A model generated the notes under the pieces. That model worked only from the letters and a program-made list of their open reading frames with translations. It was not told the origin of the DNA and searched no databases. Source: Eledone cirrhosa (taxonomy: Eukaryota). From it: a DNA stretch of 64,000 nt. Below, one piece after another: positions 1 through 64,000 of this stretch (position 1 is its first letter; the number at the start of each line of letters is the position of its first letter). The stretch spans positions 135,346,001 to 135,410,000 of the forward strand of contig OZ024744.1 of the NCBI GenBank assembly GCA_964016885.1, given 5' to 3'. The position numbers and the translations under genes were made by a program.

Positions 1-1798
1 TAAGTTGGGGTTAAGTTAAGTTGGGGTTAAGTTGAGTTGGGGTTAAGTTAAGTTGGGGTTAAGTTAAGTTGGGGTTAATTTAAGTTGGGGTCAAGTTAAG
101 TTGGGGTTAATTTAAGTTGGGGTTAAGTTAAGTTGGGGTTAAGTTAAGTTGGGGTTAAATTAAGTTGGGGTTAAAATAAGTTGGGGTTAATTTAAGTTGG
201 GGTTCAGTTAAGTTGCGGTTATGTTAAGTTGGGGTTAAGTTAAGTTGGGGTTAAGTTAAGTTGGGGTTAAGTTAAGTTGGGGTTAATTTAAGTTGGGGTT
301 AAGTTAAGTTGGGGTTAAGTTAATTTGTGGTTAAGTTAAGTTGGGGTTAAGTTCAGTTGGGGTTAAGTTCAGTCGGGGTTAAGTTAAGTTGGGGTTGAGT
401 TAAGTTGGGGTTAAGTTAATTTGGGGTTGAGTTAAGTTGGGGTTAAGTTAAGTTGGTGTTAAGATAAGTTGGGGTTAAGTTAAGTTGGGGTTGAGTTATG
501 TTGGGGTTGATTTAATTTGGGGTTAAGTTAAGTTGGGGTTAACTTAAGTTGGGTTTAAGTTAAGTTGGGTTTAAGTTAAGTTGGGGTTAAATTAAGTTGG
601 GGTTAAGTTAAGTTGGGGGTAAGTTAAGTTGGGGTTAGTTAAGTTGCGGTTAATTTAAGTTGGGTTTAAGTTAAGTTGGGGTTAATTTAAGTTGGGGTTA
701 ATTTAAGTTGGGGTTAAGTTAAGTTGGGGTTAAGTTAAGTTGGGGTTAAGTTAAGTTGGGGGTAAGTTAAGTTGGGGGTGAGTTAAGTTGGGTTTAATTT
801 AAGTTGGGGTTAAGTTGGGCTTAAGTTAAGTTAGGGTTAAGTTAAGTTGGGGTTGAGTTAAGTTGGGGTTAAGTTAAGTGGTGGTTATGTTAAGTTGGGG
901 TTAAGTTAATTTGTGGTTAAGTTAAGTTGGGGTTAAGTTCAGTTGGGGTTAAGTTAAGTTGGGGTTAAGTTAAGTTGGGGTTAAGTTAAGTTGGGGTTAA
1001 GTTAAGTTGGGGTTAAGTTAAGTTGGGGTTAAGATAAGTTGGGGTTAAGTTAAGTTGGTGTTAAGATAAGTTGGGATTAAGTTAATTTGGGGTTAAGTTA
1101 AGTTGGGGTTAAGTTAAGTTGGGGTTAAGTTAAGTTGAGGTTAAGTTAAGTTGGGGTTAAATTAAGTTGGGGTTAAGTTAAGTTGGGGTTAAGTTAAGTT
1201 GTTGGTTAATTAAATTGGGTTTCAGTTAAGTTGGGGTTAAGTTAAGTTGGGGTTAAGTTAAGTTGGTTAGTTAAGTTGAGTTTAAGTTAAGTTGGGGTTA
1301 AGTTAAGTTGGGGTTAATTTAAGTTGGGGTTAAGTTAAGTTGGGGTTAAGTTAAGTTGGGGTTCAGTTAAGTTGGGGTTAAGTTAAGTTGGGGTTAAGTT
1401 GGGGTTAAATTAAGTTGGGGTTAAGTTAAGTTGGGGTTAAGTTAAGTTGGGGTTAAGTTAAGTTGGGGTTAAGTTAAGTTGGTTAGTTAAGTTGAGTTTA
1501 ATTTAAGTTGGGGTTAATTTAAGTTGGGGTTAAGTTAAGTTGGGGTTAAGTTAAGTTGGGGTTAAATTAAGTTGGGGTCAAGTTAAGTTGGGGTTAAGTT
1601 AAGTTGGGGTTCAGTTAAGTTGGGGTTAAGTTAAGTTGGGGTTAAGTTGGGGTTAAATTAAGTTGGGGTTAAGTTAAGTTGGGGTTAATTTAAGTTGGGG
1701 TTAAGTTAAGTTGGGGTTAAGGTAAGTTGGGGTTAAGTTAAGTTGGGATTAAGTTAAGTTGGGGTTAAGTTAATTTGTGGTTAAGTTAAGTTGGGGTT
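1..1798 (+). repeat. 16 bp tandem satellite (TTAAGTTAAGTTGGGG)n, G-rich strand on +
   Basis: Continuous 16-mer copies with scattered point variants; each unit carries TTGGGG. Confidence 0.97.
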
Positions 1799-2072
1799 AA
1801 CCCCAACTTAACTTAACCCCAACTTCACTCAACCCCAACTTAACTCAACCCCAACTTAACTTAACCCCAACTTCACTCAATCCCAACTTAACTCAACCCC
1901 AACTTAACTTAACCCCGACTTAACTTAACCCCAACTTAACTTAACCCCAACTTAACTTAACCCCAACTTAACTTAACCCCAACTTAACTCACACCCAACT
2001 TAACTTACCCCCAACTTAACTTAACCCCAACTTGACTTAACCCCAACTTAACCTAACCCCAACTTAACTTAA
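1799..2072 (-). repeat. Same 16 bp satellite in inverted orientation (CCCCAACTTAACTTAA)n
   Basis: Strand switch at GGGGTT|AACCCC, followed by about 17 reverse-complement units. Confidence 0.95.
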
Positions 2073-5000
2073 CTTTAGACGTAGACTTAAACCCCAACCC
2101 CAAGCCTTAGGTTTAGACTTAAACCCCAACCCCAATCCTTAGACTTAGACATAAACCCCAACCACAAGCATTAGACTTAGACTTAAACCCTAACACCAAG
2201 TCTTAGATTTAAACCCTAACCCCAAAACTTAGACTTAAACCCGAACCACAAGCCTTAAACTTCCACTTAAATCCCAACCCCAAGCCCTAAACTTAGACTT
2301 AAACCCCAACCGCAATTCTTAGACTTCGACTTAAACCCCAACCACAAGCCTTAGAATTAGACTTAAACCTCAAACCTAAGCCTTAGACTTAGACTTAATC
2401 CTCAACCTAAAGCCTTAGAATTAGACTTAAACCCCAACCCCAAGCTTTAGACTTAGATTTACACACCAACCCCAAGCCTTAGACTTAGATTTAAACCTCA
2501 ACCCAAAGCCTTATACTTAGACTTAAACCCCAACACCAGGCCTTAGATTTAATCCCTAACCCCAAGACTTAGACTTAAACCCCATCCCCAAGTCTTAGAC
2601 TTCGAATTAAATCCCAACCTCAAGCCTTTGACTTAAACTTAAACCCAACCCCAATGCCTCCGACTTAGACTTAAAACCCCAACGCCAAGCCTTAGATTTA
2701 GACTTGAACACCAACCCCAAGCCTTAGACTTAGACATGAGCCCCAACTCCTAGCCTTAGACATAACCTTACATCCCGACCGCAAGCCTTAGACTTACATT
2801 TAAATCCCAACTCTAAGCCTTAGACTTAGACTTAAACCCCAACCACAAGACTTAGACGTAGACTTAACACCGAACCACAATTCTTAGATTTAAACCCCAA
2901 CCCCAAGCCTTAGGCTTAGACATAAACCCCAACCACAAGACTTAGATTTAGACTTAAACCTCAACCCAAAGCCTTAGACTTAGACTTAAACCCCAATCTC
3001 AAGCCTTAGACTTAGACTTAAACCCAAACCCAAAGTCTAGACTTGGACTTAAAACCAACCCCAGGTTTTAGATTTAGACTTAAACCCTAAGCCCAAGCCT
3101 TAGACTTAAACATAAACGCCAAGCCTTAGCTTTAGACTAGAACCACATCCCCAAGCCTTAAACTTAGATTTAAACCCTAACACGATGCCTTAGAGTTAGA
3201 CGTACACCCCAACCACAAGTCTTAGACTTAGACTTAAACCCCAACACCAAGCCTTTAGACTTAGACTTAAACTCAAACCCAAATCCTTAGACTTGGACTT
3301 AGACCCCAACCGCAAGCCTTAGACATGAACCACAACCCCAAGCCTTTGACTTAGACTTAAACCCCAACCCCAAGCCTTAGATTTAAACCCGAACCCCAAG
3401 CCTCAGGTTTAGACTTAAACCCGAACCCAAAGCCTTAGACTTAGACATAAAGCACAACCACAAGCATTAGACTTAGACTTAAACCCCAACACCAAGCCTT
3501 AGATTTAAGCCCTAACCCCAAGACCTAGACTTGAACCCCAACCCCAAGCCTTAGACTCAGACTTGATATCCAAATCCTAGCCTTAGACTTAACCTTAAAT
3601 GACAAACCCAAGCCTTAGACTTACATTTAAATCCCAACCACAGGCCTAAGGCTTAGACTTAAACCACAACACCAAGCAGTAGACTTAAACACTAACCCCA
3701 AGCCTTAGATCTAAACCCCAACACAAGCCTTAGACTTAGACTTAAAACCCAATCCCAAGCCTTTGAATTAGACTTGATCCACAACTCCTAGCATTAGACT
3801 CAAACTTAAACCCAAACCACAAGCCTTAGACTTAGAAATAAACCCCAACCACAAGCCTTAGAATTAGACTTACACCTCAAACCTAACCCTTAGACTTAGA
3901 TTTAAACCTCAACCTAAAGCATTAGAATTAGACTTAAACCCAAACCCAAAGCCTTAGACTTGGACTTAAACCCCAACCCAAGCCTTAGATTTAGACTTAA
4001 ACCCGGACTCCAAGCCTTAGACTTAGATGTAAATCCCAACCACAGGCATTAGACTTAGAATTAAACCCCAACACCAAGCCTTAGATTTAAACACTAACGC
4101 CAAGACTTAGACTTAAACCCCAACCCCAAGCCTTAGACTTAGATTTAGACACCAACCCCAAGCCTTAGACTTAGATTTAAACCTCAACCCAAAGCCTTAG
4201 ACTTAGACTTAAACCCCAACACCAAGCCTTTGACTTAGACTTAAACCCCAACGCCAAGCCTTAGATTTAGACTTGAACCCCAACTCCTAGCCTTAGACTT
4301 AACGTTACATGCCGACTGCAAGCCTTAGACCTTCATTTAAATCCCAACCTCAAGTCTTAGACTTAGACTTAAATCCCAACCCCAAGCCTTAGACTTAGAC
4401 TTAAACCCCAACCACAAGGCTTAGACATAGACTTAACCCCGAACCACAAGTCTTAGAATTAAACCCCATCCCCAAGCCTTAGGCTTACACATAAACTCCA
4501 ACCACAAGACTTAGCCTTAGACTTAAACCAAACCTCAACCCAAAGCCAGAGACTTAGACTTAAACCCCAATACCAAGCCTTAGACTTAGACTTAAACCCA
4601 AACCCAAAGTCCTAGACTTGGACTTAAACCCTAAGCCCAAGCCTTAGACTTAAACATCAACCCCAAGCCTTAGCTTTAGACTTGAACCACAACCCTAAGC
4701 CTTAAACTTAGATTTAAACCCTAACACAATGCTTTGGAGTTAGACATACACCCCAACCACAAGTCTTAGACTTAGACTTAAACCCCAACCCCTAGCCGTA
4801 GACTTAGACATGAACCACAAACCCTAGCCTCAGACTTAGACTTAAACGCGAACCCCAAGCTTAGACTTAAACCCGAACCCCAGGCTTAGACTTAAAACCC
4901 AAAGCCAAGCAATTGACTTAGAATTAAACCTGAACCCAATGCCTTAGACTTAGAGTTAAACCACAACCACAAGCATTAGACTTAGACTTAAACCTCAACA

Positions 5001-8000
5001 CCAAGTCTTAGATTTAAACCCTAACCCCAAGACTTAGACTTGAACCCCAACCCCAAGCCTTAGACTTAGACTTGACACCCAAATCCTAGCCTTAGACTTA
5101 ACCTTAAACCCCAAACCCAAACCTTAGACTTACACTTAAATCCCAACCCCAGGCCTTAGGCGTAGACTTAAACCACAACACCATGCATTAGACTTAAACA
5201 CTAACCCCAAGCCTTAGATTTAAACCCCAACTGCAAGCCTTAGACTTAGACTTAAAACCCAACCCCAAGCCTTAGACTTAGACTTGAACCACAACTCCTA
5301 GCATTAGACTCAAACTTAAACCCCAACCACAAGTTTTAGACTTAGACTTAAACCCCAACCGCAAGGCTTAGACATAGACTTAACTCCGAACCACAAGCCT
5401 TAGACTTAAACCCCAACTCCAAGCCTTAGACTTAGATGTTAACCCGAATCCCAAGCCCTTGACTTAGACTTAAACCCGAACCACAAGCCTTAGACTTAGA
5501 TTTAGACCCCAACCCCAAGCCTTAGACTTAGATTTAAACCTCAACCCAAATCCTTAGACTTAGACTTAAACCACAACGCCCAGCTTTATACTTAGTCTTA
5601 AACCCCAACCCGAAGACTTATGCTTAGACTTAAACCTCAACCCAAAGTCTTAGATTTAGATTTAAACATCAACTCAAAGCCTTCAGACTTAGATAAACCC
5701 CAACCCCAAGCCTTAGACTTAGATTTAAACCTCAACACAAAGCCTTAGACTTAGACTTAAACCCCAACCCCAAGCCTTAGACTTAGACTTAAACCCAAAC
5801 CCAAAGCCTTAGACTTGGACTTAAAACCCTACCAAGCCTTAGATTTAGACATACACCCCAACGCCAAGCATTAGACTTAGACTTAAACCCCAACCCCAAG
5901 CCTTAGACTTAGACTTAAACTCAAGCCCAAATCCTTAGACTTGGAATTAAACCCCAACCCGAAGCCTTAGACTTGGACTTAAAACCCTACCATGCCTTAG
6001 ATTTAGACATACACCCCAACCACAAGCATTAGACTTAGACTTAAACCCCAACCCCAAGTCTTAGACTTAGACTTAAACTCAAACCCAAATCCTTAGACTT
6101 GGACTTAAACCCCAACCCGAAGCCTTAGACTTGGACTTAAAACCCTACCATGCCTTAGATTTAGACATACACCCCAACCCCAAGCATTAGACTTACACTT
6201 AAACCCCAACCCCAAGCCTTAGATTTAAACCCTAACCCCAAGACTTAGATTTAGACTTAAACCCAAACACAAGCCTTAGACTTAGACTGAAACCTGAACC
6301 CAAAGCCTTAGACTTAGACATAAACCAAAACCACAATCATTAGACTTAGATATAAACCCCAACACCAAGCCTTAGATTTAAACCCTAACCCCAAGACTTA
6401 GACTTGAACCCCAACCCCAAGCCTTAGACTTAGACTTGAGACCCCAATCCCAGCCTTAGACTTAACCTTAAACCCCAAACCCAAGCCTTAGACTTACATT
6501 TAAATCCCAACCTCAGGCCTTAGGCTTAGACTTAAAGCACAACACCAAGCATTAGACTTAATCCCTAATCCCAAGCCTTAGATTTAAACCCCAACACCAA
6601 GCCTTAGACTTAGACTTAAACCCCAAGCCCAAGCCTTAGACCTAGACTTGAACCACAACTCCTAGCATTAGACTCAAACTTAAACCCCAACCACAAGCCA
6701 TAGACTTAGACTTAAACCCCGACCGCAAGGCTTAGACATAGACTTAACTCCCAACCCAAGCCTTAAACTTACACTTAAAGCCCAACCACAAGTCTTAGGC
6801 TTCGACTTAAACCCCAACCACAAGCCTTAGAATTAGACTTAAACCTCAAACCAAAGCCTTAGACTTAGACTTAAATCTCAACATAAAGCCTTAGTCTTAG
6901 ACTTAAACCCAAACACAAAGCCTTAGATTTAGACTTAAACCCCAATCCCAAGCCTTAGACTTAGATTTAGACCCCAACACCAAGCCTTAGCCTTAGATTT
7001 AAACCTTAACCCAAATCCTTAGACGTAGACTTAAACCCCAACGCCAAGCTTTACACTTACTCTTAAACCCCAACCCCTAGACTTAGGCTTAGACTGAAAC
7101 CCAAACCCAAGCCTTAGTCTTAGACTTAAACCCCAACTCCAAGCCTTAGCATGAAACCCTAACCCCAAGCTTTAGACTTAAACCCCAACCCCAAGCCTAA
7201 GACTTAGATTTAGACCCCAACCCCAGCCTTAGATTTAGACTTAAACCCCAACCCAAGCCTTAGACTTAGACATAAACCCCAACCACAAGCCTTAGACTCA
7301 GACTTCAACTTCAACACAAAGCCTTAGACTTAGACTTAAACCCCAAACCCAAGCCTTAGACTTAGACTTAAATCCAAACCCAAAGTCCTAGACTTGGACT
7401 TAAAACCCAACCCCAAGTCTTAGACTTAGACTTAAACCCTAAGCCCAATACTTAGACTTAAACATCAACCCCAAGCCTTAGCTTTAGACTTGAACCACAA
7501 CCCTAAACCTTAAACTTAGACTTATACCTCAACCACAAGGCTTAGACATAGACTTAACCACGAACCACAAGTCTTAGACTCAAACCCCAACCCCAAGCCT
7601 TAGGCTTAGACATAAACCACAACCACAAGACTTAGACTTAAACTTAAACCCAACGCCAAGCCTTAGACTTAGACTTAAACCCAAACCCAAAGTCTTAGAC
7701 TTGGACTTAAACCCCAACCCCAAGCCTTAGATTTAGACTCAAACCCTAACACAATGCCTTAGACTTAGGCATAGACACGAACCACAAGTCTTAGTCTTAG
7801 ACTTAAACCCAAACCCCAAGCCTTAGACTTTGACTTAAACTCAAACACAAATCCTTACGCTTGGCCTTAGACCCCAACCACAAGCGTTAAACTTAGACAT
7901 GAACCCCAACTCCTAGCATTAGACTTTAACTTAAACCCGAACCCCAAGCCTTAGACTTAGACTTAAACCCGAACCCAAAGCCTTAGATTAGACATAAACC

Positions 8001-11000
8001 ACAACCACAAGCATTAGACTTAGACTTGAACCCGAACCACAAGGCTTAGACTTAGATTTAAACCCGAACAACAAGATTTAGATTTAGACTTAAAACCAAA
8101 CACAAAGTCTTAGACTTGAACTTAAACCCCAACCCCAAGCTTTAGACTTAGCCTTAACCACCAACTCCAACCCTTAGACTTAAACTATAACCCCAAGCCT
8201 TAGACTTAAACCTCAACCCCAAGACTTAGACTTAGACTTAAAGCCAAACCCAATGCCTTACACTTAGACTTAAACCAAACCACGAGCCTTAGGCTTAGAT
8301 TTAAACTCTAACGCCAAGACTTAGATTCAGACATAAACCCCAACCACAAGCCTTAGACTTAGACTTAAACCCCAACACCAAGCCTTAGATTTAGACTTAA
8401 ACCCCAACTCCAAGCCTTAGTCTTAGATATAAACCCCAACCACAAGCATTAGACTTAGAATTAAACACTAACCCCAAGATTTAGACTTAAACCCCAAACC
8501 CAAGCCTTAGACTTAGGTTTTGACACCAACCCCAAGCCTTAGACTTAGATTTAAACCTCAAGCCAAAGCCTTAGACTTAGACTTAAACCCCAACACCAAG
8601 CTTTAGATTTGATCCCTAACCCCAAGACATAGACTTAAACCCCAACCCCAAGGCTTAGACTTAGACTTAAACCCGAACTACAAGCTTTAGATTTAGACTT
8701 AAAACCAAACCCAAAGCCTTAGACTTGGACTTAAACCCCAACCCCAAGCTTGAGACTTAGCATTAAACACCAACTCCAAGCCTGAGACTTAAACCTAAAC
8801 CCAAGCCTTCGACTTAAACCTCAAGCCCAAGACTTAGATTTAGACATAAACCCCAACCACAAGCCTTAGACTTAGACTTAAACCCCAACACCAAGTCTTA
8901 GAATTACACTTAAACCCAAACCCAAAGCCTTAGACTTAGACGTTAACACGAATCCCAAGCCTTCGACTTGGAGATAAACCCGAACCACAAGCCTTAGACT
9001 TCGACTTACATCCCAACTCCAAGCCTTAAACTAAGACATAAACCCCAACTACAATTCTCAGGCTTCGACTTAAACCGAACCACAAGCTTTAGATTTAGAC
9101 TTAAAACCAAAAACAAAGCCTAAACTTGGAATTAAACCCCAACCCCAAGACTTAGATTCAGACATAAAGCCCAACAACAAGCCTTAGACTTAGACTTAAA
9201 CCCCAACTCCTAGCATTAGACTTTAACTTAAACCCGAACCCCAAGCATTAGACTAAGACTTAAACCACAAGCCCAAGCCTTAGATTTAAACCGTAACCCA
9301 AATACTTAGACTTAGACTTAAACCCCAAACCGAAGCCTCAGACTTAGACTTAAACCCGAACCCCAAGCCTTAGACTTAGACTTAAATCCGAACCCAAAGC
9401 CTTAGAATTAGTCATAAACCAGAACCACAAGCATTAGACTTAGAATTAAATCCCAACCCCAAGCCTTAGACTTAGACTTGAACCCCAACTCCTAGCATTA
9501 GTCTTTAACTTAAACCCGAACCCCAAGGCTTAGACTTAGACTTAAACCCGAACAACAAGCTTTAGATTTAGACTTAAAACCAAACCCAAAGCCTTAGACT
9601 TGGACTTAAACCCCAACCCCAAGCTTTAGACTTAGCCTTAAACACCAACTCCAAGCCTTAGACGTAAACTATAACCCCAAGCCTTAGACTTAAACCTCAA
9701 CCCCAAGCCTTAGAGTTAGACTTAAAGCCAAACCCAATGCCTTACACTTAGATTTAAACCAAACCACAAGCCTTAGGCTTAGATTTAAACTCTAACGCCA
9801 AGACTTAGATTCAGACATAAACCCCAACCACAAGCCTTAGACTTAGATTTAAACCCCAACACCAAGCCTTAGAATTAGACTTAAACCCCAACCCCAAGCC
9901 TTAGATTTAGACTTAAACCCCAACTACAAGCCTTAGTCTTAGATAAAAACCCCAACCACAAGCATTAGACTTAGAATTAAACCCCAACACCAACACTTAG
10001 ATTTAAACACTAACCTCAAGCATTAGACTTAGATTCAAACCTCAACCCAAAGCCTTAGACTTAGACTTAAAACCCAACACGAAGCTTTAGATTTAATTCC
10101 TGACCCAAGACATAGACTTAAACCCCAACCCGAAGACTTAGACTTCGATTTAATTCCCAACCTCAAGCATTAGACTTAGACTTAAACCCAACCGCAATGC
10201 CTTAGACTTAAACTTAAACCCCAACTCTAAGCCTTAGACTCAGATTGAAACCCTAACCCCACGCCTTAGACTTAGACATAAAGCCCAACAACAAACCTTA
10301 GATTTAGACTTGAACCCCAACCCCAAGCCTTAGACTTAGACATGAGCCCCAACTCCTAGCCTTAGACTTAACCTTACACCCCAACCGCAAGCCTTAGACT
10401 TACATTTAATTCCCAACCCCAAGCCTTAGACTTAGACTTAAATCCCAACCCCAAGCATTAGACTTAGAATTAAACCTCAACCACAAGGCTTAGACATAGA
10501 GTAAACCCCGAACCACAAGTCTTAGACTTGGACTTAAACCCCAATCCCAAGCCTTAGATTTAAACATAAACCCAAGCCTTAGCGTTAGACTTGAACCCCA
10601 ACCCTAAGCCTTAAACTTAGTTTTAAACCCTAACACAATGCCTTGGACTTAGACATACACCCCAACCACAAGTCTTAGACTTAGACTTTACCCCCAACCC
10701 CAAGCCTTAGACTTAGACATGAACCCCAACTCCTAGCATTAGACTTTAACTTAAACCCGAACCCCAAGCATTAGACTAAGACTTAAATAACAAGCCCAAG
10801 CCTTAGATTTAAATCCTAACCCCAAGACTTAGATTTAGACTTAAACCTCAAACCAAAGCCTCAGACTTAGACTTAAACCCTAACCCAAAGCCTTAGACTT
10901 AGACTTAAACCCGAACCCAAAGCCTTAGATTAGACATAAACCAAAACCACAAGCATTAGACTTAGATTTAAATCCCAACCCCAAGCCTTAGACTTAGACT

Positions 11001-13014
11001 TGAACCCAAACTCCTAGCATTAGACTTTAACTTAAACCCGAACCAGAAGCTTTAGATTTAGACTTAAAACCAAACACAAAGCCTTAGACTTGGACTTAAA
11101 CACCAACCCCAAGCTTTAGACTTAGCCTTAAACACCAACTCCAAGCCTTAGACTTAAACTCTAACGCCAAGTCTTAGTCTTAGATATAAACCCCAACCAC
11201 AAGCATTAGACTTAGATTTAGACACCAACCCAAGCCTTAGACTTAGATTTAAACCTCAACCCAAAGCCTTAGACTTAGACGTAAACCCCAACACCAAGCT
11301 TTAGATTTAATCCCTAACCTCAAGACATAGACTTAAACCCCAACCCCAAGTCTTAGACTTCGATTTAAATCCCAACTCCAAGCATTAGACTTAGACTTAA
11401 ACCCAACCGCAATGGCTTAGACTTAAACTTAAACCCCAACTCTAAGCCTTAGACTCAGATTTCAACTCTAACCCCACGCCTTAGACTTAGACATAAAGCC
11501 CAACAACAAGCCTTAGACTTAGACTTAAACCCCAACGCCAAGCCTTAGATTTAGACTTGAACCCCAACCCCAAGCCTTAGACTTAGACATGAGCCTTAGA
11601 CTTAAACTTACACCCCAACGGCAAGCCTTAGACTTACATTTAAATCCCAACCCCAAGCCTTAGACTTAAACTTAAATCCCAACCCCAAGCCTTAGACTTA
11701 GAATTAAACCTCAACCACAAGGCTTAGACATAGACTTAACCCCGAACCACAAGTCTTAGACTTGGACTTAAACCCCAGCCCCAAGCCTTAGACTTAGACT
11801 TAAACCCAAACCCAAAGTCTTAGACTTGGATTTAAACCCCAAGCCCAAGCCTTAGATTTAGACATAAAGCCGAACCCAAAGCCTTAGTCTTGGACTTAAA
11901 ACCCAACCCCAAGTTTTAGACTTAGACTTAAAACCTAAGCCCAAGCCTTAGATTTAAACATAAACCCAAGCCTTAGCGTTAGATTTGAACCCCAACCCTA
12001 AGCCTTAAACTTAGTTTTAAACCCTAACACAATGCCTTGGACTTAGACATACACCCCAACCACAAGTCTTAGACTTAGACTTAAATCCCAACCCCAAGCC
12101 TTAGACTTTGACATGAACCCCAACTCCTAGCATTAGACTTGAACCTAAACCCGAACCCCAAGCATTAGACTAAGACTTAAACCACAAGCCCAAGCCTTAG
12201 ATTTAAACCTTAACCCCAATACTTAGACTTAGACTGAAACCTCAAACCCAAGCCTCAGACTTAGACTTAAACCCGAACCCAAAGCCTTAGATTAGACATA
12301 AACCACAACCACAAGCATTAGACTTAGATTTAAATCCCAACCCCAAGCCTTAGACTTAGACTTGAACCTCAACTCCTAGCATTAGACTTTAACTTAAACC
12401 CGAACCCCAAGGCTTAGACTTAGACATAAACCCGAACCACAAGTCTTAGATTTAGACTTAAAACCAATCCCAGAGCCTTAGACTTGGACTTATACCCCAA
12501 CCCCAAGCTTGAGAATTAGCCTTAAACACCAACTCCAAGCCTTAAATCATAAACCCAAGCCTTAGACTTAAACCTCAACCCCAAGCCTTAGACTTAGACT
12601 TCAATCCAAACCCAATGCCTTACACTTAGACTTCAACCCAGTCACAAGCCTTAGCCTTAAACCTCAACCCCAAGACTTAGATTTAGACATAAACCCCAAC
12701 CCCAAGCCTTAGACTTAGACTTAAACCCCAACACCAAGTCTTAGAATTAGACTTAAACCCAAACCCAAAGCCTTAGACTTAGACGTTAACCCGAATCCCA
12801 AGCCTTTGACTTAGACATAAATCCGAACCACAAACCTTAGACTTCGACTTACAACCCAACCCCAAGCCTTAAACTTAGACATAAACCCCAACCACAATTC
12901 TCAGGCTTCGACTTAAACCCCAACCTCAAGACTTAAACCTCAAACCTAAGCCTTAGACTTAGACTTAAACCTCAACCTAAAGCCTTAGAATTAGACTTAA
13001 AACCAAACCCAAAG

Positions 13015-13234
13015 TACACACATCTAGGACCACATACAACACACAAGCAGGTAATACATACAGCTGGGACCACATGCAATATATAAGAAGGTAATACACA
13101 TACATCTAGGACTACCTACAACACACAGGCAGGTAATACATACATCTAGGACCAAATACAACACACATTGTTATATGTGCAAGGACGACGCAAGAGCAAT
13201 GGTCGGCCAACATAAGGGTTTCGTCACTCTTCTG
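13015..13234. repeat. Non-satellite island: ~40 bp minisatellite (about 3.6 copies) plus ~65 bp unique sequence
   Basis: CATCTAGGAC-type units start at 13021, 13061, 13103 and 13143, then unique TGTTATATGTGCAAGGACG...; the satellite resumes at about 13235. Confidence 0.85.
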
Positions 13235-14372
13235 AAGACTTGGACATAAACCCCAACCCCAAGCCTTAGATTTAGACTTAAACCCCAACTCCAAGTCTTA
13301 GACTTAGATATAAACCCAAACCACAAGCATTAGACTTAGAATTAAACCCCAACACCAAGCCTTAGATTTAAACACTAACCCCAAGACTTAGACTTAAAAC
13401 CCAACCCCAAGCCTTAGACTTAGATTTAGACACCAACCCCAAGTCTTAGACTTCGAATTAAATCCCAACCCCAAGCCTTAGACTTACACTTAAACCCCAA
13501 CTCCAAGCCTTAGACTTAGATATAAAGCACAACAGGCCTTTGACTTAGACTTAAATCCCACAGCCAAGCCTTAGATTTAGACTTGAACCCCAACCATAAG
13601 CCTTAGACTTAGACATGAGCCCCAACTCCTAGCCTTAGTCTTAACCTTACACCCCGACCATAAGCCTTAGAATTAGACTTAAACCCCAACCCCAAGCCTT
13701 AGGCTTAGACATAAACCCCAACCACAAGACTTAGACTTAGACTTAAACCTCAACCCAAAGCCTTAGACTTAGATTTAAACCCCAACAGCAAGCCTTAGAT
13801 TTAGACTTAAACCCAAACCTAAAGCCTTGGACTTGGACTTAAACCCCAACCCCAAGCCTTAGGCTTAGATTTAAACCCTAACCCGAAGACTTAGATTTAG
13901 ACATAAACCCCAACCACAAGCCTTAGACTGAGACGTTAACCAGAATCCCAAACCTTCGACTTAGACTTAAAACCGAACCACAAGCCTTACACTTAGATTT
14001 AGTCCCCAAGCCCAAGCCTTAGACTTAGATTTAAACCTCAACGCAAATCCTTAGACTTAAACCCCAACCCCAAGCTTTACACTTAGTCTGAAACCCCAAC
14101 CCCAAGACTTAGGCTTAGACTGAAACCCAAACCCAAGCCTTAGTCTTAGACTTAAACCCCAACACCAATACTTAGATTTAAACCCTAACCCCAAGACTTA
14201 GACTTAAACCCCAAATAAAGCTTTAGACTTATACTTAAACCTCAAACCCAAGCCTTAGACTTAGATTTAAACCTCAACACAAAGCCTTAGATTTAGACTT
14301 AAACCCCAACCCCAAGCCTTAGACTTAGACTTAAATCCAAACCCAAAGCCTTAGACTTGGACTTAAACCCCA

Positions 14373-14425
14373 ACCCTAACAATAACCCTAACCCTAACGC
14401 TAACCCTAACCCTAACCCTAATCCT
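14373..14425 (-). repeat. Interstitial canonical telomeric tract (TTAGGG)n, about 8 imperfect units
   Basis: ccctaacaataaccctaaccctaacgctaaccctaaccctaaccctaatcc. Confidence 0.85.
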
Positions 14426-17400
14426 AGACTAGATTTAGACTTAACTTAAAACAATACCATGCGTTACAACCCAACTTTAGACATACAACCCAACCACAAG
14501 TCTTAGACTTAGACTTAAACACCAACCCCAAGCCTTAGACTTAGACTTAAACTCAATCCCAAATCCTTAGACTTGGACTTAAACCCCAACCCCAAGCCTT
14601 AGACGTAGACATGAAACCCAACCCCAACATTAGACTTAGACTTAAACCCCAACCCCAAGCCTTAGTTTTAAATCCTAACCCCAAGACTTAGACTTAGACT
14701 TAAATCCAAATCCAAGCCTTAGACTTAGACTTAAACCTGAACCCAAAGCCTTAGACTTAGACATAAAACACAACCACAAGCATTAGACTTATACCCTAAC
14801 CCCAAGCCTTAGATTTAAACCCCAACACCAAGCCTTAGATTTAGACTTAAACCCCAACCCCAAGCATTAGACTTAGACACAAACCACAACGACTAGCATT
14901 AGACTCAAACTTAAACCCCAACCACAAGCTATATACTTAGATTTAAACCCCAACCGCAAGGCTTAGACATAGACTTAACTCCGAACCACAAGCGTTAGAC
15001 TTAAACCCTAACCCCAAGCCTTAGACTTAGACTTAAACTCAAACCTAAGCCTTAGACTTTGACTTAAACCACAACCTAAAGCCTTAGAATTAGACTTAAA
15101 CCCAAACCCAAAGACTTAGACTTGGACTTAAACCCCAACCACAAGCCTTAGATTTAGACTTAAATCCCAAATCCAAGCCTTAGACTTAGATATAAAACCC
15201 AACCACAAGCATTAGACTTAGAATGATATCCCAACACCAAGCCTTAGATTTAAATACTAACCCCAAGACTTAGACCTAAACCCCAACCCCAAGCATTAGA
15301 CTTAGATTTACACACCAACCCTAAGCCTTAGACTTAGATTTAAACCTCAACCCAAAGCCTTATACTTAGACTTAAACCCCAACACCAGGCTTTAGATTTA
15401 ATCCCTAACCCCAAGACTTAGACTTAAACCCCATCCCTAAGTCTTAGACTTCGAATTAAATCCCAAACCAAAGCCTTAGACTTAGACTTAAACCCAACCC
15501 CAATGCCTCCGACTTAGACTTAAACCCCAATTCCAAGCCTTAGGCTTAGATTTAAACCTCTAACCCGAAAACTTAGATTTAGACATAAACCCCAATCACA
15601 AGCCTTAGACTTAGACTTAAACCCCGACCCCAAGCCTTAGACTTAGACGTTAACCCGAATCCCAAGACTTTGACTTAGACATAAACCCGAAACACAAGCC
15701 TTAGATTTAGACTTAAATGAAAACCCCAAGCCTTAAACTTAGACTTAAACCCCAACTACAAGTCTTAGGCTTCGACTTAAACCCCAACCACAAGCCTTAG
15801 AATTAGACTTAAACTTCAAACCAAAGCCTTAGACTTAGACTTAAACCTCAACATAAAGCCTTAGTCTTAGATTTCAACCCAAACCCAAAGCCTTAGATTT
15901 AGACTTAAACCCAAACCCCAAGCCTTAGACTTAGATTTAGACCCCAACCCCAAGATTTAAACCTTAACCCAAATCCTTAGACTTAGACTTAAACCCCAAC
16001 CCCATGCTTTACACTTACTCTTAAACTCCAACCACAAGACTTAGGCCTACACTGAAACCCAAACCCAAGCCTTAATCTTAGACTTAAACCCCAACTCCAA
16101 GCCTTAGCTAGAAACCCCAACCCCAAGCTTTAGACTTAGATGTAAATCCCAACCACAAGCCTTAGATTTAGACTTAAACACCAACCCCAAGCCTTAGTCT
16201 TAGACATAAACCCCAACCACAAGCCTTAGACTCAGACTTAAACTTCAACACAAAGGCTTCGACTTAGACTTAAACCCCAACCCCAACCTTAGGTTTAAAC
16301 TTAAACCCAAATCCAAAGCCTTAGATTTGGATTTAAACCCCAACCCCAAGCCCTAGACTTAGACAAAACCCCAACCACAATAATTAGACTTAGACTTAAA
16401 CCCCAACCCAAGCCTTAGATTTAAACCCTAACCCCCAAACTTAGACTTAAACCCCAACCCAAGCCTTTGACTTAGACTTAAACCCGAACCACAAGCCTTA
16501 AAATTCCACTTAAATCCCAACACGAAGCCCTAAACTTAGACTTAAACCCCAACGACAATTCTTAGGCTTCGACTTAAACCCCAACCACAAACCTTAGAAT
16601 TAGACTTAAACCTCAAACCTAAGCCTTAGACTTTGACTTAAACCTCAAACTAAAGCCTTAGAATTAGACTTAAACCCAAACCCAAAGCCTTAGACTTGGA
16701 CTTAAACCCCAACCACAAGCATTAGACTTAGAATGATATCCCAACACCAAGCCTTAGATTTACATACTAACCCCAAGACTTAGAGCTAAACCCCAACCCC
16801 AAGCCTTAGACTTAGATTTACACACCAACCCTAAGCCTTAGACTTAGATTTAAACCTCAACCCAAAGCCTTATACTTAGACTTAAACCCCAATACCAAGC
16901 TTTAGATTTAATCCCTAACCCCAAGACTTAGACTTAAACATCATCCCCAAGTCTTAGACTTCGAATTAAATCCCAAACCAAAGCCTTAGACTTAAACTTA
17001 AACCCAACCCCAATGCCTCCGACTTAGACTTAAACCCCAACTCCAAGCCTTAGACTTAGATTTAAACCCTAAACCCAAGCCTTAGAATTAGACATAAAGC
17101 CCAACAAAAAGCCTTAGACTTAGACTTAAACCCCAACGCCAAGCCTTAGATTTAGACTTGAACCCCAACCCCAAGCCTTAGACTTAGACATGAGCCCCAA
17201 CTCCTAGCCTTAGACTTAACCTTACATCCCGACCGCAAGCATTAGACTTACATTTAAATCCCAACCCCATGCCTTAGTCTTAGACATAAACCCCAACCAC
17301 AAGCCTTAGACTCAGACTTAAACTTCAACACAAAGCCTTCGACTTAGACTTAAACCCCAACCCCAAGCCTTAGGTTTAGACTTAAACCCAAATCCAAAGC

Positions 17401-20400
17401 CTTAGACTTGGATTTAAACCCCAACCCCAAGCCCTAGACTTAGACATAAACCCCAACCACAAACATTAGACTTAGACTTAAACCCCAACCCAAGCCTTAG
17501 ATTTAAACCCTAACCCCAAAACTTAGACTTAAACCCCAACCCAAACCTTTGACTTACACTTAAACCCAAACCACAAGCCTTAAAGTTCCACTTAAATCCC
17601 AACCCGAAGCCCTAAACTTAGACTTAAACCCCAACGACAATTATTAGGCTTCAACTTAAACCCCAACCACAAACCTTAGAATTAGACTTAAACCTCAAAC
17701 CTAAGCCTTAGACTTTGACTTAAACCTCAATCTAAAGCCTTAGAATTAGACTTAAACCCAAACCCAAAGATTTAGACTTGGACTTAAACCCCAACCACAA
17801 GCCTTAGATTTAGACTTAAATCCCAAATACAAGCCTTAGACTTAGATATAAACCCCAACCACAAGCATTAGACTTAGAATGATATCCCAACACCAAGCCT
17901 TAGATTTAAATACTAACCCCAAGACTTAGACCTAAACCCAACCCCAAGCCTTAGACTTAGATTTACACACCAAACCTAAGCCTTAGACTTAGATGTAAAC
18001 CTCAACCCAAAGCCTTATACTTAGACTTAAACCCCAACACCAAGCTTTAGATTTAATCCCTAACCCCAAAACTTAGACTTAAACCCCATCCCCAAGTCTT
18101 AGACTTCGAATTAAATCCCAAACCAAAGCCTTAGACTTAAACTTAAACCGAACCCCAAAGCCTCCGACTTAGACTTAAACCCCAACTCCAAGCCTTAGAC
18201 TTAGATTTAAACCCTAAACCCAAGCCTTAGAATTAGACATAAAGCCCAACAAAAAGCCTTAGACTTAGACTTAAACCCCAACGCCAAGCCTTAGATTTAG
18301 ACTTGAACCCCAACCCCAAGCCTTAGACTTAGACATGAGCCCCAACTCCTAGCCTTAGACTTAACCTTACATCCCGACCGCAAGCATTAGACTTACATTT
18401 AAATCCCAACCCCAAGCCTTAGTCTTAGACATAAACCCCAACCACAAGCCTTAGACTCAGACTTAAACTTCAACACAAAGCCTTCGACTTAGACTTAAAC
18501 CCCAGCCCCAAGCCTTAGGTTTAGACTTAAACCCAAATCCAAAGCCTTAGACTTGGATTTAAACCCCAACCCCAAGCCCTAGACTTAGACATAAACCCCA
18601 ACCACAAACATTAGACTTAGACTTAAACCCCAACCCAAGCCTTAGATTTAAACCCTAACCCCAAACTTAGACTTAAACCCCAACCCAAACCTTTGACTTA
18701 CACTTAAACCCGAACAACAAGCCTTAAAATTCCACTTAAATCCCAACACGAAGCCCTAAACTTAGACTTAAACCCCAACGACAATTCTTAGGCTTCGACT
18801 TAAACCCCAGCCACAAACCTTAGAATTAGACTTAAAACTCAAACCTAAGCCTTAGACTTTGACTTAAACCACAACCTAAAGCCTTAGAATTAGACTTAAA
18901 CCCAAACCCAAAGACTTAGACTTGGACTTAAACCCCAACCACAAGCCTTAGATTTAGACTTAAATCCCAAATCCAAGCCTTAGACTTAGATATAAAACCC
19001 AACCACAAGCATTAGACTTAGAATGATATCCCAACACCAAGCCTTAGATTTAAATACTAACCCCAAGACTTAGACCTAAACCCCAACCCCAAGCATTAGA
19101 CTTAGATTTACACACCAACCCTAAGCCTTAGACTTAGATTTAAACCTCAACCCAAAGCCTTATACTTAGACTTAAACCCCAACACCAAGCTTTAGATTTA
19201 ATCCCTAACCCCAAGACTTAGACTTAAACCCCATCCCTAAGTCTTAGACTTCGAATTAAATCCCCAACCAAAGCCTTAGACTTAGACTTAAACCCAACCC
19301 CAATGCCTCCGACTTAGACTTAAACCCCAACTCCAAGCCTTAGACTTAGATTTAAACCCTAAACCGAAGCCTTAGAATTAGACATAAAGCCCAACAACAA
19401 GCCTTAGATTTAGACTTGAACCCCAACCCCAAGCCTTATTCTTAGACATGCGCCCCAACTCCTAGCCTTAGACTTAACCTTACATCCCGACCGCAAGCAT
19501 TAGACTTACATTTAAATCCCAACCCCAAGCCATAGACTTAGACTTAAACCCCAACGACAAGGCTTAGACATAGACTTAACCCCGAACCACAAGTCTTAGA
19601 TTTAAACCCCAACGCCAAGCCTTGGGCTTAGACATAAACCCCAACCACAAGACTTAGACTTAGACTTAAACCTCAAGCCAAAAACTTGGACTTAGACTGA
19701 CACCCCAATCCCAAGCCTTAGACTTAGACTTAAACCCAAACCCAAAGTCTAGACTTGGACTTAAACCCCAACCCCAAGCCTTAGGTTTAGATTTAAACTC
19801 AAACCCAAAGCCTTAGACTTGGATTTAAACCCCACCCAAGCCTTAGACTTAGACATAAACCCCAACCACAAGCATTAGACTTAGACTTCAACCCTAACAC
19901 CAAGCCTTAGATTTAAACACCAACCCCAAAACTTAGACTTAAACCCCAACCCAAGCCTTCGACTTAGACGTTAACCTGAATCCCAAGCCTTTGACTTAGA
20001 CTTAAACCCGAACGACAAGCCTTAAACTTCCACTTAAATCCCAACCCCAAGCCCTAAACTTAGACTTAAACCCCAACCACAATTCTTAGGCTTCGACTTA
20101 AACCCCAACCACAAGCCTTAGAATTAGACTTAAACCTCAAACCTAAGCCTTGGACTTAGACTTAAACCTCAACCTAAAGCCTTAGAATTAGACTTAAACC
20201 CCAACCCCAAGCCTTAGACTTAGATTTACACACCAACCCCAAGCCTTAGACTTAGATTTAAACCTCAACCCCAAGCCTTATGCTTAGACTTAAACCCAAA
20301 CCCAAAGCCTTAGACTTAGATGTTAACCCGAATCCCAAGCCATTGACTTAGATTTAGACCCCAACACCAAGCCTTAGACATAGATTTAAACCTCAACCCA

Positions 20401-23400
20401 AATCCTTAGACTTACACTTAAACCACAACCCCAAGCTTTACACTTAGTCTTAAATCCCAACCCCAAGACTTAGGCTTAGACTGAAACCCAAACCCAAGCC
20501 TTAGTCTTAGATTAAACCCCAACTCCAAGCCTTAGCATGAAACCCTAACCCCAAGCTTTAGACTTAAATCCCAACCCCAAGTCTTAGACTTAGAGTTAGA
20601 CCCCAACCCCAAGAATTAGACTTAGATTTAAACCTCAACCCAAAGCCTTAGACGTAGACTTAAACCCCAACCCCAAGCCTTATGCTTAGACATAAACCCC
20701 AACAACAAGCATTAGGCTTAGACATAAACGCTAACACCAAGCCTTAGATTTAAGCACTAATCCCAAGACTTAGACTTAAACCACAACCCAAGCCTTAGAC
20801 TTAGACTTAAACCTCAACCCAACGTCTTAGATTTAGATTTAAACATCAACTCAAAGCCTTAGACTTAGATTTAAACCCCAACCCCAATGCTTAGACTTAG
20901 ATTTAGATCCCAACCCCAAGTCTTAGATTTAGACTTAAACCCCAACCCCAAGCTTTAGACTTAGACAGAAACCCCAACCACAAGCGTTAGACTCAGACTT
21001 AAACTTCAACACAAAGCTTTAGACGTAGACTTAAACCCCAACCCCAAGCCTTAGCTTTAGACTTAAACCCAAACCCAAAGCCTTAGACTTGGATTTAAAC
21101 CCCAACCCCAATCCTTAGACTTAGACATAAACCCCAACCACAAGCATTAGACTTAGACTTAAACCCTAACACCAAGTCTTAGATTTAAACCCTAACCCCA
21201 AAACTTAGACTTAAACCCCAACCCAAGCCTTAGACTTAGACGTTAACCTGAATCCCAAGCCTTTGACTTAGACTTAAACCCGAACCACAAGCCTTAAACT
21301 TCCACTTAAATCCCAACCCAAGCCCTAAACTTAGACTTAAACTCCAACCGCAATTCTTAGGGTTCGACTTAAACCCCAACCACAAGCCTTAGAATTAGAC
21401 TTAAACCTCAAACCTAAGCCTTAGACTTAGCCTTAAACCTCAACCTAAAGCCTTAGAATTAGACTTAAACCCCAACCCCAAGCCTTAGACTTAGATTTAC
21501 ACACCAACCCCAAGCCTTAGACTTAGATTTAAATCTCAACCCAAAGCCTTATACTTAGACTTAAACCCCAACACCAGGCCTTAGATTTAATCCCTAACCC
21601 CAAGACTTAAACTTAAACCCCATCCCCAAGTCTTAGACTTCGAATTAAATCCCAACCCGAAGCCTTTGACTTAGACTTAAATCCAACCCCAATGCCTCCG
21701 ACTTAGACTTAAAACCCCAACGCCAAGCCTTAGATTTAGACTTGAACACCAACCCCAAACCTTAGACTTAGACATGAGCCCCAACTCATAGCCTTAGACA
21801 TAACCTTACATCCCGACCGGAAGCCTTAGACTTACATTTAAATCCCAACTCTAAGCCTTAGACTTAGACTTAAACCCGAACCAAAGACTTAGACGTAGAC
21901 TTAACACCGAACCACAAGTCTTAGATTTAAACCCCAACCACAAGACTTAGACTTAGACTTAAACCTAAACCCAAAGCCTTAGACTTAGACTTAAACCCCA
22001 ATCCCAAGCCTTAGACTTAGACTTAAACCCAAACCCAAAGTCTAGACTTGGACTTAAAACCCAACACCAGGTTTTAGACTTAAACTTAAACCCTAAGCCC
22101 AAGCCTTAGACTTAAACATAAACGCCAAGCCTTAGCTTTAGACTTGAACCACAACCCTAAGCCTTAAACTTAGATTTAAACCCTAACACAATGCCTTAGA
22201 GTTAGACATACACCCCAACCACAAGTCTTAGACTTAGAATTAAACCCCAACACCAAGCCTTTAGACTTAGACTTAAACTCAAACCCAAATCCTTAGACTT
22301 GGACTTAGACCCCAACCGCAAGCCTTTTACATGAACCACAACCCCAAGCCTTTGACTTAGACTTAAACCCCAACCCCAAGCCTTAGATTTAAACCCGAAC
22401 CCCAAGCCTCAGGCTTAGACATAAAGCACAACCACAAGCATTAGACTTAGACTTAATCCCCCACACCAAGCCTTAGATTTAAGCCCTAACCCCAAGACTT
22501 AGACTTGAACCCCAACCCCAAGCCTTAGACTCAGACTTGATACCCAAATCCTAGCCTTAGACTTAACCTTAAATGACAAACCCAAGCCTTAGACTTACAT
22601 TTAAATCCCAACCACAGGCCTAAGGCTTAGACTTAAACCACAACACCAAGCAGTAGACTTAAAGACTAACCCCAAGCCTTAGATTTAAACCCCAACACCA
22701 AGCCTTAGACTTAGACTTAAAACCCAATCCCAAGCCTTTGAATTAGACTTGAACCACAACTCCTAGCATTAGACTCAAACTTAAACCCAAACCACAAGCC
22801 TTAGACTTAGACTTAAACCCCAACCGCAAGGCTTAGACATAGACTTAACTCCGAACGACAAGCCTTAGACTTAAACCCCAACCACAATCCTTAGAATTAG
22901 ACTTAAACCTCAAACCTAAGCATTAGACTTAGACTTAAACCTCAACCTAAAGCCTTAGAATTAGACTTAAACCCAAACCCAAAGACTTAGACTTGGACTT
23001 AAACCCCAACCCAAGCCTTAGATTTAGACTTAAACCCCGACTCCAAGCCTTAGACTTAGATGTAAATCCCAACCACAAGCATTAGACTTAGAATTAAACC
23101 CCAACCCCAAGCCTTAGATTTAAACACTATCCCCAAGACTTAGACTTAAACCCCAACCCCAAGCCTTAGACTTAGATTTAGACACCAACCCCAAGCCTTA
23201 GACTTAGATTCAAACCCCAACCCCAAGCCTTAGACTTAGACATGAGCCCCAACTCCTAGCCTTAGACTTAACTTTACATGCCGACTGCAAGCCTTAGACC
23301 TTCATTTAAATCCCAACCTCAAGTCTTAGACTTAGACTTAAATCCCAACCCCAAGCCTTAGACTTAGACTTAAACCCCAACCACAAGGCTTAGACATAGA

Positions 23401-25668
23401 CTTAATCCCGAACCACAAGTCTTAGATTTAGACCCCAACCCCAAGCCTTAGCCTTAGAGTTAAACCTTAACCCAAATCCTTAGACGTAGACTTAAATCCC
23501 AACGCCAAGCTTTACACTTACTCTTAAACCCCAACCCCAAGACTTAGGCTTAGACTGAAACCCAAACCCAAGCCTTAGTCTTAGACTTAAACCCCAACTC
23601 CAACCTTAGCATGAAACCCTAACCCCCAGCTTTAGACTTAAACCCCAACCCCAAGCCTAAGACTTAGATTTAGACCCCAACCCCAGCCTTAGATTTAGAC
23701 TTAAACCCCAACCCCAAGCCTTAGACATAGACATAAACCCCAACCACAAGCCTTAGACTCAGACTTATACTTCAACAGAAAGCCTTAGACTTAGACTTAA
23801 ACCCCAACCCCAAGCCTTAGACTTAGACTTAAACCCAAACCCAAAGTCCTAGACTTGGACTTAAAACCCAACCCCAAGTCTTAGACTTAGACTTAAACCC
23901 TAAGCCCAAGCCTTAGACTTAAACATCAACTCCAAGCCTTAGCTTTAGACTTGAACCACAACCCTAAGCCTTAAACTTAGATTTAAACCCTAACACAATG
24001 CCTTGGAGTTAGACAACCACAAATCTTAGACTTAGACTTAAACCCCAACCCCTAGCCTTAGACTGAGACATGAACCACAAACCCTAGCCTCAGACTTAGA
24101 CTTAAACGCGAACCCCAAGCTTAGACTTAAACCCGAACCCCAGGCTTAGACTTAAAACCCAAACCCAAGCCTTTGACTTAGACTTAAACCTTAACCCAAA
24201 TCCTTAGACATAGACTTAAACCCCAACGCCAAGCTTTACACTTACTCTTAAACCTCAACCCCAAGACTTAGGCTTAGACTGAAACCCAAACCCAAGCCTT
24301 AGACTTAGACTTGAACCACAACTCCTAGCATTAGACTCAAACTTAAACCCCAACCACAAGTTTTAGACTTAGACTTAAACCCCAACCGCAAGGTTTAGAC
24401 ATAGACTTAACTCCGAACCACAAGCCTTAGACTTAAACCCCAACCCCAAGCCTTAGACTTAGACTGAAACCCAAACCCAAAGCCTTAGACTTAGATATTA
24501 ACCCGAATCCCACGCCCTTGACTTAGACTTAAACCCGAACCACAAGCCTTAGACTTAGATTTAGACCCCAACCCCAATCCTTAGACTTAGACTTAAACCC
24601 CAACCCCCAGCTTTACACTTAGTCTTAAACCCCAACCCGAAGACTTATGCTTAGATTGAAACCCAAACCCAAGCCTTAGTCTTAGACTTAAACCCCAACC
24701 CCAAGTCTTAGACTTAGATTTAGACCCCAACCCCAAGCTTTAGACTTAGATTTAAACCTCAACCCATAGCCTTAGACGTAGACTTAAACCCCAACCCCAA
24801 GCCTTAGACTTAGACATAAACCCTAACACCAAGCCTTATATTTAAACCCTAACCCCAATACATAGACTTAAACCACAACCCAAGCCTTAGACTTAGACCT
24901 AAACCTCAACCCAAAGTCTTAGATTGAGATTTAAATATCAACTCAAAGCCTTAGACTTAGATAAACCCCAACCCCAAGTCTTAGACTTAGATTTAAACCT
25001 CAACACAAATCCTTAGACTTAGACTTAAACCCCATCCCCAAGCCTTAGACTTAGACTTAAACCCCAACCACAAGCCTTAGACTCAGACTTAAACTTCAAC
25101 ACAAAGCCTTAGACTTAGACTTAAACCCCAACCCCAAGCCTTAGGTTTAGACTTATACCCAAACCCAAAGTCTTAGACTTGGATTTAAACCCCAACCCCA
25201 AGCCTTAGACTTAGACATAAACCCCAACCACAAGCATTAGACTTAGACTTAAACCCTAACACCAAGCCTTAGATTTAAACCCTAACCCCAAAACTTAGAC
25301 TTAAACCCCAACCCAAGCCTTAGACTTAGACTTAAACCCCAACCCAAAGCCTTAGATTTAGATTTAAACATCAACTCAAAGCCTTAGACTTAGACTTAAA
25401 CCCCAACCCCAAGCCTTAGACTTAGATTTAAACCTCAACACAAAGCCTTAGACTTAGACTTAAACCCCAACTCCAAGCCTTATCATTAAACCCTAAACCC
25501 AAGCTTTAGACTTAAACCCAAACCCAAATCCTTAGACTTAGACTTAAACCCCAACCCCCAGCCTTAGACTTAGACATAACCCCAAACACAAGCCTTAGAC
25601 TTAGACTTAAACCCAAACCCAATGCCTTAGACTTACACTTAAACCGCAACCCCAAGACTTAGACTTAG

Positions 25669-25716
25669 CCCACTACATACCTGAATCACTCTCTATTCCC
25701 CCTCTCACTAAACCAA
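25669..25716. repeat. Partial unit of the 74 bp minisatellite, left of the LINE
   Basis: ccactacatacct...ctctattccccctctcactaaaccaa matches the unit at 30620-31868. Confidence 0.75.
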
Positions 25717-25724
25717 GCATTTCG

Positions 25725-26939
25725 GTGCTAATGAATAACCAGCCAACAGCACAAAAATACTCTGTATCACCCATTGTGTCTCCCCGCTTCACCTTTTTCT
25801 CCACATACAGGGGAAAAAGTACACAAAGAATAAAAATTATGAATATCACACCAAATGTAAATATTTGGTGGATACTATGTGGATTCATTGACTTTGATGA
25901 AGACAGGATAATATCAGTAGGAAAGTCCTCCGGAGGTGTATTTAGTGGGACCAGCGTAGAAGATCTGGTGCAAATGATCCCAGAACGAATAGCGAATATC
26001 CCACAACGCGTGCCTCTGGACGGGCTAACTTATATAAACATTTCGTGGAGGGAAGGCGGCCGTCATGATACCACTGCTTAAGAAGGGGTCACCTGAGGGC
26101 TACCTGTCCAAAATTAACGAGTAAAAAAAAAAGCTCTTCTGCCAACCCCGAACACAACAACACAACCACCACCACCACCTCCACCACCACCACAACAACA
26201 ACAACAACAACCACAACAACACGGAAAAATAACAACACAAGACACTGTTCCACCCAACCCCTCCCCACCTAAAACAAATACAAAAGCAACCACAACAAAA
26301 CACCCAAATATACCCCTCCCCAACAACACGGAAGAGGACTCCGTATCAACGTCAACCAGTGACGACGAGGGAGAACCCTTTCAACAGGTGAAAAGGCAAA
26401 AAAAAGTCACCACATTAACAAAAATGCAACAAACACACAACCACCAGCACAAACAGAACAAACATCACAAACAAAAAACCCACCCCTCCCGAAAACATAA
26501 CACATACTACAAAACGCAAACACGCACAAGAACAACAAACAAAAACAAAAACAAACATAACACAACAAAAACTCTATACATACATTAACAAGAACAATAA
26601 AACTTTGATGAAAGCAATAGACAATAACCCTTCGGTGGAAACCGAAGGGATCACTTTCACCTACGCAGCGGACAAACCGCACCTAATGATGATTAGGGTC
26701 CCAATGGAAGCCTATGTAACTCTGAAAAAGAACCATCCAATGCATGTGGGGACCACCTGCACCAAACTACTTAACAGCGTCCTATTGAGATGTTTCCCCA
26801 CCTCACACCAGACACCCATACCCCAATCCCACCACACACTGATGTCCTCACCCCACCACAAACCACTGCCCCACCAAACAACCCTTCCAACACCCCCATG
26901 GAAATTGTGCAGCCTGGTCCCCAGGAGACGAAGAGGTAA
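25725..26939 (+). pseudogene. Disrupted LINE ORF1 (zinc knuckle plus low-complexity Pro/Thr/Gln linker)
   Basis: Shifted frame reads FVEGRRPS*YHCLRRGHLRATCP, a Cx2Cx4Hx4C knuckle at 26066-26107 with the first Cys turned to TGA; the last frame ends PMEIVQPGPQETKR* at 26939. Confidence 0.65.
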
Positions 26940-26981
26940 GTAATTTCCTTTCCTCTTCCTTTTTACCTCTTCAGCACCAAC

Positions 26982-29900
26982 ATGGCCAATATAAGAGTTG
27001 GATGTGTGAATGCACGCGGCCTGGGGATGTCCTGGAAACAGAGCAAACTCTTAAATGACCTCAGGTCGCACAGAGTGGATGTAATGGTTATTTGCGAGTC
27101 CAGGATCAGCAAGGAGCGCCAACTGGCCCCCATCTTCGACGACTTTGAGATCTACGCATCTCTCTGTCAGCCGAGGGGTGGGGGTGGGGTTGTCGTTCTG
27201 CTGCGAAAATACCTGGGTCTTGCCACACAGAAGGTACACCTGGACCCGGAGGGTCGACTGGTGGTTTTAGACGTCGGCAGTGGTGAAGGTGGAGCTTTCA
27301 GGCTGGTGGCAGCGTATGCCCCATCGGGGACACCGCGACCGGACTTCTTCCGACGCCTGGAGAATTTCCTGGGAACGTCTCGCTCCTTGCTTTTAGTGGG
27401 GGACTGGAATGGTATCCTGGATGCACGTTGGGACTATGTAGGGGCATGTCCCGATAGAGGGGGGTGTAACAGCCTCAAACGATTAATCGGCCGATTTGAT
27501 CTGGCCGATAGATATCGACTGGATTTTCCGACTGTGCCACGGTGGACGTGGAGTAATCGCAGTGGAACATCCAGGTCGTACCTAGATAGGTTCCTAGTTA
27601 GAAATAAGGATAGGGACATATTAAGCTGTCCACGAATGTTCATGGTTGACTATTCGGATCACAAGTTGTTGACCGGAGTGGTCAACCTTGATAGAACCCA
27701 TAAACAGGGACCCGGTTACTGGAAGCTAAACTTGTCTTTACCGACAAACAAAGCTTACAGTAAGCGGATTAGCACACTAGTTAAGCAGCGTTTGACGGGG
27801 GCAATTGTCAACAACAGGTGGTGGGGCTCTCTCAAGAGAGAAATTAGAATAGAATCGATAGGTTTTAGTCGGGAATTAGCATCAGATAGGAATAGAACTG
27901 AAAGGGAATTAATAGATAAAGTAGAAGAGGCGATTAGGAGTGGCAACGTGGCCGGCGTGCTGGCGTCAAGAACGGCCCTAGACCAGTTCTTTGATGCGAA
28001 GAACGAGGGCTGCGTTGTCAGGAGTAAAATACGTGCTCTGGGTAACGAGGGAGCCAAAGCTGTTAGCTGGGCCCGAGTGACAGAGGCAAAAAGTGGAAAC
28101 AAGTCCACGATTCGGTCTTTGAAGGACCAGGATGGACGCGTGATCCTTGAACCTGAGCGGATGAGCGCGGCCTTTCAACGGCGCTTTGCACGACTGTTCG
28201 GGAGGGGCGGCGGGCCGGGTGGGGCCATGGATTTCGGTCCATACCTCGACGGTCTGGCGCGGCTCTCGGACGGGGAGGCGAAGTCCTGCGAGAGGCCGAT
28301 TTCAGCCGCTGAAACAGGGGAAGCGCTGAGCCAATGCGGTAAACGCAAATCTCCGGGTCTCGATGGTCTACCATACGAACTTTATGTAGCGATGCCGGGC
28401 TTGTTCTCCGGTCTGCTCGAGGCGGTCTACTGCAACTGGCAACAGAACGGGAGAATTCCCAGTTCTGTGACCAAGGGCGTAGTCACGCTGGTGAGGAAGG
28501 ACGAGAACAAGGGGGATGACATAGATAACTTCAGGCCCATAACGCTGCTAAACACAGAGTTAAAGATTTTGGCCAAGGTGTTAGCGAAGAGGTTGGCGCT
28601 TGTCGTCGGGAACCTGGTGGGAGAAGCGCAGACATGCGCAATCCCGTCCAGGTCCATACACGACAACCTCCACCTCATGCGATACATCGTAGAGAGGGTA
28701 GGGAACGAACCCGGCTTTGGTGGGGCCCTGATCAACTTGGATCAATCTAAAGCGTTCGATAGGGTTGACCATCGGTACCTGGATGCGGTGCTCGCGGCGG
28801 TAGGCTTCGGACCCGTTTTCAGGGGCTGGATTGCTGCAATGGACCTCTCGGAGCCGTTCCAAATCACGCGATCCATTCGACAGGGATGCCCTCTCTCCTC
28901 CCTCCTGTATGTGCTGGCTCTCGAGCCACTACTGAGGAAGCTGGAGCTGTTGCAGGGCATCCCCTTGGAACCGGGATTGCGGAAAGCGGTGTCGGCCTAC
29001 GCCGATGACGTGACAGTAATGGTGTCGTGCGCCTCGGAAATTGGGCAGATCGGCACCTTACTGGAGGAATATGAAAGGTTCACAGGAGCCAAGCTGAACC
29101 GGGACAAGTCCGTCGGTTTGCAACTCGGGACGTGGAGGGGCAAAACGATGCCCTCCGACGGCATCGTCGGACGCTGGACGGAGGGACCGGTGAAGCTGCT
29201 CGGGGTCTGGTTCGGACCGGACCTCCAGGTGGAGAAAAACTGGGACGAGGTAACGGGCAAGGTGTTTGCACTCGCCCAGAAGTGGGCCGAGTGCAAACTA
29301 TCCCTGAAAGGTCGAGCGGAGGTGGCGAACGCTTATATAGCGTCCGTCATCTACTACCGCTTGACCGTCGTGCCTTGCCCAGAGAAAACACTCGCTAAAA
29401 TGGAGCGCGCGCTCTTCCGATTTCTTTGGAAGAAGCGGGCTCCTTTGGTGAGAAGATCCATCTGCTGTCAACACCCTTCGAACGGAGGGCTGGGGATGCC
29501 GTGGCTGACGATGCGTAGACACGCATTAAGGCTACGGCACCTCCAGGTATTCCTCACCGGTCAGCCAGTGTGGGCCCTGTTTGTGAGGCGAGCCTTTCCG
29601 AGACTCGTCTCATTCACCGAGCTGCAATTCTGGGTCAACAAAGACCGGGAAAAGTGGGCGACTGGCACATTGAATGTGCCCAGGCGCTCACGGCCCTCTG
29701 GCAAGCGGATCCGGCAATCAGTGGAGACTCAACCTCACCATTCTATAGAGGGTTGGTGCGCAGTAAGTGCGACGACGCTCTCGGAGAGGCTCTGGGCATG
29801 CAGGAAGACGAGCTGGCCAGTCTGTTCGGTAGGACGTTTGGCCCGGGACCGATGGACAACTTCCAAAAGTCCCTGGCTTGGCAATGTTACCGAGGAGCTC

Positions 29901-30378
29901 TACCCGTTCGGGACAAGCTCTACAGACACGGGCGCCCGGGTAGGGACCCCTCGAAGAAGATCTGTCCAAGATGCGTGCGTGACGAGGAAACCGTCGCACA
30001 CGAATTCGTACACTGCCCGGGCGTTGCTGACCTGTGGGGCTATGTAGAACGACTACTGTCGCGGGTGGGACCAATCCGGTTGACCACCGAGAACATTGTC
30101 ACAATCAAACCGCCTCCCCCTTTCAAAAACGAAGGAGAGGCGGTTTTCCTCTGTGTGATAGCCATGGCGAAAGAAGTTGTATGGTGGACAAGGTTGAAAG
30201 GGCTGAGGTCAGACACCTATCTCTCCGGCCAACAACTGGTCTTTTTTTTCAAGTACCACTTTAGAAGAAGGATCAGAATGGAGAGAGAGGTGCTCTACCC
30301 CAGCAAGTTTTATGAAAGATGGTGAAAGTAGCGAGAATGGCCCGAGTGAATGGGCCTTCTCTCTATATCAGCCTGTAG
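26982..30378 (+). pseudogene. LINE ORF2 (APE endonuclease, reverse transcriptase, zf-RVT-like finger), disrupted
   Basis: NARG, GDWN, YLDRF and SDH APE motifs; KSPGLDG, RPITLLN, QGCPLS and YADD RT motifs; frameshift near 29640 into the 29570-30325 frame (CPRC..HEFVHC); second shift near 30322 (VKVARMARVNGPSLYISL*); apparent short deletion after GWIAAM. Confidence 0.92.
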
Positions 30379-30619
30379 GTGAGAGAGGAGAAGAATGAGA
30401 AGAGGAAGGAAGCACCCGCTCTTTGTGCTCCTGAAGAGGAGGGTTGCACATTTTTTCGGGGGTGTGTGCGACCCATGTCAACGCCCCTCCCTATTGAGGA
30501 CATCGATTGTTAAATTTAATTTGTTATATGTTTTTACACGTCTTTTTAAATGTATGTAAACTCCCCCCTTTGTATTTGTCCCAATCTTTGATGCCCTGGT
30601 GGCAAATAAATAGAAATAT

Positions 30620-31868
30620 ATATCACAGTACATACCTCACTCTCTCTCACTAAACAAACCAACTCTCTCCCCCTCTTTATATCCCACTACATACCGCACT
30701 CTCTCACAATTCCTCCTCTCTCACTAAACAAACACACTCTATCCCCCTTTCTATATCCCACTACATACCTCACTCTCTCTAAATTTCTCATATCACAGTA
30801 ATCCATCAAACTCTCTCCCCCTCTCTATATCCCACTACATACCTCACTCTCTCTCTCAATTCCCCCTCTGTCATTAAACCAAAAAACTCTCTCCCCCTCT
30901 CTATATCCCACTACATACCTCACTCTCTCGTAATTTCCCCTCTCTCACTAATCCAACAAACTCTCTCCCCCTCTCTATATCCCTCACTCTCTCTCAATTC
31001 CCCCTTTCTCGCTAAACCAACAAACTCTCTCCCCCTCTCTATATCCCACTACATACCTCACTCTCTCACAATTCACCCTCTCTCACTAAACCATCAAACT
31101 CTCTCCTTCTCTCTATATACCGCTACATACCTCACTCTCTCTCAATTCCCCCCACTCACTAAACAAACAAACTCTCTCCCCCTCTTTATATCCCACTACA
31201 TACCGCAGTCTCTCACAATTCCCCCGCTCTCACTAAACCAACAAACTCTCTCCCCCTCTCTATATCCCACTACATACCTCATTCTCTCTCAATTCCCCAT
31301 CTCTCACTAAACCAACAAACTCTCTCCTCCGCTCTATATCCCACTACATACCTCACTCTCACTAAACCAACAAAGTCTATCCGCCTCTCTATATCCCACT
31401 ACATACCTCACTCTCTCTCTCTCACAATTCCCCCTCTCTCACTAAACCAACAAACTCTCTCCATCCCACTACATACCTCACTCTTTCAATTCCCCCTCTC
31501 TCACTAAACCAACAAACTCTTTCCCCCTTTGTATATCCCACTACATACCTCACTCTCTCAATTCCCCCTCTCTCACTAAACCAAAAAACTCTCTCTCCCT
31601 CTCTATATCCCACTACATACCTCACTCTCTCTCAATTCCTCCTTTCTCACTAAACCAACAAACTCTCACGCCCTCTATATATCCCTCACTCTTTCTCAAT
31701 TCCCCCTCTCTCACTATACCAACAAACTCTCTCCCCCTCTCCATATCCCACTACATACCTCACTCTATCACTAAACCATCAAACTCTCTCCCCTTCTCTA
31801 TATACCACTACATACCTCACTCTCTCTCAATTCCCCCTCTCTCACTAAACAAACAAACTCTCTCCCCA
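30620..31868. repeat. 74 bp pyrimidine-rich minisatellite, about 17 units
   Basis: CCCACTACATACC at 31192, 31266 and 31340 (74 bp spacing); some shortened units. Confidence 0.95.
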
Positions 31869-32497
31869 AGCTGTATTACACGCACCCTCCCTATTTTTTG
31901 TTTTATGTTATCTCATGTTCTCAATATTAGGGTATGAATATTGAGTTTTGTCATATGTTAATCACCACCATGACTGAATCTTAACCATCTTCTATGTCAG
32001 GGTATGTCATGCATCATCCTATTTTACTGTAAAACTTAACTCTGCACCTCTGAAATATGTATAAAATATAATTGATCACAAGAATATCTATTTTGTTAAT
32101 ATTTTGAATTAATATTAATAACTCTGGAAAACTTTAGTGGTCCCCAACCATTTCTGCTACATGCCCCTCCTCAATCGAAAATATGTTTATGGCCCCTTTA
32201 TTATTAAAACAATCCGAGCCTTGTAAAAGTGTTATTACTGTAAAATAAAGTAGAAACCCTTTATTTAAACAAAGCTGCGATGCAGCGATGATCAAAACAA
32301 ACCCCCAAATGTAGAACGACAGATGTTATTACATTGAGCTATTTATCTTACTGGTAATAAGGTAGTAATAAATTACTGTCTTTCACTGTTTAGGGTTTTA
32401 AATATATATAACTATAAAAGGTTTTAGTATATACATAACCATAAATAGTATCCTTAATACTATTAACTGCTCCATACTGTTGAGCTGAATTACCAGT

Positions 32498-34952
32498 ATG
32501 CTGATCAAAGACCAACTGCCTATGTCAACCAAGAACATACCAATACCATCCAAGAATACATATGAGAAATTATTGATCGACAGTGTAAATTCCTTTATCA
32601 ATAGAGTGAGATGGAGGACATTCCATTATGATAAAAACAAATCTAACAAGGTTAATAATACTAACAAATTTGACTCCTTCGGCTTTAAAACCTTTAGAAG
32701 TCCCCCCCCCCCTCATAACACACTACTAAACTCCTTTGAAAATGACCTAATAAAACTAGTTAAGAACATTAAATACAAAAAGCACCGTAATAAAAACAAC
32801 ACCTTCTTAAACAAACTTAACACCTCTATTAATGAATTCAAAACTATTAATAGAATTATTGTACATGCGGACAAAACTAATAACATATACAGCCTAGATT
32901 ATAATACTTATAGAAAGTTTATATATAATGAACTACATAAAAGCTACAAGAAAACTACTATGAAAAACTTAGAAGATATTAATATGGAAGGCTATAATAT
33001 AGTGTCGAAACTAGGACTTCAGAGACATACACAACCATATACCCCAAACCCCCCTAGATTCTCTCTGAAGGACCATAAGGAGGTCTTCATTAGCAACCCC
33101 TCGATTAGACTTATCTGCCCTTCCAAGTCTGACATTGGCATTATCAGTAAGAACATTTTAGATAAAATCATCCCACAGATTAAACACAAGATATACCTTA
33201 AACAATGGGGAAATACGGGTGAAGTTATTTAATGGTTCAAAGATATCAAGGATAACAAGGATAAAAAATGTATTCAATTTGATATCAATTCATACTACAC
33301 CTCTATTTCCCCTATCCTATTAAATAAACACTAATCATGGCCATGGACAATAGTGACCTGACTAGACCCCAGATTGATGTCATACTTGCGGCCCGTAAAA
33401 CCGTAATCACCTTTGAAGACCAATTATGGACCCGCAAAGATACGCAAAACAACTTCGACATAACCATGGGATCTAGTGACTCGGCGCAGGTCACTGATTT
33501 GGTCGGCCTATATTTACTTAACGAAATCCATAAGGACCTTCCATACCTCAACGGTGGTTTGTACCGCTATGATGCACTTCTACTTATAGACTATAAAAAA
33601 TTCAATATAGAAAGAACTAGAAAACTATTGCACAAGACATTCAAAAACTATAACCTTAGTATCACCATGGACAAAAACACTAAAAACGTTAAATTCCTCG
33701 ACGCCACCCTCTGCCTAGACTCAAAGATATATACACCTTTCCATAAACCTAACGAAAAACTCATTTACGTAGATACCAAGTCTAACCACCCTAGATCTAT
33801 ATTAAACTCTATCTCTAAGGGAGTATCCAATAGAATCTCTAATCTATCCTATGACGTAAACATATTTAGCAAAAACTCGCAATATTATAATCAGGCATTA
33901 GCTAGATCAGGCCATAATATAGAGATCGAGTTCCTACCTACAAAAACACATAGCTACAACATTATTTCGCACAATATGTCCATGAGTAAATTTAGTAATA
34001 AGAATAGCAACCACACATACACGGAGGATGCCAACAAAAGTAACCCACACCACAGAAATTACCATAAAACCATAAAAGGAAACAACTCACCAGACATAAA
34101 AAACAAAAATAGAAGAAGAAATAATACATTTTTCAACCCTCCTTTCAATCTAAACGTCTCTACCAACCTACCTAGGGCTTTCTTCTCACTCCTAGATAAA
34201 CACTTCCCATATGGCCACAAGTACCATAGCCTTTTAAACAAAAACTATTAAAATCTCCTACTCTACTACGCCTAACATAGCATACCACATAGCTAGTAGC
34301 AATAAAAGAAAAATTAATTCTTACTTCCAACAAACTAAATCACAACAGGCGATAAACCTTCAAAATAACATTATATCAAATAACCCTGATAACAATAGTA
34401 ATAATAGTAATAGGACTAGTGTAAGCAATAATGCTGGGAACGACAACCCCCATAACCATAATCCTATAGCTACCATCCAGACTTCTACACAACATAATAA
34501 CCGGCAGACTAACACCCAGAATAATTGTAACTGTAGATCAAATAGAACCTGCCCTTTAGATAAAAAATGCCTAATCAAGGATATCATATACTCATGCACC
34601 GTCACAACTAGCAACTCTTCTGAAACCTATATAGGCTCTACTTCAAACTGCTTCAAAACCAGATACAATTTGCACCTCCACTCTTTCAAAAAACACAGTC
34701 TAGCCAACTCCACTTCACTATCTAGCTACATACACTATCTAAAAACTAAAATAAATCTTATACACCTAAATGGGAAGTGATAGGTAACGCGACATCGTAC
34801 AAACCACCTAATAAATTTTGTAACCTCTGTCTACTAGAGACCCATACTATTATCTTCTCAAACCATAACCTCCTTAATAAAAAATCAGAAGTGTTCGCGT
34901 CTTGCCAGCACCGCTTCCGACACTCCTCCCAAAACTTTAAACCCAATATATA
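32498..34952 (+). pseudogene. PLE RT + GIY-YIG endonuclease ORF, disrupted
   Basis: STKNIPIP N-terminus, IQFDINSYY, FDITMGSSDSA, GLYRYD (catalytic RDD changed to RYD at 33565-33573), CNCRSNRTCPL linker, IIY..YIGST, CNLCLLE; stop at about 33230 and several frameshifts. Confidence 0.9.
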
Positions 34953-36383
34953 ACAATGTCAGACTTGAACCCGTCACCAACTCTAGCAACAAACCTCAAG
35001 GGCACACCTTACACCACATCTCCACACTCAATGATCCACCTTAACACAAATAGTGACATCCTTCTAGAACCTTTTACCCTAGATATATCCTTATGTTCAT
35101 CTACTTTTGGTATAATTGCCTTCAATTACTTAGACTACATTACACCACTATATAATTAATGTAAACTTTAAACACTGAATTGGTTATGCTAATGTTGTTC
35201 TGTGTATGGAGTGCCATCATTGGATAAATGGAAGATTAATTAATTAATTTATTTATTTATTAATATAAGAGAGCTATATAACCTATATGCTGAGTACAAT
35301 GAATTATGTACAAGTGATATATGAGTTATACATACATGTATGACTTGATGGTCGGATTAGTGACATTGTAAATGAGAATTGATCTCTGGTCTACCCTAGT
35401 GATATTTAACTTTGCCATGAAATCAGACATGCACTGACCCAGAGCTTACCAGGAGTTATATATAGAAGTGATTCTAATAAAACCCTACCAGGTTCTGCGG
35501 GTAGACTACACTTACAAAGATCATTGATCTGGGGATCTGACTCTTCATGTGGAATATTCAGTTGTGGCACTCTATAGAGGGTAATCATCCTAATATGAAC
35601 ACCTTTAGTACTTCTTGACAGACTAGACTGTAATTTAAAGATAGGATACTTAAATTTAGAAACTGTTTATAACCTTATATGATAGGGACTCATTTGGGAT
35701 AATAAATTTGGTTATAGAAATCAGCTAGTTACCTCCCCTCACGCATTAACTTCCCTTAATCACACACACACTTCCGGAAAATAATACGATGTTAATTCTC
35801 GCAACAAAAACAACCTGCTCTATAATATTGGATTAAAGAACAACAAGCTGTAATATTCTAACCTAATTCATCAAGCATCCAATATTGAATCATCGTTGAT
35901 TATGTGAAGAACATATAATCTATATATTACATTTCCTTGATTGTGAAAATGGTGGTGTATACGAAAACCATAACACTGTTTTGCTTCTAATTTTTAATAT
36001 TTCTCTGCACACAAGCTTCTATATCATACTTTACCAATACAACCCCCATAATACTCTTGATTGCCCGCTTAAAGTGCTTGTATTCCATATAACACCTTGC
36101 CGCACTATAATCTTATATAAATAAGTGCATGCCCCACGTGTAACTATTGCCTACACTAACTACTTCTAACTATCCTCTTGTATTATCTTCATAAACTGCC
36201 AATGTTATATTTTAACTTTAACTTTGTTTTAATTTTCTTTTAATATGACTTTAAACTTTGAATGTAAATTGCCATGCTAAATATTATAATTGATGTCAAC
36301 CCACTGTGCATCAATATATACATATGTTTCTGTATGTCTCTTGTGTTGAAAAGGAGGTCATGTATGTAAACAATCATTGAAAA

Positions 36384-36435
36384 ATTGCTCCGAAGACTCC
36401 AAACCTCGGTTTGGAAGAAACAATTGTAAGCTAAT
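36384..36435 (+). ncRNA. Minimal type I hammerhead ribozyme motif (PLE family 1), U4C core variant
   Basis: gct-CCGAAGA-c-tccaaac(ctcg)gtttgga-a-GAAA-CAATTG (palindrome)-TA-agc; AATAAA follows. Confidence 0.7.
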
Positions 36436-36642
36436 AAATGGTTTGAACAGAACTTTGATTCCTGTAATTTCTATATAACTGCTCTGTAGAACAACTGATG
36501 TTATTACATTGAGCTATTTATCTCACTGGTAATAAGGTAGTAATAAATTACTGTCTTTCACTGTTTAGGGTTTAAAATATATATAAAGGTTTTAGTATAT
36601 ACATAACCATAAATAGTATCCTTAATACTATATATATATATT

Positions 36643-36774
36643 TGGCAGTATCGGTAGAGGGTTGGACGCCATGCTTTCTAGCATAGTTACGTCCCTTTAC
36701 AGTCTGAGTTCAAATCCCGCCGAGGTTAACTTTGCCTTTCATCCTTGTGGGGTCGATAAAATAAAGTACCAGTC
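36643..36774 (+). mobile_element. tRNA-derived SINE, 3'-truncated
   Basis: A-box-like TGGCAGTATCGG and B-box GAGTTCAAATCCC; related copies at 42434 and 52541. Confidence 0.8.
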
Positions 36775-36926
36775 ATATATATATATATATATATATATAT
36801 GTAGGAGCTGAGTTTTATTGTAGTACAATAGAGCAATGCAGATATCGGATAAGTAGCACTCTACAGTTTGTAGGACTGGAGTATAAATAATATATAAGAT
36901 CAAAAGATGGTTAAAAGAGTTCCATG

Positions 36927-36997
36927 TATTTTATTATGCGCATTTCAAAAACAAATATCATCATGCAATAACATTTGCGTTTTCGTCAGATAAAATA
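36927..36997 (-). ncRNA. Minimal hammerhead ribozyme motif (PLE family 2, copy A)
   Basis: Minus strand reads tattttat-CTGACGA-stem II-GAAA-TGCGCA-TA-ataaaata. Confidence 0.85.
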
Positions 36998-38706
36998 GGG
37001 AGACATGATATGAAGGTTAAAACACACTTGTGAATAGTGCAGTTTTAAATCAACATATGAAAAGTAGTTTTAGATTGATGTGTGATATTTGGGTGAAAAA
37101 ATTGAGGGGGTGGGGGTGGAAAGGATGAAAAAGAAGAGGAGATAGGAGGAGAGATGGGTGATAGAGAGAGAGAGATAGCTTTTATAACTGAGAAAAATAT
37201 TGTTTTACATAGAGAGGTTGAAAAACCGTTGGAAGATAATATATAAATTAAAAGAATTTGAAAATTAACGAAGAGAAAAATGTTAGAATAATGTTAAATT
37301 AAGGTTTGTATATTTAAGGGTTTAATAATATGTGCGATGGAAAGAAATTGTTGATATGTATTATTAAAAAATATAAAAATATAGCAATAGTAATGTAATT
37401 AAGGATATATTGTGAAAGAAGTAGAAGAGTGGATGAATAAGTGTAATATGTATAAGTTAGATGAGCATGAAAGGGAGAAAAAAATAATGAATTGAGGATC
37501 AATAATCTAACGTCAAAAAAATGTTTATGTTTACGAAGGATTTTTTCAAGGTGATATGAAGTAAGAATATATTGTGCTGAGTAATAATGATAATTGAGAA
37601 GTATCTAGGAAGAAAAGGTACAGATTAGAGGTTAGAAATTAAAATTAGAAATTAAATTAGTGCCTTAAATAAATGCTTCCCTCCCTCACATATCTATAGT
37701 AAAATATTTAACAAACACACTATAAAATTTTCCTATTCGACCTCCTCCAACATCTCCAACATTATCTCTAAACACAACAATAAAATACTAAATACTAAAT
37801 CTCTTCCTTCCAACACTGAATATCATAATAATAGTAATAGTACTCCCGACGTCATTGTTAACTCTAGGCTAATTTCTGCAAACCCAAATTCGTTAAATGT
37901 TCTTAATCCCATTCTAAATCAAGAAACTATTATTCCTATCGTAAATAACTTCTCCAATCCAATTCCTTCTATAAATAACACTAGGTCACTTGTTAATAAC
38001 TCTGTTAATTTCTCTAATCGCAATTGCAATTGCCCTGCTAAAAATAAATGTCCTCTCAACAACCATTGTCTTGAAAAAAACTTAATCTACGAATGTAAAG
38101 TTATAACTGACACCAATTCCTTTACCTATTTTGGCTCCACTTCCACCTCCTTTAAAGCTCGTCTTTATAATCATCATTCGTCTTTTAAATACCAACTTAA
38201 AAGAACCAACACGGCACTCTCAGAACTCATATAGTCCTTGAAAGACAAAAATATTAACTATAACATCTCTTGGAAGAAGATTTGTTCTGCTTCTCCATAC
38301 TTGAATAGTTCTCTATCCAAGACATGCAATCTCTGTTTATGTGAAAAATTTACCATTATCTCTAATTTAGATTCTATAATAAATAGACGCACTGACTTGT
38401 TTTCTCTCTGCTTGTATAAATTCCACAGAACATTATAGTATACAGCTAATCAATTTAAAATCCTTTTCTCAAAGGCACATATATATTTCTTTAAAAATAT
38501 ATCCATCTTTCTACCTTATTTCAATGTTATTTATTATTCATTATATAATACTAGTTACTCATTCTATATCACTCCTATTTATCACTTCCCTTTCTTTCTT
38601 TTTTTCCTTTTTTCTTTTTCTTTTAATTTCTAACCTCTAATCTGTACCTTTTCTTCCTAGATACTTCTCAATTATCATTATTACTCAGCACAATATATTC
38701 TTACTT

Positions 38707-41690
38707 CATCATCATCATCATCATCATCATTTTACGTCCGCTTTTCCCTGCTTGCAAGGGTGGGGCGGGTCTTATTCAACACAGCATCTCTCCACTCGTC
38801 ACGGTCCCTCGTCATCTCCACCGTGAGCTTCAATGATCTGAGGTCTGTTCTCACCACCTCCGCCCATGTTTTTCGTGGTCTACCTCTACCACGTCTTCCT
38901 TCAACTGGCAATTCCTGGCACTTCTTCACCCATCGGTCATCCTCCATGCGCATCACATGTCCATACCACCTCAGTCTCCTCTCCCGTACACTGCATTCTA
39001 TCCCTCTCAGACACAGTTTCTCTCTCAACACATTTAAGCTGGGTCGTTCACGCACATTTACACTGCACATCCAACGGAGCATGCTTGCAGTTACTGCCCA
39101 TGTCTCACTACCATGCAGCATCACGCTCCTCACATAGGCATCATACAACCGGCCTTTCGTACGCAGGGAGAAACCCTTCTTCGTCAACAGAGGAAGCAGC
39201 TCCCTAAACTTCTTCCAACCCGTCCTTATTCTAGATACTATGGCCTCGGAATACCCTCGTCCCATGCTAATCTGATCTCCTAGGTACCGGAAGCTATCCA
39301 CCACTTCTATAGCGCCTTCCTGCATTTGAAAAATGTGCCAATCAATGCGACTTCTACTGTCTAATTTCCCTGTACATCTACTGCATACATATTTCTCCCT
39401 ACCTGTTAGTTTGCCTGCTATCCCGCTACATCTCTTGTGTACCCAGGATCTGCATTGTGTGCATTTTATATAATTTATGCCAGTTCCTTTTCTGCATATC
39501 GAACATGGCCATTTCCCTGACGGAATCAGGGTTTTGTCCTCTTTTCTACTCATCAATACTTTTGTCTTAGCTAGATTCACTCTCAGTCCTCTTGCTTCCA
39601 ACTGCTGTTTCCATAGCCAGAATTTATTCTCTAGCTCCTCTACTGATTCTGCTATAAGAACCAGATTGTCAGCATAGAGACGTTCCCATGTACAGCCAGT
39701 CTTAAACTCCTCTGTTATGGCTTGGAGGACTATAATGAACAAGAGCGGGCTGAGGACCGAACCCTGATGTACTCCTACTTGTATCTGGAATTCCTCACTA
39801 AACTCCATTCCTACCCTGACTTTACTGAGAGTACCTCTGTACAAAGTTTGCACTGTCCTCACAAGCCATTCCTCAACACCTAGCTTCCTTAGGGACCACC
39901 AGACGACAGATCGGGGTACCCTATCAAAGACCTTCTCTAGGTCAACAAAGGCTAAGTATAGTGGCTTATTCTTCTCTAAGAACCTCTCTTGCAATTGTCT
40001 CACCAAGAAGAGGGCATCTGTTGTACTCTTCCCGGGCACAAAACCAAACTGCATCTCATCTAGTTTGACCCTTTCTCTAATTAGTTGTGCTAAAATCCTT
40101 TCTGCCACTTTCATAACCTGATCTATCAGTTTTATCCCCCTATAATTGCTCCTCTCCAAAGCATCCCCTTTACCTTTGTAGCAATTTATGAGAATACTGC
40201 TGCACCAGTCTTTGGGTATGACATCACCATATATAGCCTGATTGATGATGCGTGCAACCAGTTTAGTGCCTACGTCCCCTGATGCCTTCAGCATCTCAGC
40301 AACTATTCCCGATGGTCCGGCAGCCTTACCATTTTTCATTTCCCTAATCGCCTCTTGGACCCTATATTCGTCAATCTCAATAGCTCGTGCCTCTGTCGGA
40401 TCTACCAAGGGTAATTTCTCTCTCCCATTTGTTCTCCACATTCATCAGTCTCTCATAATGACATTTCCAGGCCTCCTTTTTCTGATCATTCGTGACACTA
40501 AGTACACCGGCATCATTCCGGACACATTTATCTCCAACAACATCCTGATTTGCATTGACACACTGCCTTGCAATGTGGAACAAGGCACGCCTCTGATCTT
40601 CCCGTCGCAGAACATTGGCAAACCTCTTACTCTCTGCCTCCCTGCGTGCTAAGTACACCTGACGTCTAGCTTCTCTCTTAGTGGCTGTATATTCTTCCCT
40701 ACTCCCATCCTTTTTCCAAGCCTTCCATGCTAGTCTTTTGTCTCTAATAGCCTTATCTACTGTGCTGTTCCACCACCAGGTTAATCTCTGTCTGGTTGGA
40801 GCTCTGCTCCAGCTACAAGTTTCATCAGTAGCCTGCAGCAAGTTGTCACGTAGGAAATTCCAGTTATTATCTATGTCATACGTCTCTAAATCGTCTTCTT
40901 TTTCGTCATACACATCTTGAGGGGCTTTCCTAAATTTGAGTTTTAGTGAAAGGTCTTTTAGCTTCCAGACCTTTCTTCTCCACACCTTCCTATATGTCTC
41001 ATTCCATCTCTTGCTTACTGAGATATCACTAACAACTAAGCTATGCTGTGAAGTACATTCTTCCCCAGGGTATGCCTTGGTATTAGACACTATCTGCCTG
41101 TCCCGCTGCCTAACTAGTAAAAAGTCAATCTGGCTTATGTGCTCACCAGATTTGTAGGTTATTAGGTGATTGGCAGGTTTCTGGAAGTTTGTGTTGCAAA
41201 TAGTCAATGTACCTGCATCACAAAATTCAAGAAGTCTCACTCCTTCTTCATTTCTTGAACCGTAACCGTGCCCACCATGTACTCCAGTGTAACCATCCTG
41301 GAGCTGTCCAACATGACCATTGAAGTCTCCTGCTAGCATAACGATGTCTCCGTCCTCTGTCATTGCGGTTGTTTGCAAAAGTTGCTTATAAAAGCAGTCT
41401 TTCTCATCTTTGCCTAGGCCTGCTTGGGGAGCATAGGCCGAGATGATTGTCAGTAGTCTCCTACCTACAACTAATCTAAGCTTAATTATTCGATTACTAA
41501 CTCGAACTACCTCTATTGTCTTATTGATCCATTTCTCAGCCAGGAAATTGCCTACTCCCCCTAACCCATCATCCTTACATACCCAGAATAGCTTATAGCT
41601 AAGACGTTTGCCTACGACTAGTCTCGCAGAGGCACCTCTCCATCTCACCTCTTGCACGCAGCACACATCCACCTGCCTTCTCTCCAGCAT
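38707..41690 (-). mobile_element. RTE-clade LINE, slightly 5'-truncated, one frameshift, (ATG)n tail
   Basis: APE ORF 40377-41723 (VQEVRW, SAYAP, GDFN, QIDF, SQH) and RT ORF 38732-40441 (GKAAGP, QFGF, QGSVLSP, YADN, RGRGRPRKTW); (CAT)8 at 38707-38730. Confidence 0.93.
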
Positions 41691-42286
41691 CACCTTGAAA
41701 AAATCCTTCGTAAACATAAACATTTTTTTGACGTTAGATTATTCATTCTCAATTCATTATTTTTTCTCCCTTTCATGCTCATCTAACTTATACATATTAC
41801 ACTTATTCATCCACTCTTCTACTTCTTTCACAATATATCCTTAATTACATTACTATTGCTATATTTTTATATTTTTTAATAATACATATCAACAATTTCT
41901 TTCCATCGCACATATTATTAAACCCTTAAATATACAAACCTTAATTTAACATTATTCTAAAATTTTTCTCTTCGTTAATTTTCAAATTCTTTTAATTTAT
42001 ATATTATCTTCCAACGGTTTTTCAACCTCTCTATGTAAAACAATATTTTTCTCAGTTATAAAAGCTATCTCTCTCTCTCTATCACCCATCTCTCCTCCTA
42101 TCTCATCCTTCCTCATTATACTCCTCCCTCTCCACTTTTTACTCTCATCTCCTCCTCTTTCCCCCCCCCCCCCTCAAAATAAAATATTTTTCCTAACATC
42201 ACACATCAATCTAAAACTACTTTTCATATGTTGATTTAAAACTGCACTATCCACAAGTGTTTTTTAACCTTCATATAATGTCTTCC

Positions 42287-42357
42287 TGTTTTATCTGATG
42301 AAAACACAAATATTATTGCATGATGATATTTGTTTTTGAAATGCGCATAATAAAATA
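42287..42357 (+). ncRNA. Minimal hammerhead ribozyme motif (PLE family 2, copy B)
   Basis: tgttttat-CTGATGA (42295)-stem II-GAAA (42338)-TGCGCA-TA-ataaaata. Confidence 0.85.
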
Positions 42358-42385
42358 CATGGAACTCTTTTAACCATCTTTTGTT

Positions 42386-42433
<48 letters not shown>

Positions 42434-42438
<5 letters not shown>

Positions 42439-42606
42439 GTATCGGTAGAGGGTTGGACGCCATGCTTTCTAGCATAGTTACGTCCCTTTACAGTCTGAGT
42501 TCAAATCCGGCCGAGGTTAAGTTTGCCTTTCATCCTTGTGGGGTCGATAAAATAAAGTACCAGTAATGTACTGGGTAATTGCTGGCCTTGTGCCTAAAGT
42601 AGAAAC

Positions 42607-42610
<4 letters not shown>
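42434..42610 (+). mobile_element. tRNA-derived SINE
   Basis: Near-identical to 36643-36774, with the 3' tail ...gcctaaagtagaaacaatt. Confidence 0.8.
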
Positions 42611-42670
<60 letters not shown>

Positions 42671-43076
42671 CTGCTATCGCTAGCATGTTTATATATATAT
42701 ATATATAAACATGCTAGAGATAGCAGTCATAGACGAGATAAGAGGAAGAGGGACATATATATACATTAACAGAGAAAGCTTTTAGATATATATATATAAC
42801 AAAGGAATTGTGGTAAGGAACCAGATGAACCATAACGCACCAGAGTACTCAATACTTAGGGTAGTAGAGTGGGAAATAGGAAAAGTATGACCCCGACGGG
42901 GTCATACTTTTTCCTATATATTTATATAATCTGTTTTAATAAATATATATATATAGAGAGAGAGAATTAGTATATCTACCAACATATGCGTACAGATGTA
43001 CACTAATACTTATTATTATTATTTTTATATGAGTCCCTAGTGTCCACGCTTTGCCTGGAGACTTAGGTGAGAATAG

Positions 43077-43158
43077 ACTCCCTGATGACGTAATGAATTC
43101 TCGATGGTTACATTACGTAACTATCTTTATCCCATTACAGAAAATAATTAGTCGGAGT
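43077..43158 (+). ncRNA. Hammerhead ribozyme motif (family 3, copy 1)
   Basis: actcc-CTGATGA-c-gtaatg...cattac-a-GAAA-ataattag-TC-ggagt. Confidence 0.8.
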
Positions 43159-43615
43159 GAAAATTTTAGTAAGTTAATTTTTAATTTTTTTTTTAATTTT
43201 CTTATTTTATGTCTTTCATATAATTGTTCTGCATCCTCCTGCATCGAACCACCTAGGTACTATGACATAACTTATGTATTTGCTAGCATTAGTGTACATC
43301 TGTACGCATATGTTGGTAGATATACTAATTCTCTATATTTATCTCCAAATTATTTATTTGTTGAGCAAACCTGCCAAATCCACTACTAATTCATTGGTGT
43401 GGTAGTAGGCTTTTGTCATCTTACCAACCCACTCCTTCCGACTAGCCTCAGTGTCACGTGATTGATTCTTTAGAATCTGCCATTTGACCAGAGACAGCGA
43501 ACTTTTTCAGTGCATGGAATTCAGTCCCCGCTAGCTGTTCCATCCACCGAATTATTATTATTTTTATATGAGTCCCTAGTGTCCGCGCATTGCCTGGAGA
43601 CTTAGCTGAGAATAG

Positions 43616-43697
43616 ACTCCCTGATGACGTAATGAATTCTCGATGGTTACATTACGTAACTATCTTTATCCCATAACAGAAACTAATTAGTTGGAGT
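43616..43697 (+). ncRNA. Hammerhead ribozyme motif (family 3, copy 2)
   Basis: actcc-CTGATGA-c-gtaatg...cataac-a-GAAA-CTAATTAG (palindrome)-TT-ggagt. Confidence 0.8.
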
Positions 43698-43756
43698 GAA
43701 AATTTTAGTAAGTAAGTTAATTTTTTATTTTTTTTTTAATTTTCTTATTTTACGTC

Positions 43757-43760
<4 letters not shown>

Positions 43761-43830
<70 letters not shown>

Positions 43831-43968
43831 ATAATAATAAATGTGAAGACTAAAATTTTAATGAAGTGTAGCAACAAGGGCGGTGCCCCAGCATTGCCTC
43901 AGCCGGATGGCTGGAACAGGTAAAAGAGTATATATATATATATGTGTGTGTGGGTGTGTATGTATGCG

Positions 43969-44055
<87 letters not shown>

Positions 44056-44220
44056 ACACACACACAGACAGAGAAAGAGGGATAGGGAGAGAGAGAGAGT
44101 TAGTATAATAAATAAGAGAGACTGGTTTTATTCGTACATCTTCATTTTATTACGTAATTCCATATATACATACGTTCTGAGGTATATATTGATTTAGGAA
44201 CTCAAAATAGTCTCTTACAA

Positions 44221-44306
<86 letters not shown>
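43761..44306. repeat. Cluster of (TA)n, (TG)n and (AG)n microsatellites
   Basis: Direct reading: 43761-43827, 43929-44100 and 44225-44306. Confidence 0.95.
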
Positions 44307-44307
<1 letters not shown>

Positions 44308-44639
44308 TACGTTCTGTACTTTTCTGGTCTTTGGCTGCTATTTCTACCATGCATATTCCTACATCGAATGTATAAAACACAACCTGGCTTTGGTAGCAAA
44401 GTTTGAGTTGAAAATATGACTTTTATACCCCTCCCCGAGCAATTGGGAATATATATGAATTTTAATTGAAATGTCGCTAAATTAATAAATGGGTGTGATT
44501 TAAAACTAAGGTAAACTGAAATAATTACACCGGTAACATAATTAATGTTACACCGGTATTTCACTAACAGATTATTAGACATGTGGCTCTAACAGGTAAT
44601 GTTTCTTTTTGCCGTCTATGTTGGGTTCTAAGTGTAGTT

Positions 44640-45045
44640 TGGCTTGCTAGGGGTCATACACCTTCATACACATACACACACACACTATATATAAGTAATC
44701 TTTACAAGAGAACGATTTATAACAGACATCACAGTGATATGGTTCCTCTCCTGTATATATTAGTGTCTAGTGAAGCCACAACATTTAGAGAAGCAGTTAC
44801 CACAGACATCACAGTGATATGATTCCTCTCCTATATGTGTTAGTGTGTAGTGAAGCTACAACATTTAGAGAATGATTTACCAAATATATCAAAGTGATAT
44901 GGCTTCCCAGCTGTATATATATGTTTGTGTGTAGTTAATGTAAGATTCAAAGAGAATGATTTCCCTCAGATGTCAAAATGATATGTATTTGTATTCTCAT
45001 TAATTCATAAATTTGAGGGAATGATTTATCACTGATGTCAATGTG
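44640..45045 (-). pseudogene. Decayed C2H2 finger repeats downstream of the ZNF stop codon
   Basis: Minus-strand remnants such as IYTGEEPYHCDVC at about 84 bp spacing, out of frame and with stops. Confidence 0.65.
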
Positions 45046-45528
45046 TTATGATTTCTCTTCTGCATGTATAAGTTTGTGAGTAGTTAGGCTACTTTTCCCA
45101 GAGAATGATATACCACAGATATCACAGTGATATGGCTTGTCTCCTGTATGTATACGTTTGTGTGTAGTTAAGTGACCACTTACAGAGAATGATTTACCAC
45201 AGATATCACAGTGATATGGCTTGTCTCCTGTATGGGTACGTTTGTGGCTAGTTAAGTGACTAATTTGAGAGAATGATATACAACAGATACCACAGTGGTA
45301 TGGCTTGTCTCCTGTATGGGTACGTATGTGCTTAATTAAGGTACTACTTAAAGAGAATGATTTGCCACAGATATCACAGTGATATGGCTTGTCTCCTGAA
45401 TGTATATGTTTATCATTCTCTGAAAGTAGTTCCTTAGAACTACTTTCAGAGAATGATTTACCACAGATATCACAGTGATATGGCTTCTGTTCTCTAACCT
45501 TCGTCATCTCACCAGGAATACTAAACAT
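45046..45528 (-). CDS. C2H2 zinc-finger protein (cephalopod-expanded type); four intact fingers and one broken finger; possibly a pseudogene
   Basis: Repeated HTGDKPYHCDICGKSFS; an upstream ATG at 45574 (MENKLTKKIKCETV) is 1 nt out of frame; acceptor-like ttatttcAG at 45921-45922 on minus. Confidence 0.8.
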   Translation of the reverse strand: MFSIPGEMTKVREQKPYHCDICGKSFSESSSKELLSENDKHIHSGDKPYHCDICGKSFSLSSTLIKHIRTHTGDKPYHCGICCISFSQISHLTSHKRTHTGDKPYHCDICGKSFSVSGHLTTHKRIHTGDKPYHCDICGISFSGKSSLTTHKLIHAEEKS

Positions 45529-46240
45529 TTTCGACTGTTTCGCATTTAATCTTCTTTGTCAATTTATTTTCCATAATGATTTCTTCTTGAACAGAAAATA
45601 CAAATGTTTTACTTGTAATATTTTTTATATTATATTCCTAAAAAATATATCCTCTATATTTCCCTCAACTGTAATTTCTGTTAATATCTGAAGATAATAT
45701 AAACTTATGTTTCATCCAAGTTTAGTTAAAATACAAAATCATCTCATAGTGAAGAATATAAACTCAGTTTTGAGGAAATATTTCACAGTAATTCGGCGAC
45801 AGATTTATATAAACAGTGTTATATGAGTTGTTTCGAAAGTTTTAGTCTTAAAATGATGACAAATAGAGGTGATGTATTCAAGATTGAAAATAATAATTTA
45901 TCCAAATGTCATCTGATATTCTGAAATAAGAAAGAAACAGTATGAGATAATACAGAATACTTTAGAAGCAGAGATAGATTTAACAGTGGAAATTTTATAT
46001 TTCTATATTGGTAAACTGTAGATATCAACTTTCCTGTCCAGAGTAATTCTCTCCAATGTAAGCAGTGGTATTCCAGCATGCTCTATAAATTATATCCCTC
46101 TATCCCTTCAGAGGTCTGCTCTATGGCAGTTTAGCAAAAAAATTCATTCTTATAGGACTTATAAGAAAGAAACAGTATGAGATAATAGAGAATACTTAAA
46201 ATACAGAGATAGATTTAACAGTGGAAATTTTACAATCTTC

Positions 46241-46374
46241 CCATATTTCCCAGCGTTGAAGACGTTACTTTTTCCCTAATATAAGTCTCAAAAATCTACC
46301 ATACGTCCTGGAGGCCGAGGGTTGTTTATTGTTTTTTTCAAAAATTTGGTCGTCTTCGGCGCCAGTAAATACGG
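46241..46374. mobile_element. Small Tc1/mariner-type MITE
   Basis: Imperfect TIRs ccatatttcccagcgttgaagacg and cgtcttcggcgccagtaaatacgg followed by TA; it splits a local duplicate of 45926-46027. Confidence 0.55.
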
Positions 46375-46717
46375 TACATTGGTAAACTGTAGAAATATAC
46401 CTGTGTGATGTTTATTTATATAAACCAAGGCTATATATATGTCAAACTACAGCTGCACCATTACAATAGCGGTGTCATCTAGTACAGGGCCCCAAAACTG
46501 TGGTAACCTTGTGAGATGGGTTTGGCTCGGTCGACTGGCTCTCTCCCCATCCAATACCAGTCCACATAACTATGGTAACCTCATGAAAAGGGTTTGGCGC
46601 AGCTGGCTGGCCCCCCCCCTCATGATGGTGTCACCCAATACCAGGCCCCAAAATTATAGTTCCACTGTGAGATGGGTTCCGCACAGCCAACTGGCTTGTC
46701 CCGCCTCATAACAGAGC

Positions 46718-47190
46718 CATCCAGTTCCACACTGTAATCATGGTTCATGTTAGGAAGAGAATCCAGCTGTAAAATACCCGACCAAATTCACAGACCTCAC
46801 CTGGGCAAGGTGTGACACGTGGCCAACCCTGGCCAGACTTGTCTCCTGGTATGGATGACCCACCTAACCCATGCAAGAATGGAAAAATGGACGCTAAATG
46901 GTGATGACACAGACATATATATATATCCCACCCACACTGGACATGTAAGAGACACAGCAAAAAGCACACAGCCCATACTGTAAAGTGGACATATGTAGGT
47001 GTCTTGGGAAATACACCCAGTCCACACTGTCAATGTGGTTGGCGTTAGGAAGGGCGTCCAGCCGTAGAAAGCTAGCCAGTAACACCCCTATATGAGTGAG
47101 ACATGGTCACCTGACCCAAATTGCCTCTAAATGGGATCTGTCTAACCCATGCTAGAGTGGAAGATGGACGTTAATTGATGATGATGATAT
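46718..47190 (+). mobile_element. Two SINE 3' fragments with RTE-type tails
   Basis: GGCGTTAGGAAGGGCGTCCAGCCGTAGAAA core; tails ACCCATGC..GGAA..GGACG.TAA.TGATGATG at 46864-46908 and 47143-47189. Confidence 0.65.
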
Positions 47191-47397
47191 ATAATAAAAT
47201 GTTGTAGTTTGCTTGAAGCATTCTATATAATATATAACGTTGAAAGAGATAGAAGGCTAAACAATGCAAAATGGACTGTAAGATGAGGTAAGGAAAAGTA
47301 AAAGTTACCTGGTAATCTTTGTTTTGTTTTTTTGTTGTTGTTGTTCTTTTATTTGTCCAATATTGCGGGACCTAAAAGTCCTTTCTTCAGGGTTTAA

Positions 47398-47756
47398 CCC
47401 TTTAGCATTTACATTAGATGATGATCATCATGATTACTACATATATACTATTATATTTCCATGGTAAAGACTTTACCTCACATAACATTTACATTACTAT
47501 ATATATACTATTATATTTTCACAGTAAAGTCTTTACCTCACCTAATATCTCACATAACATTTACATCACTCTATATATACTATTATATTTCCATGGTAAA
47601 GTCTTTACCTCACATATGTCACATAATATCAAAACTATGAGATTTTGATATAATTTATATTGAGAACAATACCTTAATATCAGTAAGAGTGGTCAGTTAC
47701 GGCTGGTTTGAACAGAAAAAGGGGTCAGAATTCTGGCCGGTTTAAATGCTAAAGAG
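47398..47756. mobile_element. piggyBac-type MITE with internal ~56 bp repeats
   Basis: TTAA|CCCTTTAGCATTTA ... TAAATGCTAAAGAG|TTAA: 14 bp TIR and TTAA target duplication. Confidence 0.8.
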
Positions 47757-47835
47757 TTAAGTAACTTTCAGTGGATAATGTTCCAATTTCCTCTTTTCAG
47801 GAATAATTTTGATTGTTTTCAAGCATTTTATAAAA

Positions 47836-48737
47836 TTGATGGAAGATGTGAAGTAGGAAGACCTGGGATGAGGTGATAAAAGCTGACCTCACACAATTGA
47901 TGGAAGCTGTGAAGTAGGAAGACCTAGTTTGAGGTGATAAAAGCTGACTTCACACAATTGATGGAAGCTGTGAAGTAGGAAGACCTAGTTTGAGGTGATA
48001 AAAGCTGACCTCACACAATATGGAAGCTATGGAGTAGGAAGACCTGGGATGAGGTGATAAAAGCTGACCCACACAATTGATGGAAGCTATGGAGTAGGAA
48101 GACCTGGGACGAAGTGATAACAGCTGACCTCACACAATTGATGGAAGCTATGGAGTTGAGGTGATAAAAGCTGACCTCACACAATTGATGGAAGCTATGG
48201 AGTAGGAAGACTTGGGATGAGGTGATAACAGCTGACCTCACACAATTGATGGAAGCTATGGAGTAGGAAGACCTGGGGTGAGGTGATAAAAGCTGACCTC
48301 ACACAATTGATGGAAGCTATGGAGTAGGAAGACTTGGGATGAGGTGATAACAGCTGACCTCACACAATTAATGGAAGCTATGAAGTAGGAAGACCTGGGA
48401 TGAGGTGATAACAGCTGACCTCACACAATTAATGGAAGCTATGAAGTAGGAAGACCTGGGATGAGGTGATAACAGCTGACCTCACACAATTAATGGAAGC
48501 TATGGAGTAGGAAGACCTGGGGTGAGGTGATAAAAGCTGACCTCACACAATTGATGGAAGCTATGGAGTAGGAAGACCTGGGATGAGGTGATAAAAGCTG
48601 ACCTCACACAATTGATGGAAGCTATGGAGTAGGAAGACCTGGGATGAGGTGATAAAAGCTGACCTCACACAATTGATGGAAGCTATGGAGTAGGAAGACC
48701 TAGTTTGAGGTGATAACAGTTGACCTCACACAATTGC
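47836..48737. repeat. 61 bp minisatellite, about 15 copies
   Basis: TTGATGGAAGCTATGGAGTAGGAAGACCTGGGATGAGGTGATAAAAGCTGACCTCACACAA at 48551 and 48612, among others. Confidence 0.96.
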
Positions 48738-48884
48738 ACTTCTCAAAGACAATGACACAGGATCGAGATCTTAGGCATTATGCAGCAATATTGAAGACCA
48801 GCCTTCCCTAGTATTGGTATCAATGACTCACACATGGACATCAATATACATCTATATATACACACATTACTATATACACACCTA

Positions 48885-49232
48885 ACATATCAGAGACCCC
48901 CGTCGGTCATGAATGACCATGTGATTTGCAACTAGAAAGTTCCCCTCCGAGGCACAAGTCCGGTTGTTTGAGGAAGACCAGCAGTCACCCATGTATATCA
49001 GCCTACCCTCTCCACGCCACCGATGTTGTCCAAGGGAAAGGTAATGGCTGATACAGCTTGGTACCAGTGACAGCACAACATATATATTATATATACTCTA
49101 TGTAGAGTATATATATATATACTATATATATATTATATATACTCTATGTACAGTATATATTATACACTATATATGTTGTCCAATGGGAAAGGCAATGGCT
49201 GACACAGCTTAGCACCAGTGACATCACAACAT
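48885..49232 (-). mobile_element. 3' part of a tRNA-derived SINE with a duplicated internal module
   Basis: Module tgtccaagggaaagg...gatacagcttggcaccagtgac..acaac at about 49027 and 49177; it recurs at 51470 and 51623. Confidence 0.6.
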
Positions 49233-49664
49233 TTATATATAACTTATATCCCAAACATCCATAGATTATTTCTATTCTACAGCTATCTCTCTTCCCCAAT
49301 TTCAAAATGTTCTGTTTACATTATTATTATTATCATTCACTTGTTTCCACAACGTATATACTTCGACCTTCTTTTTGATATAAACAATTTTGGACATTGT
49401 GTCTTTCTCTACAAACTCATCCCTAACCCCCGCCATTACCTTCCCTTTCTCTCAGTCATTCATTTCGGTGTTTACGAAGTTAGGTGACCATCTTCGAAAT
49501 TCTTGCATACTTGCCTTGTCTAATATGCCTACTTATATCTGCTTATTTCCCCCGAATCTCCTGTGATGATATATGTCATGATGGCTACCTATCTCACAAT
49601 TTCCCACTCACCACCATTGGCTATTTGACTAATCAAACCTCAGCAGCAACATGTCCTTACCCAT

Positions 49665-50384
49665 TACCAGCCCCAACAAACTCTGCCATTACTACTACTG
49701 TCCTTCTCGCCCTTACCAGCCCCAACAAACTCTGCCATTACTACTAGTCCTTCTAGACCTTACCAGCCCCAACAAACTCTGCCATTGCTACTACTGTCCT
49801 TCTAGACCTTACTAGCCCCAACAAACTCTGCCATTACTACTACTGTCCTTCTAGACCTTACTAGCCCCAACAAACTCTACCATTACTACTACTGTCCTTC
49901 TAGACCTTACCAGCCCCAACAAACTCTACCATTGCTACTACTGTCCTTCTAGTCCTTACCAGCCCCAACAAACTCTGCCATTACTACTACTGTCCTTCTA
50001 GCCCTTACCAGCCCCAACAAACTCTGCCATTGCTACTACTGTCCTAGACCTTACTAGCCCCAACAAACTCTGCCATTACTACTACTGTCCTTCTAGCCCT
50101 TACCAGCCCCAACAAACTCTGCCATTGCTACTACTGTCCTAGACCTTACCAGCCCCAACAAACTCTGCCATTACTACTACTGTCCTTTTAGACCTTATCA
50201 GCCCCAACAAACTCTGCCATTACTACTACTGTCCTTCTAGACCTTACTAGCCCCAACAAACTCTGCCATTACTACTACTGTCCTTCTAGACCTTATCAGC
50301 CCCAACAAACTCTGCCATTACTACTACTGTCCTTCTAGACCTTACTAGCCCCAACAAACTCTGCCATTACTACTACTGTCCTTC
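49665..50384. repeat. 49 bp minisatellite, about 14-15 copies
   Basis: CTTACCAGCCCCAACAAACTCTGCCATTACTACTACTGTCCTTCTAGAC; copies at 50201 and 50250. Confidence 0.96.
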
Positions 50385-50580
50385 AAGTCCTGCACCAAAG
50401 AATTCTTGTTTACCGTTATCTATGGAGGAGCGAAGGATAAATGGAACAACCCCGAATAAATAAATGAATATGAATCCGTGATTTACCAAACACCCATACG
50501 AAGCTTTAATTCGGAGACTGGAAGCATACACACTCCCCCGCAAAAATTCACCCTTTCTTACAAATGATGGCGAATGCCCA

Positions 50581-51465
50581 AAACTCTGAGTTTGAACCAT
50601 CAACGTAAGCACAATGAAAGGAAGAGCAGGAGAAATTATAGAGATGCTAGAGTGAAAGGAAATTATCGTATGCTGTGTGCAAGAGACTAGGTGGAGAGGA
50701 GAGTCTGCTAGAGTCCTTATAAGCAAAAGTCAGTGCTATGAATTTTTCTGAGTGGGAAATGACAACGGGATGGGAGGTATAGGTATAGGATTAACTGACA
50801 AATGGGTAGATAAGGTAATCTCAGTGAACAGGGTGAACACAAGAATCATTAAACTCAGACTAGTCCTGAATAAAACAATTGCTACAATCATATCAGCTTA
50901 CGCACCCCAATCAGGGTGCCAGACGAACTTATGAATAAGTATTATGAGTCCTTAATGCACACTACTGCCATAACAAACAACAATGACTTCATAAACATTG
51001 CAGGGGACTTTAACTGTGACAGCTTCTATAAAGTCCATGGAGGTTACGGGATTGGCACAAGAAATGAAGAAGGCTCTAGGCTTCTAGAATTCTGTGACGA
51101 TATGTATCACAAACCTCCAAAAATCCGACAACCATCTGATCACCTGTAGATCAGGGGAGCATTCTAGTCAGATAGATTTTATCCTTATCAGAGGACAAGA
51201 TACATGGACAGTTGTAAAAAGCCTTCCCTGTGAGGAATGTACCTCCCAACATAACTTAGTTGTCAGCGACCTCATTGTCAGAACTAGAAGAACTTGGAAA
51301 CAGAAGGCAACATGGAGAAGAAAGATCTGGAAGCTGAAAGAACCCTCAGCCAGTTACTCGATGCCTATGACAGTAAAGAAGAACAGATAGAGACATTCAA
51401 TGTAGAAGAGCACTGGGAGTTCCTAAAAAATAACTTAATAAAGGTGACGGACAACAGTTATGGTT
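50581..51465 (+). pseudogene. Degenerate RTE LINE endonuclease (APE) fragment
   Basis: INVSTMKGR, CCVQETRWRG, ISAYAPQSG, AGDFN, SQIDFIL, CTSQH; many stops and frameshifts; paralogous to 40377-41723. Confidence 0.88.
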
Positions 51466-51469
51466 GTAA

Positions 51470-51812
51470 ACAATGGCCGATACAACTTGGCACCAGTGAC
51501 ATCACAACATATATATACACTATGTACAGTATATATACACTATATATATATTATATATACATTGTGTACAGTATATATTATACACTATATATATTATACA
51601 GTATATATACACTATATATATATGTCCAAGAGAAAGGCTATGCCGATACAGCTTGGCACCAGTGACATTACAACTCATTTCTACAACTGAGTAAACTGGA
51701 GCAACGTGAAATAGAGTGTCTTGCTCAAGGTCACAACACATCACACGGTCCGAGACTCAAACTCACCACCTTTTAATTGTAAGCCCAATGTTCTAACCAA
51801 CTAAGCCATGTT
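51470..51812 (-). mobile_element. 5' part of a tRNA-derived (CORE-like) SINE
   Basis: Minus strand: TGGCTTAGTTGG A-box, GAGTTTGAGTC degenerate B-box, then ttgtgaccttgagcaagacactctatttcacgttgctccag. Confidence 0.7.
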
Positions 51813-52239
51813 ACGTTCCAGAACCAACCGTGATATAGAGAGACCATAAAGACAACCGTTGTTTTCATAGTTTAAGCCTTAAAATACCTCTCATACATGC
51901 TTTAAGTACATATAAACTCATTAAAACACACTTTTGTATTTAAACACCAACAACAGCCAGTAACGATCGTATAGAAACTACCACCAACTATCATACCACT
52001 AGTTACCAATGAGGACTATTGCCAGCCACGGTAGCCACTTGGTAATACACTGCACATTTCCCGTCAATCTATGAAGGGTTTGTAGTAGATTAGAGCAAAA
52101 CACAATCAGTAAAACAATAATGGAATGAAAAATATAAACATTTCTTTTCATAATTAAAGCCTTAAGATGTCCCTTCCTTACGATATACACTTTAATAACA
52201 TTGAAACTTATTTAATAAGTTTAAATTTTCAACTCTTTT

Positions 52240-52392
52240 TATTCAGACGTACCGCGATAAGATATGTTCTAACGAAAAATCCGCGATGTAGCGAGGATTA
52301 CCGCGATAGGAAATTAGATACGTTCCAAAGAAATATCCGCGATGTAACGGGACCGCGAAAAGTGAACCGCGATATAGCGGGGGATTACTGTA
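52240..52392. mobile_element. Terminal fragment of a pogo/Tigger-like DNA transposon
   Basis: Ends CGCGATATAGCGGGGGATTACTG|TA (CAGT-type terminus plus TA); repeated CCGCGAT subterminal motifs. Confidence 0.5.
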
Positions 52393-52540
52393 TATATACA
52401 CACACAACATACATCTATCTATATACACTCATAACATATATTTCAATTTATGACATTAAAATGTTGACTGAGGGTGCGACAACTGTTTCTTGTTTGAGGT
52501 TGTTCCAGTGGTTAAAATATAGACGGAGGTATTTTAAATA

Positions 52541-52716
52541 ATTGTTTCTACTTTTGGCACAAGGCCAGCAATTACCCAGTACATTACTGGTACTTTATTT
52601 TATCGATCCCGTAAGGATGAAAGGCAAAGTTAACCTCGGCGGGATTTGAACTCAGATCGTAAAGGGACGTAACTATGCTGGAAAGCATGGCGTCCGACTC
52701 TCTACTGATATTGCCA
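52541..52716 (-). mobile_element. tRNA-derived SINE (same family as 42434)
   Basis: Reverse complement aligns along the whole 42434-42610 copy, with more substitutions. Confidence 0.8.
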
Positions 52717-53015
52717 AGACAGTCATGATAACAATATATTTTATATCACATGTAACAGTGGAATCTGATGATTGAAAAATATCACATCAACATTTCAGTT
52801 TGGAAGTTTTTTTTCTATATATAAAAGTGGAGGAAGAAATATATTTTTCCAATGTTGTTATATATATTTTCACTTGTATATAATTACTGGGTCGTTGTAG
52901 GGTTCACATAATTATATTATTTACATACATTTATATAGACATTAAATAAATCTTTGTCAACTTACCTCCTTCAGATATAATCAATGTGTTGTGTTGTTAG
53001 TTTTTATTAAAATTT

Positions 53016-53056
<41 letters not shown>

Positions 53057-53061
<5 letters not shown>

Positions 53062-53628
53062 ACGTCAAGACCGGCGGTATCAAAAGTGAAAGTAAATTTA
53101 TTTTCATTTTCGAACGTCGTGTCTACATTTTGTGTGTTTAAAGGAAACATGCTGGCGACGAAGCTTCTTCTTTGCACGGCTCCATGTGCTCTCTATGAGC
53201 TGTGTGTGCACATCAAGGTCCGCAGGATCTACAAAATTCCGTTCGTGCACCACAACGTCATGAACGTAAATCCCACCTTCAATTTCCGAATAGGAAGCCC
53301 AACCATCGGAGATGATGCGGCTGCCTGGCAAAATCCCTGCTGAATGATGAGGACGAGAGTGTCAGAGCTTCGATTTGGGACTTCTGCAAGGCAGCAGCGT
53401 CTAGAATGGCGGACTCACCATTCTGCAAGCCTCATTATAAGATTACTTCGGTATTGAGTACTGTTCTCTCAACCGTCAACTACACACACACACATATATA
53501 CATATATATATAATCAGTTAAAACGACACTAATTTAGATCTAAACACACACACAAAATGTAAACAGGACGTTCGAAAATGAAAATAAATTTACTTTCACT
53601 TTTGAGACCGCCCGTCTTGACGTATGCC
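53057..53628 (-). mobile_element. Merlin (IS1595/ISXO2-like) DNA transposon, internal-deletion derivative
   Basis: About 62 bp TIRs GGCATACGTCAAGAC...TTTCGAACGTC; transposase fragment IISDGWASY..VHERNFVDP..VHTQLIESTWSRAK at 53104-53331; inserted in (TA)n. Confidence 0.9.
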
Positions 53629-53931
53629 TATATATATATATATATAATTGTTACACAAGATATAATTAGATTAATTAAAGTTACAATGAAGACAGCAGGA
53701 ACGCGGTGTCGTTGGGAATGTTGCAACTCTCGTACCGGTGCCATACATTAAAAGTCCCTGATATAATTTAATACCGTCACACGCAGTTCCAATCGTATTT
53801 AATTTATTGTAAATCAGAAAATATCAATTTTATTTCTATAAGAAAACCTCTACGTAGTCTCTCTAACTGCTAGAAATAGCAGCGATATTATCCATTACAA
53901 CTGCCCTCTCTCTCTCTCTCTCTCTCTCTCT

Positions 53932-54012
<81 letters not shown>

Positions 54013-54038
54013 CAAAAGATGGTTAAAAGAGTTCCATT

Positions 54039-54109
54039 TATTTTATTATGCGCATTTCAAAAACAAATATCATCATGGGATGATATTTGCGTTTTCATCA
54101 GATAAAATA
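54039..54109 (-). ncRNA. Minimal hammerhead ribozyme motif (PLE family 2, copy C)
   Basis: Minus strand reads tattttat-CTGATGA-stem II-GAAA-TGCGCA-TA-ataaaata. Confidence 0.85.
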
Positions 54110-54730
54110 GGGAGACATGATATGAAGCTTAAAAAACACTTGCGAGCAGTGAAGTGTTAAATCAACATATGAAAAATAAAATAAGATGGATATATGAGAT
54201 TGGGAAAAAAAGAAGGAAGGGGGAAGGAAAAGGTAAGGAAGAGGAAGAAAGAAAATAATAAGAAAAAAATATATAATAAGGAAAGGATGACGGAGGAGGA
54301 GTATAAGAAGAAAGGATGAGAGAGGAGGAGAAATGAGTGAGAGAGAGATAACCTTTAATACTGAGAAACACTGTCTCACAGAAAAAAAACCGTTGTAAGA
54401 TAATACATAATTAATGAGGTTTATGAATGGTGATGTTTATGATTAAAGAAAAAGGAATTAAGAATAGTATTTATTTAAGGTTTATATATTGAAGGGTTTA
54501 ATAATATGTGCGAAATCGAATTTATTAAAATGTATTATTAAAATAAAAAATATTAAGGAGATAAGGTGAATGAAGAAAAGTTAAATGAATTATGAACTTA
54601 GAGGAATTAGTTAGGGTCCAAGTTTGTTTCTATGTATTGTAATAGGAAAAAGTAAATAATAGGTTTAATACGAGCACGGAAAGAGAGAAGAAAGAAGAAA
54701 ATTCAAGGAAGAAAAAATATATACCGTCAA

Positions 54731-54761
<31 letters not shown>

Positions 54762-55470
54762 CATGTTTACAAAATTTACTAATGGTAATATTAGTATATA
54801 TTAAAAATAAAATTTGTATGGCCAAGAATATAAGGAAAATGCTATAGTGAGTTATAATATGAATTAAGAAGTAATTGAGAAGTAAAAGTTACAGATTAAA
54901 GATTAGAAATTAAAAAAGAAAAAAGGATAACAAAGAAGAAAATAGGGGACCGCTAACGACATAGAATGAGTAAATTGTATAATATAATATACTGAAATAA
55001 GGTAGAAATATGGGTATATTTGTAAAAGATATAAAAGCGTTTGAGAAAAGAAGATTTTAAACTAATTAGGTAGTAATTAGGTAGTAAGGCTGTATACTTT
55101 ATGGAAAGTTCTATGGGATTTATGCAAGCAGAGCGAAAATAAATCCGTACGTCTATTTATTATAGAATTAAAATTAGAGATAATGGTACATTTCTCGGCT
55201 AGGCAGAGATTACATGTTCTGGATAGGGAAGAATTCTGGTAAGGAGAGGCGTTGCAAACCTTCCTCCAAGAAATGTTGTAGTTAATATTTTTGTCCTTTA
55301 AGGACCATATGAGTTCTGAGAGTGCCGTGTTAGTTCTTTTAAGTTGGTATTTAAAAGACGAATTGTGATTATAAAATCTTGCTTTAAAGGAAGTGGAAGT
55401 GGAACCAAAATAGGTAAAAGAATTAGTACCAGTTATAACCTTACATTCATACACTAAATTTTAATCAAGG

Positions 55471-56220
55471 CATTGGTTACTAAGAGGACATTTAGTTCTA
55501 ACAGGGCAATTACAATTACGATTAGAGAAATTACCAGAGTTATTAACAAGTGACCTTTATAGAAGGAATTGGATTGTAGAAATTATTTACGATAGGTGCT
55601 AAAGTTTCCTGATTTAGATTGGTGTTATGAAGTTACGTTTGACGTCGTATTTAAATTTACGGAATCTAGCCTAGAGTTAACATTGACGTCGGGTTTACTA
55701 TTGCTATTATTATGACGCTCAGTGTTGGATGGATATAATTTATTATTTAATATTTTATTACTGTGTTTAAAGATAATGTTAGAGATGTTGGAAGTGGTGG
55801 AATAAGAGAATTTAATTGTATGTTTGTTAAAGATCTTACTATAGACATTGGTTACTAAGAGGACATTTAGTTCTAACAGGGCAATTACAATTACGATTAG
55901 AGAAATTACCAGAGTTATTAACAAGTGACCTTTATAGAAGGAATTGGATTGTAGAAATTATTTACGATAGGTGCTAAAGTTTCCTGATTTAGATTGGTGT
56001 TACAAAGTTACGTTTGACGTCGTATTTAAATTTACGGAATCTAGCCTAGAGTTAACATTGACGTCGGGTTTACTATTGCTATTATTATGACGCTCAGTGT
56101 TGGATGGACATAATTTATTATTTAATATTTTATTACTGTGTTTAAAGATAATGTTAGAGATGTTGGAAGTGGTGGAATAAGAGAATTTAATTGTATGTTT
56201 GTTAAAGATCTTACTATAGA
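55471..56220. repeat. 375 bp tandem duplication inside the PLE
   Basis: cattggttactaagagg starts at 55471 and 55846; both copies end agatcttactataga. Confidence 0.92.
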
Positions 56221-58461
56221 TATGCGAGGGAGGGAAGCATTTATCTAAGGCCCTAAAAATAGTTTAGGAATATTACTAGTAATAGATAGAGAAAAAGGAG
56301 CGTTGTACCAAATCATATTTTTGTATCTAGGTCTTTTCTTTAAGTTATTGGAATGTTCATAACTAACTATTTTACTATAAGTCCCTCGATGATTGGTTTC
56401 TTTACTGTATTTAATTTTGTCATGATAACCGGCTTTGGAAAGCGCATTATTATAATAATTGGCTTTAGCGTCGAAGATAACTTTATTAGAGAATAGATTT
56501 GAGATTCTTTTTTCAACATTACTGACTATAACATTTTTAATGTTAATGGTGTGGTTAGATTTAAAATTAACATAATTTAGATTCTCATTGTCTTTATGGT
56601 AAGGGTAATATAGGCTAGTTTGACGCTGTTTTCAAATTCAATTTTTAGGTTATGGTGCTTAAATAGATCAAGTATATTATTCTTAATAATATTAAGGTTA
56701 ACTAAGTTACAGTTTAAGACAGTAAAAAGAGCATCGTCACGATAAATTCCACCGCGAAGTTGATGAATTTTCCGATTTAAAGAATTCAAAATAATACCAA
56801 TCAAGTCCGTCAATTGCGCTGAATCCGACGAACCCATTGTGATATCAAAATTGTTGGAAGTATCAGCTTTAGTCCAATATTCGTTGTTGAATTCCAGGAT
56901 AGTTTTTACTTGCGGTGAGAATGATGTAAAGTTCATATGTGGTAATGTCAGAATATTTAAATGCGAAAGATAGAGCGTTGTTGAGGAGTGAAGGCGAAAT
57001 AGAAGAATAGTAACTGGCAATGTCAAACTGAATAAATTTTTGTTTCTTTTTATTATTCAGCTAATTGAACCAGTTAATTACATCAGATGTACCAATCCAT
57101 AAATTTAAGTTAGAACGAATTAGAACGAACCTTCTTTTACCTATTTTGGTTCCACTTCCACTTCCTTTAAAGCAAGATTTTATAATCACAATTCGTCTTT
57201 TAAATACCAACTTAAAAGAACTAACACGGCACTCTCAGAACTCATATGGTCCTTAAAGGACACAAATATTAACTACAACATTTCTTGGAGGAAGGTTTGC
57301 AACGCCTCTCCTTACCAGAATTCTTCCCTATCCAGAACATGTAATCTCTGCCTAGCCGAGAAATGTACCATTATCTCTAATTTTAATTCTATAATAAATA
57401 GACGTACGGATTTATTTTCGCTCTGCTTGCATAAATCCCATAGAACTTTCCATAAAGTATACAGCTAATATCTTACTACCTAATTAGTTTAAAATCTTCT
57501 TTTCTCAAACGCTTTTATATCTTTTACAAATATACCCATCTTTCTACCTTATTTCAGTATATTATATTATACAATTTACTCATTCTATGTCGTTAGCGGT
57601 CCCCTATTTTTCTTCTTTGTTATCCTTTTTTCTTTTTTAATTTCTAATCTTTAATCTGTAACCTTTACTTCTCAATTACTTCTTAATTCATATTATAACT
57701 CACTATAGCATTTTCCTTATATTCTTGGCCATACAAATTTTATTTTTAATATATACTAATATTACCATTAGTGAATTTTGTAAACATGTATATATATATA
57801 TATATATTTTTTTTTTTTTGACGGTATATATTTTTTCTTCCTTGAATTTTCTTCTTTCTTCTCTCCTTCCGTGCTCGTATTAAACCTATTATTTACTTTT
57901 TCCTATTACAATACATAGAAACAAACTTGGACCCTAACTAATTCCTCTAAGTTCAGAATTCATTTAACCTTTTCTTCATTCACCTTATCTCCTTAATATT
58001 TTTTATTTTAATAATACATTTTAATAAATTCGATTTCGCACATATTATTAAACCCTTCAATATATAAACCTTAAATAAATACTATTCTTAATTCCTTTTT
58101 CTTTAATCATAAACATCACCATTCATAAACCTCATTAACTTTTAATTTCAAAATTTTTTTAAATTATGTATTATCTTACAACGGTTTTTTTTTAATTTCT
58201 CAGTATTAAAGGTTATATATCTCTCTCTCTCACTCATTTCTCCTCCTCTCTCATCCTTTCTTCTTATTCTCCTCCTCCGTCATCCTTTCCTTATTATATA
58301 TTTTTTTTATTATTATTTTCTTTCTTCCTCTTCCTTACCTTTTCCTTCCCCCTTCCTTCTTTTTTTCCCAATCTCATATATCCATCTTATTTTATTTTTA
58401 ATATGTTGATTTAACACTTCACTGCTCGCAAGTGTTTTTTAAGCTTCATATCATGTCTCCC

Positions 58462-58529
58462 TATTTTATCTGATGAGAACGCAAATATCATCCCATGATA
58501 TTTGTTTTTGAAATGCGCATAATAAAATA
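58462..58529 (+). ncRNA. Minimal hammerhead ribozyme motif (PLE family 2, copy D)
   Basis: tattttat-CTGATGA (58470)-gaacgcaaatatcat(ccc)atgatatttgttttt-GAAA (58510)-TGCGCA-TA-ataaaata. Confidence 0.87.
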
Positions 58530-58650
58530 AATGGAACTCTTTTAACCATCTTTTGATCTTATATTATTTATACTCCAGTCCTATAAACTGTTGAGTGCTA
58601 CTTATCCGATATTTGCATTGCTTTATTGTGCTACAATAAAACTCACCTCC

Positions 58651-58716
<66 letters not shown>

Positions 58717-58909
58717 TGTGTGTATAAAATGTATACGTGTATATTCATATATTATATCCTCATCACAATTTAAACTCCATTTTACATGCTAACATGGGTC
58801 AGATGAGTTGTCCTCCTGTTGTGTGAAAACTTAGATCAAATGACTATGTCTTGCTCATGCATGAACCATTTTTTGTTCTCTGCAGCTGGGTGCCATTCCT
58901 AACACCAAC

Positions 58910-59228
58910 CACAATTACAGGGTGGACTTGTTTATTTATTGTTGTGTCACTAACATGACCAACCTACAGGGTGGACTCGGTGCCTTTTGTTGTGTCATCA
59001 TAATGACAACCACCAGCTAAGAGAGCAGACTTAGTGCTCTTTGTCATGTCACCAATTTGACTACTTTGGAGGGTGGTTCGGATACTTTCAGTCATGCCAC
59101 TAGCATGACTACTTTACAGAGTGGGCTAGGGGCCTCCCGTCATGTCTACCTCACGGGGTGGACTGGGTGCTTTTTGTTGTGTCACCAGCATGACTACCTT
59201 GCAGGGAGGGTTAGGTGTTCTTTTGTCA
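58910..59228. repeat. Degenerate ~50 bp tandem repeat
   Basis: Recurring ttgttgtgtcac.agcatgactac.ttacagggtggact motif, about 6 copies. Confidence 0.55.
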
Positions 59229-60198
59229 TCTATATATATAAAAGCGAGGATGTGTGTGTCTGTGTACAACTTTGGATACCTAAGGCTTTTACAATTACCA
59301 ACCGAATTTGACCAAATTTTCTGTGCACGTTGCATCTGTCGCTAAGATGGTCACATCACAAACATTTTCAAATCAACCCACGTTGAGCAATAAAAAAATC
59401 GATAGCAAAATTATTTTTTCTAAAGTGCATGATGTAAGGGAGATAACCAATCCTTATAAAGAGAGTGAGAGAGGGGAAATATGGAGACTGTTTTCACTTT
59501 CAAAACAACAATCGTCGTCGGACGAAATTTCAGAAATATAAACATCAGATTCATTTGAAGATAAATAACTAATATTATCGTTTGTTTCTTGTTTATTCTG
59601 AATGTCGTCGTGTGTACAAACTTCAAAGTCGGTATCACTACTTTCATAAGCCATGTTGATAAAAAAAAAAAAAATTTGTTGCACTTTCAAAGTTAAAAAA
59701 CACTTGTTGTTTTAACTTGTTTCACGATATTAAGTGTTAATTTTCGCGGTAAGAGCCTAATCTCGCAGCAGTCTCGAATTGGCGAGATTTTGATGATCGT
59801 TTGTTTATTTTTAGAACAATCCTTATGGGACTTTCCATTCAAAACATTGGCACCTACAACGTTTACATTTTTAAAGTAATTTCGTCCACATTTGAGGCCG
59901 ACATTATCTATGCTTCCAGCTGTATTCCTACACAACAAAGGTTTTTGACAATGAAGGAACATACTGAACAGGATGTAGTTATTCAAAGGATTTTTTAAGT
60001 TTTGCCAGTATATTTTTAATTTTACTGTAACGCTTCAATTCATACATTTTGACTTTACAATTTTTCACCAAAGAAAGTATGCACATATTGGCTCTCGGAC
60101 TTTGACCTCTCGGTCGAAGAAAACAATGCGTATTTAGGAGATTAGTATCGGTGTACATATATGCATTATTAGAAATGACAATAAATGCCGGTGTATGT
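59229..60198 (+). mobile_element. Possible 5' part of a non-autonomous Helitron-like element
   Basis: Begins a|TCTATATATATAAAAGCGAG followed by (TG)-rich text and accgaatttgaccaaatt; no 3' end visible before the LTR. Confidence 0.35.
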
Positions 60199-60586
60199 TG
60201 TGACAAGGTTTTTACTTCACAGAAGTCAAAGGGATTAATATAAATAAATCATTACCCGTGGGTCACAACTCCTAGGCTGAAGTGTGTGCAGAAGAACAGA
60301 GATCTTCTCTTGGAGGTGTTAACATCTTCTTAGGCTGCCGGTAGCATTCTTCTTGAGTGGCGAAGGAAAATGAGAGAGGAATCATCTCATAACAAGGTCG
60401 CAGGTGTTGTTAACACTTTGGGATTCAGGAGGCGAGAGAGAGATCGCCCTGACCTGTCCCTTTTATAGGGTCCGGCCGGAAGTGACAAAAAGGGTTCTAT
60501 CACCCCAACGGGAAGTAACTCCAGCTACTTCCTGTCTAGAGAGCAGTGATGTGATTGTCATGACAAGGGAGGCAACTCTTGCTACA
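60199..60586 (-). repeat. 3' LTR (about 388 bp) with adjacent polypurine tract
   Basis: Minus strand: aaaaatctggcgggggtaa|TGTAGCAAG ... CTTGTCACA; TATAAAA near 60460-60467. Confidence 0.7.
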
Positions 60587-61489
60587 TTACCCCCGCCAGA
60601 TTTTTAAAACATAAAAATCGAATGAAACATGTATAGAGTAAGATGGCGAGCATGTAAGAGGCATGCAAATTATGAGAAAAAATAATGTTTGCAATAAAAG
60701 GAAAACAGCAAAATATATGCATGCAAAAATCAATGATAGATATCAAGGTAGCCAACCGCTCTTGGCCAGAGAACTATCTATCCATCACTCAAAGATACAA
60801 TGTAATCAAAGTAAGAGAAGAGGTCAAAGTTCAAATGTTCAAAATACAGTTCACATGTGTGCAATCACATGACAGCAGGAAAGAATGCATGTGGTTTCTG
60901 GTCTGTGGTATAACGTGAAATTTCCAACCTCCGAAGGGAATTTCTCACAGGAAGAGTGCTGCAGAAATAAATTCTCTGGCTTGTTCTGCTGGTTTTGGTT
61001 GTTGATGAAGCTGTGTTGTTGTTGTTGATGTTGTTGTCTCGCGGAGTGAGCGTATTCGATGTTTAAAATCACAGTAAAAATTTTCACAGAAAAATTGAGT
61101 TGCGCAAAGTGCTAGAAATAATAGCCAAAGTTGATGGTCGATGTTGAGAATGCGTTGACTTGGAAGGGTCAAGAGGCCAGCGACCAGAGAAATAAGCATT
61201 CTGAATAAATGCGCAGTTTTCAACGGCAAATTTACGTGGTAAATTTTTAAACCGGCAAATAGAAGAATATAGCTTGGTGGAAAGAATAAGCAATAGTTGA
61301 GATTCAGCGAAAATAAGTGTTCATGTTGAAATGTGTAAAAAAAAATCAAATTTCTTTTTTTTTTTTCTTTTAAAATGTTCGTTGTAAGAAGAAACGAAAA
61401 ACATATATATACATCCAGTGAAATGGTAATGAGAGGTACATAGTATTACAATAAATAAATAAATAAATAAAAAGAACAACAACAAAAAA

Positions 61490-64000
61490 TAATAAGGCTC
61501 CAGTGGCCAGTTCCCATAAAAATAGTTTGGCAGAACCTTTTGGGCCAGTGGACTCTCCGACCGGAACGGGTCGTAGTCTTGTATGTAGGTGAAGGTGGGG
61601 CAGAAGGAGCAGGTGTGTGCACAAGAGAGAAAGATTCGGGTATTTGTGGCTCGGGTGTATGAGCGTCATTGTGTGCCCTTTTTAGTCTATCCACCGAAAT
61701 TGTCTCTCTGGACCCCTTAACGTCTACAGTGAAATGTTTGTCAGTACGTGCTAACACACGGTAGGGTCCAGAGTATGGTTATGTGAGGGGTGGTCTCACA
61801 GCATCGTGCCTTACGAACACATGGGCCACGAGGCAATATCCCTCAGGACCGCAGGTTTTACAGTTTGTTTCCTCGTATCCATCTGCGGCAGATCCTGAAA
61901 ATAAGAACGCAGACGGGATACGTAGGAAAGCGGATCTTGGAAAGCAAGATCAACAGGGGCAAGCATTTGCCCTGGCAACGCTAGAGGAGCACCGTAAAGT
62001 AATTCGGCCGGGGAGAACCCCAGGTCCTCCTTTGTTGATGACCGAATTCCTAACAACACAATAGGAAGGTACTCGCTCCAACGTTGAGTCTGGATAGGCG
62101 CGAAGAGCGGCCTTTAATTGGCGGTGGAATCGTTCCACCATTCCGTTTGAAGCAGGATGATAGGCTGTGGTCCGAATCCGTTGAGCTCCAATTATCTTTG
62201 TGAGCTCAGAGAAGAGATGGGACTCGAATTGTCTACCACGGTCTGTGGTGACTGTAGTTGGTACCCCCAAAGCGGGTAATCCACCCTGATACAGTCTAAG
62301 CAGTCATATCTTGTAAGGGGATGGCTTCAGGCCATCGCGAAAAACGATCGACACAGGTCAATATGTATGAATATCCACTGCTGAATGGCCAAGGTCCAAC
62401 GAGGTCAATGTGGATGTGCTGAAACCGAGCATCAGGAGTACTGAAAGTACCAAGTGGAGTCCGGATGTGTCTATGGATTTTCAATTTCTGGGAAGCGATG
62501 CAGGAACGGCACCAAGCAGCGATGTCGCGCCTCATATTTGGCCAGAAGAATCTGGCTGTTATGAGCTTTACTGTGGCAGCAGATCCTGGGTGAGAAATGT
62601 TGTGCAAAGCCAGGAACACAATTCGACGGTGAGTTTCAGGAACAAGTGGTCGTGGTGAATCCGTAGATACATCACATAGAATCTGCCTGTTGGTGGACAA
62701 GGGCAGATATTTGAAAATGCAAGTCGCAAATTCAGCAGAAAGAGTGTCCAACGATTGGAGTGTAGGTTGGTCTGCAACTAAACGACCTAAGTCGATCTCC
62801 TGGGATGACGAGATGGAGCTGATTGGCAAACGTGACAATGCGTCTGCAGCTATGTTGTGCGAGCCGGCAATGTGTTGGATATCGTTTGTAAATTGTGAAA
62901 CGTAGTCCAGGTGCCTTGTCTCTCTGGGCGAATATCTGTCGGCTTTGGCCCTCAAAGCGAAGGTCAACGGTTTGTGGTCGGTAAAACTGTAAAATTTCTC
63001 CCCTCAAGAATATGAGAGAAATGTTTCACCGACAGATATATGGCTAATAATTCCCGCCCAAACGTGCTATAACGCGTTTCTTCTGGTTTCAGCTTCCTCG
63101 AGAAAAATGCCAAAGGTTGTTGGTTTTCAGCGTAGGACTGTTGTAAAACTGCTCCCACAGCGGTATCAGATGCATCAACACAAAGCGAAAGCTTGGCCTC
63201 TGGTACCGGGTGGGCTAGCAAAGAACTAGCGAGTGCTGTCTTGGCAGACTGGATGTCTTGAAACTGTCCTTGTGTCAAGGAAATATGCTCATTCTTCTTA
63301 CGACGATTTTTTAAAATGTCAGTAAGGGAAGATAGCAAATTAGCACAATGAGGAACGAAACGCCTATAGAAATTGATTAGGCCTAAGAAGTGACGCAACT
63401 GGTGAAGTGTAGTAGGCGGAGGTAACTCCTGTATGGTTTGAACTCGCTGAGGGAGCGGCCTAATACCTTCGGCGTCGATGAGGTGGCCTAAAAAATTTAG
63501 GGAAGTGGAACCGAAAACACACTTTGCTAGATTCACGCGAACGCGGTAATCCTGAAGTCGCCGAAATAAGAGATGCGTGTGGCGCATATGCTCTTTCGGA
63601 GAGGAACTAGCGACGAGAATATCGTCTATGTAAGCATAAACGAAGTCCAGACCACGCGTGACCTCGTCTATGAACCGCTGAAAAGTGCTAGCGGCGTTCC
63701 TGAGTCCGAAAGGCATGGTAAAAAATTCGAAGGATCCGAAAGGGGTTGTAATCGCCGTTTTCGGAATATCCTCCTTCCTGACCGGAATTTGGTGGTAGGC
63801 TCGCACTAAATCTAGCTTTGAAAAAATCTTACACCCCTGCAGTGAAGATGCAAAATCCTGGAGATGGGGAATGGGATACCTATCCGGGACGGTCATAGCA
63901 TTTAACCTCCTATAATCCCCAGTGGGTCTCCAGTCGCCGGAAGTCTTGGGCACCATGTGTAACGGTGAAGCCCAAGGACTCGTAGATGGGCGAATAATGC
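61490..64000 (-). mobile_element. Ty3/Gypsy pol (RT, RNase H, integrase), frameshifted; continues beyond the window
   Basis: [24 protein letters not shown]; RNase H DAS..ELLAI; integrase H..SHPG, IDLVGP, TDRGRQF, NGMVER; C-terminal TRSGRRVHWP; domain order RT-RH-IN. Confidence 0.95.

Follow-up and report, generated by a model that had tools for sequence, protein, structure and literature searches.

Penelope-like elements (PLEs) are the sister group of telomerase reverse transcriptases (RTs), and their priming, their integration and the role of their hammerhead ribozymes are stated to be unclear (Craig et al. 2021, PMC8557442). The Hydra clade of PLEs is defined by a single ORF, which combines an RT with a C-terminal GIY-YIG, and by the motifs RWK, DKT and CxCX5C (PMC8557442). 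A one-sided tail of 30-40 bp is known in PLEs (PMC8557442; PMC3846280), inverted arms were ascribed by Arkhipova et al. (PMC3846280) to self-priming on antisense RNA, and PLE-type hammerheads cleave poorly in vitro (Cervera and de la Pena 2014, PMC4209133). The unit of metazoan non-LTR retrozymes is typically 150-450 bp long (Cervera and de la Pena 2020, PMC7229834). Li et al. (bioRxiv 10.64898/2026.07.22.740005) described units of 51-972 bp from 31 vertebrates and 4 invertebrates, and no mollusc is named in the part of this preprint available to us; eight of nine Xenopus retrozyme dimers failed to cleave in the same study. RtcB circularises other animal retrozymes in vitro (PMC7229834). Both retrozymes and their proposed origin from PLEs are already in print, and the use of PLE enzymes by animal retrozymes has been proposed, not shown (PMC7229834; Li et al.).

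The locus described here lies in a stretch of 64,000 nucleotides of the Eledone cirrhosa genome (contig OZ024744.1, positions 135,346,001 to 135,410,000; hereafter the window), about 1.1 Mb from the contig end. A preliminary description had proposed a 539-nt unit bounded by two hammerheads, present in about 1.4 tandem copies and without an ORF. All parts named for the hammerhead could be confirmed, the whole set recurs 539 nt further on, and the direct arm comprises 1.39 units. The insertion consists of the following parts:

42960-43010 (42938-43010 as inverted repeat), minus strand: 5'-truncated inverted arm, which covers unit positions ~+132 to +182 and terminates at the long (L) end
43012-43761, plus strand: 5'-truncated direct arm of 1.39 units, which terminates at the short (S) end
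43077-43158, plus strand: hammerhead copy 1, type I, with a long two-part stem II and C.A at its base, predicted cut after 43153
Copy 1, stem I and core: ACTCC 43077-81, CTGATGA 43082-88, C 43089
Copy 1, stem II: GTAATG 43090-95, inner hairpin 43103-25, CATTAC 43133-38, A 43139
Copy 1, 3' core, stem III and site: GAAA 43140-43, ATAATTAG 43144-51, TC 43152-53, GGAGT 43154-58
43616-43697, plus strand: hammerhead copy 2, with the family-type palindrome and GUU, predicted cut after 43692
Copy 2, 539 nt on, variants relative to copy 1: CATAAC, CTAATTAG, TT
43154-43692, plus strand: non-coding 539-nt monomer, running from one predicted cut site to the next
43218-43222, plus strand: internal S site, TA-like, endpoint of 93/203 arms
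43226-43249, plus strand: bulged hairpin 3' of the S site (YTC-stem-loop-stem-2-nt bulge-GAR), a form common to Hydra PLEs
43273-43324, plus strand: long hairpin of the S-to-L tail
43331-43342, plus strand: internal L site, endpoint of 90/203 arms, ends blurring into TA
43343-43365, plus strand: bulged hairpin 3' of the L site, outside the L end
43761-43827, no strand: (TA)n target tract at the S end

The direct repeat (43012-43222 and 43551-43765) is 94% identical. The circularised monomer has a GC content of 36%, its longest ATG frame on either strand is 43 aa, and none of 100 shuffles folds as well (z = -4.37). Outward of its L end, the inverted arm is followed by (TC)n and then (TA)n. An inverted segmental duplicate, which spans the insertion, links window 39346-47591 to G000:C28:124533500-124541500 (98.5-99.2% identical); locus L002 represents a segmental duplication of the window locus rather than an independent insertion. 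Just past the cut site, 43168-43175 and 43707-43718 differ by a 4-nt contraction of a short repeat, which is found in ~13/55 copies and varies among the units of one insertion. Four sequencing runs of unspecified kind, covering the monomer minus its first 61 nt, gave many variant contigs with loose ends in the TA run at 43342; since genomic DNA would give this pattern, the runs were not taken as evidence of expression.

For the fold of the hammerhead, 192 copies were compared; they come from 114 loci, after the removal of 14 that overlapped or duplicated others. These copies were selected for a near-intact core, and part of the core conservation follows from the search patterns themselves. The six stem II pairs are each formed in 184-191 of the 192 copies, and the next position pairs in 5. 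Pair 2 occurs in all four Watson-Crick types (TA 111, CG 48, AT 27, GC 4) and pair 5 in two (TA 126, GC 58). In 14 representatives, the named helices are paired in 98.5% of cells with 21 double changes (0/500 shuffles; slid controls 31-54%); the number of pairs with a double change is five, which is not above shuffles (162/500). The C-A apposition at the base of stem II, already remarked upon in the preliminary description, is the family norm (189/192). The triplet is GUU in 185/192 copies and GUC in a single one, which is the one in the window. Each window copy had also been credited with one weakening change. This holds for the private C>A of copy 1, which breaks the stem III palindrome and is accompanied by the private GUC, and for the private T>A of copy 2 (CATAAC), which breaks a stem II pair and leaves stem II with a predicted probability of 0.21; GUU, however, is not a defect, because it is the family triplet. 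As both ribozymes carry private lesions, the window locus is probably a poor source copy.

Like the PLE minimal hammerheads described in the available part of PMC4209133, the family has an extra base after position 9, G10.1-C11.1 and a palindromic stem III, but it differs from them in an extra A between 11.1 and G12, which forms the C.A apposition, in a stem II with an internal loop and a second hairpin, and in repeats ~540 nt apart without an ORF. GUU is also the triplet of Hydra-1_oBim (PMC8557442 supplement). Rfam gave nothing for the locus at the gathering score and no hammerhead at E<=10. According to a crude energy estimate, the core of the monomer is paired with stem III in its best fold, the predicted off-state, and dimers are marginally favoured, by 0.6-3.8 kcal/mol, in 11/14 representatives. 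The proposed alternative pairing of cattacg with cgtaatg was not borne out: its predicted probability is 0.00 and 0.09 in the window copies and <=0.01 in 12/14 subfamily representatives. It is likely that the ribozyme cleaves in vivo; the genome bears on this indirectly, through 5' ends that gather just past the predicted cut site.

The window locus represents one insertion out of a large multi-copy family without coding capacity. Searched with the two core boxes at a spacing of 24-54 nt, the genome gave 6,069 exact matches, and the reversed control gave none; together with a monomer fold better than all shuffles, this shows that the motif is not due to chance. The exact S-end junction followed by (TA)n is matched 1,963 times (control 0), and a search with the 539-nt query gave 2,659 candidates, 40 of which were scored. 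From 128 loci, 99 complete units of 521-594 nt were obtained with a size filter of 480-620 nt; they fall into 15 clusters with 71-94% identity, and the cluster of the window diverges on average by 2.3% from the column majority. The loci are spread across many contigs. Arms reach 5.2 units, with a median of 0.94 unit and more than two units in 4/109.

With metazoan retrozymes (PMC7229834; Li et al., as far as available), the family shares tandem non-coding units that each carry a type I hammerhead, a GC content below 50%, thousands of copies, coexisting PLEs and a proposed mobilisation by PLEs. Its units of 521-594 nt exceed the typical 150-450 bp; as they lie within the 51-972 bp of Li et al., unit size was not treated as defining. 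The family differs from these retrozymes in its PLE-type ribozyme with the long two-part stem II, C.A and GUU, which Rfam misses, and in its arrays, which are short and dispersed and have both inverted arms and a fixed pair of ends; the circle here is a predicted one. Chlamys MRC1 (PMC8557442) is likewise a non-autonomous PLE derivative with head-to-tail copies, but, according to the part of that source consulted, it belongs to green algae and shares its 3' sequence with an autonomous family, and most Chlamys elements lack hammerheads.

Counted from the cut site, the S end lies at ~+65-69 and the L end at ~+180-189. Among 203 arms, 93 end at S, 90 at L and 16 elsewhere, and four are cut off. 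TA-rich DNA follows 91/93 S ends and 83/90 L ends (174/183 in all); the reading of the inverted 5' copy and the (TA)n tract as PLE-style integration marks is supported. The 79 head-to-head pairs comprise 61 with one S and one L end, two S-S, one L-L and 15 with another or a cut end; in an independent sample, chosen by its S ends, the partner arm ends at L in 34 cases, at S in one and elsewhere in four and is absent in 19. The window insertion conforms to this rule of one S and one L end. The one-sided tail between the two ends measures ~115-120 nt and is structured: of the 21 pairs of its hairpin, three change on both sides and eight on one side, with 99% of cells paired. The hairpin 3' of the L site falls outside the L end and therefore occurs in tandem units only. 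No LTR-type ends were seen. Similarities to Hydra PLEs (PMC8557442) include (TA)n targets, a hammerhead near the 3' end, partial tandems, an inverted 5'-truncated arm, a tail at one end and a bulged hairpin past the end sites; unlike them, the family has no ORF and a tail of ~115-120 rather than 30-40 nt, and it shows no close sequence match to the Hydra families compared.

The window begins with a 25-kb satellite (1-25668), which consists of a 16-bp unit, an inversion near 1800 and then 763 copies of a 32-bp unit. Further along are an endonuclease and RT frame of 1,035 aa (26940-30325), an endonuclease/RT element that is frameshifted and has a match to PHD (38732-41738), a C2H2 zinc-finger frame (45046-45558) and broken integrase-like frames (61400-63003), which we take to belong to an LTR-type element. 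PLEs are present as a broken Hydra-clade copy, PLE1 (32310-36631), as broken copies of PLE2 (36780-38690, 41689-42390 and 53995-58654) and as PLE4 (42797-42915), a Hydra-like family with frames of ~785 residues and 3.54-kb tandems (also L267). The PLE1 hammerhead at ~36386-36431 has a CCGAAGA core (C for U4) and the C.A. The PLE2 hammerheads carry a TGCGCA palindrome (42295 and 58470; 54101 and 36989 on the minus strand), and the insertion at 53995-58654 is inverted, with a short end and a long one. Near the ends of PLE4, neither a canonical hammerhead nor a match to Rfam was found; many PLE4 copies begin at one spot ~58 nt upstream of the short end, past a structured stretch, and this spot is possibly an unknown ribozyme, a splice acceptor or a start site. 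Elsewhere in the genome, hammerheads with a CTAG palindrome occur in copies 423 nt apart and in inverted pairs (L119:5207-5630; L035, L116, L138), possibly representing a third retrozyme-like element, and L064, L083, L147 and L096 hold other hammerhead motifs, whose palindromes are CCATGG or TGCA and whose stem II is very long in some cases.

The proteins of the neighbouring PLE1 carry RWR, DKT and CxCX5C, as do those of PLE4, and both match the Hydra definition apart from the change of RWK to RWR. No Pfam family matched the PLE fragments of the window, and the clade assignment rests on the motifs given in PMC8557442. Many PLE1 copies have open frames of 832 residues, as seen among the 150 scored of 29,752 PLE protein candidates. 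Intact PLE1 has a hammerhead, an S end at +42 and an L end at +206, and all three inverted PLE1 loci seen whole have one S and one L end. The bulged hairpin is found 3' of S in 12/15 and 3' of L in 10/15 retrozyme representatives, four of the five misses being due to a mis-anchored search, against a background of 3/653 other unit positions and 89/4000 random positions; the count test is partly circular, since the motif was defined on the same families. The hairpin was also predicted, and then found, 3' of the PLE4 L site with a search that specified its first half only. Among six published Hydra consensuses, it can be read by eye in three (Hydra-2_Amil, Hydra-2_Ajap and Hydra-1_Ajap, in the last twice, ahead of the consensus start); it is partial in two and absent in Hydra-1_Obim. 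In PLE1, the L-site hairpin is present in the 5' repeat only, so that copying of the ORF must cross the ends of the RNA, if the hairpin is needed.

At locus L239 (G000:C1:110737200-110742000), a retrozyme S arm stands head to head with a 5'-truncated PLE4 arm, which ends at the PLE4 L end; the junction lacks TA and contains a 14-nt fold-back. This single chimera suggests a shared reaction, and a later deletion is also possible. At L005:2191-2359, a retrozyme insertion has taken up ~170 nt of an adjoining PLE3 at its inverted junction. Neither the pattern searches nor the PLE1 loci examined yielded a PLE whose terminal repeat is close to the retrozyme: the hairpin-variant partner patterns gave 0 and 12 matches, none useful, and one of 30 PLE1 loci holds a retrozyme unit fragment, upstream of the ORF. 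A separate pattern for the end of PLE1 matched once. The helper can be narrowed to the Hydra clade, and the repeat is very probably a non-autonomous Hydra-type element. The preliminary description had proposed a non-autonomous element parasitising the neighbouring PLEs; non-autonomy is supported, whereas parasitism of these particular neighbours is not, the search having yielded no PLE with a close terminal repeat.

The reading preferred here, held with reasonable confidence, is that this hammerhead-bearing non-coding repeat with Hydra-clade ends moves as a non-autonomous retrozyme, by way of a cut ~540-nt monomer, a circle and copying by a Hydra RT/endonuclease. The ribozyme would cut at GUU, probably as a dimer via the palindromic stem III, and the cut ~540-nt monomer would be ligated to a circle. 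A Hydra protein would then bind the bulged hairpins just 3' of S and L and nick (TA)n DNA, and each target strand would prime at one site, S or L. Each cDNA would grow towards the 5' end until it runs off the cut template, or would continue round the joined circle, and so reach 0.1 to 5 units; two cDNA ends would then be joined head to head, which would yield an inverted insertion that bears an S end and an L end. For the inverted arms, the self-priming on antisense RNA suggested by Arkhipova et al. (PMC3846280) is a rival explanation.

That the template was a circular RNA is considered fairly probable, the indirect sign of it being a single haplotype in each insertion. The alternative that survives best is the copying of a non-autonomous Hydra derivative from linear RNA, either from uncut multi-unit transcripts or from cut monomers with end-to-end template jumps, without a circle; the 5' pile-up would then mark the cut end or the start of transcription. 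As this alternative predicts, many arms end just past the cut site, at 0.1, 0.35, 1.1 or 1.35 units. In the ribozyme-independent sample, 25/90 arms stop at +1 to +30, where 10.4% are expected (p=3e-6), and in later passes 11/87 stop just past the cut (3.5% expected, p=2.5e-4); the excess is not significant in the unit-chosen sample (5/45 vs 5.0%, p=0.07), and the first test over all passes gave 14/109 (p=0.03). The majority of 5' stops fall within +4 to +18 instead of on +1 itself and adjoin a short palindrome and a splice-site-like stretch. The two arms of an insertion agree in stopping or crossing (8 stop-stop, 16 cross-cross, 5 discordant, p=0.0013). The 3.54-kb tandems of PLE4, which form without a canonical hammerhead, likewise fit a linear template and count against a required ribozyme. 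However, arms of up to 5.2 units carry one haplotype, 5' truncation should shorten a linear template in each generation, and the junction triplet is exact in 185/192 copies, albeit copies selected on a near-intact core. In the youngest cluster (38 loci), divergence is 1.9% between passes within an arm, 2.2% between two arms and 4.3% between loci, and rare variants are shared in 108/299 cases within an arm, 70/265 between arms and 150/26,053 between loci; many of these pairs come from one long array (L155), and the sharing could stem from later gene conversion.

A sister family with a 483-487-nt unit, a long stem II, a CCGATCGG palindrome and a GUA triplet (1,057 pattern matches; for example L062:627-1370 and G000:C1:149205215-149210766, L246) has its ends at +80 and +188, and among 70 of its loci 28 L partners stand against one S-S locus counted twice. 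Its 5' ends pile up as well (16/97 vs 9.2%, p=0.016), four of them within 1 nt of the cut site; the concordance of the two arms is not repeated (1, 14, 5). A pile-up at a fixed ~58 nt upstream of S was considered and rejected: it predicted +22 for the sister family, and 12 stops were seen in +1 to +15 and four in +16 to +30. Arrays of the sister family reach up to 10 near-identical copies, and a 10-copy arm shows 0 differences in 7/7 adjacent comparisons, which also argues against copying from linear RNA; overall, that alternative is considered rather unlikely.

Next in order comes the possibility that the unit is the terminal repeat (pseudo-LTR and 3' UTR) of a coding PLE with rare full-length copies and that the loci are its 5'-truncated remains, a relationship that, if always present, would have overturned the preliminary description. 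The layout does match the terminal repeat of PLE1, and the reading covers 172 of some thousands of loci and 150 of 29,752 PLE protein candidates. Yet the 172 loci (114 chosen by unit or ribozyme and 58 by their S end, two of the latter duplicating other loci) contain no PLE coding continuation on the same strand, the units contain no PLE protein match, and the ORF of an autonomous PLE (RT and C-terminal GIY-YIG) is absent from the element. Each full unit is preceded by another unit, by an inverted arm or by target DNA; the 99 tandem units, with inter-ribozyme spacings within the 480-620-nt filter, are non-coding in the cases translated and have kept their size in 15 clusters. Upstream of 53 unpaired arms, the junction is TA-rich or a dinucleotide repeat in 43, a PLE frame lies in one, on the opposite strand, and no same-strand ORF occurs (0/53). 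The short-stem pattern for a coding partner matched 12 times, always to deletion copies. A coding PLE as the source of the unit is thus very unlikely. Satellite-like amplification at the DNA level (unequal crossover or rolling-circle DNA) with a vestigial ribozyme would fit the homogeneity within loci, and local satellite-like amplification of PLE ends has been proposed by Li et al., but it is hardly credible for these dispersed, short arrays on many contigs (median arm 0.94 unit, 4/109 above two units) and is largely refuted by the end structure, namely fixed 3' and variable 5' ends at (TA)n targets, along with covarying stems.

A further possibility, put forward tentatively, is double internal priming, in which Hydra PLEs and their retrozymes would both integrate from a single RNA circle made by the ribozyme; two conserved bulged hairpins would bring the enzyme to two fixed sites, one for each target strand. 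Under double priming, a circle or an equivalent re-entry would be obligatory, because the signal for the L end lies beyond the element's own 3' end. If true, double priming would jointly explain the pseudo-LTRs, the one-sided tail and the inverted arm of these elements.

New here are the two fixed 3' ends, one of each per inverted insertion, the hairpin common with Hydra PLEs, the rare variants common to all units of an insertion and the gathering of 5' ends just past the predicted cut. Neither the hairpin nor the one-short-one-long rule was found in the available part of PMC8557442. No report of a cephalopod retrozyme, of the hairpin or of the end rule was found in the literature consulted, and the words 'ribozyme' and 'retrozyme' occur 0 times in the main text of the Octopus vulgaris repeat annotation (PMC13282606).

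Through common cis-signals, a retrozyme-like element is linked here to a single PLE clade, and in the thousands of small insertions of this family the ends record the integration reaction. An in vitro test is feasible with a 540-nt template, two priming sites, the hairpin motif and the intact Hydra frames of 832 aa and ~785 aa.
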